The notes beneath the pieces are model-generated. The model was not told the DNA's origin, did no database searches, and saw only the letters and a program-made list of their open reading frames with translations. DNA of 61,357 bases, counting the filler. It is 4 parts of 4 records of this genome, joined end to end, with 100 filler letters (N's around TTAATTAATTAA, not from the genome) between each part and the next. Parts side by side here need not be neighbours in the genome. Positions count along the whole stretch, not along the records: positions 24,118 to 50,714 come from SRR22947725_1572; 3 more parts are not named here. The stretch is one strand, 5' to 3'. Positions 1 through 61,357 of this stretch are shown one piece after another; positions within the stretch are counted from its first letter, which is position 1; each line of letters opens with the position of its first letter. A program made the position numbers and the translations under genes.

Positions 1-828
1 AACTTTTGTAGGATCTTTTCCAGAAAATGCTCCGCCACCATGAGGCGCAGCACCTCCATACGTATCTACAATAATCTTTCTTCCTGTTAATCCACAGTCT
101 CCATCTGGACCACCAATAACAAAATTACCTGTTGGATTAACATAAAACTCTTCTTCATTAAAACCTTCAAGAAAATTTGATGGAATAGATTGTAACAGGT
201 AAGGTCTCAATAAATCTCTAACTTGAGCTTGATTAACATCCACAGAATGTTGAGAAGAAATTACTACAGATTTTACTTTTGTAGGTTTTCCATCAACGTA
301 TTCAAAAGTAACTTGGCTCTTGCTATCTGGTTCTATGTTTTTTAATTTTCCCAACTTTCTATCTTCTGCCATTAATCTCAAAATTTTATGAGAGTAATGA
401 ATAGGTGCTGGCATTAATACTTCTGTTTCATTACAAGCATAACCAAACATAATACCCTGATCTCCAGCTCCTTCGTCTTTATTTCCAGATGAGTCTACAC
501 CCATTGCAATATCAGCAGATTGTGAATGAAGATGACTTTCTATTTTTGTTGCCTCTCTCCAAGTAAATCCTTCTTGATCATAGCCAATATCTTTTATGCA
601 ATTTCTAACTTTTTCAATTAATTCATCTTGTTTTATCTCAGGACCTCTAACCTCTCCCGCTAAAACTACTTTGTTTGTTGTTGTTAGTGTTTCACATGCA
701 ACTCTTGAGAAAGGATCTCCAGATAAATAACTATCAACTACCATGTCAGAAATTCTATCTGAAACTTTATCAGGGTGGCCCTCAGACACTGACTCACTTG
801 TGAAAAGAAAATTTTTTAAATTACTCAT
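1..828 (-). CDS. metK: S-adenosylmethionine synthetase, 3' end cut by window edge (not in ORF track)
   Basis: Hand translation from ATG at 828: [21 protein letters not shown] ... GAGDQG ... [14 protein letters not shown]. Overlaps the lnt 3' end by 8 nt. Confidence 0.97.
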
Positions 829-2365
829 TTTTAAATCTATTAAATGAAAATATAATAAAAATATATAGTAAAATTAATATCATAAAAATTTTATTTCCAT
901 ATTTAGAGAATAAAGTTGGTTTTATTTTTTTAGCTTCTTTAAAGTCAACATATCCTGATTTGCCAAATTCAACCTTTTGTTCAATAACACCCAACGGATT
1001 GATAATTGCTGCAATACCATTGTTAGCAGAACGCAATAGGTATTTACCACTTTCAACTGATCTAAGAATGCTATGTGCAAAATGTTGCTTAGGTCCTATT
1101 GATTTACCAAACCATCCATCTTCAGAAATATTAACTATTAAATCAAAATTTAGATTTTTAAATATTTTACCAGAATATATTATTTCATAACAAATCAATG
1201 GTAATATCTTTAGCAAAAAATCATCTCTCTTTATCTCTAAAATCTTTCTGTCTTTACCCTTTGAAAATGATTGATAATTATTTGTAATTACACTTAAACC
1301 AAATTTTTTTAGAATATTTTCAAAAGGTAAAAATTCACCAAAAGGCACTAAATTGATTTTATTATAAAAATTCAGTACCTCTAAATTATGATCATAAATT
1401 GTTAATGAATTAAAATAACTAATCTCTTCTTTATTGGTTTTATGATTATTAATACCGACTAATAACAAATGATTTTTGCTAAAAGTATTTTCAAACGATC
1501 CCTTGAATTTAACTAATTCCTCTTGGGAAATATCAGGAAGAATTCCTTCAGGCCAAACAAAAATAGTTTTTTCGTCTCTTTCTGGTTCACTTATATTAAT
1601 TAAATCATTTATTACTGAAACTGGATCAATATTTGAATAATATCTATCGAGACTAATATTTGAGCCAATAGCTCTTACTTTATAATCATAAGATACAGTA
1701 TCAGATGAATTAAATGTTTCTTTATAAGATGATCCATACAAATAAAATAAAAATGGCAAAAATAAAAAGATAACACATACACCTATGTCTTTTTTTGTTT
1801 CTCTTAGAATAAAAATTGCAGGACTAGTAAACAATGAAATACAAAATAAATTAAATCCATAAGTTCCAATTATTGAGGTAATACTTAATATTTCTAAATG
1901 ATTTACAAAACTGTAAGCTATTAAATTCCATGGGAAACCGGTTAAAATTGATCCTCTGATAAATTCAAAAACTCCAAATAATAATGAAAAAATTAAAAAA
2001 GAGCTTACTATTTTTCGAGGTTTTGAAATTATAAAACAAAAAGTAACTAATCCATAAAAAATTCCCAGAAAAGAAGGTATTAAAATAATGGTTATAGGAA
2101 TTAGAAATTTAAAATTTTGATCAAATGTTAAAGATATTGATATCCAATATAAGCTAGATAAAAAATAACCAAATCCAAATAACCATCCATAAAAAAAGAA
2201 ATCTTTTTTACTTTTCGTAGTTTTATATTTTTTAATTAGAAAAATAAAAAATGAGCTAAAGGTAAAAAAATTTATTATTAAATAGTTGTAAGGAGGTAAA
2301 CTTAAAGATGAAGCTACACCTAAAGTAATTAAAAAAACTATTTCAATGTAATTTTTTTTTATCAA
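821..2365 (-). CDS. lnt: Apolipoprotein N-acyltransferase
   Basis: Multi-TM N-terminus, [22 protein letters not shown] and RSANNGI nitrilase-fold motifs. Confidence 0.96.
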
Positions 2366-2366
2366 T

Positions 2367-2828
2367 CTATTTAATCTTCGAATTTACTGATTTATATATT
2401 CTTTCTTCCTCACAAAGCATTTTTTTATAATCTTTATCTTTAATATGATCAAAACCTAGTAAGTGAAGAAAACCATGTATAAAAGTTTTAACTACTTTTT
2501 CCTTAAAATCCTTAATATTTTGTGATTTAGGTTTATTCATAAAATCATAACTAATTATAATATCTCCAATATAAATTTTTTTAGATCTCAACTTTTTCTT
2601 AGTCAAAGGGAACGACAGAATATCTGTAGACTTATTTTTATTTCTAAAATCTTTATTCAACTTTTTGATAAATCTATTATTAGAAAGAAGTAAAGTAAGG
2701 CTTATTTCTTTATTGGGAAATTGATATTTTCGAGGGAATAATTTGCAAATTTTTTTAAAAAAAAGCTCTTTTTTTCTTAGTTTTTTTGACCAAGCTTTCT
2801 CCTCCGAGAAAACTTCAATATTAATCAT
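2367..2828 (-). CDS. ybeY: rRNA maturation endoribonuclease YbeY
   Basis: TDILSFP and HGFLHLLGFDH metal motif; phoH-ybeY-lnt order. Confidence 0.96.
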   Translation of the reverse strand: MINIEVFSEEKAWSKKLRKKELFFKKICKLFPRKYQFPNKEISLTLLLSNNRFIKKLNKDFRNKNKSTDILSFPLTKKKLRSKKIYIGDIIISYDFMNKPKSQNIKDFKEKVVKTFIHGFLHLLGFDHIKDKDYKKMLCEEERIYKSVNSKIK

Positions 2829-3816
2829 TTTTTGAGTAGGCTTTTACTATTTTAGAGACAAGTGGGTGTCTAACTACATCTGAATGATCAAAATCAACTA
2901 CTGATATTTCATTTAAATGACCTAATAATTCTTTTGATCTAACTAATCCTGACATATTTTTATTTGGCAAATCAATTTGAGTTGGATCTCCATTAACAAC
3001 TATTTTGGAATTTTCTCCTATTCTAGTTAAAAACATTTTAATTTGAGTGTCTGTTGCATTTTGAGACTCATCTAAAATTGCGAATGAATTTTTAAGAGTT
3101 CTTCCTCTCATAAAAGCAAGTGGAGCTATTTCAATATCTCCAATTTCAATCATTCTCTGAATTTTTTCAAAATCAAAAAGATCATATAGAGAATCGTACA
3201 GAGGCCTTAGATATGGATCAACTTTTTCTTTCATATCTCCAGGTAAAAATCCTAATCTTTCTCCTGCTTCAACAGCTGGTCTAGATAAAATTATTCTTTC
3301 AATTTTTTTTTCTAATAACATCGTAAGACCTACAGCTACTGCCAGAAATGTTTTTCCAGTTCCCGCTGGTCCTGCTGAAATTATTATATCGCTTTGCCTC
3401 AAAGCTCTTACATAATCTTTTTGTTTTTCTGATCTTGGAATAATAGATTTTTTTGGAGTCTTAATAATATCTGTAACATTGTTATTTTTTACTTTTTCGT
3501 TGATCATAAATTTATCTACTGAAGAAAGTATATCCTTGTTCTCAATATTCCCATTATTTATAAATTGGTTGGCTAAAAACTTTATAGCATTTTTAACTAT
3601 TTCATTTTTTTCAGGATTAGACTTAATTAAAATTGAATTACCTCTCGAATACAAACTTGTTTCTGTAATCTTCTCTAATTCTTTTAAGTTTTTATTAAAC
3701 TCACCTACAACACCTATCAAGAGCTCATTGTCGTGAAAAATAACACTTAGAGAGTTGTTGTCTGAATAAACAAACTTTAATGATGTGTCGCTATTCTTTT
3801 TTGTTAAACTACTCAA
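2821..3816 (-). CDS. phoH: PhoH-family ATPase (YbeZ-like)
   Basis: GPAGTGKT, RPAVEAGERLGFLPGD, MRGRT, VVRHPLV. Confidence 0.95.
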   Translation of the reverse strand: MSSLTKKNSDTSLKFVYSDNNSLSVIFHDNELLIGVVGEFNKNLKELEKITETSLYSRGNSILIKSNPEKNEIVKNAIKFLANQFINNGNIENKDILSSVDKFMINEKVKNNNVTDIIKTPKKSIIPRSEKQKDYVRALRQSDIIISAGPAGTGKTFLAVAVGLTMLLEKKIERIILSRPAVEAGERLGFLPGDMKEKVDPYLRPLYDSLYDLFDFEKIQRMIEIGDIEIAPLAFMRGRTLKNSFAILDESQNATDTQIKMFLTRIGENSKIVVNGDPTQIDLPNKNMSGLVRSKELLGHLNEISVVDFDHSDVVRHPLVSKIVKAYSKND

Positions 3817-3819
3817 TTG

Positions 3820-5148
3820 TTATGCTACCTTTTGATTATAATTAAAATCTTTTTTTCCAAATAAAGTACTTCGATTACTTTTGTTTATTTTCACTGGAAC
3901 AATTTTTCCAATATCCTCTTTTTTACCATCAAATATAACTGATGTCATATATTCAGATCGACCAAAAACCCCTGTTTTATCTTCTGTTAAATTTTCAACT
4001 AAAACATTAATTGTTTTATGTTCTAGTGATTTATTCATATGCATTTGATTATCATATAACTGGCTTTGAATTTTTTCCAATCTTTCCATCGAAATTTTTC
4101 GATCTATTAATTTTAAATCTGCCGCAACTGTGCCTGGCCGTGGACTAAAAATAAAAGAATAAGAATTTATGAATTTAATTTTTTTAATAAGCTCAAAAGT
4201 AGCCTTAAAATCCTCATCTTCTTCTCCTGGATAACCTATAATAAAATCACTAGAGAATTGTATGTCAGGGTTAATTTCTTTTAATTGATCAAATATTTTA
4301 TAATAGTCACTAATTGTGTGTTTTCTATTCATAAGATCTAAAACTTTATTAGATCCACTTTGAACAGGTAAATGAACCAAAGGCATCAGTTTTTTTGAAT
4401 TTTTATAAACTTCAATTAAATCATCTGACATATCTTTTGGATGTGATGTGGTATATCTAATTCTTTTAATTTCTGGAAATTTTTCAATTTCAAATATTAA
4501 ATTTGATAATTTATATTTTTCATTATTATAAGCATTTACATTTTGTCCTAGTAAAATTATCTCTTGCGTACCAGTGTCAGCTAAATATTTGACTTCATCT
4601 AAAATTTGTTTAAATGGTCTAGAATATTCTGGGCCTCTTGTGTATGGGACTACACAAAAATGACAAAACTTATCACATCCCTCTTGAATTGTTAAAAAAG
4701 AAGAAATTTTTCCTGAGTCATTTTTAATTTTATTAAAATATTCAAATTTTGAAATAGCATTAAACTCTGTTTCTTCTAGCTTTTTCTTTTTTTCTTTATA
4801 ATTTAGGATTGTATCATTAATTTTATGATACGCCTGTGGTCCTATCACAAGATCTATATAAGGCTCTCTTTTAAGCATTTCCTGGTTTTCTGCTTGAGCA
4901 ACACATCCAGCTACAATTACTAATGGCTTTTTTTTTAATCTAAAAATTTTTTTTACTCTTCCAATTTCATGATAAACTTTTTCTTTTGCTTTATCTCGTA
5001 TATGACACGTGTTTAATAAATAACAATTTGCTTCCTCGTAATTTTCCGTTTTTTCATAACCAATTTTTTTTACAGAATCATATATTCTGTTTGAGTCATA
5101 CTCATTCATTTGACAACCAAATGTTTTGATAAAAATTTTTTGTTTCAT
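3820..5148 (-). CDS. miaB: tRNA methylthiotransferase MiaB
   Basis: TFGCQMNEYDS, LNTCHIR, radical SAM CDKFCHFC, C-terminal TRAM domain. Confidence 0.97.
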   Translation of the reverse strand: MKQKIFIKTFGCQMNEYDSNRIYDSVKKIGYEKTENYEEANCYLLNTCHIRDKAKEKVYHEIGRVKKIFRLKKKPLVIVAGCVAQAENQEMLKREPYIDLVIGPQAYHKINDTILNYKEKKKKLEETEFNAISKFEYFNKIKNDSGKISSFLTIQEGCDKFCHFCVVPYTRGPEYSRPFKQILDEVKYLADTGTQEIILLGQNVNAYNNEKYKLSNLIFEIEKFPEIKRIRYTTSHPKDMSDDLIEVYKNSKKLMPLVHLPVQSGSNKVLDLMNRKHTISDYYKIFDQLKEINPDIQFSSDFIIGYPGEEDEDFKATFELIKKIKFINSYSFIFSPRPGTVAADLKLIDRKISMERLEKIQSQLYDNQMHMNKSLEHKTINVLVENLTEDKTGVFGRSEYMTSVIFDGKKEDIGKIVPVKINKSNRSTLFGKKDFNYNQKVA

Positions 5149-5151
5149 ATA

Positions 5152-5562
5152 TTAGGATTTTTTCTTTATCCCATATAATTCAAGCTTGTGATCTACCAGT
5201 TTGTAGCCATATTTTTCTGCTACTTTTTTTTGAAGTTTTTCAATTTCCTCGTCTACAAATTCAATAATTTCACCTGACTTAACATCTATTAAATGATCAT
5301 GATGTCCTTCGTTCAATTCTTCATATCTTGCTTTCCCACCTTTAAATTCATGCTTAGCAAGTATTCCAGATTCTTCAAATAATTTTACAGTTCTGTAAAC
5401 GGTTGCAATACTTATCTTTGAGTCAATTTTAGAAACTCTGTTATACAATTCATCTACATTAGGATGATCAGATGATTGTGACATAACTTGTGCGATTATC
5501 TTACGTTGATCAGTTAATTTTACACCCTTTAATAAACATTTTTCCTCAATAGTTTCTGACAT
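5152..5562 (-). CDS. fur: Fur-family metalloregulator (alphaproteobacterial Fur/Mur type)
   Basis: ISIATVYRTVKLF and HHDHLID. Sensed metal cannot be determined from sequence. Confidence 0.9.
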   Translation of the reverse strand: MSETIEEKCLLKGVKLTDQRKIIAQVMSQSSDHPNVDELYNRVSKIDSKISIATVYRTVKLFEESGILAKHEFKGGKARYEELNEGHHDHLIDVKSGEIIEFVDEEIEKLQKKVAEKYGYKLVDHKLELYGIKKKS

Positions 5563-5570
5563 AATTAATT

Positions 5571-5957
5571 TTAACTTAAATAAATGGGATTAATCAAATT
5601 TTTTTTAATTTTATATTTTTTGCATAAATTAGGGATATTTTCATTTCTCAAGTCTTTTTCATCGTTAAAATCATCTAAATTATAACAGTAATAATCAATA
5701 TTTTTTGCAACATTAAAGGCTTTAACAACTGACATTGAGTTTCTAATACCAGCAAAGCTTCCTGATCCTTGATTAATATAAATCGCGTTAATATCGGTAA
5801 TTTTAATATTTTTTGATGAGAGAAAATCATTAATAATTATGGTCAATTTTTCATAATTAATTTTAGTATTCTCATGAGTAATATTATAAATATTAGCATT
5901 AGAGATGATCATTAGAAAAATTTTTTCACTAGCAGCGTCTATAACAAGTTTGTTCAT
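5571..5957 (-). CDS. tsaB: Short TsaB/YeaZ-like protein, 128 aa (start reassigned to MNKLVIDAA)
   Basis: N-terminal L-x-I-D motif and GSGSFAGIR (canonical GPGSFTGxR); usual position upstream of fur-miaB. Confidence 0.8.
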   Translation of the reverse strand: MNKLVIDAASEKIFLMIISNANIYNITHENTKINYEKLTIIINDFLSSKNIKITDINAIYINQGSGSFAGIRNSMSVVKAFNVAKNIDYYCYNLDDFNDEKDLRNENIPNLCKKYKIKKNLINPIYLS

Positions 5958-6966
5958 TTTTATTCTGTTTTTGAATTCAAATTCTATTTCAGATGAAAAT
6001 AATATCAAACACTATTCTGGGGACGAAGGTATTTTATCATTAATGTATCATCGTTTTAATGAGAATAAATACCCCTCTACCAACGTTCAAATGGATGTTT
6101 TTAAAGAACATATGAAAATAATAAAAAACTCAAATTATATTTTTTCTAATCCAAAAAATTTTGAGGAAAATTTTAGTTCACCAAAAACAAATAAAGAAAT
6201 TCTTATAACGATTGATGATGCTTTTTTATCTTTCTATCTTGAGGCATGGCCATTTTTAAAACAAAATAAAATTCCTTTTATTTTGTTTGTTTCAACAGAA
6301 CCTGTTGGAAAAAGTGGATATATGACTTGGAAACAAATTAAAGAAGTTGGGGCTGAAGAGTTCGCTGTAATAGGTCACCACTCACATTCCCATGGGTATC
6401 TTATTGACAAAGATGATAATTTTTTTATCTCAGATATAGAAAAAGCAAATGAAATATTTTTAAAAAATTTAGGATACATACCAAATTTATTTTCTTATCC
6501 TTTTGGTGAATATTCTAAATTCATGAGGGATTATATTTCTCAAAATTTTGATTATGCCTTTGGTCAGCATTCTGGTGTAATTGATTTAAATAAAGATAAA
6601 TTTGAATTACCAAGATTTCCAATTAATGAAAATTATGGGGAATTGAAAAGATTTAATTCTATTATAAATTCATTTCCACTAGAATATAAACAACTACTTC
6701 CACTAGAAAAAAAATTATCTATAGAAAATAATCCTCCAAATTTTCAAGTTAAATTTTTTAATGAACAAACTAATTTAAACAATATTAATTGTTATTCGAA
6801 TGAATTAGATATTTGGGAAAGATCCAATACAACTTTAAACGATAATACGTTAACGATAAATTTTAGAGGCCCATTTATTCCAAGAAGAGGTAGAATTAAT
6901 TGCTCATTAAATGATAATGGAAAATGGCGATGGTTTGGTGTTCAGTTTCCTATTAAGAAAAATTAA
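5905..6966 (+). CDS. Exported polysaccharide deacetylase (CE4/NodB family)
   Basis: Hydrophobic N-terminus, LMYHRF, ITIDDA, HSHSH, FSYPFGE, LPRFP. Confidence 0.9.
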   Translation: MIIRKIFSLAASITSLFIFILFLNSNSISDENNIKHYSGDEGILSLMYHRFNENKYPSTNVQMDVFKEHMKIIKNSNYIFSNPKNFEENFSSPKTNKEILITIDDAFLSFYLEAWPFLKQNKIPFILFVSTEPVGKSGYMTWKQIKEVGAEEFAVIGHHSHSHGYLIDKDDNFFISDIEKANEIFLKNLGYIPNLFSYPFGEYSKFMRDYISQNFDYAFGQHSGVIDLNKDKFELPRFPINENYGELKRFNSIINSFPLEYKQLLPLEKKLSIENNPPNFQVKFFNEQTNLNNINCYSNELDIWERSNTTLNDNTLTINFRGPFIPRRGRINCSLNDNGKWRWFGVQFPIKKN

Positions 6967-8036
6967 ATAAGACTTTCTAAATCAGAACTCGAAGGCAATA
7001 ATTTCGCATCATCAAAATCTTGTAATTTATTCTGCATGATTATTTTTTGTAAAACCTCAACATATTGATTGCCTGTTTCAGCATATTTATTTAGGTGTAC
7101 AGAAAGTTTAATACTATCTAATGGTTTTTTAGCGTCTCTTAACTCAGCTCTAGCTTTTCTAAAATGTTTATAAGTAGAATGTGTGTTTAAATTTCTTTGG
7201 TAGGCTCTTACAGATGCTTGCAAGATATTAAATTTCATTACTTTGTGATCTTCATCTTCTTTTGCCTCTTTTGGTTTTAGACCTTCACCAGACCAAGTCC
7301 ATTGTCCAAATAAAGCATTACCCTCTTGAGCAAATCTAGAAGTTCCCCAGCCTGTTTCTTTTGCTGCCTGAGCAATTGCAAGAGACACTGGTATTTCATC
7401 CATTCTTATTTTTAATGTTGATAAATCTCGAGATTTCACACCGTATTGTTTGTATTTTTTTTCGAGCCAACTTAATTCTACAGTTGTGTTATTGCTTTTG
7501 TTAATAATATTAAAAAGTGTTCTTCTATCTTTTTTAATAATGTTGTTTTCTTTTATAATTAAAGGCAAAACAATTTGTATAAAAAATTCTTTCCTTTTTT
7601 TTGTATTCTCAATCAACTTTAATTCGTTGGGCAACAATGTTAGTGCAACTGGTTTAACTAATTTCTTTTGTCTAACGTCATTAAGATTATAATCAGTTTC
7701 TTTAAACAATTTATTTATTGAAGCAGCACTTAAATAAACTGCCTCCGTCTCGCTATTATTTAAGTTATAAATATCAACCAGAACTTCTTCTTCATTTAAA
7801 GTTTCAATTTCTTTTTTATTTTTTTCTTCTTTATTAAGTGTATATGCTAAAATTTTTTTTGAATCATTCATATACTCTTTTGTATAAAAATTTTTATCTG
7901 CAAAATTAATAAATATTGGAGCAATATAGAAAAAAGAAATTGTTAAAAAACTACTTAAAAAAATTTTTAATAAATTATTTCTACTTTTTTGTTCAAATGA
8001 ATCTTGATTATTTTTCATGTTTCTAAATTGCAACAA
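6963..8036 (-). CDS. Membrane-anchored glucosaminidase-domain (Bax/GH73-like) protein; start may be the Met at 8018
   Basis: IPVSLAIAQAAKETGWGTSRFAQEGNALFGQW, NLNTH, N-terminal TM segment. Confidence 0.85.
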   Translation of the reverse strand: MLQFRNMKNNQDSFEQKSRNNLLKIFLSSFLTISFFYIAPIFINFADKNFYTKEYMNDSKKILAYTLNKEEKNKKEIETLNEEEVLVDIYNLNNSETEAVYLSAASINKLFKETDYNLNDVRQKKLVKPVALTLLPNELKLIENTKKRKEFFIQIVLPLIIKENNIIKKDRRTLFNIINKSNNTTVELSWLEKKYKQYGVKSRDLSTLKIRMDEIPVSLAIAQAAKETGWGTSRFAQEGNALFGQWTWSGEGLKPKEAKEDEDHKVMKFNILQASVRAYQRNLNTHSTYKHFRKARAELRDAKKPLDSIKLSVHLNKYAETGNQYVEVLQKIIMQNKLQDFDDAKLLPSSSDLESLI

Positions 8037-8562
8037 CTTCTTTAACTTCAGGTAAATAATGACATAAAAGATTTTGAACTCCTTGCTTTAATGTCATTGT
8101 AGAACTTGGACATCCAGAGCAACTTCCTTGTAATTGAACTTTAACTACTCCATCTTTAAATTCTTTAAATTTAATATCTCCGCCATCTCTAGCTACCGCT
8201 GGTCTTATTTTTTCATCTAAAATTTTAACTATTTTTTGCTCAAGCTCATCTAAGTTTGAGTTTTGCTCTTCTAAACTTTCATCAATGACAAATTCTTTTC
8301 CCTCAGAATAAAAATCATTAATAAATGAAATTACTATATGTTTTACTTCGTCCCATTTTATCATTTCTTTTTTATTGATAGAAATAAAGTCTTCTCCTAA
8401 AAAAATTCCCTCTACTCCATTTATAGATAATAAATTTCTAACAAGTGTATTTTGAGTTTCATCTTTACTAGTAATTTCATATGGTCCACTATTAGACACT
8501 TTTTTTCCAGGCAGAAACTTAAGCGAATTAGGATTTGGTGTAACTTCTGTTTGAACGAACAT
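8023..8562 (-). CDS. NifU/Nfu-type Fe-S cluster carrier
   Basis: TPNPNSLKF N-domain; IRPAVARDGGD and GSCSGCPSS (CxxC). Confidence 0.95.
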   Translation of the reverse strand: MFVQTEVTPNPNSLKFLPGKKVSNSGPYEITSKDETQNTLVRNLLSINGVEGIFLGEDFISINKKEMIKWDEVKHIVISFINDFYSEGKEFVIDESLEEQNSNLDELEQKIVKILDEKIRPAVARDGGDIKFKEFKDGVVKVQLQGSCSGCPSSTMTLKQGVQNLLCHYLPEVKEVVAI

Positions 8563-8614
8563 GAATTATATATAGTGAATAATTTAAAAATTAAAACTTG
8601 TTAATAAATTTTAT

Positions 8615-9616
8615 CTAAAAACCTACTATTTCTTTAATTCTTTTGATCTTTTTTGAGGATATCATATTAGCTTTTTCAACTCCTTCTAGAAGAGTATTAT
8701 CCAAATATGATTTGTCATCTAATAATTTTTTGATCTCTGTTGAAATAGGTTCAATTTTATCAACGAGTGCTTCAGATAATTTTTGTTTAAATTCTGAGAA
8801 ATTTTTACCCGCAAAATTTTCTACACTTTTTTGTAAAGTGGAATTTGTTAAGCTTGAATATATACCTAAAAGATTTTTTGCTTCTAATCTTTCATCAAGC
8901 TCTTTTGGTGTATTAGGCATTGGTAATGGATCTGTTTTTGCTTTTTTTATCTTATTTATAATTAGATCCTTATCATCAGTTAAATTTATTCTACTTAAAT
9001 CTGACAATTCAGATTTACTCATTTTCTTTGAACCATCTTTAAGGCTCATAATTCTTGAAAATTCTTTTTGGATTAAAGGCTCTGGAACCTGTAAAAAATT
9101 TTCAATTTCAAAGTCAGTATTAAACTTTTGAGCAATATCTCTACATAACTCTAAATGTTGTTTTTGATCATCTCCAACAGGAACATGGGTCGCATCATAA
9201 AGAAGAATGTCTGCTGCCATAAGAACTGGGTAAGAATAAAGACCCACACTTGCTTTTTCTTTATCTTTTCCAGCTTTTTCTTTGAATTGTGTCATTCTAT
9301 TTAGCCACCCCATTCTAGCAACACAACTTAATATCCATGCTCCTTCAGCATGAGCCGGCACTTTTGATTGATTAAAAATTATACTTTTTTTAGGATCTAT
9401 CCCACTAGCAATAAATGTGGCTACTGTTTCTTGAATATTGTTCCTTAACTCCTTAGGATCTTGTTTAACAGTGATGGCATGTAAGTCTACAACACAAAAT
9501 ATACACTCATTTTCGGTATCATTATTTAAATCTACAAAATTTTTTATGGCTCCTAAATAATTTCCTAGATGGAGATTGCCTGTGGGCTGAACACCAGAAA
9601 ATATTTTTTTACTCAT
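8615..9616 (-). CDS. trpS: Tryptophanyl-tRNA synthetase
   Basis: [28 protein letters not shown]. Confidence 0.98.
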
Positions 9617-9619
9617 AAA

Positions 9620-11149
9620 TTAATACCTTAATTTAATATCATTCATTTGAAAAGCTTTGATGAAATAACACACAATTAAATAAAATAATAATCCTAATAA
9701 TGCAGATAAAACCAAGTATAAAGATTTGATTGATTGATTGAATGCTAAATCATTTTGAAAGAAGTTTAATAAAAAGTTAAAAAATAAACCCATTAGAATT
9801 GTTGCAAATACTATTTTAATAAATTTGATAAAAAATATTTGATTGAAATAAAATAATTGTCGTTTTTTTAAAAAAATAAATAACAAAATTGAATTAAACC
9901 ATGAAGAAATAGAGGTTGCTATTGGAATTATTATAAAACCAACTTCGCTAAAATAATAAATACTAATAAAAATATTAAGTAATACAGAAATTAAAGAAAT
10001 ATAAAATGGAGTTTTCGTATCATTATTTGCAAAGAAAAAACTTGAAAAAACTTTTATCAAAGCAAAAGCGGGCAGACCTAATGCGAAATAATATAAAGCT
10101 AAACTAGAATTATTCACTGAATTTTCATTAAAAGACCCATATCCAAATAAAGCTGAAATAATTTGTTCTGATCCAATAATTAAAGCAATAGTCGCTGGCA
10201 GACTTAAAAACAAACTTAATTCAAGAGCTTTATTTTGTATGAGCAAAATCTTATTCTTTTTTCTGGATTGGATATGTTTTGAAAGCTGTGGAAGTATAAC
10301 AACTCCAATCGCAATACCAGCTATAGCTAAGTTAATTTGATAAATTCTATCCGCATAATATAAATAAGAAACTGCGCTAGCTTGAAATGATGCAATTATC
10401 GTTCCAATTAAAATATTAATTTGGGTAACTCCAGAGGAAAAAATACTTGGTAAAAGTTTTTTAAAAAAAAACTTAACTTTATCACTTGCTTTTAGTTTAA
10501 AGCTAAATTTGAGCGAGTAATATTTTGATACATATTTGTATAAAAATATAAATTGAAAAAAACCAGCTAGAGAAACACCATAAGATAAATAATAAACCAA
10601 CTGATCACCCAAAGATTTTGAAAAAATTAATACTAAAATTAAAACAATATTCAAAATTATTGGGGCCGCAGCCACAGCAGCAAACTTATTATGTGAATTT
10701 AGAATTGCAGAAAAAAATGATGCTAAACAAATAAAAAATAAGAAAGGAAATGTAATCCTTGTTAAATTTGTTGCTAACTCCATTTTTTCAAAATCACCAA
10801 CAAATCCTGGTGCAATAATTGAAACAAATAGGGGCATAAAAATCTCAATCACAATTGTTAAAAATAATAAACCTAAAAATAATAAGTTAAAAATATCGTT
10901 AGCAAATTTATTTGATTGTTTTTTTCCTTTAATTATTTCTGATGAATAACTTGGAACGAATGCTGCATTAAAAGTTCCTTCGGCAAACAATCTTCTAAAT
11001 GTATTTGGAATTCTAAACGCTACAAAGAAAGCATCAGCCAACATTCCAGTACCAAGGAAAATTGCTATTAAAATATCTCTTAAGTATCCGAGCAATCTGC
11101 TTATTATCGTAAAAAAACCAAATGTGCCTGTTGACTTAACTATATTCAT
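9620..11149 (-). CDS. murJ: Lipid II flippase MurJ
   Basis: SRLLGYLRD, AFRIPNTFRRLFAEG, YYADRIYQ; many TM helices. Confidence 0.97.
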   Translation of the reverse strand: MNIVKSTGTFGFFTIISRLLGYLRDILIAIFLGTGMLADAFFVAFRIPNTFRRLFAEGTFNAAFVPSYSSEIIKGKKQSNKFANDIFNLLFLGLLFLTIVIEIFMPLFVSIIAPGFVGDFEKMELATNLTRITFPFLFFICLASFFSAILNSHNKFAAVAAAPIILNIVLILVLIFSKSLGDQLVYYLSYGVSLAGFFQFIFLYKYVSKYYSLKFSFKLKASDKVKFFFKKLLPSIFSSGVTQINILIGTIIASFQASAVSYLYYADRIYQINLAIAGIAIGVVILPQLSKHIQSRKKNKILLIQNKALELSLFLSLPATIALIIGSEQIISALFGYGSFNENSVNNSSLALYYFALGLPAFALIKVFSSFFFANNDTKTPFYISLISVLLNIFISIYYFSEVGFIIIPIATSISSWFNSILLFIFLKKRQLFYFNQIFFIKFIKIVFATILMGLFFNFLLNFFQNDLAFNQSIKSLYLVLSALLGLLFYLIVCYFIKAFQMNDIKLRY

Positions 11150-11278
11150 AAATCATATTAGTCTTAATTTTACCCTAATTGTACAATTATTATAAGAATA
11201 TATAGATCAAATATTACAAATAATAAAAATTTTTAAAAAGAGTACAAATAAAATTGAGATTAATATAATTAAACAAAA

Positions 11279-11758
11279 ATGAAAAAAACTAACATCGATC
11301 ACTACACTGATAAAGAGGCTCTAGACTTTCATAAAAATAAAAAACCTGGGAAGATAGAGATTAATTCATCAAAAAGTATGACAACTAAGAGAGATCTTGC
11401 TTTAGCATACTCCCCAGGCGTAGCAGCTCCTGTTAGAATGATTAGCGAAAATCCTGAAGCTGCATATGATTATACAAGTAAAGGAAATTTAGTGGCTGTT
11501 ATTAGTAATGGTTCGGCAATTTTAGGAATGGGAAATTTAGGAGCACTTGCATCTAAACCAGTTATGGAAGGTAAAGCGGTACTTTTTAAAAGATTTGCAG
11601 ACATTGACTCAATTGATCTTGAAATTGATTGTTCTGATGCAGATGAAATTGTTAATTCAATAAAAAATTTTGCTCCAAGTTTTGGTGGAATAAACTTAGA
11701 GGACATTGCTGCACCTGATTGTTTTATAATTGAACAAAAATTAAAAGAAATTTTAGAT
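11279..11758 (+). CDS. maeB: NADP-dependent malic enzyme, N-terminal part (cut by contig end)
   Basis: DLALAYSPGVA, ASKPVMEGKAVLFKRFA, GGINLEDI. Confidence 0.92.
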
Positions 11759-11858
11759 NNNNNNNNNNNNNNNNNNNNNNNNNNNNNNNNNNNNNNNNNN
11801 NNTTAATTAATTAANNNNNNNNNNNNNNNNNNNNNNNNNNNNNNNNNNNNNNNNNNNN
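11759..11858. other. Artificial contig spacer (44 N + TTAATTAATTAA + 44 N)
   Basis: Identical 100-nt structure occurs three times; the 12-mer gives stops in all six frames; flanking genes are cut or unrelated. Confidence 0.99.
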
Positions 11859-11901
11859 GTTAATATGTCTAATATAATGCATTTACTTTTCATGAAAAGC
11901 T

Positions 11902-14742
11902 ATGTTTGAATTAAAAGAATCCAAAGAAATTGAATTACTAAATGTAAATGCGCAGATTTATCAGCATTCTAAATTTAATACACAACATATTCATTTAGAT
12001 TCGCCTAATGATGAGAAAGTATTTATGGTTGCATTTCGCACCATCCCAGAAGATTCAACTGGTGTGGCCCATATTTTGGAACATACTTCCTTGTGCGGTT
12101 CTGAAAAATATCCTGTCCGCGATCCTTTCTTTATGATGATCAGAAGATCATTAAATTCATTTATGAATGCCTTTACCTCAAGTGATTGGACGGCTTATCC
12201 ATTTGCAACTCAAAATAATAAAGATTTTCAGAATTTACTAGATGTTTATGTGGATTCAGCTTTTTTTCCTAAATTAGATCCATTGGATTTCTCTCAGGAA
12301 GGCCATAGGTTAGAGATTGACTCCAATCAAAATCTTGAGATAAAGGGTGTGGTTTTCAATGAAATGAAAGGTGCTATGAGCTCGCCAACAGATCAATTAT
12401 GGCACGGGATGTCAAAACACCTTTTTGAAGAAACTACCTATCATCACAATAGTGGTGGAGATCCAGAAAAGATTATTGATTTAACGCATGAGGATTTAGT
12501 TGCTTTTCATCAAAAACACTACCATCCAAGTAATGCAACTTTTTTTACATTTGGTAATGTGGTGATTGATGAAATTCATGATCATTTAGAACGGAATGTA
12601 TTTGATAAATTCACTCCAGCTTCGCAAAAGCTAGTCATTCAACCCGCTAAAATATTTACAGCTCCAGTGAGTGCTCAAGGCCTCTACCAACCCCTGCCCG
12701 GAGATGAAGACAATCATCATGTGGTTATAAGCTGGCTGATTGGAAATAGCCACGACCCCCTAAACTTATTAGAGAAGTATTTTTTGTCAAATATTTTGCT
12801 TGATAATTCATCCTCCCCTTTAAGAAAGGCTTTAGAGCAAAGTGATCTTGGGAAATCCCCTTCCCCATTTCTTGGCATTGAGCCGAGCAATAAAGAAATT
12901 GTCTTTATGGCAGGTTTAGAAGGCGTTGCTGCTGATCAAGCAAAAAATATTGAAGAACTAATTCTTACAACACTACAGGATTTAGTCAAAAATGGTGTTC
13001 CCAAGGAATTAATTTCTTCTGCACTGCATCAGCTTGAAATTGGCCAAAGAGAGATATCTGGAGGCGGAATGCCCTATGGATTGCAATTAATGCTTGGATG
13101 CATGAATGCGTGTATTCATTATGATAATCCTATATCGATGCTAGATGTAGATGAAAACTTTACCAAGCTCAAAGAAAAAATTAGCAAAGAAGGTTACATA
13201 GAAAGTCTAATTGAATCTACTTTGCTTTCAAACTCTCATCGATTAACTTACGAGCTGAAGCCTGATTCTAGCTTTAATAACAATCTTGAAGAGTATTTCT
13301 CATCTAAACTTAAAGAAAAAGAAGATACTCTTTCAGATCTAGACAAGAATAAGATTATTAAGCTTGCTGATGATCTAAAAATAAGACAAGAAGCAGAGGA
13401 TGATGCCAGCCTTCTTCCAAAGGTGACTATAGAAGACATTCCTCTCAAAAGAGAGTATTCCGAGTCAAATGAAGTAGTTGGCAATAGATCAATTTATGAA
13501 GTTGGGACCAATGGGCTGGTTTATTCAGATTTTCTGTTTCCATGCAGCAGCTTAACTAATGAAGAATTATTATTTTCATCTTTATATACATTTATTATTA
13601 CTGAAGTTGGTATCCAAGATAAATCATATGAAGAAATTCAAGCTCACCAATCAAAAATCAGTGGCGGTATAAGCGCAGCAATAAAACTTCAAACCAAAGA
13701 ATCTTCAGAGCCAGGAACATTATTTTTGAGCATTGCCTCAAAATGTCTCGAAGAAAATTTTAATGCCATGGAAGAGTTGATATTCAATACCATAAAATCT
13801 GTGAGATTCGATGAAGAGAAGAGAGTATTAGATTTATTGAATATCTTTGTTGCTAGAAATGATGAATCATTGAATCAAAATGGTCATTACCTGGCAATGA
13901 ATTCAGCGGCTAGCTCATTAAATACTTTAGCAACTACTTCTTTTCATCTATCTGGCTTGCAGATGATTCACCGCACCAAAGAATTAATTTCAAAGATTCA
14001 GCTAGACGGAGATGCCAGCTATATTATTAATATTCTTCAAAATATTCATAGCAAAGTCTCTATTCAACCACATAAAATTTTTACTGCTTGCTCAAAAGAT
14101 GCCTTAAAAAATAAATTAGAAGAGTTTGAAGCATCTCAAGCTAATCAAGAACAGCAGTTGATTGATGCGACTAAGTCTCAAATAGCCTGGATCACAGGCT
14201 CTCAAGTCTGCTACTGCGCTCAAGCTTTTGCGGGGGTGGCAAGAGAGCACCCTGATTCTGCAGCTTTGTCTGTCCTGGCAACTGTTTTAAGAAATGGATT
14301 CCTTCATACTGCAATTAGAGAAAAAGGTGGTGCCTATGGTGCTGGTGCATCAAATGACACTGCTACCAATACATTTAAATTATTTTCATATCGAGATCCT
14401 AAATGCAAAGAAACCTTTCAGGCCTTTGAAGATGCAATTTCATGGGCTAAAACCTCAATTAATGAGCAGCATTTGGAAGAAGCTATTTTGGGTGTTGTCT
14501 CTTCGATAGATAAACCGCTGTCTCCAGTTGGTGAAGCAAAAAATGATTTTAACTTCAATCTAGAGGACATCAACATAGACGATCGCCTAGCATTTAGACA
14601 AAGAATTATTAATTGCTCAATAGAGGATCTAGTCAGGGTAAATGAGAAATATCTTACCAAAGAATCTAAAAAATCAATTTTGGCCGGTGAAAGTTTTAAA
14701 GATCAGGCCGAGGAATTAAAGCTAGAGATATTAGAGGTTTAG
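11902..14742 (+). CDS. M16C (presequence protease/insulinase-type) zinc metallopeptidase
   Basis: Inverted zincin HILEH, GSEKYPVRDPFF, MNAFT, IREKGGAYG, SYRDP. Confidence 0.93.
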   Translation: MFELKESKEIELLNVNAQIYQHSKFNTQHIHLDSPNDEKVFMVAFRTIPEDSTGVAHILEHTSLCGSEKYPVRDPFFMMIRRSLNSFMNAFTSSDWTAYPFATQNNKDFQNLLDVYVDSAFFPKLDPLDFSQEGHRLEIDSNQNLEIKGVVFNEMKGAMSSPTDQLWHGMSKHLFEETTYHHNSGGDPEKIIDLTHEDLVAFHQKHYHPSNATFFTFGNVVIDEIHDHLERNVFDKFTPASQKLVIQPAKIFTAPVSAQGLYQPLPGDEDNHHVVISWLIGNSHDPLNLLEKYFLSNILLDNSSSPLRKALEQSDLGKSPSPFLGIEPSNKEIVFMAGLEGVAADQAKNIEELILTTLQDLVKNGVPKELISSALHQLEIGQREISGGGMPYGLQLMLGCMNACIHYDNPISMLDVDENFTKLKEKISKEGYIESLIESTLLSNSHRLTYELKPDSSFNNNLEEYFSSKLKEKEDTLSDLDKNKIIKLADDLKIRQEAEDDASLLPKVTIEDIPLKREYSESNEVVGNRSIYEVGTNGLVYSDFLFPCSSLTNEELLFSSLYTFIITEVGIQDKSYEEIQAHQSKISGGISAAIKLQTKESSEPGTLFLSIASKCLEENFNAMEELIFNTIKSVRFDEEKRVLDLLNIFVARNDESLNQNGHYLAMNSAASSLNTLATTSFHLSGLQMIHRTKELISKIQLDGDASYIINILQNIHSKVSIQPHKIFTACSKDALKNKLEEFEASQANQEQQLIDATKSQIAWITGSQVCYCAQAFAGVAREHPDSAALSVLATVLRNGFLHTAIREKGGAYGAGASNDTATNTFKLFSYRDPKCKETFQAFEDAISWAKTSINEQHLEEAILGVVSSIDKPLSPVGEAKNDFNFNLEDINIDDRLAFRQRIINCSIEDLVRVNEKYLTKESKKSILAGESFKDQAEELKLEILEV

Positions 14743-14743
14743 C

Positions 14744-18092
<3,349 letters not shown>

Positions 18093-18096
<4 letters not shown>

Positions 18097-21080
18097 GAAG
18101 CGGCTAATTTGAGCGCTTCCTTAACATCAACGGACACAACCCTTGAAACGCCTGCTTCCTGCATAGTGACACCCATTAAGTGATCACTTTTTTCCATCGA
18201 AATCTTGTTATGAGTAATAAAAATAAATTGGACTCTATCCGACATTTCCTCAACCATGGCAACAAATCTAGTAGCATTCAAATCATCTAATGGAGCATCG
18301 ACCTCATCTAGCAAGCAAAAAGGTGCTGGGTTTAATTCAAACAAGGCAAATACTAATGATAATGCTGTCATTGCTTTTTCTCCTCCAGAGAGCTGAGAAA
18401 TTGTTGCATTCTTTTTCCCAGGTGGCTGAGCTGTCAATGTAATTCCGGAATTAAGTGAGTCTCCTTCTAGTAATTCCAAGGCAGCTCTACCACCACCAAA
18501 TAATTTAGGGAAGATCTCTTGAATTTTAGAATTTACCGCATGAAAACTTTCATCAAACTTTAATTTAGATTCTGCGTCTATTTTCTTGATAGCACCCTGC
18601 AGTTTTTCAAGCGCCTCATTTAAATCTTCAAGCTGAGCATCTAGCTCCTCCATGCGCTGAGACTCCTCTGCAATTTCATCAGGCGCAGCTAAATTAATAG
18701 CGCCAAGTGAAATAATTTTAGCTTGAACCCCTGCAAGGGACTGCTCTAGATTGGAAATATCCATATCCTTAAACTCTTCAGGGTTGATATCTCCTATGGC
18801 AAGGCCTGCTCTTGTAAGTGCTTGCGAAGCATTATCAAGGTTAACCTCAAAGGTTCTGAAGTCTAACTTTAAATTATTTGACTGTTCCTCAAGAGCCCTA
18901 AGGTCTAATGAAGCTATAGACTTCTTGTTCTCGTTATCTCGAATAGACTCATCCACCTTAGATTGCTTTTGTCGAATTGTATTTAATTCACCCTCAGCAG
19001 AGGCACTTTTTTGAATTAAGATAGCTAGCTCTTGGTTAGCTTCATTTTTTTTCAGTTCAGTTTGTTGAAGTAACTCTGTGAGGTTATTCTGCCTAGAAAG
19101 ATACTCATCTGGTGCTGCCAAGTTAATGGATGAAAGAGCTGAAATGCTGCTTTGAATTACTGCAAGAGAATTCTCTAGGTTCGCTAGATCAAGTGAAGCA
19201 AAGTCCGATGGATTGATTTCTGAAATTTTAACCTCAGCTTTTTCTAAAATAATGGATGCATTTTCTAGATTAACCTCAAAGGTTCTAAGATCTAATTTTA
19301 AATTATTTTTTTGGGATTCCAGAGATCTCAACTCAATTGATGAGCCTGATTTCAACTCCTCAGATTTTCTGATCAACTCATTAACTTCCGATTTCTTGCT
19401 TTTATAACTATCGAGACTCCCTTCTGATTCCACCTTCTTGGCTGAAAATAATACTAACTCTTTTTCAATCTGAGATTTCTTTTCTGCTGTTTGAAGAAGT
19501 GTTTCCTCGAGTCTATTTTGTCGCTGCAAATATTCATCAGTCATACTTTTCGATTGATCAGAGGCAATCTTTAGGATGCTGGTGAGGGCTGCTTTTAACT
19601 CTAAAGCTTTAGATTTAATAGAATCGCCATTTGAGCCAAGATTACCAAGTGATTCTAAAATATTATCAAGCAAGTTCATTGCTTTTTCTTTAGGGCTTAA
19701 ATTTTCTTGATTTGACTCTTTTTCAAGCGCAGCTTGATAACTTGCTTTTGCTCTCTCTAAATCGCTTAGTGACTGAGCTTCTAATTTCTCTAAATTTTGA
19801 AGATTAGCTTCTTGCCTGGCAATATCAGTGCTGATTGAAGAAAAAGTACTCTGGGCTTCATCAAAACTTGCAGAAAGCGAAGCATGATCATTTTTAATTT
19901 TCTCAATGGTTCCTTGATGTTTTTGAACCTCGTCTGATTTAAGTAGAATACTTGATTCAAGATCATTAATTTGAATTTCTAGTTTCTGCTTTTGCTCATT
20001 AGCTTGTAGGGCCTTGAGGATAGCAATATTCAGTTTAAGTTCATTTTCTTTTGGATTTAATGTGTCGAATGACGACTCTTTCTCAATAGCCCTAGAATAA
20101 CTTTCCTTAGCGGTTGCCAGGTCAGCTTTTGTTTGTGACTCTGTCTTGCTTAAATTTTGAATATTAGCTTCATATCTAGCTATGTCTGCTCCAATCGAAT
20201 AAAAGTTTTTTTGCGCTATCTCAAAGGCCGATAAAACTGATGAGTGCTCGGTTCGAATTTGATCAATCGTTGATTGTTGAGTCTCAACCTCAGCTGACTT
20301 TACAGTAATTTGATTTGCCAAAGAGGATATCTGTGATGACAGCTTATCTTTTTGTGCCTTAGCGCTAAGACTATTTAAGATAGATATATTTAACTTTAAA
20401 TCCTTCTCTTCAATCTGAAATTTCTTATATTTTTCAGCAGCATTGGCCTGATTTTGCAGTCTATTTATCAATCGTTTAATTTCATCTCTGATGTCCAAGA
20501 CTCTTGATAGATTTTCTTTTGTTTTCTTGATTCGCTGTTCTGTTTCTTTTCTTCGTTCCTTGTATTTTGAAATGCCAGCAGCCTCCTCTATAAAGGTTCT
20601 CATCTCCTCAGGTTTGGCGCTAACAATTTTGGATACCATCCCTTGCTCAATAATTGCATAACTCCTTGGCCCGAGGCCTGTTCCTAAAAAAATGTCTTGA
20701 ACATCTTTGCGTCTGCATGAGGTATTGTTAATAGAGTAGTTAGATTGTCCATCTCTGGTCATCAATCTCTTGATGGAAATTTCATTATATTTTGCGTATT
20801 CCCCACCCAATTTTCCCATTGAGTTATCAAATAATAATTCGATGCTGCATTGACCTGAGGGTTTTCTTAAATCTGAACCATTGAAGATGACATCTGACAT
20901 AGAGTCACCTCTTAAATTTTTAGCTGAAAGTTCGCCTAAAACCCATCTCACAGCATCAATGACATTTGATTTGCCGCATCCATTGGGACCAACTACGGCG
21001 ACCATATTTGTGGGGAAAGATATCCTCGTGGGGTCCACGAAACTTTTGAATCCAGCCAGTTTAATGTGTTTGAGCTGCAT
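18093..21080 (-). CDS. smc: Chromosome segregation ATPase SMC, atypical (no recognisable hinge, duplicated arm segments)
   Basis: GFKSF, Walker A GPNGCGKSN, Q-loop IIEQG, signature LSGGEK, Walker B LLDEVDAPLD, ITHN; smc-zipA-ligA order. Confidence 0.95.
18681..19538 (-). repeat. Tandem 429-nt (143-aa) repeat in the SMC C-terminal arm (aa 515-657 and 658-800)
   Basis: DEYLxRQNxL, NNLKLDxRTFEVNLxNAS and INLAAPDE recur 143 aa apart; TTAACCTCAAAGGTTCT at 18841 and 19270; 74/143 identities by hand. Confidence 0.95.
19686..20405 (-). repeat. Tandem 360-nt (120-aa) repeat in the SMC N-terminal arm (aa 226-345 and 346-465)
   Basis: LKLNIxIL, DIARxEANxQNL and EKES...LxPKE recur 120 aa apart without gaps; 61/120 identities by hand. 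Confidence 0.95.
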
Positions 21081-21106
21081 TAAATTTATCCTTTACCCAT
21101 TTTAAA

Positions 21107-21895
21107 CTATTGTTCCTTTTTTAACCATTCGTTAGCATAAATAAATACTTGTTCTTCGTTATTTTCAGAGTACTTCAAATCAAGCGTCTTAAATATATGA
21201 AACGTATTTTTTGAACAAAAAACCACTAGTTCTAGTTGAATAATCTCCTGATATAAAAAAGCTGAGGGAAGATCGAAACCTTTGACCTGTGCATCAGATT
21301 TATCAAGCAAAAAGGTCTGGAAAAAATCTGGTGATAAAAAATCTTTTGCCGCGATATTAACATCTGGACCGTTTGGAATATTAACAACAGCGGTAAGTTT
21401 TGTAGCGTTACAACTAGCTGGCTCAGCAGCAACCAATAAAAGTTTTGCATCTCCAATTAATGGATATTTTGCATCTCTGAGATCTGAAAGTAAGCTGTAT
21501 ATAGAGACTTTAAAGCTTTGATCTTGAAAGCTCGTATTTAAGATTCCTATAATGCTTTCAGAAGAATTAAAAGATTTCATATCCAAGGACTTATAAAAAA
21601 TCTCAACCCCTAGTAAAAAAGAATCTTCTGTTGAATTCATTGCCGAAATAAATTCATTTAGAGCTAAATCTGAAACCTCGAGATCATCTTGAAGCATCTT
21701 ATATATCTGATCAGATTGATGTGCATTTGCCCATTGACCGAACAAAGGTTTTAAAGAAGTGTGATTTAAAGAAAATGCTCCTAACAATAGAATTGTTAAA
21801 AGAAAAATAAGGGGCTTCTGAGGCGAAACTGGGCTCAGCAAATAGCTAATAATAGGCAGTGAGCATAAAAATAAGACCGCAAGAAGTATCAACAT
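21107..21895 (-). CDS. Membrane protein at the ccmI position, possibly a divergent CcmI (start reassigned to ATG 21895)
   Basis: Two N-terminal TM segments; TAATG stop/start overlap with ccmH; no clear TPR motif visible. Confidence 0.5.
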   Translation of the reverse strand: MLILLAVLFLCSLPIISYLLSPVSPQKPLIFLLTILLLGAFSLNHTSLKPLFGQWANAHQSDQIYKMLQDDLEVSDLALNEFISAMNSTEDSFLLGVEIFYKSLDMKSFNSSESIIGILNTSFQDQSFKVSIYSLLSDLRDAKYPLIGDAKLLLVAAEPASCNATKLTAVVNIPNGPDVNIAAKDFLSPDFFQTFLLDKSDAQVKGFDLPSAFLYQEIIQLELVVFCSKNTFHIFKTLDLKYSENNEEQVFIYANEWLKKEQ

Positions 21896-22275
21896 TAAAG
21901 CCTTCTGTTTGATAGAAAAACTAGAATTAAAATTCCTAAAAAAATAAATGGTCCAAGCCATAATAAATAATTGGCACCTTCAAATGCTGGCTTATAGTCA
22001 GAAGAGGCTCCAAACCTATCGGTGACATAAGCTTTAATTTCTTTATCTGTAGATCCGGCAAGAATTAATTCATATACCTTTTGCTTTAAATCTCTAGATA
22101 CTGGCACATCAGAGCTAGCAATGCTCCCACTGGTGCATTTAGGGCATCTTATTTCAGATATCAAAGAATAAAACCTTTTCTCTTCTGTAGAGTTATCAAA
22201 TTCATAGATCGCATCGGCTGTAAGACAGTTAGCGAAAAAAATACAGCCAAAAAGAGCTATGGTAAGTAATTTCAT
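21895..22275 (-). CDS. ccmH: Cytochrome c biogenesis protein CcmH
   Basis: Signal peptide, IRCPKC, C-terminal LLWLGP TM segment. Confidence 0.93.
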   Translation of the reverse strand: MKLLTIALFGCIFFANCLTADAIYEFDNSTEEKRFYSLISEIRCPKCTSGSIASSDVPVSRDLKQKVYELILAGSTDKEIKAYVTDRFGASSDYKPAFEGANYLLWLGPFIFLGILILVFLSNRRL

Positions 22276-22796
22276 TGATTACCCATAGTGGCTGCGTTAA
22301 TCAAGGGAACAAGAGTGGATTGCCATTTTTCTTGATTAAGCTCTCCTTGAATATGGCCAATAATTTGCTGGTTGAATATTAAAAAAGTTTCCGGAGCTCC
22401 GGTGACTCCTAGGTCAAATGCAAGATCGCCTCTTGGATCATAAATTGAAAATATATATGGGTCTCCCCTCTTCCCAAGCCACTGCTTAGCTTTCACCTGA
22501 GAATCTTTATAATTTAAGCCTATGAGTGTAATTTCATTTTTCGATAGCTGGGTTAAAAAGGGATGTTCGACCAGACATGTAATGCACCAACTAGCCCAAA
22601 CATTCAGTAAACTAATTCCATTAAATGCAGCCAAATCAATCTCGCGATCTTCTAGGTCCTGAAGGTCAAATTGAGGAAATTCTTTTGGCTCGAAATATAC
22701 CAAAGCATCATCCTGATCAGTAATTAAAATCGCACCGTAAGTGATCAAAACTATTAATGGCAATAAAATAATTAAGGACCTATAGATTGCGTTCAT
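22272..22796 (-). CDS. ccmG: Thiol:disulfide interchange protein CcmG/DsbE
   Basis: LNVWASWCITC, NYKD, LGVTGAPETF. Confidence 0.94.
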   Translation of the reverse strand: MNAIYRSLIILLPLIVLITYGAILITDQDDALVYFEPKEFPQFDLQDLEDREIDLAAFNGISLLNVWASWCITCLVEHPFLTQLSKNEITLIGLNYKDSQVKAKQWLGKRGDPYIFSIYDPRGDLAFDLGVTGAPETFLIFNQQIIGHIQGELNQEKWQSTLVPLINAATMGNQ

Positions 22797-24017
22797 GAAA
22801 TTTTCTTTTTAAATATTGTCATTAGAATTCCAATTACCATTAAAGCAGAAGAGAGCCAAATCCACTTTATAAAATAATTAATCTGCAAGCTAAAGGTCCA
22901 GCTGCCATCGTCTAACTGATCACCTATTGTCAGGTAAGTGTCTTTTAAAATTGAAGCGTGGATAGCTGTCTCTGATGTAATCTGCCCTCTTGCAAAATAC
23001 TTTCTTTTTTCAGGATTGAGAAAAATAGGCTGTCCATCATGAACAATGAATATTTCTGCTGAAACAACATCATGATTTGAAGCCTTAATGTTTTGTAGAT
23101 CTAAAAATTTAAATTCTGAGATTGAATTATTAATAAACTGTTGCTCACCAAGAAACAAATTTATATTTTTTTGATAACTTAAAATGCTGTTCATTGACAC
23201 AGCAAAGAATAGAAGACCCAGGCCTAGATGAGCAATAAAGCTGCCTTTGTTAATATATGTCTTATTTTTTAAGGATATGGCACCTTTTAAAAGGTAGCTA
23301 ATTATTATCAATAAGCCAGAGTAAATACCTATGAAGGCAAGTAATGAGAAAATTTGTACGAAATACCAAATGAAATATAAAATTAGGCTTGATATAACAA
23401 AGGTAGGTGTTACTGCGACCAATAATGTTCGGGCTTGCATGCCCCTCTGCCATAATGCTTCTAATGAAATCATGATAAAAATAGATGTCAGAAGAATTAA
23501 TGGCGCAAAAATAGTATTGTAATAAGGAGGGCCTATGCTCACCTTATCGCCATTAATAAATTCAAGAATTAAAGGGTATGTAACACCTAAAAAGATCGAA
23601 AAAATAGCGGTTAACATCAAGATATTATTCATAGATAAAAACGACTCTTTAGAGCCAGTCACTATTAGTTTTGATGACTGCATATTTGGAAGCCTATATG
23701 CAAATATTCCGAGGGAGATAAGAGTTATAAAGCCAGAAAAACCTAATAGATATAAACCTCGCTGCGGATCATTTGCAAATGAGTGGACGCTATCAATAAT
23801 TCCTGAGCGCACTATAAACGCGCCGAATAGACTTAAGGCAAATATTAAAATACCTAAAAATAAAGTCCATGTTTTTAAAATATTAGATTTTGAGGAAGCA
23901 AAGAGTGAATGCATAAACGCTGTTGCTGCAAGCCATGGCATCAGAGCAACATTCTCGACTGGATCCCAAAACCAATATCCTCCCCAGCCAAGCTCATAAT
24001 AAGCCCACCAACTTCCA
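22793..24017 (-). CDS. ccmF: Heme lyase CcmF, 5' end cut by contig edge
   Basis: Frame stays open to the spacer: GSWWAYYELGWGGYWFWDPVENVALMPWL; also SVHSFA. Confidence 0.96.
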
Positions 24018-24117
24018 NNNNNNNNNNNNNNNNNNNNNNNNNNNNNNNNNNNNNNNNNNNNTTAATTAATTAANNNNNNNNNNNNNNNNNNNNNNNNNNN
24101 NNNNNNNNNNNNNNNNN
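24018..24117. other. Artificial contig spacer
   Basis: 44 N + TTAATTAATTAA + 44 N. Confidence 0.99.
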
Positions 24118-24152
24118 CCGTATTCTTTAATTATATTTTCTTTAGTATTCAT
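24118..24152 (-). CDS. rpsO: Probable 5' fragment of ribosomal protein S15
   Basis: MNTKENIIKEY(G) matches the S15 N-terminal pattern; truB-ribF-rpsO order. Only about 11 codons are visible. Confidence 0.7.
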
Positions 24153-24191
24153 TCGAGATAATAATAGTACCCACTTAATCTAATGTTGTAA

Positions 24192-25091
24192 TTAAAAGTT
24201 ATTCTTTATTTTTTCAATATCTTCATATATTTGGGCTTTTAAGGCGTCCAATGATTCAAATTTGTGTTCATCCCTTATAAAATCAATCAATTCAAAGGAG
24301 AGCTCTTGATCGTAAATATTATCATTGAAATCCAAAATATGAATTTCTGTTTTTATCGCGATATCGTCATCAATAGTGGGATTATTTCCTATATTTAAAC
24401 AACCAAGATAAGTCTTATTGTCAAGATAAACATTTACGGCATAAACACCGAATCTAGGCATCTGTACATTTTCTTTTATAGCGATATTAGCAGTAGGTAC
24501 ACCTATTGAAGTTCCTAGTTGTTTTCCTTTTGAAACAATGCCTTTATAAGAAATCTTACGACCTAAAAGTTTTTCAGCTTGTTTAATGTCACCCTGTGCA
24601 TAAGATAAGCGAATTTTGGTTGTTGAGACCTTTTCAGCATCAATTAAAAAATCATCAAGAAGTATCACATTATCTACACCAAAATATCCAATTAAAGTGT
24701 TAACATCTCCAACTCTTTGATTTCCAAATTTAAAATCTTTTCCTATGACTAATTTTTCTGTTTGGAGATTATTTTTTAGAAAATCACAAAAATCTGAAGC
24801 GTCCATAGTGTTAACTGATTTAAAATCTAAAAAAACAATATTCTTAGGATTTAACTGTTCAAACATTTTAGTTCTCTCTTCTTGATCTAAAAGTGGATCT
24901 AATGAGGAATTAAAAAAAACTTTTGGTATTTGATTGAAAGTAACAATTTGAAATTCACCAGCTGAAACTTTAAAAGCCTCTTCAAATAATGCCTTGTGTC
25001 CAAGATGTACACCATCAAAGGCTCCTATTGAAGTCACTAGAGAATGTGAGTCAACACTGTCCCCTGGTTTAAAATCTTTGTAGACATTCAT
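24192..25091 (-). CDS. ribF: Bifunctional riboflavin kinase / FAD synthetase
   Basis: IGAFDGVHLGH, GKDFKFG, GVPTAN, ETE-like TEIHILDF, FIRDE. Confidence 0.96.
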   Translation of the reverse strand: MNVYKDFKPGDSVDSHSLVTSIGAFDGVHLGHKALFEEAFKVSAGEFQIVTFNQIPKVFFNSSLDPLLDQEERTKMFEQLNPKNIVFLDFKSVNTMDASDFCDFLKNNLQTEKLVIGKDFKFGNQRVGDVNTLIGYFGVDNVILLDDFLIDAEKVSTTKIRLSYAQGDIKQAEKLLGRKISYKGIVSKGKQLGTSIGVPTANIAIKENVQMPRFGVYAVNVYLDNKTYLGCLNIGNNPTIDDDIAIKTEIHILDFNDNIYDQELSFELIDFIRDEHKFESLDALKAQIYEDIEKIKNNF

Positions 25092-25969
25092 AAAAGAACT
25101 TTCTCTGGCTTGTAAAAATTATCATTGAATGGTTTATAAAGTGCAGCAATTTGATTACTGTACTCCATTATTGTCATTTCACTACCATCAAATACTGCAC
25201 TGTTTAAAAGTTCACCATGCAATATTTTTTCACTCATTTCTTTATCTATTTTAACTATAGGAAAATCTAAGATTTTACTCCAATGTATAGGATCTGGTTG
25301 CTCTTCTTTCTTAAGTTCATTTACATCTTTGATGAATTTATTATCTTCTACACTAAGTTTTCCAATGTGTGTTCGTAAAATTTCTGTTACTACAGCAGTC
25401 GTATCAAGTTTTACAGCGAGATCTAAAATTAGAGATCTGATATAAGTACCTTTGCTAACTGTAATGATAAATTCAGCTACTGCCCCATCGATATTAAGTA
25501 GAGAGAAATCTGAAATATTAATCTCTCTTTCAGGGACTTCTACTTCTTTTCCCTGCCTTGCGTATTTATACAAACGCTTGCCATCAACTTTAACTGCTGA
25601 ATATAGTGGTGGCTTTTGCATTGATAGTCCCAGAAAACTTTTTAATAAAACTTGAATTTCATCATGTGAGTTAGCTAGATCAATTTCTTCATTCTTAATA
25701 ACTTCAGTGTCGGTATCAATAGAATCAGAGGAGTGGCCAAAAAGTGCTCTAACTTTATATGTTTTATCTGTTTCATTGGTGTAGTTGAATAGTTTCGTAT
25801 ATTTATCAGTGGCTATAAGCATCAATCCCTCAGCATTTGGATCTAACGTACCAGCATGACCAACTTTATTGAATTTATATAAATATTTAAATTTTGAACA
25901 TAAATCTTGAGAGGTCCAAGTCTTAGGTTTATTTATTAGATAAAAATTAGATCTGTTTTCTGATTTCAT
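25088..25969 (-). CDS. truB: tRNA pseudouridine(55) synthase
   Basis: KVGHAGTLDP, PPLYSAVKVDGKRLY, SKGTYIRSL. Confidence 0.97.
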   Translation of the reverse strand: MKSENRSNFYLINKPKTWTSQDLCSKFKYLYKFNKVGHAGTLDPNAEGLMLIATDKYTKLFNYTNETDKTYKVRALFGHSSDSIDTDTEVIKNEEIDLANSHDEIQVLLKSFLGLSMQKPPLYSAVKVDGKRLYKYARQGKEVEVPEREINISDFSLLNIDGAVAEFIITVSKGTYIRSLILDLAVKLDTTAVVTEILRTHIGKLSVEDNKFIKDVNELKKEEQPDPIHWSKILDFPIVKIDKEMSEKILHGELLNSAVFDGSEMTIMEYSNQIAALYKPFNDNFYKPEKVLL

Positions 25970-26891
25970 TTTTAATATTTAGAATGATTTCATCGATACT
26001 TAAATCAGAGGAAAAACCACTTGCAGCTTTATGTCCGCCTCCATCAAAGAATGAAGCTAATTGTTGCACATTAAAATCTGTTCTAGATCTTAAACTTCCT
26101 TTAAACGAACCATCGGTTTGTTCTTTTAACAGAAGCGCAATATCTGATTCTTTAGCAAGTCGGACAACATCAATTAGAAAATCAGTTTCTGCAGGTGTGG
26201 TTTTAAATTCTGAATAATCCTCTTGATACACAACAGAATGTAGGAATCGTAATTCTCTGTCCAGTTCGATTCGTTCAATTACCTTACTTTGTAGTTTTAG
26301 TGCATCTAATTCTATAGAGCCATAAATATTCTCACTGATAGAACTTAAATTTGACCCTTTACTCATTAAATCTGCTGCAATAGAAAATACTTCAGAATTT
26401 GTGTTTGAATACTGGAATCTACCTGTGTCTGTAATCAGACCAGTCATAAGGCAATCTGCAATTTCCTGCGTAATAGAGAGATCTTCTTCTATAAGAATTC
26501 TATATAGGACTTGTGTGGTGCTTGCAGCTTTTGGATCAATTATCTGAAGATCTCCAAATGTAGGATCAATATGATGATCTACAACAACAATTTTTTCTGA
26601 GTTGAGAACTAGTGATTCTAATTTGCCCAATCTTGAGGAGCTACCGCAGTCAAATACATACGTTGTTTTATACACATCTTTATCTGGTGTTGATATCAGA
26701 TTAAAAGGTAAATGGTTTAAATTACTTGGAAGTTCTCCAGTTACATCAAAGGCTACTGTTGATTCAATATTTAAAGAATCTAAAAGAAGTTTCAACGCAA
26801 GTGCGGAACCAACTGCATCCCCATCAGGATTAATATGTCCAGTAATAAGAATAGGTGTTCCATTAAAGGTTTCTTTAAAATTATTTTTCAT
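25947..26891 (-). CDS. nrnA: DHH/DHHA1 phosphoesterase (NrnA-like)
   Basis: HINPDGDA, VDHH, TDTGRF, GGGHKAASG; located between rbfA and truB. Confidence 0.9.
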   Translation of the reverse strand: MKNNFKETFNGTPILITGHINPDGDAVGSALALKLLLDSLNIESTVAFDVTGELPSNLNHLPFNLISTPDKDVYKTTYVFDCGSSSRLGKLESLVLNSEKIVVVDHHIDPTFGDLQIIDPKAASTTQVLYRILIEEDLSITQEIADCLMTGLITDTGRFQYSNTNSEVFSIAADLMSKGSNLSSISENIYGSIELDALKLQSKVIERIELDRELRFLHSVVYQEDYSEFKTTPAETDFLIDVVRLAKESDIALLLKEQTDGSFKGSLRSRTDFNVQQLASFFDGGGHKAASGFSSDLSIDEIILNIKNEIRKQI

Positions 26892-27231
26892 TAACTTTGT
26901 ATATTAATTCATTTAATTTATCTGCATTTTCAAAAGTAAAATCAATTTCAAATTGTATTTTTGGTATAAATTTTGTAGTTAATTGGCTGCCTAATTCTTT
27001 TTGTATCTTTCCTCTATTTTTATCTAATGCTTTTGATAAGGTTCCTTTTGCATTCTCTAAAGAAGAAACATAAATTGTACATCTTTTTAAATCAGGCGAT
27101 GTGGAAACATGTGTAACGGTTGCTTTATTTAAATTAGGATCTGAGCTTCGTAATAGTTCCTGAGAAATAATTTGATGAATCTGTGGATTAATCCTGTTAA
27201 TTCTTCCACCTCTAGTTTGTTTTTTCATCAT
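26881..27231 (-). CDS. rbfA: Ribosome-binding factor A
   Basis: TVTHVSTSPDL and KFIPKIQF; follows infB. Confidence 0.92.
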   Translation of the reverse strand: MMKKQTRGGRINRINPQIHQIISQELLRSSDPNLNKATVTHVSTSPDLKRCTIYVSSLENAKGTLSKALDKNRGKIQKELGSQLTTKFIPKIQFEIDFTFENADKLNELIYKVNEK

Positions 27232-27233
27232 TA

Positions 27234-29285
27234 TTATTTTATTTCAACTTCACCAAGGATTTCAATTACATCGCCTTCTTTAATGTCTTTATAGTCTGTT
27301 AATCCAATACCGCACTCAAGACCTTCTAACACGGATTCAACATTGTCTTTAAATCTTCTTAATGACGTTACTGTTCCTTCATATATCACAACACCATCTC
27401 GTAACAACCTTGCTTTGCTATTTAACTCGACTCGTCCCTCGGTAACAATAGAACCTGCCACAACACCGACTTTTGGAGCTCTAAAAGTTGTTCTGACATC
27501 TACCATACCAATCACGGCTTCCTCTGTCTTAATAGTCATCTCACCTTGTAATGCTTCAGTGATATCGTCTAATAATTCATAAATAATCTGATATGTTCTA
27601 ACATCTATACCCTTGCTTTGAGCCATATTTCTAGCCTGGCTATCAGGCCTGACATTAAAGCCAAGTATTAACGAACTGGTTGCGCCTGCAAGATCTACAT
27701 CTGAAAGGACGATACCGCCAACTGCAGAGTGAACAATTTGTATTTGCACTTCGTCTGAAGATAGTTTTAATAATCCATCTTTAATTGCCTCAACTGAACC
27801 GTTTGTATCAGCTTTTAAGATAATGTTTATTGTATTTAACTCCCCTTCTTGGAGTAGTTGCATCATTTCTGACACTCGTGATTGAACTGTATAAGCTGAG
27901 CTGTCAAAATCTTTTAATAATGTTTTATTTTCTTCAGCTTTTGCTTTTGCTTCTTTTTGATTTTTAACTGCAACAAACTGATCACCTGAATTTGGTGACT
28001 CATCCCAGCCGATAATGTCTACAGGAGATCCAGGAATTACATTTTTTAGAGTTTTATTTGTATGGTCGAACATTGATTTAACTCTACAAAATGCTCCTCC
28101 AGCATAAAGAAAATCACCTTGTTTTAATGTTCCTCTTGTTACTACAACTGTTGCAACATTACCTCTGCCAACTTCCATTCGTGATTCAATGATATAACCA
28201 GAGGCGTTCGTATTAGGATTAGCCTTTAATTCTTCGATTTCTGCTACTAAAGATAATGTTTCTAATAAATCATCAACTCCATCACCCTTTAAGGCAGATA
28301 CTTCTACTACAGGTGTATCCCCACCAAGATCTTCTGCAATAATCTCATACTTTGTTAAATCAGCTTTTACTAACGAAGGATTTGCGTCGGGTAGGTCACA
28401 TTTATTAACTGCTACAACTATTGGTACACCAGCGGCTTTAGAATGATTAATCGCCTCAATTGTTTGTGGCATGATACCGTCATCTGCAGCAACAACAAGA
28501 ACAACTATGTCGGTTACATTAGCTCCTCTGGCTCTCATTTGAGTAAAAGCTTCGTGACCAGGTGTGTCAATGAATGTTATTCCAAGATCACCTGATTCGA
28601 CTTTATATGCACCAACATGTTGGGTTATCCCACCAGCTTCACCATCAGCAACTTTTTCATTTCTTATATAATCTAACAAACTTGTTTTTCCATGATCAAC
28701 ATGGCCCATAACTGTAATAATGGGTGCTCGAACAGTTAAGTTTTCTTCTTCGTCGGCAAATTCTTCAATATCTAATATCTCTGAACGTTTAATTTCGACT
28801 TTTTCAACCATCTCGGCCATTAAGTCATATTTTTCTAGCAAAGACTCTACTTCGCTGTCTTTTAATTCGGAAGTCATTGATTGCATAATTCCTAAAGACA
28901 TGAGGTCTCCAACAATCTGGGTAGCTTCAATATTAATTATTGAAGAGAGTTCTTCCGGAGTTGAGCCTGATGGAACCTCTACTATTTGGATATCTACATT
29001 GTTTTCAGTACTTGGTTTAACAGCTTTATCTTCTGATTCCTCTATTTTTTCTGTTTTAGAATCTTCTTCTTCAACTACCTGTTTAGTCTCTACTACGTCA
29101 GGCTGAGCATCTTCTTGAGTTGAATTTTTTTCATTGAAAGCTAATAGAACTAATTCCTCTTCTTCTGGTGTTAAACCAGATGAAGCTGTTTTGACTTTAA
29201 TACCTAATTCATTAGCTAGGAACACAATGTCAGCTGATGCGACATCGAGCTCTTTAGCAATTTGATGAATACGCTTTTTAGCCAT
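27234..29285 (-). CDS. infB: Translation initiation factor IF-2
   Basis: MGHVDHGKTSLLD, GGITQH, DTPGHEAF, SLRRFKD, GLECG. Confidence 0.98.
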   Translation of the reverse strand: MAKKRIHQIAKELDVASADIVFLANELGIKVKTASSGLTPEEEELVLLAFNEKNSTQEDAQPDVVETKQVVEEEDSKTEKIEESEDKAVKPSTENNVDIQIVEVPSGSTPEELSSIINIEATQIVGDLMSLGIMQSMTSELKDSEVESLLEKYDLMAEMVEKVEIKRSEILDIEEFADEEENLTVRAPIITVMGHVDHGKTSLLDYIRNEKVADGEAGGITQHVGAYKVESGDLGITFIDTPGHEAFTQMRARGANVTDIVVLVVAADDGIMPQTIEAINHSKAAGVPIVVAVNKCDLPDANPSLVKADLTKYEIIAEDLGGDTPVVEVSALKGDGVDDLLETLSLVAEIEELKANPNTNASGYIIESRMEVGRGNVATVVVTRGTLKQGDFLYAGGAFCRVKSMFDHTNKTLKNVIPGSPVDIIGWDESPNSGDQFVAVKNQKEAKAKAEENKTLLKDFDSSAYTVQSRVSEMMQLLQEGELNTINIILKADTNGSVEAIKDGLLKLSSDEVQIQIVHSAVGGIVLSDVDLAGATSSLILGFNVRPDSQARNMAQSKGIDVRTYQIIYELLDDITEALQGEMTIKTEEAVIGMVDVRTTFRAPKVGVVAGSIVTEGRVELNSKARLLRDGVVIYEGTVTSLRRFKDNVESVLEGLECGIGLTDYKDIKEGDVIEILGEVEIK

Positions 29286-30313
29286 TACTCTTCCTCTTGG
29301 GTTGGTTCTTCCTGTATCTCTTCTACAACTGGTGAATCTCCAAGACCTTGTATGTCAATCTTGTAACCTGTCAACTTGGCAGCTAAACGAGCATTTTGTC
29401 CCTCTTTACCTATTGCAAGTGATAGCTGATTGTCCTTTACGGTAACCTTTGCACTTTTTGTGTGTTCATCAATATCAACCATCTCTATGTCTGCTGGTCC
29501 TAAAGCTTCAATGATAAATCTGACTTTATCTTCTCTCCACTCAACAACATCTAGTTTTTCACCTTTAAGTTCGTTTACAATTTGTCTTACTCTTGATCCA
29601 CGTGAACCTACACATGCTCCTTTGGGGTCAACATTAGGATCATTTGAAAATACTGCTATTTTTGTCCTACTTCCAGCTTCTCGAGCAATTGCACGGAGTT
29701 CAACTGTTCCGTCATTTAATTCAGGTACCTCTAACTCCAACATTTTTTGAATAAACTCTGGTCGATTTCTACTAATGATAATTGGTATGCCTTTGGCGTC
29801 TTCTCTTACTTCTGTAATAAGTGCCTTGATGCGGTTACCTCTTTCTAACCTTTCGAATGGTATTCTTTCGCTAGAAGGTATTACAGCTTCGGCATCTTGA
29901 AGGTCAATGATTGTCTGATTGAAACGTGAATCAAACTGTGTCACTATCCCTGTTATTAGTTCACCCTCTCTACCTATGTATGCATCAAGTACAGTCGCCC
30001 TTTTTGCATCTCTAACTTTTGTTGTCATCATTTGTTTAAATGATTGTGCTGCAATTCGACCAAAATCGGAATCATTAATGTCAGCTTCCCACTCTTTAAG
30101 AACGTTTCCGTCGTTATCAAGCTCTTGTGCGTATACGGTAACTTCACCACTATCAGGGTCTAAAGTTACTCTGGCTTCTTCTGCAGCTCCATCTATACGC
30201 ATATATGCGGACCTAAAAGCTGAAACCAAAGCTTCATACATGCTGTCAACAGTAACGCCTTTATCTAGCGCTAATGATTCAATAGCTTGTTTTATATCTC
30301 CACCTAATTTCAT
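29285..30313 (-). CDS. nusA: Transcription factor NusA
   Basis: FGRIAAQ, AREAGSRTKIAV, GACVG, LAIGKEGQNARLAAKLTG. Confidence 0.98.
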   Translation of the reverse strand: MKLGGDIKQAIESLALDKGVTVDSMYEALVSAFRSAYMRIDGAAEEARVTLDPDSGEVTVYAQELDNDGNVLKEWEADINDSDFGRIAAQSFKQMMTTKVRDAKRATVLDAYIGREGELITGIVTQFDSRFNQTIIDLQDAEAVIPSSERIPFERLERGNRIKALITEVREDAKGIPIIISRNRPEFIQKMLELEVPELNDGTVELRAIAREAGSRTKIAVFSNDPNVDPKGACVGSRGSRVRQIVNELKGEKLDVVEWREDKVRFIIEALGPADIEMVDIDEHTKSAKVTVKDNQLSLAIGKEGQNARLAAKLTGYKIDIQGLGDSPVVEEIQEEPTQEEE

Positions 30314-30325
30314 AATCTACCTCTG

Positions 30326-30799
30326 TTATTTAACTTTCTGTTTAAATTTGTTGTAATTTACTCTTGCTTTTTTAATATTTTCTAAATCTATTGATAATTG
30401 CTCATTTTCTAACTGAAGAGTTATGATTTCTGAGTTTGATTCGATTAGCTCTCCCTCATACGTATATATATCTTTTATTGGAGAATAAAGTTTAAGTTTA
30501 ATTGCTTCACCTATTGCTAACTCAAAATGTCTTTCAGTTTTTAATGATCTTTCTATTCCAGGTGTAGATATAACTAATTCATAATCACCTTTAAATAAGT
30601 TAAATTCTTCTAAATGACGTTGTAATTGATAGTTCAACCTTTCAATAATGGAGTAGTTCATATCATCTTCAGAAAAAATGAATATCTCAACTTTATCTAT
30701 TGATGGAAAATTAACAATATTTATATCGTACAACTCGAGGTTTTCTTCATTAAGAAATGCCATTACAGAATCTTTGATGTCGACTTCAGTGTACTCCAT
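30326..30799 (-). CDS. rimP: Ribosome maturation factor RimP (start reassigned to ATG 30799)
   Basis: YELVISTPGIERSL; GGAGG Shine-Dalgarno just before MEYTEV. Confidence 0.93.
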   Translation of the reverse strand: MEYTEVDIKDSVMAFLNEENLELYDINIVNFPSIDKVEIFIFSEDDMNYSIIERLNYQLQRHLEEFNLFKGDYELVISTPGIERSLKTERHFELAIGEAIKLKLYSPIKDIYTYEGELIESNSEIITLQLENEQLSIDLENIKKARVNYNKFKQKVK

Positions 30800-30814
30800 C
30801 TTTCCTCCGTTCAT

Positions 30815-30840
30815 AAAAAAAGTGGGCCGTGACACCCACC
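30815..30840 (-). terminator. rimP leader attenuator-like intrinsic terminator
   Basis: Minus strand GTGGG-TGTCACGG-CCCAC followed by TTTTTTT, between the promoter and the rimP SD; GGG...CCC leader terminators are known upstream of rimP-nusA. Confidence 0.8.
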
Positions 30841-30865
30841 AAATATAGCTAAATTGTCTAATGCT

Positions 30866-30874
30866 ATTTTAACA
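30866..30874 (-). promoter_or_regulatory. Extended -10 promoter for rimP-nusA-infB
   Basis: TGT-TAAAAT on the minus strand upstream of the leader hairpin. Confidence 0.6.
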
Positions 30875-30901
30875 AATTACAGAATAAAGAGAAAGAAGTT
30901 T

Positions 30902-32329
30902 TTAATATGATTTAGAGAAAATTACAAATTTTCCTGGTTGATCAGCTTTATTAACAGACTGTTTTTCATCAGTATTTTCAATTGGGTAACATCGTATTGT
31001 TGCCTTAGTAAGTTCTTTTATCTTTAACTCATCTTCTTTATCTTCAACCCAATAACATGATACAAATCCATCATTTTCTGTAAGTTGCTGTATTAAGCTG
31101 TCCATGTCATCTACATGGTGAGTGTTTTCTGAAAGAAAAAGTTCACTTGATTTCAACATATCATTTTGTACTGTATCCAGTAACTCTGGTATTTCTGTGG
31201 CTAAATTCTCGATTAAGACTTCAGATTTAGAATCATCAACATCTCGTCTTGCAACAACTACAGAACCTTTCTCAATGTCTTTAGGTCCTATTTCAATTCG
31301 TACAGGAACACCTTTTAGTTCCCATTCGTTAAATTTAAAACCTGGAGAAAATTCTGACCTATCATCCAACTCTACCCTAACTCCCTGAAGAGAATCTTTA
31401 ATCTCAGTTGATGCTTTAAGGATTTCATCAGGATTGCTGTTTTTTGGAATTATAGGTATCACTACTACTTGGATTGGTGCTAAAGCTGGAGGTAGTTTAA
31501 GGCCTTTATCATCACCGTGAGCCATAATTATCATACCAATTAAGCGTGTACTTACACCCCAGCTTGTCTGATAGGGATGTTGTAACTCATTATTTTCATC
31601 AGAAAATTGAATCTCGAAAGCTTTAGAAAAGTTTTGTCCTAACTCATGAGAAGTTCCAGCCTGTAAAGCTTTCTTGTCTAACATCATAGCCTCAATAGAG
31701 TATGTAACTTTTGCACCTGCGAATTTCTCTATTTCAGATTTGGTGCCCTTAATCACTTTTACAGCTGCTAAGTTTTGTGTAAATTCTTCATAAATATCCA
31801 ACATCTGTAACGCTTCTTTTGTAGCTTCCTCTTTTGTTTGGTGAGCAGTATGTCCTTCTTGCCATAAAAACTCTGAAGTTCTCAAAAATAAACGGGTTCT
31901 CATTTCCCATCTAACTACATTTGCCCACTGGTTAATTAACATTGGTAGATCTCTATGGCTCTTTATCCATTTAGAGAACATATGATTAATTATTGTTTCT
32001 GATGTAGGTCTTACAATTAAAGGCTCTTCAAGTTCTTTTCCACCAGCATGAGTAACTGTTGCTAACTCAGGTGAAAACCCTTCCACATGTTCGGCCTCTT
32101 TTTGAATAAATGATTTAGGTATGAAAAGAGGAAAATATGCGTTTTGATGACCTGTGTCTTTAAACCTTTGATCAAGATAGGATTGTATGTGTTCCCAGAG
32201 AGCATATCCATAAGGCCTAATTACCATAGTTCCTTTAACCGGTGAATAATCAGCTAATTGTGCTTCTTGAATAATGTCGGTATACCATTGATTAAAATCT
32301 TCTGACATTGGAGTAAGCTTTTTTACCAT
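30902..32329 (-). CDS. proS: Prolyl-tRNA synthetase, archaeal/eukaryote-like type
   Basis: RPTSET, QWANVVRWE, FLWQEGHT, QAGTSH, SWGVSTR, C-terminal Tyr; no editing insertion. Confidence 0.97.
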   Translation of the reverse strand: MVKKLTPMSEDFNQWYTDIIQEAQLADYSPVKGTMVIRPYGYALWEHIQSYLDQRFKDTGHQNAYFPLFIPKSFIQKEAEHVEGFSPELATVTHAGGKELEEPLIVRPTSETIINHMFSKWIKSHRDLPMLINQWANVVRWEMRTRLFLRTSEFLWQEGHTAHQTKEEATKEALQMLDIYEEFTQNLAAVKVIKGTKSEIEKFAGAKVTYSIEAMMLDKKALQAGTSHELGQNFSKAFEIQFSDENNELQHPYQTSWGVSTRLIGMIIMAHGDDKGLKLPPALAPIQVVVIPIIPKNSNPDEILKASTEIKDSLQGVRVELDDRSEFSPGFKFNEWELKGVPVRIEIGPKDIEKGSVVVARRDVDDSKSEVLIENLATEIPELLDTVQNDMLKSSELFLSENTHHVDDMDSLIQQLTENDGFVSCYWVEDKEDELKIKELTKATIRCYPIENTDEKQSVNKADQPGKFVIFSKSY

Positions 32330-32335
32330 GGTTAT

Positions 32336-32341
32336 ATCTTA
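32336..32341 (-). promoter_or_regulatory. -10 element of a probable leaderless proS transcript
   Basis: TAAGAT-N6-ATG with no Shine-Dalgarno. Confidence 0.55.
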
Positions 32342-32347
32342 AATGTT

Positions 32348-33571
32348 TTATTTCTCTTTATCTTGTTTTGAGGTAATCTCGACAACGGACTTCGTTCTCT
32401 CTTCAAAATTATTAATGTCCCCTTGGATACCCATTAATTCCTCTGCATCTTTTTGAGCTATTAAAGCAGCATCTTTGTCTGCTGCAGCTAATCTTGCCTC
32501 TATACCTTCTTTCGCTAGAAGCTTTCCTTCTTCAACAAGCGCAGAAACCATGTCTTTTTCGTCTACAACTTTTACAACTTCACCTTTGATAAAAAGATGT
32601 CCCCTTTTCTTGCCTGCGGCAATACCTATATCTGCAGAACGTGCTTCACCAGGCCCATTTACAACACATCCCATAACAGCCACCTGTATCGGTAATCCCT
32701 CTTTCTCTAGGGCTTCTTGAGCTTCTGAAGCAACAGCTATAACGTCAACTTCAGCTCTACCACAACTTGGGCATGCGATTAAATCTAGCGATTTTCGTTC
32801 TCTTAATCCTAAATATTCTAAAAGTTGTCTTCCATGTTTAGCTTCCTCAATTGGATCTGTAGTTAAAGACATTCTTATTGTGTCTCCAATTCCCTCAGAA
32901 AGTAATGTAGAAATTCCTGCAGTTGATTTGATTAAACCACCTGGTAGTGGCCCTGCTTCGGTAACTCCAAGGTGGAGGGGGTATTCAACTTTTTCAGCCA
33001 GTAACCGATAAGAATCAATCATCAAAGGAACATTGGAGTGTTTGACAGAGATTTTTATATCGTAGAAATCAACTTCCTCTAGGTACCTTACTTCATTAAG
33101 GGCAGATTCTACTAATGCTTCAGGCGTGGCCTCACCATATTTTTCTAATAGGTCCTTATCTAATGATCCAGCATTAACTCCAATTCTTATTGGAATGCCA
33201 ACATTCAAGCATTCTTTTGCTACTTGTTTGATTTGATCTTCGTTACGTATATTACCGGGATTAAGTCGAAGGCCTTGTACTCCAGCTTCAATTGCAGCAA
33301 GCGCTAGCTTATATTGAAAATGTATATCAGCAATGATAGGTACTGGACTACGAGTGCAAATTTTAACAAGTGATTCAGCAGCTTCTATCTCATTACATGT
33401 CACTCGAACTATATCAGCACCATTCGAGGCAAGTGCATATATTTGCTCTAGAGTACCATCTGTGTCCCTTGTCTTGGTGGTTGTCATAGATTGTACTGAA
33501 ACTGGATACTCGGAACCTACCCCAACCTTTCCGACCATTAACTGTTTGGTTGTACGTCTCGTGTTTGTCAT
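32348..33571 (-). CDS. ispG: HMBPP synthase IspG
   Basis: VSVQSMTTT, IADIHF, RLNPGNI, HLGVTEAG, CPSCGR, MGCVVNGPGE. Confidence 0.98.
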   Translation of the reverse strand: MTNTRRTTKQLMVGKVGVGSEYPVSVQSMTTTKTRDTDGTLEQIYALASNGADIVRVTCNEIEAAESLVKICTRSPVPIIADIHFQYKLALAAIEAGVQGLRLNPGNIRNEDQIKQVAKECLNVGIPIRIGVNAGSLDKDLLEKYGEATPEALVESALNEVRYLEEVDFYDIKISVKHSNVPLMIDSYRLLAEKVEYPLHLGVTEAGPLPGGLIKSTAGISTLLSEGIGDTIRMSLTTDPIEEAKHGRQLLEYLGLRERKSLDLIACPSCGRAEVDVIAVASEAQEALEKEGLPIQVAVMGCVVNGPGEARSADIGIAAGKKRGHLFIKGEVVKVVDEKDMVSALVEEGKLLAKEGIEARLAAADKDAALIAQKDAEELMGIQGDINNFEERTKSVVEITSKQDKEK

Positions 33572-34668
33572 AATCTAATTGGTTGTGTTATATCTAAATA
33601 GAATGCTGTTATTCCTAGAAATATAAAGACTCCGACGACCACGGCTGCGATTGGATATAGTTTTTTATCCGATATTTTTCTTCCAGTAACGCCCTCTATC
33701 AAAGCAAGCACTACCCTTCCTCCATCAAGTGGGATAAAGGGAAGAGCATTGAAGACAGCAAGGAAAATATTTACAAAGGCAAGCAGGCTAAACAAGTTAA
33801 CATAGCTGTCCGCTGCAATCTGATTACCAGCTTGTGCTAAGCCAATTGGGCTAAGTGGTCTTACCTCATCGGGGACTTCTTGTCCTGTGTACGTTCCTAA
33901 AAGAGTTCTAATATTATCAGGACTAAATAAAGTAATTATGCCATCAACTGCTGCAACTGTCATTTGTGCTTCTAGTATGGTGGTGCTCTTGACAGAAGAT
34001 ATTATGCCTAATTTTTCATTTACAATTTTTGGAGTAACACCGAGATAGCCAACATTATCACCATTTAAGGTTCTTGACTCCAAAACAGTATCGGATTGGA
34101 TTAATTGATTATTTCTAATATACGAAATACCAACCCTTGTGTCAGGATTATTTTCAATAATAGAAACTAATTCATTCCAGGTTTCAACTTCTGTATTGGC
34201 AAATTTAACTATTTCATCACCTGGCATTAACCCAGCATTCATAGATGGCGATCTGTTGTTTCCTTGAACAGACTCCCCTACACTCGCAATTTCAAGTGTT
34301 GGAGTATTAACACCATTAGTTGAAAGTATTACAAATAGTATTAACCAAGCTGTTAAAAAATTAACGAGTATGCCAGATATAGCTATATAAAATTTGGTAG
34401 TCCATTTTGCATTATGAAAAACCTCTGATTCTTCATACCCAGTTGTATCTTCTGCTTCATCCATTCCTGGGATTTTTACATATCCACCCAAGGGAATAGC
34501 TTTAAGTCCATACTCTGTATTGTTTCTTTTAAATGAAAATATTTTAGGACCAAAACCTACAAAAAACTCGGATACTGCAATTTTGGATCTTCTCGCAGAT
34601 ATATAGTGACCAAATTCATGTAAAACGACAAATACAGTAAGAAATACAATTGTTAAAAAACCATTCAT
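33568..34668 (-). CDS. rseP: Site-2 (M50B) intramembrane metalloprotease with PDZ domain
   Basis: HEFGH, GFGP, PLGGYV, NALPFIPLDGG. Confidence 0.93.
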   Translation of the reverse strand: MNGFLTIVFLTVFVVLHEFGHYISARRSKIAVSEFFVGFGPKIFSFKRNNTEYGLKAIPLGGYVKIPGMDEAEDTTGYEESEVFHNAKWTTKFYIAISGILVNFLTAWLILFVILSTNGVNTPTLEIASVGESVQGNNRSPSMNAGLMPGDEIVKFANTEVETWNELVSIIENNPDTRVGISYIRNNQLIQSDTVLESRTLNGDNVGYLGVTPKIVNEKLGIISSVKSTTILEAQMTVAAVDGIITLFSPDNIRTLLGTYTGQEVPDEVRPLSPIGLAQAGNQIAADSYVNLFSLLAFVNIFLAVFNALPFIPLDGGRVVLALIEGVTGRKISDKKLYPIAAVVVGVFIFLGITAFYLDITQPIRL

Positions 34669-34684
34669 ACTTTTATTATCTCAC

Positions 34685-35623
34685 TTACGGGTTTAAATAA
34701 GAAAACAGAGAAAACAATAACAAGACTGGAAATGACAATAAATAAGAATCAACTCTGTCTAACAAACCTCCGTGACCTGGAAGAAGTGAACTGGAATCTT
34801 TAACACTTAAGGTACGTTTAATTTTAGATACGAATAAATCACCAAGTACACCAAAGCAAACAAAAATAAAAGATAGAACAAGTGATATTAGGATTCCAGT
34901 ATCTGAATTAAAATAGAGATTTAAGAACATTGCAATAGTCCCAATAGTAAGGCCTGCTATTAATCCCTCTACAGTTTTATTAGGAGAAATGTTTTCAATC
35001 AATTTTCTCTTTCCGTATCGCCTACCAGCTTCATATGCAAGAGTATCGGACAAAGATATAGAAATGATTGCTAGGTATGTAAACAATAGTGAATAATTTT
35101 TTAATACAAATACGACCGATGTGATACCTAAGCTAAACCAAATATGGAAAATAAAAAGGCTTCCAAATTTTTCATATATACCATAAGAGATGAACGAACC
35201 TGTATACATTATAAGACCAATTGGCAACATGAAAAATGAGACATAAATAAGTGATAAATCGTAATAATACACAATGAACATCGGCGTAAGTGCAGAATAT
35301 AGCAAGAAGGGATATGGTATAACAAAACCGTAGTCAAACATATCAAACCACTCTTTCGAAGCAATAAATACTGCAAACACAAGAAGTAAAAAAGCAGAGT
35401 TTTTATTTGTGAAAAATACTGATATGAGAACTAAGAGTCCAGCAGCGGTAAACACTCTGGGATTAGAGGTGAAAAAATTATCTCCTTGTTGTTTTTCAGG
35501 TTCAGAAGTTTCGTCAACTGGAAGTTCAATTACTCCAGGCCAAAAAGTCCCATCGCCATCGGATGAAAAATTAAATCTAAACTTCGAGAAGTTCATTTTG
35601 TTTAACTGAAAGAAGTTCATCAA
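34685..35623 (-). CDS. cdsA: Phosphatidate cytidylyltransferase; start may be the Met at 35596
   Basis: ISPNKTVEG, KDSSSLLPGHGGLLDRVDS. Confidence 0.95.
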   Translation of the reverse strand: MMNFFQLNKMNFSKFRFNFSSDGDGTFWPGVIELPVDETSEPEKQQGDNFFTSNPRVFTAAGLLVLISVFFTNKNSAFLLLVFAVFIASKEWFDMFDYGFVIPYPFLLYSALTPMFIVYYYDLSLIYVSFFMLPIGLIMYTGSFISYGIYEKFGSLFIFHIWFSLGITSVVFVLKNYSLLFTYLAIISISLSDTLAYEAGRRYGKRKLIENISPNKTVEGLIAGLTIGTIAMFLNLYFNSDTGILISLVLSFIFVCFGVLGDLFVSKIKRTLSVKDSSSLLPGHGGLLDRVDSYLLSFPVLLLFSLFSYLNP

Positions 35624-36128
35624 CTTTTTTTACATACTTGTCAGTTAGTTCTTGAATTTGGGATTCAAATCGTTTTACTTCATCTGCAGAAATATCATCT
35701 TTGGTTTTTTCTAGATCATCAATGCCGTTTCTTCTATGTGATCTTATAGAGATTTTTGAATCTTCTGTAAATTTAGAAGCTACTTTGCTGAGCTCTTGTC
35801 TTCTTTCTTCAGATAATGATGGTATAGGAATCCTAATTACGTCCCCATCTGTTGCGGGGTTAAGACCTATGTCTGCATTTTGAATTGCTTTTTCTATATC
35901 TTCAAATGATCCCTTATCAAAGGGTTGAATTAAAAGTAATTTTGGGTCAGGTACGCTTATTGACGCGAGTTGCTGAAGCGGTGTTTTTGTGCCATAGTAG
36001 TCTACTTGTATATTTGAAACTAAAGACGGGTTAGCTCTCCCTGTTCTTATTTTTGTAAATTCCTCAACAAGATGACTTACTGAAGTTTTCATATTGTTCT
36101 CTACGTTTGTAATTATTTCTTGGCTCAT
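35577..36128 (-). CDS. frr: Ribosome recycling factor
   Basis: IRTGRANP, VDYYG, PSLSEERR. Confidence 0.98.
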   Translation of the reverse strand: MSQEIITNVENNMKTSVSHLVEEFTKIRTGRANPSLVSNIQVDYYGTKTPLQQLASISVPDPKLLLIQPFDKGSFEDIEKAIQNADIGLNPATDGDVIRIPIPSLSEERRQELSKVASKFTEDSKISIRSHRRNGIDDLEKTKDDISADEVKRFESQIQELTDKYVKKVDELLSVKQNELLEV

Positions 36129-36130
36129 AA

Positions 36131-36835
36131 TTAATTGATCAGTGTTCCTAAATCTTTCCCAGTTAAAACATCATAAATGTTGTTGTCCTTAGTTCCATCA
36201 AATACTCTTATTGGCATTACATTTTCTTCACATAACGTTATAGCTGTTAAGTCCATTACTCCTAACTTCTTTTCAACAACATCAGTATATGAAATGTTAG
36301 CGAAAAGTTCTGCAGATTTGTCTACTTCTGGGTCAGATGAATACACGCCTTCTACTCTTGTTGATTTAAGTACTATATCTGCTTCTATCTCATTTGCTCT
36401 TAAAGAAGCTGCAGTGTCAGTTGTAAAATAAGGGTTACCTGTACCTGCTGCAAATATAACAATACGTCCTTTTTCAAGATGACGAATAGCACGTAATCGT
36501 ATGTATGGTTCAGCAACAGCGGTCATCGTTATTGCAGATTGAACACGAGTCTGAGTTCCATTTCTATCAAGGGCATCCTTTAAAGCTACAGCATTGATTA
36601 CAGTTGCTAACATACCCATGTAGTCAGCATTTGCTTGAGCCATGCCTTTTGCAGACTCTTGAACACCTCTAAAAAAGTTTCCTCCACCTACAACTACTGC
36701 AATCTCAATTCCTTCAGCATTAGCTTTAGAAATCTGATTAGCAATATTTGTTAAAATTGAAGGTGAGATACCAAAATTGGTATCTGAATCAGCAAATGAT
36801 TCTCCAGAGAGTTTTAAAAGTACTCTCTTGCTCAT
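36131..36835 (-). CDS. pyrH: UMP kinase
   Basis: [27 protein letters not shown]. Confidence 0.98.
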
Positions 36836-37444
36836 TTAGAAACCTACTTCCACCCTAGAAAACTGTTTAATATAAATTTTTTCTCCTAGTTTTCCTGACA
36901 TTTCTTCTATCATAGTGCTAACTTTTCCTTCATATATCTCAGGATTGCAAAAAATTTGTTCGTTAAGAACATTGTCTTTGTAAAAAGAGACGATACGACC
37001 TTCGATTATCTTTTCAATAACTTCAGCAGGTTTACCCTCATTTTCTGATTGTTTTGAAATGATATCTTTTTCCTCTTGAAGTTTCTCTTCTGAGATGTCT
37101 TCAATGTTTAAGTAAGTTGGTTTCATAGCTGCGATATGCATGGCTATTTGCTTTGCTGCATCTTTAAATTCCTCAGATTTAGCTACAAAGTCTGTTTCGC
37201 AAGCAAGTTCAACCAATACACCAGATACTGCTCGATCTTGTTGGTAATGAATATAATCACCTATGGTTCCTTGATTAGCTTCTTTATCTGCTCTTTTTTT
37301 CGAGTCAGCTAATCCTTTCTCTCTTAAGTATTTGACCGCTGCGTCGAAATCGCCTTCGGATTCAGTTAAAGCTTTTTTAGCATCCATCATTCCTGCACCA
37401 GTCATATCTCTAAGTTTTTTAACATCAGAAGCTGAAATACTCAT
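36836..37444 (-). CDS. tsf: Elongation factor Ts, short (202 aa) form
   Basis: VKKLRDMTGAGMMDAKKAL, CETDFVA. Confidence 0.97.
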   Translation of the reverse strand: MSISASDVKKLRDMTGAGMMDAKKALTESEGDFDAAVKYLREKGLADSKKRADKEANQGTIGDYIHYQQDRAVSGVLVELACETDFVAKSEEFKDAAKQIAMHIAAMKPTYLNIEDISEEKLQEEKDIISKQSENEGKPAEVIEKIIEGRIVSFYKDNVLNEQIFCNPEIYEGKVSTMIEEMSGKLGEKIYIKQFSRVEVGF

Positions 37445-38154
37445 TAATCATCTCCCTTTTCTGCTTTTTCAGTTTGAAGCCCTGCACCTTTAGCGCAAGC
37501 TCCAGCAATCGCTGCAGTAACTACTTCTATGGATCTTATAGCATCATCATTTCCAGGAATGACAATATCTACACCAGTTGGGTCCACATTTGAATCTGCA
37601 ATACCGATAACAGGAATATTTAGTTTATTAGCTTCAGTCAAAGCAGTTGATTCATTCATAAGATCAACAATAAATATTGCATCAGGAAGTTTGTTTAAGT
37701 TAACAATTCCACCGATTGATCGGGTTAACTTTGCAATCTCTCTTCTAATTCTTAGCCTTTCTGGCTTAGGGTAGGCATTAATCTCACCAGAATCTTCAAG
37801 AGAGATAAGTTCTTTTAGATAGATAACTCTTTTTATAATAGTTTTAAAGTTTGTAAGCATTCCACCTAACCATCTATGGTTTACATAAGGCATACCAGCA
37901 GCTTCTGCTTGCTCCTGAATAACATTTTGAGCTTGAGGTTTTGTACCTACAAAAAGTACTTTCCCGCTATTTGCTACAATTTTTTGAACGAATGCTTCTG
38001 CTTCTGCAATTGCATCGTAAGTAATGCGTAAATCTAAAATGTGAATTCCGCTTTTGTCTCCGTAAATAAATTTATCCATTTTAGGGTTCCATCTTTGTGT
38101 TTGATGGCCGAAGTGAACTCCTGCTTCTAAGAGTTCTTTCATGTTCGTACTCAT
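37444..38154 (-). CDS. rpsB: 30S ribosomal protein S2
   Basis: LLEAGVHFGH, RWLGGMLTN, IPGNDDAIRS. Confidence 0.99.
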   Translation of the reverse strand: MSTNMKELLEAGVHFGHQTQRWNPKMDKFIYGDKSGIHILDLRITYDAIAEAEAFVQKIVANSGKVLFVGTKPQAQNVIQEQAEAAGMPYVNHRWLGGMLTNFKTIIKRVIYLKELISLEDSGEINAYPKPERLRIRREIAKLTRSIGGIVNLNKLPDAIFIVDLMNESTALTEANKLNIPVIGIADSNVDPTGVDIVIPGNDDAIRSIEVVTAAIAGACAKGAGLQTEKAEKGDD

Positions 38155-38156
38155 TA

Positions 38157-38245
38157 TTCTCCTTTGGTTGTTTCATCCCACATCTATTACTTTCGCGGCT
38201 TCCAAGCTTTCGCTCACCAAGGAAGCTTTAAAGATATGGTGTCTA
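38157..38245 (-). promoter_or_regulatory. Structured rpsB 5' leader (probable S2 autoregulatory element)
   Basis: Minus strand ACAC-CATATCT...GCTTCC-TTGGTG-AGC-GAAA-GCT-T-GGAAGC...AGATGTG-G...AACCAAAGGAG: nested stems with a GNRA loop and ACAC/GGTG/TGTGG elements typical of S2 leaders. Confidence 0.65.
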
Positions 38246-38280
38246 TTTCTTTTTAAATGATAACCATGAATGGTTATTAA

Positions 38281-39141
38281 TCAACCTCTAGGATGAGTTC
38301 TTTTAAATTTTTCCTTAAGTTGTTTTTTTGAAACATGTGTATAAATCTGAGTAGTACTTGGATCTGTATGGCCCAAGAGTTCTTGTACAACTCTAAGATC
38401 CGCTCCTCCATCCAGTAAATGTGTTGCAAACGTATGTCTAATACTGTGTGGAAATGTTCCTAAGCGTAATTTAACTATCCTTCTTACTTCTCTATCGGTT
38501 ATCTGGCTACCTTTAACTCCTAAATAAAGAAAATTATCCGATGATGGGGTAACTAATTTATGTCTATTTTCGGACCAGAGTAAATAATATTTATATGCTT
38601 GTTTAGTCATAGGGAGTATTCGTGTTTTACTACCCTTTCCAAGTACCCGTACCGACATATTGTTTTTTATATCCGGTAGCTGAAGATTAGTTAATTCAGA
38701 AACTCTCAATCCTGATGAGTATAAAAGTTCAACTATAGAGCGATCTCTAATTTCTTTTACTGTGGTTACGGGTATATCGTTCATTAGAGAATTTATATAA
38801 TTGCTGGTCATAACATTAGGAAGTTTTTTCTCAGTTTTTAATGCTTTGAAATTAGAGTTATCAGGAATATCCATTTTTTTAGACTTATTACACCAGTTCA
38901 AAAAAGATGTGAGTGAGGCAATCTTTCTATTTAACGTTCTCTTTGAATAATTCTCCATTGCTAGATTTTGAATATATTTCTCTAGATCTAAAGAGTTTGA
39001 AATATTAACAAAATTATAAAACTGTTTAATATCTGTTTTATACGCGAGAACAGTGTGATCAGAGTAATTTTTTAAATCTTTTATCGTAACTAAGTATTCG
39101 CTTAGCAATAAGTTCTGATCTTGTTTATTGGTTAGTTTCAA
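38281..39141 (-). CDS. xerC: Tyrosine recombinase, XerC-like
   Basis: GLRVSEL, GKGSKTR, HSIRH, LLGH, TQIYTH, HPRG; upstream of rpsB as in actinobacteria. Confidence 0.88.
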   Translation of the reverse strand: MKLTNKQDQNLLLSEYLVTIKDLKNYSDHTVLAYKTDIKQFYNFVNISNSLDLEKYIQNLAMENYSKRTLNRKIASLTSFLNWCNKSKKMDIPDNSNFKALKTEKKLPNVMTSNYINSLMNDIPVTTVKEIRDRSIVELLYSSGLRVSELTNLQLPDIKNNMSVRVLGKGSKTRILPMTKQAYKYYLLWSENRHKLVTPSSDNFLYLGVKGSQITDREVRRIVKLRLGTFPHSIRHTFATHLLDGGADLRVVQELLGHTDPSTTQIYTHVSKKQLKEKFKRTHPRG

Positions 39142-39883
39142 GTCTTTTCTCTAACTGTCTCTGAAGGGCTGAGAGGAACAATGTAATACATAGGTACAAT
39201 ACTGTTAGTACCAAATAGGTTTCTGCAAATCTAAACGTACTACCAGAATATAATCGACCTCTATAAGTAAGATCCTCCACAGCTAACACAGACAATAATG
39301 AGGAATCTTTCATCATTGAAATAAAATCATTGCCTAGAGCTGGAAGCATATTTCTGAAGGCTTGAGGAAGAACAATAAATCTCATTACTTGTCTATCAGT
39401 TAATCCAAGGGATGCTCCCCCTTCACGTTGTCCTTGAGGAACTGATTCAATACCTGCCCTGAAAACTTCAGCGATATAAGCACCATAAAAAACAGATAAA
39501 GCAATGATTGCACGAACCAACATTGGGACATTGCCATTGTTGATATTGAAAAATTCAGCAGTGTTCGCAACAAGTACAAAAGCTACAGTAAATATAAGAA
39601 TGAGAACTGGAACACCCCTGATAAATTCGATGTAGGTTCTAGATAAGGTACTTGCAACTTTATTTTTGGAAATACGACCTATTCCAGAAACTAGACCAAG
39701 AAATAATGCAATAACGAAAGATGCAAGTGTAGATAAAAAGGTAAGTTTTAAACCAGGAAGTATGAAATAAAATGCTTTGTTATATTCAGGATTGACAACA
39801 ATTATATAAAACATCCAAGCGATAATGAAAGATAAGATTATCATCCACCAGTTTTCAGGTTTGAAAAGGTTTTTAAGTTTCAT
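39125..39883 (-). CDS. Polar amino acid ABC transporter permease
   Basis: YIEFIRGVP, AYIAEVFRAGIESVPQGQ, LPQAFRNMLP, KDSSL. Confidence 0.95.
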   Translation of the reverse strand: MKLKNLFKPENWWMIILSFIIAWMFYIIVVNPEYNKAFYFILPGLKLTFLSTLASFVIALFLGLVSGIGRISKNKVASTLSRTYIEFIRGVPVLILIFTVAFVLVANTAEFFNINNGNVPMLVRAIIALSVFYGAYIAEVFRAGIESVPQGQREGGASLGLTDRQVMRFIVLPQAFRNMLPALGNDFISMMKDSSLLSVLAVEDLTYRGRLYSGSTFRFAETYLVLTVLYLCITLFLSALQRQLEKRLETNQ

Positions 39884-39894
39884 TCTTTACCATA

Positions 39895-39927
39895 TTAAAG
39901 CAATAGGCACGGATTTCCGTGCCTATT
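39895..39927 (-). terminator. Stem-loop between binding-protein and permease genes (terminator or mRNA stabiliser)
   Basis: Perfect 11-bp inverted repeat AATAGGCACGG / CCGTGCCTATT at 39902-39927, followed by GCTTTT on the minus strand. Confidence 0.75.
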
Positions 39928-39955
39928 ACAATTTAAATTTTTATAAATTTAAAAG

Positions 39956-40840
39956 TTATACTTCACAGTCCTCAGGAAGATATTCAGCTGGAATGTTTTC
40001 ATCACATTCTGCAATATCATCATAAGTTACTGAAAAATCAGGAGAGAAGAATTTAGCATTAATCTCTGCAAGTTTTCCACTGTCTTTCATAGCAGCTAAT
40101 CCTTGATTGACTACGTCAACAAGAGGGCTTCCATTAGGAAATGCAAATCCAAGTTGTTCTGAAGTAAGATCTCCACCAACTAGTTTCACTTTATCTTTGT
40201 TTGCGCCCATGTATCCAAGACCTGCTGTTTCATCAATAATTGATGCATCAGCGTCTCCTGAGATAACAGCAGCTATAGCGAAATCAAAAGTATCAAAAGC
40301 TTTGACTTTATCTTCACCTAAAGCTCCAACTGCAAACTCGTAGTTTGTTGTACCTTTTTGTACAGCAACTGTATAGTCTCCTGCTTTAAGGTCATCAATG
40401 CTCATTACCATTGAATTATCAACTGCAACAAGTACCTTTTGAGCTAAGTTTATGTAACCATCAGAAAAGTCAACAATTTCATCTCTTTCAGATGTAATTG
40501 TTATACCATCACCAGCAATCATGAACTGACCGTCAGCTGTTGCTTGGATCATTCCATCCCATGCTGTTGGAACATATACAGGGGTAAAGTTCATCAACTC
40601 TCCCATGTGATTAAAAACGTCATAATCCCAACCTAAAGCTTCGCCTGTTTCAGCGTCAATATAGTTGAATGGAAGATATGCGTTCTCAACAGCGAATGTA
40701 AATTCACATCCACCAAGATCTGGTAATCCGTTATCACCAGTTGTAATATCTACCTCGTCGCAGGGAGTAGCAGTACCTGAACAAGCAGTAGCCACCATTG
40801 CGAGAGCAAATATTAAAATAAGTGTTTTCTTATTTTTCAA
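39956..40840 (-). CDS. Amino acid ABC transporter substrate-binding lipoprotein (family 3)
   Basis: Lipobox ATAC, YLPFNY, WDGMI, GITITSER, VQKGTT; TTG start with GGAGG SD. Confidence 0.93.
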   Translation of the reverse strand: MKNKKTLILIFALAMVATACSGTATPCDEVDITTGDNGLPDLGGCEFTFAVENAYLPFNYIDAETGEALGWDYDVFNHMGELMNFTPVYVPTAWDGMIQATADGQFMIAGDGITITSERDEIVDFSDGYINLAQKVLVAVDNSMVMSIDDLKAGDYTVAVQKGTTNYEFAVGALGEDKVKAFDTFDFAIAAVISGDADASIIDETAGLGYMGANKDKVKLVGGDLTSEQLGFAFPNGSPLVDVVNQGLAAMKDSGKLAEINAKFFSPDFSVTYDDIAECDENIPAEYLPEDCEV

Positions 40841-40915
40841 TTTTTAAACCTCCGTTTAAGTTAAGTGTTAAGTATTGCATAAATATACATAAACATGAAT
40901 ATTTATTCAGAATTT

Positions 40916-41671
40916 TTATGCATCTAATGTATTTTTATAGTCCGGTTGACGTTTCTCCATAAAAGCAAGCATTCCCTCCGCAGCATCAGAATGAATAAAT
41001 CTACTTTTTTGGTTAATGCCTTCTAATTCTAATGATTCCGAGAATGTGGTATTTAAACCATTTTTGATTTGCTCTTTATTCATACAAATAGAGATGAAAC
41101 TTAAACTATCTAGTTTTTCGATTAGAGTATTTAATTCACTCTCTAACTGTGCAGAGTCGACAAGCTTGTAAAGCATATTTAAATCATTCATTGTTTGGCC
41201 ATCAATTTCTTCAGTGGTCATCATTAATTCCTTAGCTTTTTGTACCCCAATAATTCTTGGAAGCATCCACGAACCTGCAAAGTCTACGACTAACCCTCTT
41301 CTTGCAAAAACTTCAATGAATCTAGTATCCGGTGTTGCAATTATAAAATCTGACAGGAGTATCATATTCGAACCTGCTCCAGCACATATTCCATCTACAA
41401 CAGAAATAACAGGTTTCTTACAATCCCACAAAGTCTGTGCTGCTGCGGATACATCGTCCATTAAAGCATTGAGGTTTTCACCAAGTTGAGCTCCAGATGA
41501 AAAATTACCATTTGAATGAGACAAGACCAGATACTTAAGATCGCTCTTATCAAAAGAGATTATTTCCTTACGTAATTCGATCCAGTCATTTGCTGAAATA
41601 GAGTTTTTAGTTTTTGGATCATTGAAGGTAAGAACTAGAGTATTTTCTTTATTTGTCGATTCTAAAACCAT
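40916..41671 (-). CDS. Enoyl-CoA hydratase/isomerase family protein
   Basis: FSSGAQL, KPVISVVDGICAGAG, EGMLAFMEKRQP. Confidence 0.92.
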   Translation of the reverse strand: MVLESTNKENTLVLTFNDPKTKNSISANDWIELRKEIISFDKSDLKYLVLSHSNGNFSSGAQLGENLNALMDDVSAAAQTLWDCKKPVISVVDGICAGAGSNMILLSDFIIATPDTRFIEVFARRGLVVDFAGSWMLPRIIGVQKAKELMMTTEEIDGQTMNDLNMLYKLVDSAQLESELNTLIEKLDSLSFISICMNKEQIKNGLNTTFSESLELEGINQKSRFIHSDAAEGMLAFMEKRQPDYKNTLDA

Positions 41672-41677
41672 ATTCGA

Positions 41678-41702
41678 AGTTTAATAGAAATTAACTTAGA
41701 AT
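41678..41702. promoter_or_regulatory. Back-to-back -10 elements for two leaderless genes
   Basis: Minus strand TAAACT(41683-41678)-N6-ATG(41671); plus strand TAGAAT(41697-41702)-N6-ATG(41709). Confidence 0.6.
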
Positions 41703-41708
41703 GTAAGT

Positions 41709-41816
41709 ATGGGATTTGATCCAAATAGACCTTACAAAGCAAACAGAACAGATTATGTAAACATAGCTCTCTCTATAGTGCTTGCAGTTATTGCAATTAT
41801 TTGGGCATTAAGTTAA
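41709..41816 (+). CDS. Small single-pass membrane protein, 35 aa (not in ORF track)
   Basis: MGFDPNRPYKANRTDYVNIALSIVLAVIAIIWALS*; leaderless promoter geometry; fills an otherwise empty gap. Confidence 0.7.
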   Translation: MGFDPNRPYKANRTDYVNIALSIVLAVIAIIWALS

Positions 41817-42384
41817 AAGAGCTCCTGTGGAGTTCTGTTAATCCATTTTTAAATATCGCATCTCTATGTTTCAAAGTTCCATAGCCCTTATTACTAGCAA
41901 AATCATACTCTGGATATTTATCTGAGATTTTAATCATATAATTATCTCTACTCACTTTTGCAATAATACTTGCAAGTGCAATAGAGATACTTTTATCCTC
42001 TCCCCTAGTTAATGATTCGGCGTTACCTATATCAATATTGAAATGATCAACATAAATTTTTTCAGAACCACTAATTAATTTATTTATAGATTCTGAAAGC
42101 ACAACCTCATTGGCTTTCTGTATACCGTATTTATCTATTTGATTGTTGTCACATATTGAAATGGCATACATAATATCTGTATCTTTTATCTGGTTAAAGA
42201 TTACGTTTCTTTTTTTGGGACTAAGTTTTTTTGAATCTTTTACTTCTGAAAGATGTTTGGAATCTTTCTGATTAATTTTGACTGCACATCCAACGATAGG
42301 TCCAGCAAAACAACCTCTGCCGACTTCATCAGCACCTATTACATACTGATTCGGGTTTTGTTCCCAAATAGTATGTTCAATCAT
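41797..42384 (-). CDS. rnhB: Ribonuclease HII
   Basis: GADEVGRG, DSKKLS, ASIIAKVSRD, NKGYGT, HRSSF. Confidence 0.97.
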   Translation of the reverse strand: MIEHTIWEQNPNQYVIGADEVGRGCFAGPIVGCAVKINQKDSKHLSEVKDSKKLSPKKRNVIFNQIKDTDIMYAISICDNNQIDKYGIQKANEVVLSESINKLISGSEKIYVDHFNIDIGNAESLTRGEDKSISIALASIIAKVSRDNYMIKISDKYPEYDFASNKGYGTLKHRDAIFKNGLTELHRSSFNLMPK

Positions 42385-42958
42385 ATAGATTTGAGAAGTT
42401 GTTGAATGGATATACGATATAAAATGCTTTTCCTAATAAATTTTCAATTGGCACATATCCAAAAACTCTTGAGTCCTGACTGTTGCTTCTGTTATCGCCA
42501 AGTAGAAAATATTGATTATCCGGCACTGAATAGTTAGAGATTGAACTGTAGGTTTCGTTTATAAGACCATTAAAGATAAGTAAGTTATCATTTCTGTAAA
42601 TATCCCCATCCTTATCAATTCTTATGTTATCTCCTGGCAAACCAATTATTCTTTTAATATAGACTATTTCATTTTGACCGTTGAATAATCTATCCCACAC
42701 TTGCAAATAATCTATAAGCTTTTCTGTCTCTGAATTATTTGAATGTGTTTCTGGATGGTAGAAAACTACAACATCTCCAACTTTATAGTCAATATCCAAA
42801 ATGTCATCCTTTACAACAATAACTCTGTCAGAAACAGAAATTGTAGGGGTCATCGATTCGGATGGAATAATATATAATTGAAAAAAATATGTCCTTACTA
42901 GGGTAGCTAGTAATAGTGCTACAACGAGTGTTACTAAATTCTTAAAGATTTTTATGAT
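42377..42958 (-). CDS. lepB: Signal peptidase I; frame extends 35 codons above the tracked ATG, start codon uncertain
   Basis: In-frame upstream IIKIFKNLVTLVVALLLATLVRTYFFQLYIIPSESM contains the TM anchor and catalytic Ser; YIKRIIGLPGD; GDNRSNSQDSR. Confidence 0.9.
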   Translation of the reverse strand: MIKIFKNLVTLVVALLLATLVRTYFFQLYIIPSESMTPTISVSDRVIVVKDDILDIDYKVGDVVVFYHPETHSNNSETEKLIDYLQVWDRLFNGQNEIVYIKRIIGLPGDNIRIDKDGDIYRNDNLLIFNGLINETYSSISNYSVPDNQYFLLGDNRSNSQDSRVFGYVPIENLLGKAFYIVYPFNNFSNLYD

Positions 42959-42975
42959 ATTCTAATATTAATAAG

Positions 42976-43320
42976 TTATGAACGATCTTCTTTAATTTTT
43001 GCAGATTTACCGACTCTGTCTCTTAAGTAATAGAGTTTAGATCTTCGAACTTTACCTTTTCTTGTTACTTCAATGGAATCAACAATAGGAGCATGTACAG
43101 GAAATATTCTCTCGACACCAACTCCAAAAGATAGTTTACGAACTGTTATAGTTTTGTTTATCGCAACACCATTGGTTGCAATAATTACACCTTCGAAAGT
43201 CTGGATTCTCTCACGGTTTCCTTCTGAAACTTTTACATTTACTTTAACGGAATCGCCTGCTTTGTAGGAAGGTAACTCTTCTTTTAGGTTTGACTTTTCT
43301 ATTTCTTCAATTAAATTCAT
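42976..43320 (-). CDS. rplS: 50S ribosomal protein L19
   Basis: [27 protein letters not shown]. Confidence 0.99.
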
Positions 43321-43357
43321 AACTTCTCCAGTAGAGGATTATATAAGTTATTTTGCT

Positions 43358-43996
43358 TTATATGTCCCTTAAATTATTCTTTTTCCACTCTTCAATTTTT
43401 TTATGATTTCCGGACAAAAGAACCTCTGGTACTTCCATATTTTTGTAAATCTCTGGCCTTGTGTATACAGGATGATCTAGTTTCCCATCTGTAAAAGACT
43501 CAGTTAGTAATGATTCTGAATTCCCAAGTGCTCCAGGTATTTTTCTTATCATCGCTTCTAAAAGAAACATGGCAGGAACTTCTCCACCAGATACTACTGT
43601 TTTACCTACAGAAATTTGATAATCAGAGTGGATATCAATAATTCTTTGATCAAAACCTTCATATCGTCCACAAATAATATTCGCTGATTTAAATGTATGA
43701 AGTTCCTCAATTAACGGTTCGTCGAGTTGTTTTCCTGATGGGGTTAAAAAAATATTGATATCTGAAGTTACAGAAGATATTGCATTATCTAACGGTTCTG
43801 GCATTAAGACCATACCTGGTCCTCCTCCATATGGAGCATCGTCGACTTGCCGATAATCACCCAAGCCATACTCTCTTAAATCAGTTGTGGAGATATTGAA
43901 TAAATCATTGTCATGTGCTTTCGATATGATTCCTGTTTCTAACCATGCTTCAATTAAATTTGGAAATAAAGTAACGATATTATATTTTGATAACAT
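43358..43996 (-). CDS. trmD: tRNA (guanine37-N1) methyltransferase
   Basis: VDDAPYGGGPGMV, CGRYEGFDQR, SGGE, LLSGNH. Confidence 0.97.
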   Translation of the reverse strand: MLSKYNIVTLFPNLIEAWLETGIISKAHDNDLFNISTTDLREYGLGDYRQVDDAPYGGGPGMVLMPEPLDNAISSVTSDINIFLTPSGKQLDEPLIEELHTFKSANIICGRYEGFDQRIIDIHSDYQISVGKTVVSGGEVPAMFLLEAMIRKIPGALGNSESLLTESFTDGKLDHPVYTRPEIYKNMEVPEVLLSGNHKKIEEWKKNNLRDI

Positions 43997-45830
43997 TTTC
44001 AGAACTCACATCTTCAAGATTTTTAAATGAAGTGTAAAGTGTATTCCTTAAGTAAGGTATTTTATCAGCATCTTTTATAAGATTTATAAATTCTAAATCA
44101 GTAGTTTCTTGTCCATGATTAGCACCAGAAGCTCTGCTTATATTTTCATTGATTAATGTTCCGCCTAAATCATTTACACCTGACCTAAGAAGAACTTTTG
44201 CGCCATCATGTCCAAGTTTTACCCAACTGGCTTGGATGTTGTCTACTGTGTTATAAAAATAAATTCTGGCAAGCGCATGCATAAGTACAATCTCATCCCA
44301 AGTAGGACCCGGCATACTTTTTCCTTGGAGGAAGATTGGAGACCCCATATGGACAAACGGAAGTGGGACAATTTCTGTAAATCCTTGTGTTTTGATTTGT
44401 ATGCTTTTTATTAATTTAAAATGATTAACCCATGATTCTAAATCATCAATATGTCCAAACATAATTGTTGCCGTAGACTTAATTCCCAACGAGTGAGCGA
44501 CTTCCATTACATACCCCCACTGAGAAGAGGTGATCTTATCATCACATAAAAACTTTCTAATCCTGTCATCAAGTATCTCAGCTGCTGTTCCAGGAAGGGT
44601 TCCAAGCCCTGCTTCTTTAAGTTCTGTTAAATATGTTTCGACAGATTTATTAACTGTACTTGCACCTTGCCATATCTCTAGAGGAGTAAAACCGTGAATA
44701 TGCATATCTGGTAACTCGTCTTTAATTTTTTTTACTAAATCAATATAAAAATCCCCGGTGTAGCTTGGATGAATCCCTCCTTGTAAGCAGACTTCAGATG
44801 CTCCAGTTTGGTGAGCTTCTATAGTTCGTTGTAAAACTTCCTCGGGAGTTAAAGTGTATGGCTTTTCTTTGAGGTCTAAACTTTGCGGACCTTTTGAGAA
44901 ACCACAGAATCCACACTTGTAGTAACACTGATTTGTATAGTTAATGTTTCGATTTTTCACAAAAGTGACTTTATTGCCGTGAACACTTCTTGTTAAATCA
45001 TCTGCAATTTCCGCAACTCTATTCACATATTTTCCAGATGTTTTAAAGAGTTCTAAAAGATCACTTTCGTTTAATGTTTTTGTTTTGTCGAAATTATCTA
45101 AAATCTTTTCAAAATTAGAAGTTTTATAATCAGATAAACTTTCAGAGGAAAAGTTTACTAATTTTGGGATTGGTACTCCGCTACCCGGATACCATTTTGT
45201 GGTTTCTCTCTTGTAACCTCGTACATTTCTTGTTTGTAAATAATTTGTAAACTCTGTTTTTTCTAGATTCGATCGGGCCTCATTGACATCAAATAACGGT
45301 GATAATAATGTTCTCTCATATACTGGTTCTTCTGTCTTGCCCTGTAATTCAAATATCTGGTCTTTGCTCCAGTCTCGTAGAAATAAATCATCTATTCCAT
45401 TTTCAACAGCTTCTATAGCGTCATCCACAGAGTTCGCATAAATCGAGATATTAAAATTGGTAACGCCGTTTATAGATTGTAAAAAAGCAACGTCACTTAT
45501 GTCCTCTATTAATATTGTTGAAGGCTTGTTTCTAGAGATTATCTCTAGTGCATTTTCTTTATTACCTTTGTATCTATAAATAAGTCTTTTTGAATTGTGG
45601 GTTATTTTAGAAGTAACATTCTCATCAGTAATAAACCATGCTGACGAACTTATTGAAAGATCTGAAGCTAGAGTTTGAAATCCTTTAATTAAAAGATTTT
45701 CATAATTAACGGGGATTTCACTTTTTAATGTAAAAGTAGAAGTACCTTCTTTTGCTCTTGAGTTTAAATATATTTCATTGTCACTATCACATGGACGTAT
45801 TCTTAAATATGAGATATTTTTATCTATCAT
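43980..45830 (-). CDS. cofH: FO synthase subunit CofH with a ~220-aa N-terminal extension
   Basis: NRNINYTNQCYYKCGFC, EVCLQGG, PGTAAEIL, NIQASWVKLG, NDLGGTLINENISRASGA. Confidence 0.93.
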   Translation of the reverse strand: MIDKNISYLRIRPCDSDNEIYLNSRAKEGTSTFTLKSEIPVNYENLLIKGFQTLASDLSISSSAWFITDENVTSKITHNSKRLIYRYKGNKENALEIISRNKPSTILIEDISDVAFLQSINGVTNFNISIYANSVDDAIEAVENGIDDLFLRDWSKDQIFELQGKTEEPVYERTLLSPLFDVNEARSNLEKTEFTNYLQTRNVRGYKRETTKWYPGSGVPIPKLVNFSSESLSDYKTSNFEKILDNFDKTKTLNESDLLELFKTSGKYVNRVAEIADDLTRSVHGNKVTFVKNRNINYTNQCYYKCGFCGFSKGPQSLDLKEKPYTLTPEEVLQRTIEAHQTGASEVCLQGGIHPSYTGDFYIDLVKKIKDELPDMHIHGFTPLEIWQGASTVNKSVETYLTELKEAGLGTLPGTAAEILDDRIRKFLCDDKITSSQWGYVMEVAHSLGIKSTATIMFGHIDDLESWVNHFKLIKSIQIKTQGFTEIVPLPFVHMGSPIFLQGKSMPGPTWDEIVLMHALARIYFYNTVDNIQASWVKLGHDGAKVLLRSGVNDLGGTLINENISRASGANHGQETTDLEFINLIKDADKIPYLRNTLYTSFKNLEDVSSENVIKI

Positions 45831-46930
45831 TGCTTTGGATACCCATCCTCATCAATAACATTACTAACTTTTTCTAGAACTGGTGGACTTAACCATTCAT
45901 TATTTATGAAATTTGGATAAACCGGTAATCTTTTAATTAAAGTTTGGCCACTTATTTGCGATAGTTTCTCTAAGTTCTCAATATCAGGCCAAAGATGGTC
46001 GGGATTAACCCAATCAATAGTTTTGGGAGATATGCCACCTAAATCATTTACACCACTCGTAAGATACATTTCTATATCTGGTGACAGATTTGGAGGTACC
46101 TGTAGTGATATTTGTGTTGGGAGTAAAATCCTTACAGTTGCGATAATTCTTAGAAACAAATCATTAATTACCTCCGCATTATTTCTCATCAATGTGTTTT
46201 GTTTAGCTCTAAAATTCTGAAGTATTATTTCCTGAATTGCAGCATTTTCTTTACATGTATTAACTAATTGGACAATATCTTCAATTAATTCGTTTTTAGT
46301 TTCTGTAATTCCAATCAGTAAACCTGTTGTCATGGGGTATCTCATTTCCTGTGCGTTATTGAGTGTTTTTATTCTGAGGTCGATTTGCTTAGTATTTGCT
46401 TTGTAATGTGCTCTCCCCTTTTCTAATAATTTAGGTGAATAGCTCTCTAGCATTAAGCCTCCTGATGGAGAATATTTTTTATAGTTAGAAATCTCATCCG
46501 ATGTCATAAGTCCTGGATTTGCATGTGGGAATATATTGTATCTTTCGTGAATCCTTTTCATATTTTCAGTTAAATATTCGTTTGTAGTTGTGAAACCAAA
46601 GCTATTTAACTGTTGTTTTGCAAAATCCCATTTAACTTCAGGCTTATCACCTAATGTGAATAACGCCTCAAAACATCCTGAAGATTCTCCAACGGATGCG
46701 ATTGATTCAACTTCTTCATAACTGAGATATGTTCCACCTTCTTTTGGTGATTTAACAAATGTGCAATATGCACATGAATCTTGGCATAAAGTTGTAAGGG
46801 GTATAAAAACTTTAGGACTATATGTTATTTTATCTCCAAAATTTACTTTTTTTATCTCAAAAGCTTCTGACGTCAAATCAGAGGTAGGGATTGCTCCAAA
46901 TATATAATTTTCGACTTTTTCTTTTAACAT
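45827..46930 (-). CDS. cofG: FO synthase subunit CofG
   Basis: ITYSPKVFIPLTTLCQDSCAYC, PHANPG, TTGLLIGI, QNFRAK, QVPPNL, DLGGISP. Confidence 0.95.
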   Translation of the reverse strand: MLKEKVENYIFGAIPTSDLTSEAFEIKKVNFGDKITYSPKVFIPLTTLCQDSCAYCTFVKSPKEGGTYLSYEEVESIASVGESSGCFEALFTLGDKPEVKWDFAKQQLNSFGFTTTNEYLTENMKRIHERYNIFPHANPGLMTSDEISNYKKYSPSGGLMLESYSPKLLEKGRAHYKANTKQIDLRIKTLNNAQEMRYPMTTGLLIGITETKNELIEDIVQLVNTCKENAAIQEIILQNFRAKQNTLMRNNAEVINDLFLRIIATVRILLPTQISLQVPPNLSPDIEMYLTSGVNDLGGISPKTIDWVNPDHLWPDIENLEKLSQISGQTLIKRLPVYPNFINNEWLSPPVLEKVSNVIDEDGYPKQ

Positions 46931-47027
46931 TCCTTATAACACTTTAGAGTTAACAAATATTTAATAAATTTAACACAATTTATGTACTGAATCCTTTATG
47001 ATTATAATTTGATTGTAAGAGGTATTA

Positions 47028-48041
47028 ATGAACATTTCGATTTTAGGCTTTGGACGAATAGGTAGAGACCTTCTTAGACAAACTCTCAACAATGACTTAA
47101 TAAATATAGTTTCGATCTCTGATATTGCAGACAAAGAAAATCTTCTTTATTTACTGAAGTATGACACTATTTATGGAAAGCTTGATGCAGAAATTGAAAA
47201 TACTGAAACAGGTTTCAAAGTAAATGGTAAAGAAATCCTATTCAATAACTGGAAAGATGCATCTGAAGCTTCATGGGAAGATGTACAAACCGATATATTA
47301 ATCATATCTACCGGAAGGCAACAAGATATTGATGAAGTAAATGAACACCTAGAAAAAGGGTGCAAACGAGTATTAATAGCATCAACGCCTAAACCTGGAA
47401 GCGATATTCAAATATATGTTCCTGGTGCCAATGATTCAGAGGTTGACTTTTCAGATAAGAAAATTTCACTGGGTTCAAATACAGCAAATGCTGTATCTCC
47501 TCTACTCAAAATTTTGAATGAGAGTTTTAAAGTAGAAAGGGCATTTTTAACAACTGTTCATGGCTACTCAAACTCAAACCGTTTAGCAGATGTAGCTGGA
47601 GAGGGGTTCAGGTTAAATAGAGCAGCTGGAGAAAATATTATTCCTAGTATTACAAAATCTTCTGAAGTAATTGAAACTGTTTTACCATTTATGAAGGATA
47701 AAGTTGCTTCATCTTCCATGACAGTTCCAGTCCCTGATGGAAGTACTGTTGACTTAACTATTGATATTAACAAACCAGCTACCGCAGATGAAGTTAATGA
47801 AGTAATCTCAAAAGCAGTCAAATACCTACCGTATAACAAAGTTCTAGATATTACATTTGACCCAATAGTCTCATCTGATGTTGTTGGTAACTCGCATTCA
47901 GGCATCATTGATGGATTAGCAACTATGGAAATAAACAAAAATAAAATTAAACTACTCGTGTGGTTTGATAACGGATGGGGTTACAGCGCGAGAATAATTG
48001 ATACAATAAACAAACTCGCAGAAAGTAGTACAAATGAATAA
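47028..48041 (+). CDS. GAPDH-family protein lacking the catalytic cysteine (putative pseudoenzyme)
   Basis: Full-length GAPDH fold (GFGRIGR, LLKYDT, TTVH, NIIP, VPVPDGS, WFDNGWGYS), but SLGSNTANA replaces SNASCTTNC. Confidence 0.9.
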   Translation: MNISILGFGRIGRDLLRQTLNNDLINIVSISDIADKENLLYLLKYDTIYGKLDAEIENTETGFKVNGKEILFNNWKDASEASWEDVQTDILIISTGRQQDIDEVNEHLEKGCKRVLIASTPKPGSDIQIYVPGANDSEVDFSDKKISLGSNTANAVSPLLKILNESFKVERAFLTTVHGYSNSNRLADVAGEGFRLNRAAGENIIPSITKSSEVIETVLPFMKDKVASSSMTVPVPDGSTVDLTIDINKPATADEVNEVISKAVKYLPYNKVLDITFDPIVSSDVVGNSHSGIIDGLATMEINKNKIKLLVWFDNGWGYSARIIDTINKLAESSTNE

Positions 48042-49038
48042 CATCGCAATAAATGGTTTCGGTAGAATTGGAAGATCTATTCTTAGGATAATTATTGAAA
48101 GCAATTCTGATCTAAACGTAGTTGCTATCAACGACCTTGGAAATTATGAAAACCTTTCATACCTTTTAAAGCATGACTCAGTTATGGGTGTATTAAATCA
48201 TGAAGTAAAGCTTGATGGTGACATATTAAAAATAGATGAAAGAGAGATAAAATTAGTTTCCGTAGCAGATCCTTCTCAGCTGCCGTGGAATGAATTAAAC
48301 GTAGATATTGTTATTGAATCAACTGGAATCTTTGCAGATAGACAATCACTCGAAAAGCACATAACAGCTGGTGCAAAAAAAGTCGTGTTAACAGTACCAC
48401 CAAAAGACGCTATAGATGCAACTGTTGTACTTGGTGTAAATGATGAAGATATTACAGATGAATCTCAATTAATTTCCAATGCTTCGTGTACAACTAATTG
48501 TTTAGCCCCTATTGCAAAAGTGTTAAATGATAATTTTGGTATAAAATCGGGTTTGATGACAACTATCCATGCATATACAAATGATCAAGCGTTAGCAGAA
48601 ACTACACATAAAGATTTTAGAAGAGGAAGAAGTGCTACACAAAATATCATTCCTACATCAACCGGGGCAGCAAAAGCTGTTGGTATGGTTCTTCCTGAAT
48701 TAAATGGTAAATTAGACGGTATGGCCATGAGAGTTCCTGTTCCAGATGGCAGTGTGGTTGATTTAGTTGTAGAACTTGAAAAAAATGTTTCAATTGAAGA
48801 TGTCAATAATGCTGTTAAAAAAGCTTCGGAGAATGAGCTTAAAGGAATACTTGAATACTCTTCTGTTCCGTTAGTTTCTACTGATATTCTTCAAAATCCA
48901 CACTCAAGTATTTATGATGCATCATCAACACAGCTTTTAGATGGCAATCATATAAAAGTTGTATGCTGGTACGACAATGAGTGGGGTTACTCAAACAGAA
49001 TAGTTGACCTTGTTAATATGCTTGTGAGTAAAAAGTAA
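48034..49038 (+). CDS. gap: Type I glyceraldehyde-3-phosphate dehydrogenase
   Basis: INGFGRIGR, SNASCTTNCLAP, NIIPTSTGAAKAV, WYDNEWGYS. Confidence 0.98.
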   Translation: MNNIAINGFGRIGRSILRIIIESNSDLNVVAINDLGNYENLSYLLKHDSVMGVLNHEVKLDGDILKIDEREIKLVSVADPSQLPWNELNVDIVIESTGIFADRQSLEKHITAGAKKVVLTVPPKDAIDATVVLGVNDEDITDESQLISNASCTTNCLAPIAKVLNDNFGIKSGLMTTIHAYTNDQALAETTHKDFRRGRSATQNIIPTSTGAAKAVGMVLPELNGKLDGMAMRVPVPDGSVVDLVVELEKNVSIEDVNNAVKKASENELKGILEYSSVPLVSTDILQNPHSSIYDASSTQLLDGNHIKVVCWYDNEWGYSNRIVDLVNMLVSKK

Positions 49039-49040
49039 AA

Positions 49041-49454
49041 ATGGATTTACCAAATCCTCCGCAAGCAGTTGGCAATTATATAACGTTAAAAAGAGCAGGA
49101 AATCTAATTTATACATCTGGTCATATACCAATAACCGAATCTATTAAATTTACAGGAAAAGTTCCGAGTGAAGTAAGCGTTGAAGAAGCCTATAAATCAG
49201 CGGCTTTATGTGCGGAGCTAACTTTATCTACATTAAGTACAGCTTATGATTTGCATTCACTAACTCCCCTCAATGTTGTCGGTTTTGTAAATTCAGATCC
49301 TTCTTTCACTGATCATGCTGGTGTCCTAAATGGTTTTACAGACAAATTATCAGAAATCTACGATGAAAAAGCTACTCGATCTGCAGTTGGAGTAGCAAGC
49401 TTACCGTTAAATGTAAGTGTTGAGGTACAGACTATTTTTATGTTAAATGGGTAA
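49041..49454 (+). CDS. Rid (YjgF/YER057c/UK114) family protein
   Basis: PQAVGNY, YTSGHIP, TRSAVGVASLP (conserved Arg). Confidence 0.9.
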   Translation: MDLPNPPQAVGNYITLKRAGNLIYTSGHIPITESIKFTGKVPSEVSVEEAYKSAALCAELTLSTLSTAYDLHSLTPLNVVGFVNSDPSFTDHAGVLNGFTDKLSEIYDEKATRSAVGVASLPLNVSVEVQTIFMLNG

Positions 49455-50151
49455 ATTAGTAGCAATCTCAACAGGGACTCAAAGTGTAACGATGTCCCCA
49501 GGTGAAATAGAATGTTCAGTGCTGAACATGGCATTTGTCACCCTATGTAATAAATATGGTGCCGAAGCCATCATTGTACCTCCACAGGACTTATCTGTAG
49601 ATTTTACAAATGCAAGCTTTGATCGCTTAATCATTACCGGTGGTGGAGATATAAATCCTAAGCGATATGGACAAGATTTAAATGATAAAACTGAAAGGGT
49701 TTCAGATGAAAGAGATCAGACCGAACTTAATCTTCTTCAACTAGCTGAAGATAATTTTATAAAAACATTGGCTATATGTAGGGGCCACCAATTGCTTAAT
49801 GTATACAAAGGTGGGTCCCTACATCAGGATATTAGTGAAAGTTTTGAGACAGATATAGAGCATCTACAAATTAACGAAGCTGCTTCAAAACACATACACA
49901 ATGTCAACATATTAGAAGATACTACTTTAAATAAAGTCTCAGAAAAGAACTTGGTTGCTGTGAACAGTATTCATCATCAAGTAGTTAACGAACTTGGAGA
50001 AAATCTAAAAATTAATGCTATTTCGGAAGATAATTTAATTGAAGGTATAGAAGGTACAACCGATTGGGAAGTCATTGGAATACAATGGCATCCAGAAAAC
50101 TTGCTTGATGACGAAATAACTAATGATTTAATGAAATGGCTATTGAACTAA
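49447..50151 (+). CDS. Peptidase C26 / gamma-glutamyl-gamma-aminobutyrate hydrolase-like glutamine amidotransferase
   Basis: TGGGDINP, AICRGHQ (Cys), VNSIHHQ, IQWHPE (His-Glu). Confidence 0.92.
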   Translation: MGKLVAISTGTQSVTMSPGEIECSVLNMAFVTLCNKYGAEAIIVPPQDLSVDFTNASFDRLIITGGGDINPKRYGQDLNDKTERVSDERDQTELNLLQLAEDNFIKTLAICRGHQLLNVYKGGSLHQDISESFETDIEHLQINEAASKHIHNVNILEDTTLNKVSEKNLVAVNSIHHQVVNELGENLKINAISEDNLIEGIEGTTDWEVIGIQWHPENLLDDEITNDLMKWLLN

Positions 50152-50616
50152 ATCAAGATTAATCAGAGTTAAAATATTTTCTTTGTATTCAAAGAAATCA
50201 CTATTGTAAGGAATAATAATTTCTGAATCTTTTTTCAAAGTTAGATATATTAATTCTTCAGCATAAAAATAATTTTGTACATAAAATTCAGTATTAACTT
50301 GTGAACCTACAAAAAAGCCTGGCCAAGGAAGATTGTTAGAAATGAAATTATCTATTTCACTTAAAGAGATAAGAACATCTTGATCTCTAAAGTTAACTAT
50401 TTCATTAATTGAATCAAGATCTTTAAACTTTACTAGATACCGATTTTTCAAATGGGTTTTAAAATCTTCTATTTTATATTCTTCATCATTGATAAATACG
50501 TCTAACCCGGATAAGTTAAATTTTCTAAAGTATACGTCATGATTAAGATAAATGTATCCATTAAGTGCGTGAGGCTTACCAAGTACTCCAAGAGGAAAAA
50601 GGTTTTTTTTAGTCAA
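50140..50616 (-). CDS. rimM: Ribosome maturation factor RimM, divergent
   Basis: LGVLGKPHALNG N-terminal motif; overlaps the khpA stop. Confidence 0.82.
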   Translation of the reverse strand: MTKKNLFPLGVLGKPHALNGYIYLNHDVYFRKFNLSGLDVFINDEEYKIEDFKTHLKNRYLVKFKDLDSINEIVNFRDQDVLISLSEIDNFISNNLPWPGFFVGSQVNTEFYVQNYFYAEELIYLTLKKDSEIIIPYNSDFFEYKENILTLINLDLVQ

Positions 50617-50714
50617 TAAATTCGACTGATGAATCTAGACCCTCTTCATCAGCAGCAGCTTGCGCAACTGTTCTTATTGCTCGTGCTACACGGCCTCTTT
50701 TACCTATGACTCTA
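50609..50714 (-). CDS. khpA: KH-domain RNA-binding protein KhpA, 3' fragment (not in ORF track)
   Basis: RVIGKRGRVARAIRTVAQAAADEEGLDSSVEFID*; GxxG loop; khpA-rimM order. Confidence 0.88.
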
Positions 50715-50814
50715 NNNNNNNNNNNNNNNNNNNNNNNNNNNNNNNNNNNNNNNNNNNNTTAATTAATTAANNNNNNNNNNNNNNNNNNNNNNNNNNNNNN
50801 NNNNNNNNNNNNNN
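50715..50814. other. Artificial contig spacer
   Basis: 44 N + TTAATTAATTAA + 44 N. Confidence 0.99.
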
Positions 50815-51981
50815 ATTAATGTAAGCACTCAACACCTAATTACTGAAAATAATCGCATATCCAGTAAAAAAAGCAGAATTATTGCAGCTCAACAACAAGT
50901 TATAAGATATGACAGAGAATGCATAGATGAAATAAGTCACGAATCCGAGCAAAAAATTATTAGTCTTTTTAGATCTATAGTAATAAATTATGATGTTATT
51001 TTGCTTTCAGATTATGGTAAAGGGCTGCTCACTTTTGATTTGACTCAATCTATTATTAGTATTTCTTCAGAATTCAATAAGAAGTTACTAGTTGATCCAA
51101 AAGGCACTGACTATTTAAAATACAAAGGAGCCTATCTTCTAACTCCAAATAAGAAAGAGGCGAGTGAGGCAACAAATATATCTATAAAAGATAATAAAAG
51201 CATTGAGTCTGCGATCAAAGAGCTTAAAAAACGTTGTGATTTAAAACTTTCGCTTATTACTCTTAGTGATCAAGGTGTAGCGATCTTTGATACAGAATTT
51301 AGAATTCATCCTACTGTTGCAATTGAGGTATTTGATGTAACTGGTGCTGGTGATACAATCTTAGCTTCATTAGGATTTGCAATTTCTTGTAATAAGGATA
51401 TAGACGAGGCAGTTAAATTTGCGAATTTGGCTTCAGGTGTTGTAGTTGCTAAAATTGGATCTGCAACAGCTTCTCTTGATGAAATTAATGAATATCAGTC
51501 AAATCTTAATAATGAGAGTGCCAATAAAGCTATCAAAACTTGGGATGAAATAAATACTAAAGTAACCCAACTAAAAGAACAAAATAATAGGATTGTTTTT
51601 ACAAATGGTTGTTTCGATATATTACATACCGGACATATTAAATACTTAGAAAAAGCAAAAAGTTTTGGTGATAAGTTAATTGTAGGTCTAAATTCAGATA
51701 AATCAATACAAAAAATTAAAGGTATAAATCGTCCAATAAATACTCAAGCTGATCGAGCGTATATTCTTGCTTCAATTGAATTTGTAGACTATGTTGTTAT
51801 ATTTGAAGATAAGACCCCTTTAAAATTAATTGAATTGATAAATCCAGATGTGCTTGTTAAAGGTGGAGACTATAAGGACAAATATGTGGTTGGGCAAGAA
51901 ATTGCCAATGAATTAAAAATTGTAAATTTTATTGAAGGAAAAAGTACTACTAAAACCATAAAACAAATAAAAGAATTATGA
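50815..51981 (+). CDS. hldE: Bifunctional heptose kinase / adenylyltransferase, 5' end cut by contig edge
   Basis: Frame open from the spacer (KKSRIIAAQQQVIRYD); SDYGKG, DVTGAGDT, FTNGCFDILHTGH, VKGGDY. Confidence 0.97.
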   Translation: MNVSTQHLITENNRISSKKSRIIAAQQQVIRYDRECIDEISHESEQKIISLFRSIVINYDVILLSDYGKGLLTFDLTQSIISISSEFNKKLLVDPKGTDYLKYKGAYLLTPNKKEASEATNISIKDNKSIESAIKELKKRCDLKLSLITLSDQGVAIFDTEFRIHPTVAIEVFDVTGAGDTILASLGFAISCNKDIDEAVKFANLASGVVVAKIGSATASLDEINEYQSNLNNESANKAIKTWDEINTKVTQLKEQNNRIVFTNGCFDILHTGHIKYLEKAKSFGDKLIVGLNSDKSIQKIKGINRPINTQADRAYILASIEFVDYVVIFEDKTPLKLIELINPDVLVKGGDYKDKYVVGQEIANELKIVNFIEGKSTTKTIKQIKEL

Positions 51982-52544
51982 AGAAAATTATTATCCAAGA
52001 ACTAAATTCGCACTTATTCGCAGCCAATCAACTCTCTAAATTATCTACTGAAATTGAAACTTCTGCAAAGCTATGTATAGATTGTATCAATAATAATGGA
52101 AAGGTTTTAATTTTTGGAAATGGAGGTAGTGCTGCAGATGCCCAACACTTCGCAGCAGAGCTTGTGGGAAGATTTAAAAACAGTCGAAAAGGTTTACCTG
52201 CGGTCGCTTTAACTACTGATTCATCAGCACTCACATCAATTGGAAATGACTTTGGCTTTAAATATGTATTTCAACGCCAGATAGAAGCTCTAGCAAATAA
52301 AGGTGATGTGGTTATTGGCATTAGTACTAGTGGTCAAAGTAAAAATGTCAATTCTGCTCTTAAACTTGCTTCAATATTAGGTTGTGAAACTATTGGTCTA
52401 AGTGGAGAGGATGCAGGTGAAATGATTAATATTTGCAACCTCACTTTGGCTATGCCTTCATTTGACACTCCTAGAATTCAAGAATTACACATAATTGTTA
52501 TCCATATAATTTGCCATTTAATTGACCAAAAATTTCAAGAATAA
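51978..52544 (+). CDS. gmhA: Phosphoheptose isomerase
   Basis: GNGGSAADAQHFAAE, IGNDFG, ISTSG, RIQELH. Confidence 0.97.
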   Translation: MKKIIIQELNSHLFAANQLSKLSTEIETSAKLCIDCINNNGKVLIFGNGGSAADAQHFAAELVGRFKNSRKGLPAVALTTDSSALTSIGNDFGFKYVFQRQIEALANKGDVVIGISTSGQSKNVNSALKLASILGCETIGLSGEDAGEMINICNLTLAMPSFDTPRIQELHIIVIHIICHLIDQKFQE

Positions 52545-53471
52545 TTAGAGTTTTTTTACTGCATGTAAAACTTCTTTAGCATTTAATAGCTTCATACAAT
52601 TATGATGCTTTAATGGACAAGATCGACGCATACATGGCTGGCAATCTAAGTTTTTCTTGACTATTATGCTTTTTTCATTCATCCACTGAGATGTTTCTTT
52701 GTCTTTAGTTGGGCCAAAAATTGCCACTGTAGGAACCTGAAATGCAGCCGCTATATGCATTGGACCGCTATCTCCAGTAATTAGTAAATCAAGGCCAGAA
52801 ATATATGTCATTAATTCATTTAAGGTAGTCTTGCCTGCAAGATTTTGATAGTTAGAAATACCATTATCAATCAAATAATTTTCAATATCTTTTGTAATTT
52901 CTATCTCTAGAGGTCCTCCAAAAAGAACAATGTCATAATCAATTGACAAATCAATAGCTACTGAAGCAAACTCCTTTGGATACCAGCGCTTTGCACTTCC
53001 ATAAGATGCACCAGGATTTACACCTAATAATTTTTTTCTTCCACTGTTAACTTTCTTTTCTGAATATAATTTTAATTTTCCTGGAGTAGAGTAAATATTA
53101 AGGCTGGAGTTAATAAAATTATTGTATTTCTCTACTTGATGATTTCCATTACTCCTTTTTTTATTATATTGATACTTAGCCTTAGATTTAACTAATGCTT
53201 TTATTAATTTAGATCGAAAAGAACCCCTAAATGAGAAAAAAATATCAAATTCTCCAAAATTCTTTAATACATTTTGATAATCTATAATTCTTTTTTCCAA
53301 AACATAGACTTGAGTAACTTTTGGATGGCTTTTTAGGACTTCTAAAGAAACAAATGAACCTATCAAGGTAATTTCAATGTTACTCAAGCTCCTCACAAGA
53401 TTTTCAATAGCAGGAGTTACCATTATTGTATCTCCAAGCCAAGTAGGAAGATCTATCAGAACCTTCATCAA
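52545..53471 (-). CDS. waaF: LPS heptosyltransferase II (GT9)
   Basis: LPTWLGD, NPGASYGSAKRW, DSGPMHIAAA, FGPT. Confidence 0.9.
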   Translation of the reverse strand: MMKVLIDLPTWLGDTIMVTPAIENLVRSLSNIEITLIGSFVSLEVLKSHPKVTQVYVLEKRIIDYQNVLKNFGEFDIFFSFRGSFRSKLIKALVKSKAKYQYNKKRSNGNHQVEKYNNFINSSLNIYSTPGKLKLYSEKKVNSGRKKLLGVNPGASYGSAKRWYPKEFASVAIDLSIDYDIVLFGGPLEIEITKDIENYLIDNGISNYQNLAGKTTLNELMTYISGLDLLITGDSGPMHIAAAFQVPTVAIFGPTKDKETSQWMNEKSIIVKKNLDCQPCMRRSCPLKHHNCMKLLNAKEVLHAVKKL

Positions 53472-54325
53472 ACAAGCTTAAAATGTTTTTTACTTAAATC
53501 TAAGCCAAAAATATTTTCTAGTTTAATCATAAGTCGATGTTTTTTTTGTTTTTTAGTTAGTTGATAAGACGGATCAGCTTTATAAACCCCATCTTCTGTT
53601 GGTAGCCAATCTTTAATAACCTTTGGATGAGAGCCACTAAATGGAGTAATTATTGATTGATCAATTTGTGAATAGTCAATTACATTTGGATTTTGATTCC
53701 AATACTTATTTACTTTTATACTTTTTAAATTCATTTGTTCTTCATTTCTGACCCAACCATAGTGATAGCACTTAACACCAATTTTTTTTGCCCTCGGATA
53801 TCTCCCTTTTTTATTATTTTTAAGAACAAGCCAAAATAGTCCATCTGGCGCATAAGATCTTATTGAATTTTTTAAAATTCTAGCCTCTGACCTATACCAT
53901 CCAGGAGAGTCAAGAACACTATTTGCGTTTCCATAAAAATGGTAAAAATCTAAAACAAGTGCTTCAACTTCAGATTCATTTTTATATAATTCCATTGCTT
54001 TAGTTATTTTATCTAATTCTTTCTCATGATAAACTTCATCAGCTTCAATATAAAAAATCCAATCACCAGTGCAGTTAAACTGCGCAATCATTTTTTGTTG
54101 GCCATAAACATAACCTCGCTCTCTCATTTCATCATTCCATTGCGACTGAATAATACGAATCTTACTGCTTTTAATTGATTGAATCATTTCAAATGTATTA
54201 TCTTCACTTGTGCCTACATTCACTACAAACTCATCAACTATTGGAAGAATTGATTGAATTGATTGAATAAATGGATAGCCAAGTATTTGTCCATTTTTAA
54301 TAAATGTAAATGCGCTAACTTTCAT
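53468..54325 (-). CDS. GT-A fold glycosyltransferase
   Basis: SAFTFIKNG...YPF, CTGDWIFYIEADE, YHYGWVR. Confidence 0.82.
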   Translation of the reverse strand: MKVSAFTFIKNGQILGYPFIQSIQSILPIVDEFVVNVGTSEDNTFEMIQSIKSSKIRIIQSQWNDEMRERGYVYGQQKMIAQFNCTGDWIFYIEADEVYHEKELDKITKAMELYKNESEVEALVLDFYHFYGNANSVLDSPGWYRSEARILKNSIRSYAPDGLFWLVLKNNKKGRYPRAKKIGVKCYHYGWVRNEEQMNLKSIKVNKYWNQNPNVIDYSQIDQSIITPFSGSHPKVIKDWLPTEDGVYKADPSYQLTKKQKKHRLMIKLENIFGLDLSKKHFKLV

Positions 54326-55112
54326 TTTTCCCTATTGATTTCAAACCATTTTTACACCATGTTATCGAATTGATAAGTGCTTCATTCAAAATTAAATCAT
54401 TTTTTGGTAATGATCTTCTGGAATTTTCTTGATGCCATAAATGAAATTGAATAGCCTTAAAGCGGATATTATTTCTTTTAATACCATTATTAATCAGACG
54501 GATAACAAACTCACTATCCTCTCTTCCCCAACCTTCAAAATCATTATTAAATCCATTTACTGCAATACAATCTTTCCTAAAGAAAGCCATATTACAAGAC
54601 TTAACTCCATGATGATGATTATTTTTAGATGAGAACATCACTGATAGAAGTTTTGAATGAATAGAATTTTTTCTATTTTTCATATTTGGAGAGAAGAGTG
54701 AAAACTTTATTTTTTTTGTGCTTAGTAAAATTTGTGTTTCCTCCTTAGAGATTAATGTCCTTGACCCCTGAACAAAGTATCCCGATTTTGCCTCATCAAC
54801 ATGATCTTTTACAAAACTACGATGTAAGATAGTGTCTCCATCAATTAGAATAATATAATCACCTACAGTTTTTAGAATAGCTTTATTTCTCGACCTAGCG
54901 GCTCTAAAGCCAATATCCTCTTGCCAAGAATGGAGAATATTTAATCCATACTTTTGATTAAAATGACTTATTAAATCTTTTGTTTTATTAGTACTTCCAT
55001 CATCAGCAATAATTATTTCATCTGGAATTAATACTTGGTACCTGACGCTTAGTAAAACTAAAAATAATGACTCTGGCGAATTATAAGTTGTGATTATTAG
55101 AGTAATTTTCAT
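54315..55112 (-). CDS. GT2 glycosyltransferase
   Basis: IITTYN, IADDGS, IDGD, GFNNDFEGWGREDSE. Confidence 0.9.
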   Translation of the reverse strand: MKITLIITTYNSPESLFLVLLSVRYQVLIPDEIIIADDGSTNKTKDLISHFNQKYGLNILHSWQEDIGFRAARSRNKAILKTVGDYIILIDGDTILHRSFVKDHVDEAKSGYFVQGSRTLISKEETQILLSTKKIKFSLFSPNMKNRKNSIHSKLLSVMFSSKNNHHHGVKSCNMAFFRKDCIAVNGFNNDFEGWGREDSEFVIRLINNGIKRNNIRFKAIQFHLWHQENSRRSLPKNDLILNEALINSITWCKNGLKSIGKNES

Positions 55113-55216
55113 TAGTCATTGAGTTATTAGATAAAATAAGAGTAAATTATATGTCATTTGCCCTAAAAGTAACTTATATGGATCAATATTTTAATTTTAT
55201 AATTCTTAATTAATAA

Positions 55217-56005
55217 ATGAAAATTTCAGTCTACATTATTGCTTTTAATGAAATTGATAAAATTAAAGATTGTATTAAAAGCGTTCAATGGGCAGATGAA
55301 ATAATCGTAGCTGACTCTCATAGCACAGATGGTACTACTGAAATGGCTACTGAATTGGGGGCAAAAGTAATCCATATACCTTTCAATGGCTATGGTGATC
55401 TTAGAAATCAAGCTATCTCTCATTGTACTGGAGATTGGATTTTTAGTCTCGACTCAGATGAAAGATGCACATCTAGGGTCAGCAATGAAATCATGCAATT
55501 AGTAAATTCTGGCTTATTAGATATATATCAAATACCAAGAAAAAATTATTTTATGGGTAGATGGATTAAATTTTCTGGTTGGTATCCTAATTTTAGACAG
55601 CCTCAGCTTTTTAAAAAAGGAAAAATGAGTTATACAATGGAAACAGTTCATGAAGGATTTATCAATCATAGTAATAAAGAAATTGGCACTATGAAAAATT
55701 TTATTTGGCAATTTCCTTTTAAGAATACTGAAGAACTAATATACAAAGCTAATCGATACTCTAGTCTGGGAGTTTCAAAATTACAAGAAAAAGGCATAAG
55801 AGGTAGTATCTTGAAAGCTTTTTTACATGGCTTATGGTCTTTTATTAAGCATTATATATTTAAACTTGGATTTTTGGATGGTGGTCCAGGATTTGTAATT
55901 GCATTTGGTAATTTTGAAGGCACTTTTTATAGATATTTAAAACTTACTGAGAGTCAAAAAAACTGGGGTTCTTTTAACCTAGAATCAATCGATAACAGCA
56001 AATGA
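55217..56005 (+). CDS. GT2 LPS core glycosyltransferase (WaaE/KdtX-like)
   Basis: IIAFNE, DSHSTDGT, WIFSLDSDE, VHE, GFLDG. Confidence 0.88.
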   Translation: MKISVYIIAFNEIDKIKDCIKSVQWADEIIVADSHSTDGTTEMATELGAKVIHIPFNGYGDLRNQAISHCTGDWIFSLDSDERCTSRVSNEIMQLVNSGLLDIYQIPRKNYFMGRWIKFSGWYPNFRQPQLFKKGKMSYTMETVHEGFINHSNKEIGTMKNFIWQFPFKNTEELIYKANRYSSLGVSKLQEKGIRGSILKAFLHGLWSFIKHYIFKLGFLDGGPGFVIAFGNFEGTFYRYLKLTESQKNWGSFNLESIDNSK

Positions 56006-57405
56006 TAGTACCTATAGTCTTATCAGGTGGAAGTGGAACAAGATTATGGCCTCTATCAAGAAAGCTTTATCCAAAACAGTTTCTCAGTCTTATTAATGAA
56101 TCCACTTTATTTCAAAGTACGATAGAACGTCTACCTGAGGGTGTTTCTAAACCTCTTATTATTTGTAATGAAGAGCATCGATTTATTGTTGCTGAGCAAC
56201 TACGACAAATTAATTCAGGTAATCAAGGGATTATTCTCGAACCTAATGGTAAGAATACTGCGCCAGCTATAGCTCTTGCGGCACTCAAATTTCTCAATAA
56301 TGATGAAGACCCAATATTACTGGTTTTATCTACCGATCATCTAATTGATGATTTAAAAGAATTTGGTAAGTCTCTCAAAGTTGCAAATGATATTGCTAGA
56401 GCAGGAAAACTAGTTAGTCTAGGTATTAAACCAAGTAGACCTGAAATTGGATATGGCTATATAAAAGTAGATAATTCAATCAAAAATGATAATTACAATA
56501 TTATTTCCTTTACTGAAAAGCCCGATTTAAAAACTGCTAAAGAGTATATTTCATCTGGCTGTTTTTACTGGAATAGTGGAATATTTATGTTTAAAGCTTC
56601 AGCCTTCATAAATGAGTTAGAAACTTATGAGCCAGAAATTTATCATGCATGTAAAAAAGCTTATCTCAAGGCTACTACCGATTCTGATTTCATTCGTCCA
56701 GATAATTTTGAATTTAATAAATCTCCAGAAAAATCAATTGATTATGCAATAATGGAAAAAACTCTTTTTGGTGTAGTTGTCCCATTTAATGGTAGCTGGA
56801 AGGATATTGGCTCTTGGGATGCTTTATGGAGTTCGCAAGAAAAAGACATTGAGAATAATGTGAGTCATGGAGACGTAATTCTAAATAAAGTCAAAAACTC
56901 CTTTATACACAGCTCAGATCGATTAGTAACTTTAAATGACATATCCGATATCATAGTTATAGAGACTTCTGATGCATTATTGGTTTCTAGTAAAAAGAGC
57001 TCTCAAAATATTAAAAACTTAGTCGAACAATTAAATCAAGATGGCAGGAGTGAGGTAGATAATCATCGAAAAGTTTATAGGCCATGGGGATATTATGATT
57101 TAATAGATTGTGGAGATGGATTTCAAGTCAAGAGAATTAATGTTAATCCAGGTGCTAAATTATCACTTCAAAAGCATCATAAAAGAGCAGAACACTGGGT
57201 AGTAGTTAAAGGGATTGCAAGCATTACCTGTGGGACCAAAAACTTCAAACTCAAAGAAAATGAATCAACTTATATCTCTAGAGGGGAGATACATAGACTT
57301 GAGAATAATGAAAAAGAACAACTTGAAATTATTGAAATACAAACTGGAAAATACTTAGGAGAAGATGATATTACTAGACTTGAAGATGACTACAAGAGAA
57401 ACTAA
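56002..57405 (+). CDS. manC: Mannose-1-phosphate guanylyltransferase / mannose-6-phosphate isomerase
   Basis: GGSGTRLWPLSR, NTAPAI, WNSGIF, RPWG, LSLQKHHKRAEHW. Confidence 0.96.
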   Translation: MIVPIVLSGGSGTRLWPLSRKLYPKQFLSLINESTLFQSTIERLPEGVSKPLIICNEEHRFIVAEQLRQINSGNQGIILEPNGKNTAPAIALAALKFLNNDEDPILLVLSTDHLIDDLKEFGKSLKVANDIARAGKLVSLGIKPSRPEIGYGYIKVDNSIKNDNYNIISFTEKPDLKTAKEYISSGCFYWNSGIFMFKASAFINELETYEPEIYHACKKAYLKATTDSDFIRPDNFEFNKSPEKSIDYAIMEKTLFGVVVPFNGSWKDIGSWDALWSSQEKDIENNVSHGDVILNKVKNSFIHSSDRLVTLNDISDIIVIETSDALLVSSKKSSQNIKNLVEQLNQDGRSEVDNHRKVYRPWGYYDLIDCGDGFQVKRINVNPGAKLSLQKHHKRAEHWVVVKGIASITCGTKNFKLKENESTYISRGEIHRLENNEKEQLEIIEIQTGKYLGEDDITRLEDDYKRN

Positions 57406-57421
57406 CAGGCTCTAATTTATC

Positions 57422-58147
57422 TCAACCTTTATTATCTTCATAACCACTGAATATTTTTAATAAAAATAGATAGTGAGGTGTTCTATGGTTAACTGGAACT
57501 CTTGGCAAAGTCAACATATCTGACTTTTCACTTGCCCTCCCTCTTGTCATGGTAACACCAGATAAATAACCAGATTTTTCTACCATACTAACAATGGATT
57601 TATTATGAATTCCAAAAGGATAACAAAAATCTGAAACAGAAATTTTAAATAGCCTTTCTAACTTTTTTTTACTTTTTATTATTTCATCTATTGCCTCTTC
57701 CTTTGAGATAGCTGTTAAATCAGGATGCATATTAGTATGACTCCCAATATCCATACCTAATTCAACCCATTTTTTGACCTCATTTTCTGTCATAAGAGAT
57801 CTTTGAGTGATGCCTTTACCAATATCCCAAATATTAGAAGAGCCTAAACAATTAGAAACAATAAAACAAGTAGCATTAAAATTATATTTTTTTAGAACTG
57901 GGGCTGCATTTATTAAGTTATTTTGATAACCATCATCAAAAGTAATTCCCACAACTTTTCCAAACTTTTCTCCATTCAAATATGGCCTTAAATTACTCAT
58001 ACTTAAGGCTTTATAACCTAAAATCTTAAGTAAAAACATTTGAAATCGAAACTTTCGTGGTGGCACGTGCAAGCTTCTCATTACAGTATCTTTTGGCATT
58101 GATTCTATACTATGGTACATTAAAATTGGAATATTAATTTTTTGCAC
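57422..58147 (-). CDS. Polysaccharide deacetylase (CE4)
   Basis: PILMYH, ITFDDGY, GSHTNMH, FCYPFG. Confidence 0.92.
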   Translation of the reverse strand: MQKINIPILMYHSIESMPKDTVMRSLHVPPRKFRFQMFLLKILGYKALSMSNLRPYLNGEKFGKVVGITFDDGYQNNLINAAPVLKKYNFNATCFIVSNCLGSSNIWDIGKGITQRSLMTENEVKKWVELGMDIGSHTNMHPDLTAISKEEAIDEIIKSKKKLERLFKISVSDFCYPFGIHNKSIVSMVEKSGYLSGVTMTRGRASEKSDMLTLPRVPVNHRTPHYLFLLKIFSGYEDNKG

Positions 58148-58986
58148 TATCTTTTTATTAACCTTTGCATGCGTTGTTTTAGAATAATTAATACAGGTCT
58201 TTTAATTTTTAAATCTTGCGCCAAGTTTTTTAAATCATTAAATTCCTTAGTTTTATTTTTATCAAAAAATTCAAATAATACTTTTGAAGCATATTCTTTT
58301 TTTCTGGAAGTCGAATACAAACTCACATATTTTTTTCCTTCAACCAATTTGAAGCTTCTCAATAAACTTTCTGATAATGAGAATTCCTCAATAGTATGAA
58401 CTGGAACTATTTCATATAACCTTAACATCAACTTATCTGCCCAATCAAGACTTTTACGCATATTTGGCATAATTCCAACCATGAGAGATCCCCACAAAGC
58501 AGAATTTTTAGAGAGCTTATATAGCTCACCTTCAACTTCTAAACTTTTTCCCTCCAAATATCTTCGATAAACATTAAATCTTTTTCGCTTATAAATCAAG
58601 CCTTCATTAAGATAAAAAACTGCTTGATTTGGCTTGATTAAATTAAAAAGTGGTAGTGGGTTTTTATGAAAATATGTATCCGTATCGAAAAATAAAATTT
58701 TATCTTCATTATCTAAGTTTAATTCATCCATTACGAATCCTAAGCCTCGATTTTTGATCCTAAAATGATATTGTCCATTAAGAGACCATTGTTTTTTTTG
58801 TTCTTGAGATATTTTTAGAATTTTAACTGGGTAACTATAAAACTCCTCTGGTTTTTCAGTCAAAATCACTATTTCTAAATTATCATTTTCTGGTAGCCAA
58901 TGTTTAAAGGTCAGGATACTAAACTTTGCGCCATCATAATATTCTTGATTTTCGCCATAAATAATATATAAGACAAAATTTTTCAT
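58147..58986 (-). CDS. Hypothetical protein, probable GT-A-fold sugar transferase
   Basis: ILFFDTDTYF DxD motif after a hydrophobic strand; inside the LPS operon with overlapping neighbours. Confidence 0.55.
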   Translation of the reverse strand: MKNFVLYIIYGENQEYYDGAKFSILTFKHWLPENDNLEIVILTEKPEEFYSYPVKILKISQEQKKQWSLNGQYHFRIKNRGLGFVMDELNLDNEDKILFFDTDTYFHKNPLPLFNLIKPNQAVFYLNEGLIYKRKRFNVYRRYLEGKSLEVEGELYKLSKNSALWGSLMVGIMPNMRKSLDWADKLMLRLYEIVPVHTIEEFSLSESLLRSFKLVEGKKYVSLYSTSRKKEYASKVLFEFFDKNKTKEFNDLKNLAQDLKIKRPVLIILKQRMQRLIKR

Positions 58987-60080
58987 AAGTTCTTCATATC
59001 AGACTTATTTATTAAGTATTTCTTAACTATATTTATAATTTCTTTAGGTTTTATATTGTATATAAACTCATCTGTATTATGATTACTACCACAACCAACC
59101 AATCCGCAAGATTTACAAGGCAAGGAAGATTGAAATAAAGTAATATTGTGATAAGTCTGTATTGACTTATTCTCCCTAGTAGCCTTTTGAAGAAAATTAC
59201 ACCAAGGTGACCACATTTTCAGATTAGTTGGGCCAAATATTGCAAAAATAGGCTTATTTTGAGAAGCAGCAATATGCATATTAAGAGTATCCATTCCTAT
59301 ATAAGCCATGCTTAATTGACTAAGTACAAAATACTCTTCCAAAGAAGTTTTTCCAATAAAATTATGAATGTTTATAGCGATAGGGATCTCTTTTTTAATT
59401 TCAGAGTCTATTTTATTTTTACTACCAGTTATCAAAATAGGAATTTCAAGATCATTTAAACTCTTTAGCAATTCATCTCTAAGATGTCGAGGATAAATCT
59501 TATATTTATACTGGGCTGATGGATGAAAAATTATAAAATTTTTTATACCATTAATAGCTAATTTATTTTTAACACTTGCAATTATGCCATCTGAAATAGC
59601 AATAGGTTTCTGAATATTTTTGTGTTTAAGATTTAATAAGTTCAATGACTCTGAATTATTAATAAGTATATGTTTGTCAATATCAAAATAATAAAAATGG
59701 GTAAGTAAAAGTTTTTTCCACCAAGATTTACTTTTATTTTTTTCAATTGCACTTATTGAATATTTACTAGCTAAAAGTGCATATAAAACACTTCGATCAC
59801 TAGCTGTTAGATTAATACTTAAGTCATATTTCCTATAAATTTTTGTAATTAATTCTTTTTCTTGATTCCAACGATTATTTTTTTTCTTTAAATAAGAGAA
59901 CTGATGAATAAAATTGATATGAGGAAGCAACTTTGCTATTGGATAAGTATCGTCATTTACCAATAAATCAATTTTCGGAGAGTTATATTTTTCAAAAAGA
60001 GTATAAATTAAATTCGAACTAAGAAAAACATCTCCATTAGATCTTTGAATGACTATGAGAATTTTTTTAGGATTTTTCAA
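58983..60080 (-). CDS. GT9 heptosyltransferase (WaaQ-like)
   Basis: KILIV...GDV, FHPSA, GMDTLNMHIAAS, FGPT. Confidence 0.85.
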   Translation of the reverse strand: MKNPKKILIVIQRSNGDVFLSSNLIYTLFEKYNSPKIDLLVNDDTYPIAKLLPHINFIHQFSYLKKKNNRWNQEKELITKIYRKYDLSINLTASDRSVLYALLASKYSISAIEKNKSKSWWKKLLLTHFYYFDIDKHILINNSESLNLLNLKHKNIQKPIAISDGIIASVKNKLAINGIKNFIIFHPSAQYKYKIYPRHLRDELLKSLNDLEIPILITGSKNKIDSEIKKEIPIAINIHNFIGKTSLEEYFVLSQLSMAYIGMDTLNMHIAASQNKPIFAIFGPTNLKMWSPWCNFLQKATRENKSIQTYHNITLFQSSLPCKSCGLVGCGSNHNTDEFIYNIKPKEIINIVKKYLINKSDMKNL

Positions 60081-61266
60081 AATCTTTATATAGAAAAGAA
60101 CTAAAAAAAATGTACAAAAGAGAGGTGTAATGCCCTAAAAGATAAGAGTCGCTGAACATGATTAGTAAAAAAAGCAAAGGTAAGGCAGCTCCTGTATCTT
60201 TTATAAACCTATTTTTAGATAAGAAAGACCATTTAATTTGATAATAAAAAATCATTAAAAAACTTGATAACCCAAGCAATCCAAGCTGAGATAGAATAAG
60301 AGTATACATATTATGAGGATTAGTTGCATTTGGTTGACTAGGAGTATTTTTTCTATTTATTTTTTTATATTCAGCAGGAAAGTCTCCAGTGCCAACACCA
60401 ATAAATGGATTTTGAGAAATTATTTCCCAAGAATTAATTGCAAAAGTTATTCTCTGACCAATTGGGCTACTTTTATCAGAGTCATAATTTTGAATTCCAA
60501 CTATTACATCATTTGCTCTTTTTTGAAAAAGGGAACTCGACTGATATGCACTAAAGAAAACACTACTAGTTACAATAATAATAACAATAATAGCTTTAAA
60601 TTTTTGAGCACTAAAATACTGAAAAATTAGAATTGCTAAAACAGCAAAAAACATTACCTGGCCAGCACGGCCTCCAGTGATAAACATATTAAAAGTCATG
60701 CTAATTGAAAAGAAGCTATACAGGCAAATCTCTATCTTTTTTAATTTAAAGTTAAAAAATATTTGGTGAAGAACTAGATAGATAGCAAAAGCTAAAATAG
60801 GATTGTATGAAATGTGGCTCATAAAAGGAGTTGGATTTTTTGTTTGAGCATTTTTAAACTCTGGAAGTACTTCAAACCAAACTAAATAAGACAAAACTTC
60901 AGTTACAAAAATAGCCAACAAAAAAGCAAAAATATAGTGCTTAACATTCTCTCTTTTAACCACTGAATAGAGGATTGGAAATAATAATAAGAAATACCAC
61001 ATTTTATGGACAATGTGAAGTCCCCACTTCACATCTTTTGTCCATAATAAGCCTATAACATGAAGTAAAAAAAACATTATTGAGCTTAATAATAATTTAT
61101 TACTTATTATTTGATTAAATTTTGTTTTGTATTTGCCAGACAATAGCCAGAGAGAACATAGAATTACAATGATAAGATTAGCACCAAAAACAGTTAGAGG
61201 CATAAGAAATGCCAATATAATTAGAAGATATTGGTATATCTTATCTAAACTTAAATGCTTAAGCAT
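60067..61266 (-). CDS. waaL: O-antigen ligase family protein
   Basis: Many TM helices, TGGRAG, PFIGVGTG, NPHNMY. Confidence 0.82.
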   Translation of the reverse strand: MLKHLSLDKIYQYLLIILAFLMPLTVFGANLIIVILCSLWLLSGKYKTKFNQIISNKLLLSSIMFFLLHVIGLLWTKDVKWGLHIVHKMWYFLLLFPILYSVVKRENVKHYIFAFLLAIFVTEVLSYLVWFEVLPEFKNAQTKNPTPFMSHISYNPILAFAIYLVLHQIFFNFKLKKIEICLYSFFSISMTFNMFITGGRAGQVMFFAVLAILIFQYFSAQKFKAIIVIIIVTSSVFFSAYQSSSLFQKRANDVIVGIQNYDSDKSSPIGQRITFAINSWEIISQNPFIGVGTGDFPAEYKKINRKNTPSQPNATNPHNMYTLILSQLGLLGLSSFLMIFYYQIKWSFLSKNRFIKDTGAALPLLFLLIMFSDSYLLGHYTSLLYIFFSSFLYKDFEKS

Positions 61267-61321
61267 GGTATTCCATTTTTACAAAATTTATTATTAAGTA
61301 TTATTATACTCACCTTAATTT

Positions 61322-61357
61322 ATGTCTATAAAAACTATTTTTCTTGATCGTGATGGA
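61322..61357 (+). CDS. gmhB: Probable heptose-1,7-bisphosphate phosphatase, first 12 codons
   Basis: MSIKTIFLDRDG HAD motif in a heptose locus; cut by window end. Confidence 0.8.
   Translation, partial: MSIKTIFLDRDG

What the first reader, a model, noticed from the sequence alone, without database searches (positions are those of the whole stretch)
18093..21080. SMC with intact ATPase heads but no hinge domain
Seen: the 995-aa protein has all SMC head motifs and sits in the housekeeping smc-zipA-ligA order. Between the N- and C-terminal coiled coils there are only about 49 residues (aa 466-514, nt 19539-19685: KAMNLLDNILESLGNLGSNGDSIKSKALELKAALTSILKIASDQSKSMT), which read as helix-turn-helix. 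There is no alpha/beta stretch, no glycine-rich hinge motif and no Cys-x-x-Cys hook. Established: bacterial Smc dimerises through a globular hinge of roughly 150-180 aa, and Rad50/SbcC uses a zinc hook. Inference: this condensin either dimerises through a new helical apex (RecN-like), uses a separately encoded hinge substitute, or works without apex closure. Any of these would be an unusual SMC architecture.
Basis: partly seen in the sequence, partly recalled or inferred. Interest (0 to 1): 0.85.

Follow-up and report, generated by a model that had tools for sequence, protein, structure and literature searches.

The report
Hinge-less Smc condensin of SAR86
This is the ordinary chromosome-folding Smc protein of the abundant marine SAR86 bacteria, but it has lost the globular hinge that normally joins two Smc molecules and has instead a short helical cap and a doubled arm segment, making it a natural test of what the hinge is needed for.

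Summary
ORF 18093-21080 (-) encodes a 995-aa Smc with intact ATPase motifs and no hinge. Pfam, a hinge profile built from 137 canonical gammaproteobacterial Smc, hhalign and two AlphaFold2 models all find only helix between aa 170 and 861.

The gene lies on a 12.2-kb SAR86 contig (11859-24017). The window is four contigs joined by N/TTAATTAATTAA linkers, and the neighbouring contig is Ca. Actinomarina.

Compared with canonical Smc, about 480 residues (distal arms plus hinge) are replaced by a conserved ~49-aa helix-turn-helix cap.

SAR86 species carry ~732-, ~810-843- or ~995-aa forms. None of 113 matching genomes has a frame longer than 1007 aa.

ScpA, ScpB and ParB are present. No stand-alone hinge or MukB was found.

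Hinge-less SMC is not unprecedented. A 2025 paper reported it in marine Actinobacteria, and I confirm it here in Ca. Actinomarina as an independent loss. The SAR86 case, its arm modules and its length classes are new as far as my searches show.

How the apex closes is unresolved. My best guess is dimerisation through the helical cap.

The parts
18093..21080 (-). smc gene, 995 codons plus stop; hinge-less Smc of a SAR86 bacterium
   Evidence: TIGR02168 851.5 bits against a cut-off of 567.35; best PDB sequence matches are B. subtilis Smc heads 3zgx/5xg3, E 1e-106
20574..21080 (-). N-terminal half of the ATPase head (aa 1-169) with Walker A and Q-loop
   Evidence: mean column conservation 0.96
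20403..20573 (-). head-proximal N-arm (aa 170-226)
   Evidence: helix; conservation 0.91
20046..20402 (-). N-arm unit A1 (aa 227-345), colinear with canonical Smc residues up to ~325-340
19686..20042 (-). N-arm unit A2 (aa 347-465), tandem copy of A1 (51% aa, 57% nt identity, ungapped); absent from the 732-aa forms
19539..19685 (-). apex cap (aa 466-514): helix 463-479, turn 480-481, start of helix 482 onwards; conserved in both the 732- and 995-aa forms
   Evidence: hydrophobic fraction 0.46 against 0.36-0.38 in the arms
19110..19538 (-). C-arm unit B1 (aa 515-657), tandem copy of B2; absent from the 732-aa forms
18681..19109 (-). C-arm unit B2 (aa 658-800), colinear with canonical Smc from residue ~835 on; 52% aa and 56% nt identical to B1
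18096..18680 (-). head-proximal C-arm and C-terminal half of the head (aa 801-995) with signature motif, Walker B and H-loop
17485..18096 (-). zipA (203 aa, short form), immediately downstream
   Evidence: ZipA_C E 2.3e-13; below the NCBIfam cut-off; found next to smc in 20 of 23 SAR86 loci
15330..17483 (-). ligA, NAD-dependent DNA ligase
   Evidence: found in 18 of 23 SAR86 loci, the other 5 being cut by contig ends before ligA
21107..21961 (-). 284-aa ORF with two predicted N-terminal membrane helices, always directly upstream of smc in SAR86; function unknown
11859..24017 (.). the SAR86 contig that carries the gene, bounded by artificial linkers

Best explanation
SHOWN. This is the orthologous housekeeping Smc of a SAR86-clade gammaproteobacterium. 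Its head tree places it inside canonical gammaproteobacterial Smc. It keeps the smc-zipA-ligA position, and related SAR86 genomes keep scpA, scpB and parB and have no MukB. Relative to canonical ~1165-aa Smc, the protein is colinear from residue 1 to about 325-340 and again from about 820-835 to the end. The ~480 residues in between (hinge-proximal arms plus globular hinge) are gone. A conserved ~49-aa helix-turn-helix cap stands in their place. The minimal version is the 732-aa form found in many SAR86 species. In this lineage an inner arm module has been added by tandem duplication on both strands of the antiparallel coiled coil (A2, 119 aa; B1, 143 aa). This brings the N-terminal arm helix to about 310 aa, against 330 aa cited for B. 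subtilis Smc.

INFERRED. The complex still works as a ParB-loaded Smc-ScpAB loop extruder using the head-to-mid-arm 'core'. Two Smc hairpins are held together at the far end by the cap, most likely as a small four-helix bundle formed by the unusually hydrophobic cap helices. This gives the closed ring that engineered hinge-less SMCs need. What is lost is the hinge channel or gate. The duplicated arm module would re-enlarge the lumen.
For: Identity as Smc: TIGR02168 scores 851.5 bits against a cut-off of 567.35. The top PDB matches are Smc heads, and none of the 57 hits is a hinge entry. In the N-head tree the six SAR86-type proteins form one side of a branch (92/89) among canonical gamma Smc.

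No hinge: Pfam finds none at E<=1. A hinge HMM built from 137 canonical relatives scores 144-196 bits in 4 positive controls and -21 bits in P0001. hhalign of the Smc profile against the hinge profile gives probability 0.9%. The AF2 full-length model and the fragment model (pLDDT 88.5) are all-helical.

Duplications: E 8e-36 and 2e-45, and 51-52% aa identity ungapped.

The cap is shared by the 7 long and 17 short forms, with 19 columns at least 90% conserved.

Lineage-wide: in the SAR86 order 113 of 121 genomes have a match. By my count of the listed rows, the open frames fall at 729-759 (41 genomes), 809-843 (54) and 998-1007 (14). Four more are fragments or unlisted, and none is longer.

Partners: scpA and scpB are adjacent in 4 of 4 SAR86 genomes. 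ParB is present in 4 of 4. Only one SMC-type gene is present besides recF and ABC ATPases. MukB is over its cut-off in 0 of 61. No stand-alone hinge was found.

Reality: the 120 listed database entries are all 995 aa at 98-100% identity, on contigs up to 412 kb. 20 of 21 full-length SAR86 loci have intact frames. Metatranscriptome contigs of two studies cover 30/30 and 26/30 bins with no joints or indels.

Mechanistic precedent, from sections of the papers that I read: a JetC 'core' with the elbow-to-hinge segment replaced by 9 residues still acts on plasmid DNA, but only when it is covalently dimerised (PMC12647877, section 10). The B. subtilis hinge can be replaced by a Rad50 zinc hook (PMC5344682, passages).

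The cap helices are 46% hydrophobic against 36-38% in the arms.
Against: Nothing here shows that the cap dimerises. The cap is no more conserved than the arm units (0.75 against 0.77 mean column conservation). It has no cysteine. Foldseek finds only generic helical hairpins, none at E<=0.001. Hydrophobicity is a weak argument. The window's own assembly is not held, so scpAB and parB were seen only in related SAR86 genomes, the nearest being 95% identical in DNA over the contig. Public DNA contigs could hardly be laid on the gene, so there was no read-level check of the window's own sample. RNA contigs do not prove transcription. The full-length AF2 model has pTM of only 0.33 with a shallow alignment of 24 sequences.
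Confidence: 0.55

Rival explanations
1. Open apex. The cap is only a hairpin turn. Two Smc hairpins are held together solely by ATP-engaged heads, the ScpA bridge and side-by-side arm contacts, so the complex works as a clamp or V without a closed SMC compartment.
For: The cap is no better conserved than the arms. No dimerisation fold was recognised. ScpA and ScpB are retained and could bridge the heads.
Against: The engineered hinge-less JetC core lost activity when its apex disulfide was reduced (PMC12647877, section 10, read). About 49 residues with 19 columns at least 90% conserved and a broadened hydrophobic face are more than a turn needs.
Confidence: 0.25
2. A non-homologous partner closes or replaces the apex. 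One candidate is the SAR86-specific membrane protein encoded directly upstream (21107-21961); another unlinked gene is also possible.
For: The upstream ORF is found next to smc in 22 of 23 SAR86 loci and in 0 of 45 loci of canonical relatives.
Against: It has two predicted membrane helices and no recognisable family. Adjacency alone is weak evidence. No test of binding was made.
Confidence: 0.08
3. Domain-swapped dimer. The N-arm of one chain pairs with the C-arm of the other, giving a rod with a composite head at each end instead of two hairpins.
For: Without a globular hinge nothing obvious forbids intermolecular antiparallel pairing. The matched units A1/B2 and A2/B1 would pair equally well in trans.
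Against: AF2 folds the fragment 405-570 as an intramolecular hairpin with pLDDT 88.5 and a tight turn at 480-481. Heads at opposite ends could not be bridged by one ScpA.
Confidence: 0.05
4. The protein no longer acts as a condensin and has been repurposed, for instance as a RecN- or SbcC-like repair ATPase.
For: Loss of the hinge makes it resemble hinge-less SMC-like proteins in outline. Some database records name it RecF or 'AAA family ATPase'.
Against: RecN TIGR00634 scores 34 bits against a cut-off of 408, and the Rad50 models are far below their cut-offs. There is no CxxC. The gene keeps the smc position and the genome keeps scpAB and parB, with no other SMC or MukB to do the condensin job.
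Confidence: 0.04
5. Assembly or gene-calling artefact: a hinge-coding segment was collapsed out, or the gene is a decaying pseudogene.
For: The window is a binned, concatenated record of mixed origin. One related locus (L043) has frameshifts.
Against: The same 995-aa length appears in all 120 listed independent entries. Single-cell genomes and a 1.19-Mb contig carry the same forms. The repeats share exact words of at most 11 and 17 nt, too few to collapse. 20 of 21 full-length loci are intact. The heads are 94-96% conserved.
Confidence: 0.02

Closest known systems
Canonical bacterial Smc of Smc-ScpAB (e.g. B. subtilis Smc; ~1165-aa gammaproteobacterial Smc at smc-zipA-ligA loci)
   Same: Same descent: ~50-54% identity over residues 1-~325 and over the last ~300-330 residues, and a head tree nested among them. 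Same head motifs, same locus, and the same partners scpA, scpB and parB.
   Different: The hinge, present at aa 495-~685 in 24 of 24 canonical relatives tested, and the distal arms are missing. A 49-aa helical cap stands in their place. The arm modules are duplicated.
'Hinge-less' SMC clade of marine Actinobacteria (Environ Microbiome 2025, PMC12153180; abstract passages, section 15 and discussion passages read; three supplement files searched for words only)
   Same: Same overall architecture: Smc-type head, antiparallel coiled coil, no hinge, no CxxC. Also abundant in ocean metagenomes. Here it is identified with Ca. Actinomarina (names): the Pfam hinge is found in 0 of 65 genomes and 62 of 65 carry an 881-912-aa SMC; the custom hinge HMM scores 0.1 bits.
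   Different: A different phylum and an independent loss: the two hinge-less groups sit on opposite sides of a 100/100 branch, each nested in hinge-bearing kin. The paper does not name SAR86 in its main text or in the supplements searched, and it reports no arm duplication or length classes.
Engineered hinge-less SMCs: ecJET(core), with the JetC elbow-to-hinge segment (aa 348-686) replaced by a 9-residue linker (PMC12647877, sections 10 and 13 read); and B. subtilis Smc(Zh) and Mini-Smc (PMC5344682, passages read)
   Same: The 732-aa SAR86 form is laid out like the engineered 'core': head to mid-arm (colinear to ~aa 325-340) plus a short connector. These papers show that such a core, or a foreign dimeriser, can support function.
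   Different: The engineered core needed an added disulfide to stay dimeric. The natural protein has no cysteine there, and how it closes is unknown. Also JetC is a Wadjet defence SMC, not the housekeeping Smc.
RecN (recalled from memory: short coiled coil, dimerises through the coiled-coil apex)
   Different: TIGR00634 scores 34 bits against a cut-off of 408. The arms here are about 300 aa, not short, and the partners are scpAB. RecN's mode of dimerisation is recalled, not tested here.
Rad50/SbcC zinc-hook proteins
   Same: A long antiparallel coiled coil ending in a small non-globular apex.
   Different: No CxxC: the cysteines are only at 35, 78, 122 and 922. The Rad50 NCBIfam models score 29-51 bits against cut-offs of 700-1087.
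MukB / MukBEF
   Same: A condensin in Gammaproteobacteria with a reduced, channel-less hinge (stated in PMC12647877, section 13).
   Different: The MukB domain PF04310 is over its cut-off in 0 of 61 SAR86 genomes. The heads here are Smc-type, and MukB does keep a globular hinge.

Membership tests
Smc (Smc-ScpAB condensin) | ABC-type SMC head with Walker A, Q-loop, signature motif, Walker B and H-loop | tested here: met
   Motifs read and invariant; SMC_N E 6.8e-55; PDB Smc heads E 1e-106
Smc (Smc-ScpAB condensin) | Scores above the curated equivalog threshold (TIGR02168 SMC_prok_B) | tested here: met
   851.5 bits against 567.35, in 4 stretches
Smc (Smc-ScpAB condensin) | Long intramolecular antiparallel coiled-coil arm | tested here: met
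   AF2: helix from 170 to 861 with short breaks; hairpin with its turn at 480-481, pLDDT 88.5. Predicted only, not measured
Smc (Smc-ScpAB condensin) | Globular hinge dimerisation domain (PF06470) between the arms | tested here: not met
   It is therefore filed as a hinge-less derivative of Smc by descent, not as a canonical member
Smc (Smc-ScpAB condensin) | Kleisin ScpA and kite ScpB encoded in the genome | tested here: met
   Present and adjacent in 4 of 4 related SAR86 genomes. The window's own assembly is not held
Smc (Smc-ScpAB condensin) | Homodimer that forms a closed ring and entraps or extrudes DNA | not testable with these tools
   Needs biochemistry
Hinge-less SMC of marine Actinobacteria (PMC12153180) | Member of the monophyletic actinobacterial clade | tested here: not met
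   The head tree puts P0001 with gamma Smc, separated from the Actinomarina group by a 100/100 branch. Same kind of architecture, not the same clade
RecN | TIGR00634 equivalog score; ~550 aa with a short coiled coil | tested here: not met
   34.4 bits against 407.85; 995 aa
Rad50/SbcC | CxxC zinc hook at the apex | tested here: not met
   No cysteine between aa 123 and 921
MukB | MukB N-terminal domain PF04310 | tested here: not met
   Not among the Pfam hits of P0001; over its cut-off in 0 of 61 SAR86 genomes

The most novel reading that the evidence does not exclude
Two of the most streamlined and abundant marine bacterioplankton lineages, SAR86 and Ca. Actinomarina, have independently cut the housekeeping Smc down to its loop-extruding 'core'. 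In SAR86 a ~49-aa helix-turn-helix cap would be a new, minimal SMC dimerisation module that does the one job of the hinge that is indispensable, namely ring closure. The hinge gate for obstacle bypass would be dispensable in these slow-growing oligotrophs. Arm length would then be retuned in discrete steps by adding or dropping a matched pair of coiled-coil modules, giving the 732, ~810-843 and 995 aa classes.
Probability: 0.35. Interest if true: 0.8.

Novelty: new variant of a known kind. Interest (0 to 1): 0.66.

Why it matters
What the SMC hinge is for is a live question: dimerisation only, DNA binding or loading, or a gate for bypassing obstacles. Engineered hinge replacements and a 'core-only' Wadjet SMC suggest that only ring closure is essential for loop extrusion. 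SAR86 offers natural, strongly conserved, order-wide housekeeping Smc proteins built that way, in three arm lengths and with ScpAB and ParB intact. They are ready-made reagents. One can test whether a 49-aa helical cap can close an SMC ring, whether such a complex extrudes loops, whether it bypasses obstacles, and how arm length is tuned. The independent loss in Ca. Actinomarina suggests a link with genome streamlining or slow growth in the oligotrophic ocean. It also warns annotators: these proteins are often labelled 'AAA family ATPase' or 'RecF' in public records.

Tried and rejected
1. Complex prediction with two copies of aa 405-570 gave no answer: score 0.08 against a mark of 0.32, controls not run, my alignment not used. 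It counts neither for nor against apex dimerisation.

2. Foldseek of the apex-fragment model against the PDB gave nothing at E<=0.001. The weak rows are generic helical hairpins (chemoreceptor hairpins, Smc arm fragments, p85 iSH2) and no hinge.

3. Read laying: the two DNA runs gave contigs in only 2 and 3 of 30 bins, and the tool says a filter drops records. So there was no read-level check of the DNA, and the holes mean nothing.

4. Searches of the window's 'own' genome were not possible because the assembly is not held. I used the nearest held genome and genomes reached through loci instead.

5. At first I took the sharp loss of similarity at 11859 and 24017 for a chimeric assembly or a genomic island. 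Reading the junctions showed artificial linkers. A tRNA scan of the window found none.

So the source organisms of the library proteins P0125-P0128, P0174, P0236 and P0246 are inferred only from trees and from the lengths seen in SAR86 genomes.

7. The protein atlas gave nothing usable for the upstream ORF.

8. I considered whether the second cap helix plus 'DEY' is a remnant third copy of the end of the B unit. The resemblance is visible by eye, but the B-unit HMM did not report a third copy at E<=1e-3, so I left it as an idea.

9. I looked for a single-event origin of the matched duplication (nested insertion, or tandem duplication of a contiguous block). None reproduces the order A1-A2-cap-B1-B2, so two events seem to be needed. 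This remains unexplained.
Full report
WHAT IS AT THE COORDINATES. The minus-strand ORF 18093-21080 encodes 995 aa. Pfam sees one SMC_N match spanning aa 3-979 and no SMC_hinge even at E<=1. NCBIfam TIGR02168 (SMC_prok_B) scores 851.5 bits against a cut-off of 567.35. All head motifs are present and invariant among relatives. Downstream on the same strand lie a short zipA (203 aa) and ligA.

THE WINDOW IS A CONCATENATION.
- The nearest held genome, G001, matches window 24118-50714 at 98-100% DNA identity and nothing else.
- SAR86 loci match only 11859-24016. The best is L034, at 95.4% over 12.2 kb.
- Reading the junctions shows linkers of N44-TTAATTAATTAA-N44 at 11759-11858, 24018-24117 and 50715-50814.
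- The window is thus four contigs of one bin.
- The smc contig is SAR86 by the record titles of its close relatives.
- The next contig is Ca. Actinomarina by the names attached to near-identical proteins.
- Gene context beyond 11859-24017 therefore says nothing about smc.
- The window's own assembly is not held, so genome-wide questions were asked of related SAR86 genomes G302-G305, reached through loci.

THE HINGE IS ABSENT. Five independent tests agree.
1. Pfam finds no hinge. This test alone is weak, because it also missed the hinge of a canonical 1164-aa relative, P0130.
2. A hinge HMM that I built from 137 canonical gammaproteobacterial Smc scores 144-196 bits in four positive controls, P0130 among them. 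It scores -21 bits in P0001 and at most 1 bit in the other short forms. It finds the hinge at aa 495-~685 in 24 of 24 canonical loci.
3. hhalign of the SAR86 Smc profile against the hinge profile gives probability 0.9%.
4. Of 57 PDB sequence matches, the best are Smc heads and none is a hinge entry.
5. AlphaFold2 gives only helix from aa 170 to 861 (pLDDT 72, pTM 0.33, shallow alignment). For aa 405-570 it gives a confident hairpin (pLDDT 88.5) with helices 406-459, 463-479 and 482-569 and a turn at 480-481.
In addition there is no cysteine between aa 123 and 921, hence no zinc hook.

ANATOMY. Against canonical ~1165-aa relatives, the short SAR86 forms are colinear over residues 1 to ~325-340 and from ~819-866 (depending on the relative) to the end; the long form P0001 is colinear over 1 to ~321-327 and from ~836-875 to the end. 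So about 480 canonical residues, the distal arms plus the hinge, are replaced by the cap.

The cap is shared by long and short forms, and 19 of its columns are at least 90% conserved. Its helices are richer in hydrophobic residues than the arms: 0.46 against 0.36-0.38. Overall, though, it is not better conserved than the arm units (0.75 against 0.77).

- aa 227-345 (A1) repeats as 347-465 (A2), E 8e-36;
- aa 515-657 (B1) repeats as 658-800 (B2), E 2e-45;
- each pair is 51-52% identical in protein and 56-57% in DNA, without gaps;
- the unit junctions (aa 331-343 and 644-656) are the low-confidence, non-helical breaks of the model, so the long arm probably has a flexible joint half-way (inference);
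- with the extra module, the N-terminal arm helix is about 310 aa, against the 330 aa cited for B. subtilis Smc in PMC12647877, section 13.

DISTRIBUTION AND HISTORY.
- Of 23 SAR86-type loci among species representatives, 5 carry intact 995-aa genes and 15 carry intact 732-aa genes. One (L043) is frameshifted and two are cut by contig ends.
- The 732-aa forms lack exactly A2 and B1 and keep the cap.
- In a sample of 121 genomes of the SAR86 order, 113 have a match. By my count of the listed rows, the open frames fall into three classes: 729-759 aa (41 genomes), 809-843 aa (54) and 998-1007 aa (14). Four more are fragments or unlisted. None is longer (59 further match rows were not listed).
- Unit trees put the inner units on one side of a branch (A2 90/84; B1 100/99). 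The single units of the short forms group with the outer units, in two to three separate places.
- The simplest reading is one old duplication per arm, followed by repeated paired losses or by exchange of alleles.
- I found no single event that yields A1-A2-cap-B1-B2. How both strands change in step is unexplained.

PARTNERS.
- scpA and scpB are adjacent in 4 of 4 SAR86 genomes.
- parB is present in 4 of 4.
- PF02463 finds a single SMC-type gene besides recF and ABC ATPases.
- MukB is over its cut-off in 0 of 61 genomes.
- The hinge profile, which scores E 4.9e-68 in a control genome, finds nothing at E<=1 in 3 SAR86 genomes. In the order it gives one chance-level hit: E 0.006, 32 residues in a 40-aa frame, among 121 genomes.
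- The order P0004-smc-zipA-ligA is kept in SAR86 loci wherever the contig reaches.
- The upstream 284-aa ORF with two predicted membrane helices is not found at 45 canonical loci.

IS IT REAL?
- All 120 listed database entries are 995 aa at 98-100% identity, from several sources and on contigs up to 412 kb.
- Single-cell genomes and a 1.19-Mb contig carry the same forms.
- The repeats share exact words of at most 11 and 17 nt, so assembly could neither create nor collapse them.
- Thirteen DNA runs from at least nine studies hold at least 93% of the gene's sampled words. Six metatranscriptome runs hold about a third.
- RNA contigs of two studies cover 30/30 and 26/30 bins with no joints or indels. 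This is consistent with transcription but does not prove it.
- In both RNA runs the listed contigs stop at 19545-19557 and resume at 19594 or 19645, inside the cap region. I take this for strain variation breaking the contigs, but I did not test it.

PRIOR ART AND INDEPENDENT LOSS. Five full-text searches found one report of natural hinge-less SMC: PMC12153180. I read its section 15 and passages, and searched three supplement files for words only. It describes an abundant oceanic actinobacterial clade with AlphaFold-predicted hinge-less SMC and no CxxC. It does not name SAR86 or Actinomarina in the main text or in the supplements searched.

Here that clade is most likely Ca. Actinomarina:
- the Pfam hinge is found in 0 of 65 genomes of G001's family;
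- 62 of 65 have an 881-912-aa SMC;
- the custom hinge HMM scores 0.1 bits;
- scpA, scpB and parB are present in G001.

An N-head tree nests each hinge-less group inside hinge-bearing relatives of its own class, on opposite sides of a 100/100 branch. The two losses are therefore independent.

Three genomes of the class sample are flagged unpublished. No claim here rests on them.

HOW IT MOST LIKELY WORKS. Shown: an Smc by descent, with intact ATPase and with partners, lacking the hinge and the 'periphery'. The rest is inferred from the literature I read.
- A JetC 'core', with its elbow-to-hinge segment replaced by nine residues, still processes plasmid DNA but cannot bypass obstacles. It loses activity when its engineered apex disulfide is reduced (PMC12647877, section 10).
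- The B. subtilis hinge can be swapped for a Rad50 zinc hook. Arm length is constrained in steps of roughly 100 aa (PMC5344682, passages).

The 732-aa SAR86 Smc looks like a natural 'core'. If ring closure is indeed required, the conserved, hydrophobic cap is the obvious candidate to provide it, probably as a four-helix bundle. The A2/B1 module of the 995-aa form would restore a near-canonical lumen without restoring a hinge gate. I put about 0.55 on this. The main rival, at about 0.25, is an apex that stays open. The computational test of apex dimerisation gave no verdict.

VERDICT. The finding is real and robust. It is not categorically new, because hinge-less SMC has been described once, in another phylum. 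It is a new, independent and better-resolved variant: order-wide in SAR86, with a defined cap, matched arm-module duplication and discrete length classes. It bears directly on the current debate about the role of the SMC hinge.

Noticed in passing
window 11759-11858, 24018-24117, 50715-50814: Artificial linkers (N44-TTAATTAATTAA-N44) join four contigs. Contig 11859-24017 is SAR86 (Gammaproteobacteria), while 24118-50714 is 98-100% identical to a Ca. Actinomarina genome (Actinobacteria). The source bin therefore mixes phyla. Contigs 1-11758 and 50815-61357 (GC ~0.26-0.32) were not assigned.
   Followed up: partly
L003:6600-9263 (G001 contig 15) and G001's family: Ca. Actinomarina also has a hinge-less Smc (888 aa in G001; 881-912-aa frames in 62 of 65 genomes; Pfam hinge in 0 of 65; custom hinge HMM 0.1 bits), with scpA, scpB and parB present. 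This matches the hinge-less actinobacterial clade published in 2025, which was not named there as Actinomarina.
   Followed up: partly
SAR86-order genomes G302-G423; library proteins P0128 (810 aa), P0236 (827 aa): A third, most frequent SAR86 length class of ~809-843 aa exists (54 of 113 genomes by my count). It also lacks a hinge by the custom HMM. Its arm and cap anatomy was not dissected.
   Followed up: no
library protein P0174 (906 aa): A gammaproteobacterial-type Smc with no hinge by the custom HMM (-33 bits). In the head tree it groups not with SAR86 but with short hinge-bearing forms (P0170, 990 aa). It may be a third independent loss, or a faulty record. Its organism is unknown.
   Followed up: no
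library proteins P0155 (1003 aa), P0170 (990 aa), P0183 (1071 aa): Short-armed gammaproteobacterial Smc proteins that keep a hinge at about aa 406-604. An overall length near 1000 aa therefore does not by itself mean hinge loss.
   Followed up: partly
window 21107-21961 (-): A 284-aa ORF with two predicted N-terminal membrane helices and no recognisable family. It lies directly upstream of smc in 22 of 23 SAR86 loci and is not found at 45 canonical gammaproteobacterial smc loci.
   Followed up: partly
window 17485-18096 (-): zipA is very short (203 aa). It matches ZipA_C, but the whole protein scores below the NCBIfam ZipA cut-off (34 against 119.65 bits). This fits genome streamlining. Its called TTG start overlaps the end of smc.
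   Followed up: no
L043 (a SAR86 MAG locus), smc at 8001-10199: This 732-type smc has 17 in-frame stops in the first reading frame, that is, frameshifts. It is the only broken copy among 21 full-length loci. Sequencing error or a true pseudogene was not resolved.
   Followed up: no
window 19545-19645: Listed metatranscriptome contigs from two studies both end at 19545-19557 and resume at 19594 or 19645, inside the cap-coding region. There are no loose ends or joints there. This may be strain microdiversity at the cap.
   Followed up: no

Follow-up and report, generated by a model that had tools for sequence, protein, structure and literature searches.

Introduction

The arm of an SMC protein is an antiparallel, intramolecular coiled coil. 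A gene from the SAR86 gammaproteobacteria, which are among the most abundant bacteria of the ocean, raises the question of how both strands of such an arm came to be internally duplicated in a protein that has no hinge domain, and of what the duplication has made of the arm. The gene lies within a stretch of 61,357 nucleotides, filler included (referred to below as the ‘window’), and had been singled out in an original prediction, made from the sequence alone, as encoding an SMC protein with matched tandem repeats on either side of its apex. The analysis described below indicates that its product is very probably a hinge-less ‘mini-Smc’ of SAR86 in which paired modules of the N- and C-terminal arms were duplicated at the tip, with an inner hairpin (units A2 and B1) stacked upon the outer pair (units A1 and B2). 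The coordinates of the gene, its parts and its neighbors are collected in Table 1.

Table 1. The smc locus of the window and the segments of the encoded protein (positions count along the window; aa, residues of the protein)
Feature	Position	Strand	Basis or remark
smc gene, hinge-less Smc orthologue	18093..21080	-	995 codons plus stop
ATPase head, N-terminal half, aa 1-170	20571..21080	-	Sequence, 33 relatives, solved heads
N-arm helix near head, outside repeat, aa 171-223	20412..20570	-	AF2 helix 171-331, diagonal scan
N-arm unit A1 (outer), aa 224-343	20052..20411	-	Orthologous to the one A unit that short forms have
N-arm unit A2 (inner), aa 344-463	19692..20051	-	Missing in short forms; faster-evolving
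Apex, aa 464-515	19536..19691	-	Loop, 17-aa helix, tip, start of C-arm helix
C-arm unit B1 (inner), aa 516-658	19107..19535	-	Ends in first INLAAPDE
C-arm unit B2 (outer), aa 659-801	18678..19106	-	Ends in second INLAAPDE
C-arm helix near head and C-terminal half of head, aa 802-995	18096..18677	-	Motifs, AF2
zipA, 203 aa	17485..18096	-	Directly downstream of smc; ZipA_C E 2.3e-13
ligA, 717 aa	15330..17483	-	Gene order conserved across the family

Identity of the protein

The protein encoded here is, by orthology, the Smc of a SAR86 gammaproteobacterium. It is identified as such by its score against the NCBIfam equivalog model for bacterial Smc (TIGR02168; 851.5 bits for the 995-residue protein, against a cut-off of 567.35), by matches to solved Smc heads (E 1e-106), by a Foldseek search of the PDB that returned SMC-family chains only (with the low TM-scores expected for rods, and uninformative as to register), and by the gene order smc-zipA-ligA, which is found in the window and maintained across the family; a comparison of coordinates puts a distance of 0.6-0.7 kb between ligA and the end of smc in genomes G042, G060, G098 and G100. 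The motifs of the head are all present (Walker A, GPNGCGKS, at residues 31-38; the signature, LSGGEK, at 897-902; and Walker B at 921-926, with its DE at 925-926), and the corresponding columns are invariant in all 33 relatives. Two other identities were rejected, Rad50 on a score of 50.9 bits against a cut-off of 1087 and RecN on 34.4 bits against a cut-off of 407.85 (TIGR00634).

A profile scan of the window protein returned no match to the hinge domain (PF06470) at E<=1, and the same kind of scan detects that domain in the canonical relatives P0126, P0152 and P0167. An apex of 52 residues is all that separates the two arms. Cysteines occur only at residues 35, 78, 122 and 922; there being none between residues 123 and 921, the protein has no CxxC hook.

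Genome comparison was centered on G042, the nearest genome (its DNA matches that of the window at 95% identity across 11.9 kb surrounding smc), and not on G001. The latter matches just the window’s foreign middle; it has an Smc of a different lineage, and in its genus (g1) the open frames of Smc run to 881-912 codons. The ScpAB partners are known from the genomes of relatives: scpA and scpB form an adjacent pair in G042, G043, G045 and G001, and neither was found in G044, a genome of unstated completeness that carries the shorter form of the gene described below.

Two matched internal repeats

A gapless self-diagonal scan confirmed that the N-terminal arm contains a tandem repeat of 120 residues and the C-terminal arm one of 143, as had been proposed. 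At an offset of 120, residues 224-358 align with residues 344-478 (66/135 identical, BLOSUM62 score 314), and at an offset of 143, residues 497-675 align with residues 640-818 (83/179 identical, score 392); the next best self-diagonal of the protein scores 61. Shuffled coiled-coil controls, which had been named as the standard for such a comparison, scored only about 51 (50.9 +/- 6.7, with a maximum of 79, for 60 composition shuffles of the coiled-coil part, and 50.8 +/- 5.4, with a maximum of 62, for 60 heptad-preserving shuffles). In the exact register of the units, B1 and B2 are identical at 74 of 143 positions, the same figure as had been counted by hand, and A1 and A2 at 60 of 120, for which the hand count had given 61. 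The proposed span of the repeats (18681-20405, corresponding to residues 226-800) lies within two residues of the unit limits found here, and the motif INLAAPDE does occur twice, at residues 652-659 and 795-802. Between the two periodic regions, 18 residues (479-496) are unique and constitute the tip.

The DNA of the copies is 57% and 51% identical, with an identity of 36-37% at third codon positions; the duplications are therefore old. Offsets and borders are identical in 13/13 long forms, and across these proteins the identities of A1/A2 and of B1/B2 move in parallel, from 50/52% down to 27/28%, which fits the earlier suggestion that the two duplications are of equal age. The inner units evolve approximately twice as fast as the outer ones (mean pairwise identity among long forms of 43% for A2 and 46% for B1, against 57% for both A1 and B2), and may thus have a role less strict than a simple spacer’s. 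Two borders stand out: all 13 long forms share an unvarying ELKLNI where A2 starts, and a motif of the form LG.[IVL]N..[AS]P[DE] is present at the end of B1 in every one of them. The gene is under purifying selection, with dN/dS between the window and L031 at 0-0.09 across all regions, those of the inner units among them; every other gene pair has reached saturation in dS, such that dN/dS values for deeper pairs are unreliable.

Short and long forms among relatives

The relatives fall into two length classes, of 995-996 and 727-733 residues; classes near 730 and 995 residues had both been predicted, and a further class near 1260 residues was not seen. Proteins of 732 residues are encoded at 15 SAR86 species loci, and 13 additional genes encode repeat-free proteins of 727-733 residues. 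A match was found in 121 of 139 genomes of the family, of the long type in 41 and of the short type in the remainder. When P0123 (732 residues) is aligned with the window Smc, exactly two gaps appear, one of 120 and one of 143 residues, and it is thereby a single-unit relative of the kind that the original prediction had called for. In all 22 short forms that were examined, an A unit and a B unit are missing, at identical columns, as expected had the two repeats changed together.

The two arms are strictly coupled in length change; among the open frames listed for the 121 matching genomes (of 139), none is of the size that duplication of one arm would give (852 or 875 residues). Thus, of the three observations that had been named as telling against the prediction (an orthologue with only one arm duplicated, repeats no more alike than shuffled controls, and a lack of shorter single-unit relatives), none was made.

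The single units of the short forms are closer to A1 and B2 than to the inner copies (76% vs 51% and 65% vs 53%, respectively, in the examples compared); B2 is orthologous to their single B unit, B1 is missing from them, and the apex is kept in both forms. The units correspond to head-proximal parts of canonical Smc (residues 224-354 and 864-985 of P0126). The closest outgroup, P0243 (736 residues), aligns as a single-unit form, and a short ancestor, which the original prediction had put at about 732 residues, is therefore likely.

Evolutionary history of the duplication

Trees of the repeat units, which had been suggested as a check, gather all 13 A2 sequences behind a single starred branch (98/91) in the case of the A units, and all 13 B1 sequences behind another (99/96) in the case of the B units. 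The inner units thus form single clades, and each therefore arose once. On trees of the head domain, the long forms are found in three separate clades, corresponding to at least three changes, and their monophyly was rejected (AU p 4e-52, for a group that was named after the tree had been seen); a single gain alone is therefore insufficient. As read from these two sets of sequence trees, the single origin must have been followed by paired losses or by lateral replacement. We know of no DNA mechanism that changes both arms together. An attempt to date the inner units relative to the root of the family, using rate ratios based on their identities, was set aside, as the A and B units gave mixed answers.

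A history that falls only a little short of an even chance is one of a single gain on the stem of the SAR86 family, followed by repeated and precise double losses, such that the short form, today found in most genera, would be the product of both arms having lost their inner units. The inner units form single clades, long forms are found to either side of the family root on the tree of heads, and the AU test does not reject placement of the inner clade at that root (p 0.25 for A and 0.196 for B). Furthermore, lineage f, a long one, has an apex most similar to that of lineage e, its short sister (69% and 62%, compared with 52-60% for lineage c), as vertical descent predicts. Exact, in-register runs of DNA identity (17 nt in the C-arm and 11 nt in the N-arm) could seed deletions by slippage, and in L127 a rare histidine present in both B1 and B2 is a hint of exchange between the copies. 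The same history, however, demands approximately five or more independent double deletions, exact in both arms, between copies that are just 51-57% identical in DNA, when not a single one-arm intermediate is found among the 121 matching genomes and the nearest outgroup is short.

A less probable course of events is that the gain came later, in the c/d lineage, and that recombination then carried the long central region into lineages f and b+i (or, in a variant, that a long allele, maintained as a long-lived polymorphism, spread to them in that way). The inner clade, in both of the free unit trees, joins beside the outer units of c/d rather than basally, although at weak support (94/83 and 84/68) and with the alternative placement not rejected. 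In b, f and i, the inner units have motifs of the c/d type (LKLNI; LRT..NAS..KAE) that differ from those of their own outer units, and one gain plus two transfers amounts to fewer events. The head tree shows lineages c and d interspersed, and their LigA proteins cover overlapping ranges of identity to the LigA of the window (63-70%, and 94% for G042); both forms therefore coexist among close species. Set against this, lineages f, b and i have heads, outer units and a neighboring LigA that are all native to them, the f apex resembles that of e, and the breakpoints would be needed exactly at the unit borders, with flanks that are about 45-50% identical in protein.

The three separate clades of long forms on the head trees could also be read as convergence, in which the same units were duplicated independently in three lineages and long-branch attraction among the fast inner units contributed to their grouping, but this is very improbable given that A2 and B1 each form one clade with starred support, that a tree constrained to unite A1 with A2 in b+i is worse by 42 log-likelihood units (AU p 0.0019), and that offsets and borders agree in every long form. 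The notion that assembly error or chance coiled-coil similarity produced the repeats can be dismissed: the window is indeed a mosaic of at least three sources, but its junctions (near 11859 and at 24016-24118) lie outside smc, which together with 11.9 kb around it is colinear with G042; all 120 of the matches listed in a protein homologue search have 995 residues, at 98-100% identity and on separate contigs; the long gene is uninterrupted in 38 species genomes; copies so different in DNA leave an assembler unable to collapse or expand them; and the shuffled controls fall far below the scores of the repeats.

Proposed architecture of the doubled arm

The preferred reading of the protein, that of a mini-Smc doubled at its tip, can be set out as a series of steps. 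Loss of the hinge and of the distal half of both arms would have left a mini-Smc of about 730 residues that folds back through a short helical tip. The N-arm module (120 residues, comprising about 110 helical residues and a loop) would then have been duplicated in tandem beside the tip, and likewise the C-arm module (143 residues, comprising about 101 helical residues and an irregular, joint-like piece of 42 residues that ends in INLAAPDE); this may have come about through two tandem duplications or through one event that inserted a copy of the hairpin, as originally proposed. A2 and B1 would form an inner hairpin, set on top of the outer pair that was there before, raising the number of helical residues per arm from about 185-190 to about 295, leaving the head-proximal register undisturbed and adding a second joint-like discontinuity to the arm. 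The resulting protein would most likely still act as a DNA-loop-extruding Smc-ScpAB motor.

AF2 models of the long and short forms, which are of moderate confidence (pLDDT 72.7 and 72.6, pTM 0.33 and 0.39) and were compared for helix lengths only, agree with such an arrangement. In the inner part of the long form, 132 helical residues in the N-arm (115+17) face 133 in the C-arm, and in the outer part 161 face 164 (101+63); the short form has 166+18 helical residues in the N-arm and 129+63 in the C-arm. The inner copies A2 and B1 would have to pair with each other if the arm is antiparallel, as SMC arms are, and from this topology and the matched helix lengths we infer a nested A1:B2 / A2:B1 pairing. 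A complex prediction for two copies of residues 400-560 (the tip with its flanking helices), run without controls, gave a score of 0.02, which does not bear on dimerization at the tip.

It is unlikely, although worth weighing, that the inner hairpin is chiefly a new functional platform rather than a source of length, acting either as a second joint that would bind a partner or DNA, or as a replacement for the hinge that holds two chains together. The borders of the hairpin (the ELKLNI and LG.[IVL]N..[AS]P[DE] motifs described above) are its most conserved parts, and the remainder drifts. Those borders, however, may serve the folding of the junctions only, and roughly two thirds of the species in the family (those with short forms) manage without an inner hairpin altogether.

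Implications for Smc arm length

Sister species whose Smc has exactly one unit fewer per arm provide a natural two-step series of arm lengths, and the finding bears on what the hinge and a conserved arm length contribute to SMC motors. If a hinge-less Smc were to work at both lengths, as the bolder proposal given below would have it, neither a hinge nor one fixed length would be needed for the motor. Among close relatives, the two forms constitute a matched pair (the same heads, tip and partners, with one module or two, and no hinge), through which it can be tested whether both arms must change jointly, whether arm length is adaptive, and how an Smc without a hinge dimerizes and loads. Given the abundance of SAR86, this hinge-less Smc is a mainstream natural solution and not a rarity. 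A bolder proposal, which we regard as doubtful, is that the hairpin (about 110 coiled-coil residues per strand, plus a joint) is an autonomous module that has been gained or lost in pairs at least three times within one family; were this true, the length of the Smc arm would be quantized by a physical module and toggled naturally between about 27 nm and about 44 nm.

Comparison with known systems

The SAR86 protein resembles the bacterial Smc of Smc-ScpAB complexes (TIGR02168, for example that of Bacillus subtilis) in its head motifs, family score, head-proximal arm segments with their joint motif, smc-zipA-ligA synteny and the ScpA and ScpB genes of the nearest genomes. It differs in having neither a hinge domain nor a distal arm, and in an arm that is made of two copies of the head-proximal module, with the joint-like motif present twice. 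With Rad50/SbcC and RecN it shares an ABC head together with a coiled coil, in the SAR86 protein predicted to be antiparallel, that has no globular hinge at its end, but unlike Rad50/SbcC it has no CxxC zinc hook at the apex. In the literature found on hinge-less, SAR86 or internally duplicated SMC proteins, a paired arm duplication with length dimorphism is undescribed.

An oceanic cluster of hinge-less SMC proteins, abundant in the sea, was published in 2025 (Environ Microbiome 2025;20:65, PMC12153180). As described there, its members have an SMC-type head and a coiled coil, with no hinge and no CxxC zinc hook, a description that the window Smc also fits; the cluster is monophyletic and annotated as Actinomycetes, and SAR86 is absent from the main text. 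The genes considered here, which are likened to that cluster by its description, instead sit in SAR86 genomes, and the portions of the report drawn upon make no mention of arm duplication or length dimorphism.

In the sections used here of a study of B. subtilis Smc (Mol Cell 2017;65:861, PMC5344682), the protein is reported to be functional at discrete arm lengths only, with an experimental period of 91 residues; natural Smc arms are described as varying in steps of about 100 residues (modes 238, 341 and 515), and the hinge as replaceable by another dimerization element, in an Smc(zinc hook) chimera. The ‘Mini-Smc’ and extended-arm proteins of that study, as presented in those sections, are laboratory constructs that keep a hinge or hook, whereas the SAR86 series is natural, hinge-less and derived from duplication of the protein’s own module. 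Placed beside the reported series, the SAR86 arm has a helical step of about 101-115 residues per unit and reaches about 295 helical residues per arm in the long form.

Identity of the window protein

Judged by family score, gene order, the nearest SAR86 genome and the presence of scpA-scpB in relatives, the window protein comes from a SAR86 bacterium and is its orthologue of Smc, in a form without a hinge. The NCBIfam model TIGR02168 (SMC_prok_B) scores 851.5 bits on it (cut-off 567.35), solved Smc heads align to it at E 1e-106, and a Foldseek search with the predicted model matched SMC-family chains alone. Walker A, signature and Walker B motifs are present, and the corresponding columns are invariant in 33 relatives. 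No match to SMC_hinge (PF06470) was found in the protein even at E<=1; the same scan detected that domain in canonical Smc relatives. Downstream of the gene lie zipA and ligA; upstream come ccmH, ccmG and part of ccmF. Its nearest species genome is a SAR86 MAG (G042, Smc locus L031), whose Smc protein is 98% identical and whose DNA is colinear with window 12096-24016 at 95% identity. An adjacent scpA-scpB pair is found in G042, G043, G045 and G001; a search of G044 yielded neither gene. Directly upstream of smc lies a 284-aa ORF with a hydrophobic N-terminus and without a Pfam match.

A paired internal repeat

The original prediction placed tandem repeats in both arms, over window 18681-20405 (aa 226-800), and a gapless self-diagonal scan bears this out. 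At an offset of 143, aa 497-675 match aa 640-818 (83/179 identical, BLOSUM62 score 392), and at an offset of 120, aa 224-358 match aa 344-478 (66/135, score 314), while the third-ranked diagonal scores only 61. When the coiled-coil part was shuffled, 60 plain randomisations gave 50.9 +/- 6.7 (maximum 79) and 60 heptad-preserving ones 50.8 +/- 5.4 (maximum 62). In unit register, the outer and inner N-arm units A1 (aa 224-343) and A2 (aa 344-463) share 60/120 residues, and the inner and outer C-arm units B1 (aa 516-658) and B2 (aa 659-801) share 74/143; the motif INLAAPDE occurs twice, at aa 652-659 and aa 795-802, and only aa 479-496 are unique between the two periodic regions. At the DNA level the A and B copies are 57% and 51% identical, with 36-37% identity at third codon positions, which indicates that the duplications are old. 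The paired repeat is thus real and ancient.

Length classes among relatives

Among the matches listed, at least 120 close homologues on separate contigs (98-100% identity) are all 995 aa long, so the long gene is real. In a search of representative proteins, P0122 (995 aa, 59% identity) carries both repeats, and the repeat-free P0123 has the predicted single-unit length of 732 aa, aligning with exactly two gaps, of 120 and 143 aa. The 23 SAR86 loci taken from species genomes comprise 5 that encode 995 aa, 15 that encode 732 aa and 3 that are cut or broken (L035, L036, L048). At a threshold of E<=1e-30, smc matches were found in 121 of the 139 genomes of the family of G042: in 38 the full-length match runs unbroken through an open frame of 996-1010 codons, 3 more are of long type yet cut or interrupted (G058, G076, G097), and 80 have the split match of a short form. 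Complete open frames of the latter are all of 729-749 codons among the matches listed, outside which lie 51 matches. Among the family matches listed, no frame had the size expected from duplication of one arm, as anticipated if both repeats change together, and the further class envisaged near 1260 aa did not appear. Twenty additional genes comprised 7 long forms of 995-996 aa, with repeats at offsets 120 and 143, and 13 short, repeat-free forms of 727-733 aa; in all 22 short forms examined the alignment partners are the outer units A1 and B2.

The long-type smc of G097 (C2:292665-297366) contains an in-frame TGA, and the ligA match of the same genome is broken by five in-frame stops, perhaps because the locus is decaying or the assembly poor. 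Other Smc relatives lack both a Pfam hinge and an internal repeat (P0125, 810 aa; P0233, 827 aa; P0171, 906 aa; P0243, 736 aa), so that hinge loss extends beyond this family and arm length also varies by routes besides this duplication.

Evolutionary history of the two forms

A tree of the heads only (aa 1-223 and 802-995; 42 rows, omitting the near-duplicates L041, L042, L043, L046, L049 and L051 and three broken loci) places the long forms in three clades: lineage c, nested within short d forms; lineage f, sister to short e forms (100/100); and lineages b+i, sister to short h forms. Its starred branches require at least three changes of length state, and forcing all long forms into one group, which was defined once the tree was known, lowers the log-likelihood by 238 units (AU p 4e-52). 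Identities of the neighbouring LigA to the window copy (64-94% in c, 63-67% in d and 48-56% in all others, long or short) agree with these placements.

The inner units themselves tell of a single origin. A starred branch (98/91) has all 13 A2 units on one side of it, and another (99/96) all 13 B1 units. The AU test rejects a separate duplication in b+i (p 0.0019), so that neither inner unit arose more than once. In each long form the A1/A2 and B1/B2 identities track each other (50/52% at the highest, 27/28% at the lowest), which fits the common age proposed for the two duplications. Because the nearest outgroup, P0243, has the alignment of a single-unit form, the ancestor was probably short, as the proposed history has it; with three long clades, however, the course of events was more complex than one gain.

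An origin of the inner units at the family root would mean about five or more subsequent paired losses. This placement is not rejected for either inner clade (AU p 0.25 for A and 0.196 for B), and the apex of the long f forms resembles that of their short sister e, which favours vertical descent. A later origin near lineage c/d, followed by lateral replacement, is suggested by the point at which the inner clades attach in the unit trees and by motifs in common. Slippage and exchange between copies are conceivable, given stretches of 17 and 11 nt that are identical in register at the DNA level and a rare shared residue: in L127 (G162) B1 and B2 alike have THEINL where the motif is RT[FY]E[VI]NL, and this common His hints at gene conversion.

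Predicted arm architecture

AF2 models were obtained for the long form (pLDDT 72.7, pTM 0.33) and for the short form L038 (pLDDT 72.6).

Coordinates of the smc region and of predicted arm elements
Feature	Coordinates	Strand	Basis
smc ORF, 995 aa	window 18093..21080	minus	
284-aa ORF	window 21107-21961	minus	
CcmF_C ORF	window 22793-23941	minus	
Long form, N side	helix 171-331; loop 332-341; helix 342-456; loop 457-462; helix 463-479		AF2
Long form, tip	aa 480-481		AF2
Long form, C side	helix 482-614; irregular 615-656; helix 657-757; irregular 758-798; helix 799-861		AF2
Short form L038	helices 171-336 and 343-360; tip; helix 366-494; irregular 495-535; helix 536-598		AF2

Predicted helical lengths match across the long-form fold, with 132 (N) vs 133 (C) residues in the inner part and 161 vs 164 in the outer part. 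From SMC topology and these lengths it would follow that A1 pairs with B2 and A2 with B1. By these models, one unit lengthens each strand by about 101-115 helical residues; a 42-aa joint-like stretch with INLAAPDE at its end accounts for the 23 aa by which the C unit is longer. At a rise per residue of about 0.148 nm, short-form arms would be about 27-28 nm long and long-form arms 43-44 nm. The units map to head-proximal parts of the canonical Smc P0126 (aa 224-354 and 864-985), which indicates that the lineage lost its distal arms and hinge and later doubled the remainder.

Published work reports that natural arm lengths have modes at 238, 341 and 515 aa, about 100 aa apart, with a functional period of 91 aa and a zinc hook that works in place of the hinge (PMC5344682); the SAR86 step is of the same order. 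The B. subtilis Smc arm is put at about 47-49 nm (PMC5344682, PMC5526789). Hinge-less SMCs described as abundant in the ocean are annotated as Actinomycetes (PMC12153180); SAR86, the host here, is absent from the main text of that report, and section 15 makes no mention of arm duplication or length classes, both features of the SAR86 protein. Paired arm duplication appeared in no paper found by our literature search.

Conservation of the inner units

Between the window gene and L031, dN/dS is 0-0.09 in all regions, A2 and B1 included; dS is saturated in deeper pairs. In dN the inner units exceed the outer ones by a factor of 2-4, and mean pairwise identity among long forms is 43% for A2 and 46% for B1, vs 57% for A1 and B2. 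At the borders of the inner hairpin, ELKLNI is kept in 13/13 A2 units and an INLAAPDE-like motif in 13/13 B1 units.

Composition of the window

The window is a mosaic, which appears to reflect chimeric assembly rather than biology. G042 matches positions 11859-24016 at 95% identity; positions 24118-50714 are 99-100% identical to G001:C15, from a different family with its own Smc frame of 897 codons; and positions 1-11858 and 50715-61357 have no close match to either genome. GC content is 26-28% over positions 1-12000 and 35-38% over 12001-24000. The ccmF ORF matches only the CcmF C-terminal domain (CcmF_C), and its N-terminal part is missing exactly where the G042 match stops (about 24016), so ccmF is cut by the mosaic junction.

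Follow-up and report, generated by a model that had tools for sequence, protein, structure and literature searches.

Lying on the plus strand of the window (the whole stretch of DNA analysed, 61,357 nucleotides, from a tiny marine actinobacterium) are two full-length gap genes, referred to here as ORF A and ORF B, followed by two further genes in the same direction.

47017..47022, plus strand: AAGAGG, a putative Shine-Dalgarno-like element 5 nt 5' of the ATG of ORF A, proposed from the letters only
47028..48041, plus strand: ORF A, X-type GAPDH paralogue without the catalytic cysteine (337 aa; Gp_dh_N and Gp_dh_C)
48034..48041, plus strand: 8-nt overlap of A and B, ATGAATAA; the end of A contains the start codon of B
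48034..49038, plus strand: ORF B, canonical type I GAPDH of the partnered subfamily (334 aa; Cys152 at 48487-48489)
49041..49454, plus strand: RidA/YjgF-like gene (PF01042), starting 2 nt past B
49447..50151, plus strand: peptidase C26 / class-I glutamine amidotransferase-like gene (PF07722), overlapping the RidA-like gene by 8 nt

The A and B proteins share 38% identity over 331 residues (E 4e-80), and this identity, the coordinates and the domains confirm the first-pass annotation, which had described two full-length gap genes overlapping by 8 nt. ORF A is composed of two domains, PF00044 (E 1.9e-24) and PF02800 (E 6.1e-40). Against the type I GAPDH profile TIGR01534 (cut-off 367.2 bits), A scores 274.3 bits, below the cut-off, and B 440.8, above it. 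Scores of A against the Epd profiles are also below the cut-offs (NF010058, 215.3 bits with a cut-off of 539; TIGR01532, 199.6 with a cut-off of 530.55). Epd retains the catalytic cysteine. It is a GAPDH paralogue with an altered role, as is proposed here for A, which differs in having lost that cysteine and in falling below the Epd cut-offs. The predicted fold of A (AF2, pLDDT of 86.5) superimposes on solved GAPDHs with TM-scores of 0.87–0.89, at 36–39% sequence identity; among the solved-structure matches are 2PKQ and 7Q53, which we take to be chloroplast GAPDH.

Contigs from RNA libraries of four studies cover A and B, although such contigs can contain DNA and need not correspond to one transcript; single contigs (47027-49721, 47029-49501 and 46700-49995) span both gene junctions. 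The contig ends at 47027 and 47029, from two studies, are a weak hint, and contigs cannot reveal transcript ends. Promoter-like sites number 17 against 13.9 expected, near chance level, and a scan for terminator-like sites between A and the C26 gene found none.

The RidA-like gene lies 3' of B in 35 of 36 loci of the genus, the sequence of the exception stopping 17 nt past B. The C26 gene is present in 16 of the 36; most of the others end about 500 nt past B, just beyond the RidA-like gene, and one ends already at 17 nt. A link of either gene to A was rejected, their conservation being confined to the genus and outside the wider A–B unit. Also rejected was a link to F420, as the divergent upstream cofG/cofH are kept in the genus only and the flanks differ in other families. 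The CofD-family gene adjoining the pair in one locus (L062) is part of a uvrC-rapZ context. No gene conserved beside the pair across families was found, the flanks of L057 and L062 being different.

Active-site residues of ORF A

Four codons mark the departure of A from canonical GAPDH. The catalytic position is numbered here as Cys149, after B. stearothermophilus.

47478..47480, plus strand: AAT, Asn151 of A, in place of the catalytic cysteine (TGT, Cys152 of B, 48487-48489)
47490..47492, plus strand: GCT, alanine in place of the second motif cysteine (Cys153)
47721..47723, plus strand: ACA, Thr232 of A, in place of the phosphate-site Arg231
47973..47975, plus strand: GGA, Gly316 of A, in place of Glu314 of WYDNEWGYS

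Alignment with B and its relatives adds the replacement of Arg195 by leucine and of Gly209 by lysine, with Thr208 retained. Of these residues, Arg195 and Arg231 form the Ps anion site, and Thr208-Gly209 the Pi site. Retained in A are GFGRIGR (GxGxxG), Asp32, His176 (within TTVH), Asn313 and Tyr317, and the NAD-site residues are invariant in the class alignment. The A–B alignment bears out in full what had been reported from the first reading: the asparagine codon opposite the catalytic TGT, the missing second cysteine, the altered motifs (NIIPSITKS versus NIIPTSTGA; MTVP versus MRVP), and the preservation of GFGRIGR, the acidic residue of the NAD site, the TTVH histidine and an open frame.

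As judged from these residues, A lacks what is needed for catalysis and phosphate binding, both anion sites being gone, and the earlier description of it as catalytically dead, on the absence of the cysteine together with phosphate-site residues, is upheld. Chemistry of the GAPDH or Epd kind is predicted to be impossible for A. Since a thioacyl intermediate could not form, A would not be a GAPDH by function, despite its public naming. A keeps its NAD(H)-pocket residues, and the pocket looks competent for binding, which suggests that A may bind NAD(H).

With type I GAPDH (GapA, EC 1.2.1.12; for example Geobacillus stearothermophilus, 1GD1, and B. subtilis GapB, 8WWZ) A has in common the two Pfam domains, length and fold, as well as the NAD-site residues, His176 and the S-loop. 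It differs in lacking both cysteines, in the replacement of Arg195, Arg231, Gly209 and Glu314, and in its score below the TIGR01534 cut-off.

Conservation of the gene pair in the class

Relatives were sampled around the nearest genome, G001. The motif LGSNT[AS]NA, including the asparagine that replaces the catalytic cysteine, recurs in every one of the 26 A-type genes of the first alignment, which come from other genomes; the asparagine of A is therefore neither a sequencing error nor chance, in line with the first-pass annotation, which had argued against an error. Of 301 class genomes, 108 carry an A-type gene, with a B-type neighbour every time where this was checked; in the family to which the window belongs the figure is 60 of 65. 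The five family genomes without A are 74–83% complete and have no GAPDH matches. GAPDH matches within a genome of the genus are nearly always two only, A and B, and B is therefore the housekeeping enzyme.

The intergenic distance between A and B, measured stop codon to start codon in 40 distinct loci of the class, is −8 (18 loci), −4 (4), −1 (1) or 0 (15), that is, zero or less in 38 of the 40; the remaining two are over-long start calls. The claim that A stands first in the pair holds throughout, A being always 5' of the active gap and abutting or overlapping it. Twelve A-type proteins, with identities down to 40%, share 70 invariant columns. The surroundings of the active site are strictly conserved in the class (Ser-Asn-Thr, NRAAGENIIP and, at position 176, histidine, or lysine in the one family represented by L014, L015 and P0191). 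This conservation also fits a new catalytic or ligand-binding role.

Median dN/dS (NG86) comes to 0.097 in A and 0.070 in B. Of 666 locus pairs the calculation uses the 130 with 0.05<dS<1.5, which are not independent of one another. ORF A is under strong purifying selection and is retained in genomes of about 1 Mb, as the first reading had stressed in pointing to retention in a streamlined genome; that genomes so streamlined still carry A speaks for its being worth the cost.

We count as refuted the idea that A is a duplicate in decay, or an artefact of assembly or sequencing. A frame break at a run of six A's occurs in A in one of the 60 carrier genomes of the family (G044), and X, the counterpart of A in other phyla described below, is frame-broken in one Bacteroidales locus (L125). 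Against these two cases stand an intact frame and identical motifs throughout genus and class, the dN/dS of about 0.10, a rate of evolution just 1.7 times that of B, and the presence of A in contigs of independent RNA and DNA data sets. Cysteine-bearing relatives and frameshifts, which the first-pass annotation had named as evidence against its reading, were not encountered in genus and class apart from that single break among the 60 family carriers.

X-type paralogues across phyla

We refer informally to upstream GAPDH paralogues coupled to gap as X-type, defined by adjacency to gap, replacement of both Arg231 and Glu314, and separate grouping. ORF A shows all three, with its 8-nt overlap with gap, threonine and glycine at positions 231 and 314, and a grouping with the upstream paralogues. 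In loci sampled from other genomes of many phyla, X immediately precedes a canonical gap in 77 of 80; among the loci examined, no X lacked a canonical gap directly 3' of it. Carriers of the pair include the cultured Halioglobus japonicus (L133), and the Thermoanaerobaculum locus (L081) belongs to a metagenome-assembled genome.

ORF A and the upstream paralogues form a clade with 99% SH-aLRT support (quick or FastTree searches, without bootstrap), and X is monophyletic with 100% local support, apart from all canonical GAPDHs (FastTree, without bootstrap). A 164-row tree of pairs unites the partnered gap genes in one group (100%); with other GAPDHs added they remain apart from solo genes but are not one group, two Planctomycetota rows branching separately. 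Twelve genomes of the same class (Acidimicrobiia) have no pair, and their solo gap genes lie outside the partnered group. The X tree is mirrored by that of B, with a correlation of pairwise distances of r = 0.82. Across phyla, X and B are inherited together as one unit.

Position 231 in 82 X genes is occupied by asparagine (69), threonine (7), serine (3), alanine (2) or arginine (1), and position 314 by glycine (65), alanine (7), serine (6) or threonine (4), and never by glutamate. The columns that never vary in canonical GAPDH yet do so in these 82 genes are Gly97, Cys149, Thr151, Asn152, Gly209 and Ala210, and the phosphate loop is unconserved across the family. As read from residue comparison, the older changes shared by X are Arg231 to asparagine or threonine, the loss of Glu314 and the decay of the phosphate loop.

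The catalytic cysteine, by contrast with these sites, is retained in 32 of 72 sampled X genes, along with His176 and Arg195; loci of Desulfobacterales and Thermoanaerobaculia are examples. Position 149 is cysteine, serine, asparagine, alanine, valine, proline or isoleucine, with at least six state changes on the tree and at least six losses of the cysteine. Loss of catalysis would thus be secondary and repeated, and, with seven residues at this position, the function of the X family is probably independent of the thiol. Within the class all aligned members have asparagine. The first reading, which took cysteine loss as the defining event, needs correction for the wider family, in which those 32 genes keep the cysteine. 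The ratio of X to B distances is 1.22 for cysteine-bearing X and 1.67 for cysteine-less X. Because cysteine-bearing X is nearly as slow as B and keeps the key residues, ancestral X may have been an enzyme, and in cysteine-bearing lineages X may still be one.

These patterns bear on whether A could work on its own, probably as a homotetramer, in some new cysteine-independent activity or in binding a small molecule, which we consider unlikely. One option would be an NAD(H)-dependent oxidoreductase for a phosphate-free substrate, with His176 as the general base and gap co-expressed for a shared pathway. The NAD-site residues are indeed intact and invariant in the class; Asn149 and its neighbours are invariant among proteins just 40% identical; position 176 is histidine or lysine, both capable of acid/base chemistry; dN/dS is about 0.10; and cysteine-bearing X of other phyla keeps Cys149, His176 and Arg195. 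A dedicated activity of this kind is harder to reconcile with seven residue types at position 149 family-wide and an unconserved phosphate loop, or with the X of Bacteroidota, in which GxGxxG (GFGEIPRH) and Asn313 are degenerate too and the pair is nonetheless retained. Nor would it account for the constant presence of a canonical gap directly downstream of X in the loci examined, with no further gene conserved beside the pair across families.

A proposed role as partner of GAPDH

The reading that we favour, and to which we give about an even chance, is that A is a non-catalytic partner of Gap, most likely a subunit of a mixed tetramer, possibly with an NAD(H)-binding site. ORF A would be produced together with B, the cell's sole canonical GAPDH, and would join it in a mixed tetramer in which substrate is turned over by the B subunits only, the A subunits contributing interface and, possibly, a regulatory site that binds NAD(H). 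We infer the physical association of A and B, its stoichiometry and any regulatory effect; adjacency of genes does not by itself establish a complex. The core of the GAPDH tetramer is formed by the S-loop. This segment is the best conserved in X (0.74 overall), and within the class its conservation is 0.82, compared with 0.84 for B. Prediction of an A + B complex gave a score of 0.58, with 0.48 for a single unrelated control, and carries no weight on either side; GAPDH pairs would anyhow score by their likeness to solved homotetramers. A search for concerted residue changes in X and B, as a hint of isologous contacts, returned six weak columns that are patternless and confounded by phylogeny.

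Alternatively, A might affect Gap without being a stable subunit, as a transient assembly or protection factor or as an inhibitor that caps dimers, or might have an unrelated moonlighting function. GAPDH has non-glycolytic roles, for example in binding nucleic acids or proteins, which lend this some plausibility, and the evidence from co-inheritance and coupling is common to it and to the mixed-tetramer reading. We regard it as distinctly improbable, given that overlapping or abutting genes are more typical of stoichiometric partners, that the S-loop and fold are conserved as in tetramer-forming GAPDH, and that nothing points to any specific other partner.

A heteromeric GAPDH has its nearest precedent in the chloroplast A2B2 enzyme, with two paralogous subunits, GapA and GapB, both catalytic, and a regulatory C-terminal extension on GapB. 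Unlike either of these, A appears non-catalytic, and it has no extension (337 aa, versus 334 for B); its gene is coupled to that of B in a bacterial operon, and the heteromer with B is a proposal. A working model for a mixed tetramer of A and B is offered by the trypanosomatid AdoMetDC prozyme, likewise a dead paralogue under selection beside an active enzyme, for which activation by heterodimerisation is demonstrated (PMC6221367). The prozyme differs in fold, pathway and domain of life.

A broader form of the mixed-tetramer reading is tentative and, in our view, rather doubtful. In numerous bacteria of many phyla, including the abundant marine Actinomarina, glycolytic GAPDH might be, in place of the textbook homotetramer, an obligate two-gene enzyme composed of B and an old, co-inherited X, in which the substrate site (Arg231 and Glu314) would have been disabled first and the cysteine then dropped at least six times. 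The NAD(H) pocket of X could make half-of-sites behaviour permanent, and X might sense redox state or NAD(H), or form a scaffold that oxidation does not harm.

Few enzymes have been studied as thoroughly as GAPDH, which serves as a marker gene and as a model both of cooperativity and of redox control by way of its catalytic cysteine. Full-text searches and passages of the review PMC12041015 turned up no account of a bacterial GAPDH paralogue that is cysteine-less or partnered. New here is the placing of A in a monophyletic X family, whose members in many phyla directly precede genes of a separate GAPDH subfamily. Public sources label A an active 'type I GAPDH', which can throw off copy counts in metabolic reconstructions. 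The early loss of the phosphate site, followed by repeated loss of the cysteine, would trace an ordered path from enzyme to pseudoenzyme. If the proposed role is correct, a conserved non-catalytic partner, encoded alongside the sole GAPDH of many bacteria, would give a core enzyme of glycolysis a new quaternary form, and would provide a natural experiment for half-of-sites reactivity.

The ORF A–ORF B pair and its setting

Directly upstream of the canonical gap gene (ORF B) is a GAPDH paralogue without the catalytic cysteine (ORF A). The two genes run in the same direction, overlap by 8 nt (ATGAATAA) and encode proteins with 38% identity across 331 residues.

47028..48041, + strand: ORF A, 337 aa, Gp_dh_N and Gp_dh_C domains
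48034..49038, + strand: ORF B, 334 aa, Gp_dh_N and Gp_dh_C domains

Against the curated type I GAPDH model TIGR01534 (cut-off 367.2 bits), ORF B scores 440.8 bits, above the cut-off, and ORF A 274.3 bits, below it. At the catalytic cysteine (position 149; B. stearothermophilus numbering) ORF A has AAT (47478-47480) and ORF B has TGT (48487-48489). Ala replaces the second motif cysteine in ORF A, NIIPTSTGA and MRVP of ORF B become NIIPSITKS and MTVP, and Leu stands at Arg195 and Gly at the Glu of WYDNEWGYS. Intact are GFGRIGR, Asp32, His176, Asn313 and Tyr317. The first-pass annotation had described the overlap, the codon exchange, the loss of the second cysteine, the altered phosphate-site motifs and the retention of GFGRIGR, the acidic NAD-site residue (Asp32) and His176, and these observations were confirmed site by site. 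The AlphaFold2 monomer model of ORF A (pLDDT 86.5, pTM 0.87; TM 0.87–0.89 to solved GAPDHs) has low confidence at the S-loop (181–203) only. Type I GAPDH is the closest family, but ORF A fails its defining catalytic features: unable to form the thioacyl intermediate and with both anion sites lost, it is neither GAPDH nor erythrose-4-phosphate dehydrogenase (Epd). In public sources, genes of this kind nevertheless carry the name type I GAPDH.

Genomes of the genus, Actinomarina (~0.6–1.1 Mb; G001 was the nearest genome used for relatives), nearly all contain just two GAPDH matches, one of each type, which makes ORF B the cell's only canonical type I GAPDH. Of 36 loci of the genus, 35 keep the same gene order around A-B, a divergent cofG followed by A, B, a RidA-like and a peptidase-C26-like gene, and the other one stops 17 nt past B. 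The peptidase-like gene itself is seen in 16 of the 36, most of the rest ending some 500 nt past B. Beyond the genus conservation is limited to A-B, and the flanks differ in two other families. In one locus of family f34 (L062) the pair lies on the opposite strand, between uvrC-rapZ-CofD-family (yvcK-like) genes and pgk, so that the order of gap and pgk usual in actinobacteria is inverted.

RNA-library contigs from four studies cover the pair, and single contigs (47027-49721, 47029-49501 and 46700-49995) cross both the A/B and the B/RidA junctions. They are compatible with co-transcription of A-B(-RidA), although contigs are no proof of one transcript and such libraries can hold DNA. Contigs of two different studies start, after adapter sequence, at 47027 and 47029, at most one base from the ORF A ATG (47028); this could hint at a leaderless or very-short-leader mRNA, although an AAGAGG motif precedes ORF A at 47017-47022 and contigs cannot show RNA ends. 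CofG (45827-46930) is a separate gene, overlapping by 4 nt that of a CofH-like radical SAM protein (43980-45830, − strand, 616 aa; Pfam Radical_SAM 296–474, CofH_C 482–601) whose ~290 N-terminal residues are without a Pfam match.

Conservation within the Acidimicrobiia

Aligning 26 loci (from 23 genomes of the genus and three from other families in the class) shows LGSNT[AS]NA in all A-type genes, at the place of NASCTTNC in all B-type genes. Median Nei–Gojobori dN/dS over 37 low-GC loci is 0.097 for A against 0.070 for B (130 of 666 pairs with 0.05<dS<1.5, which are not independent). The A-type gene is conserved, not decaying, and decay or artefact is a scarcely credible explanation. In one carrier of the genus, G044, the A gene falls into two frames at six consecutive A (L157 1500-1515), through a genuine frameshift or a read error. 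In three f2 sequences (L014, L015 and P0191) His176 is Lys (TVVKAMSN), leaving the general-base position basic, and Asn149 is kept.

A profile of 12 A-type proteins gave a bimodal result over 301 genomes of the class: 107 have a match of at least 437 bits, and the next matches, below 400 bits, are the adjacent canonical genes. With G110, whose A gene is cut by a contig end, there are 108 carriers, distributed over f1, the family of Actinomarina (60/65), f2 (35/35), f10 (8/9), f15 (2/7), f34 (2/2) and f40 (1/1); the same search found no A-type gene in the remaining families sampled. The five f1 non-carriers (completeness 74–83%) have no GAPDH match at all. Unpublished genomes are included in these counts (G256, an f2 carrier; G217 and G275, non-carriers). 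Spacing from A stop to B start at 40 distinct loci is −8 (18), −4 (4), −1 (1) or 0 (15), the two further values being over-long start calls.

The upstream paralogues across phyla

ORF A belongs to a wider family of upstream paralogues, here called X. Cys occupies the catalytic column in 130 of the best 150 representatives from a search of 1.84 billion proteins, the others having N, S, A, V, P or G; a 142-row tree unites 22 non-Cys rows with a single Cys row in a clade (99% SH-aLRT). Two representatives, P0124 (2089 aa) and P0130 (1455 aa), contain four and two GAPDH-like stretches, respectively, and may be multi-GAPDH fusions or errors of gene calling.

A cross-phylum scan (one genome per species; query, an alignment of ten non-Acidimicrobiia members) yielded 80 loci, a sample biased toward relatives of the query. 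At 72 of them X clearly stands in tandem just before a canonical gap; five are pairs with a frame break or contig end (L088, L091, L092, L125, L138), two hold a canonical gene alone (L130, L140), and L135 is at the start of its contig. Among the carriers, by record title, are Acidobacteriota/Thermoanaerobaculia, Holophagales, Desulfobacterales, Multivoradales, Eisenbacteria, Krumholzibacteriia, Planctomycetota, Bacteroidota, Neomarinimicrobiota, Lentisphaeria, Bdellovibrionales, Halioglobus and Acidimicrobiia. What matters most is the tally at position 149 in the 72 upstream genes (Cys 32, Ser 17, Ala 11, Val 4, Asn 4, Pro 2, Ile 2), and this wider family changes the reading of ORF A.

Adding ten genes from the class gives 82 X genes. 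Only one switch from B is conserved, that of Arg231 to Asn (N 69, T 7, S 3, A 2, R 1); Glu314 is kept in none (G 65, A 7, S 6, T 4), and Gly97, Cys149, Thr151, Asn152, Gly209 and Ala210, invariant in canonical GAPDH, vary. Retained are His176 (79/82), Asp32 (75/82, Glu in the other seven), Asn313 (63/82) and Arg195 (58/82). Best conserved is the S-loop, with a consensus fraction of 0.74 overall and, within the class, 0.82 in X versus 0.84 in B.

In Bacteroidota X genes (L114–L116, L121–L123, L132, L134, L141) the dinucleotide-binding motif is degenerate (GFGEIPRH or GFGEVGRH) and Asn313 is gone (WYH...), so NAD binding is probably lost too; the pair is still kept. At L138 (2471-5208, Thermoanaerobaculia), X is followed by three overlapping GAPDH-like frames, one with Pro in the Cys column and Gln in the His column; the canonical gene looks frame-broken, or the assembly faulty.

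Origin of the pair and possible role of ORF A

In a 164-row FastTree analysis, the 82 canonical genes partnered with X form one group (100% local support), and the X and B topologies mirror one another. Solo gap genes from 12 genomes of the class that lack the pair fall outside this group; in the tree including them, a branch with 100% support separates X from the rest. On these results the pair is an ancient unit that has a GAPDH subfamily of its own, and among carriers in the class it takes the place of the usual gap. All trees are from quick or FastTree searches with midpoint roots and no bootstrap, and the order of events in X, with Arg231 and Glu314 lost before the repeated loss of Cys, is inferred. 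The Cys/non-Cys label on X changes at least six times, and relative to the B partner Cys-bearing X evolves 1.22 times as fast and Cys-less X 1.67 times. The X and B pairwise distances are correlated (r = 0.82), as expected of linked genes and by itself no evidence of contact. Immediately before a conserved Pro, all 82 partnered B genes have Leu-Thr-Val (residues 119–121 of ORF B, 48388-48396) where most other GAPDHs have Ile-Ser-Ala; these residues mark the partnered subfamily and lie near the NAD site.

The closest working precedents are chloroplast A2B2 GAPDH, both of whose subunits are active, and dead-paralogue partners such as the AdoMetDC prozyme. A full-text literature search, covering papers other than subscription-only ones, found no account of such a GAPDH paralogue, and passages from a 2025 review on the aldehyde dehydrogenase superfamilies (PMC12041015) gave none either.

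The main rival reading, a less probable one, takes A for a protein acting on its own, with a novel activity or ligand that needs no cysteine. Two things speak for it: Ser-Asn-Thr and His/Lys176 are strictly conserved within the class, and X genes elsewhere that carry Cys evolve slowly. It is improbable that A serves as a transient regulator or moonlights in an unrelated role.

The first-pass annotation had proposed a regulatory or structural subunit of a heterotetramer, or an NAD(P)(H) sensor. This is partly supported: what stands is that ORF A is neither GAPDH nor Epd and is kept at a dN/dS of 0.097. Family-wide, the substrate site of X drifts, the fold and S-loop are kept, as is the NAD pocket in most lineages, and X stays in front of gap, never elsewhere, as is typical of a pseudoenzyme working with its active paralogue. 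The favoured explanation, at about even odds, is that A and B subunits share a mixed tetramer, in which B would carry out catalysis and A, a non-catalytic subunit, may bind NAD(H) and could contribute altered cooperativity, stability, or redox or NAD(H) sensing.
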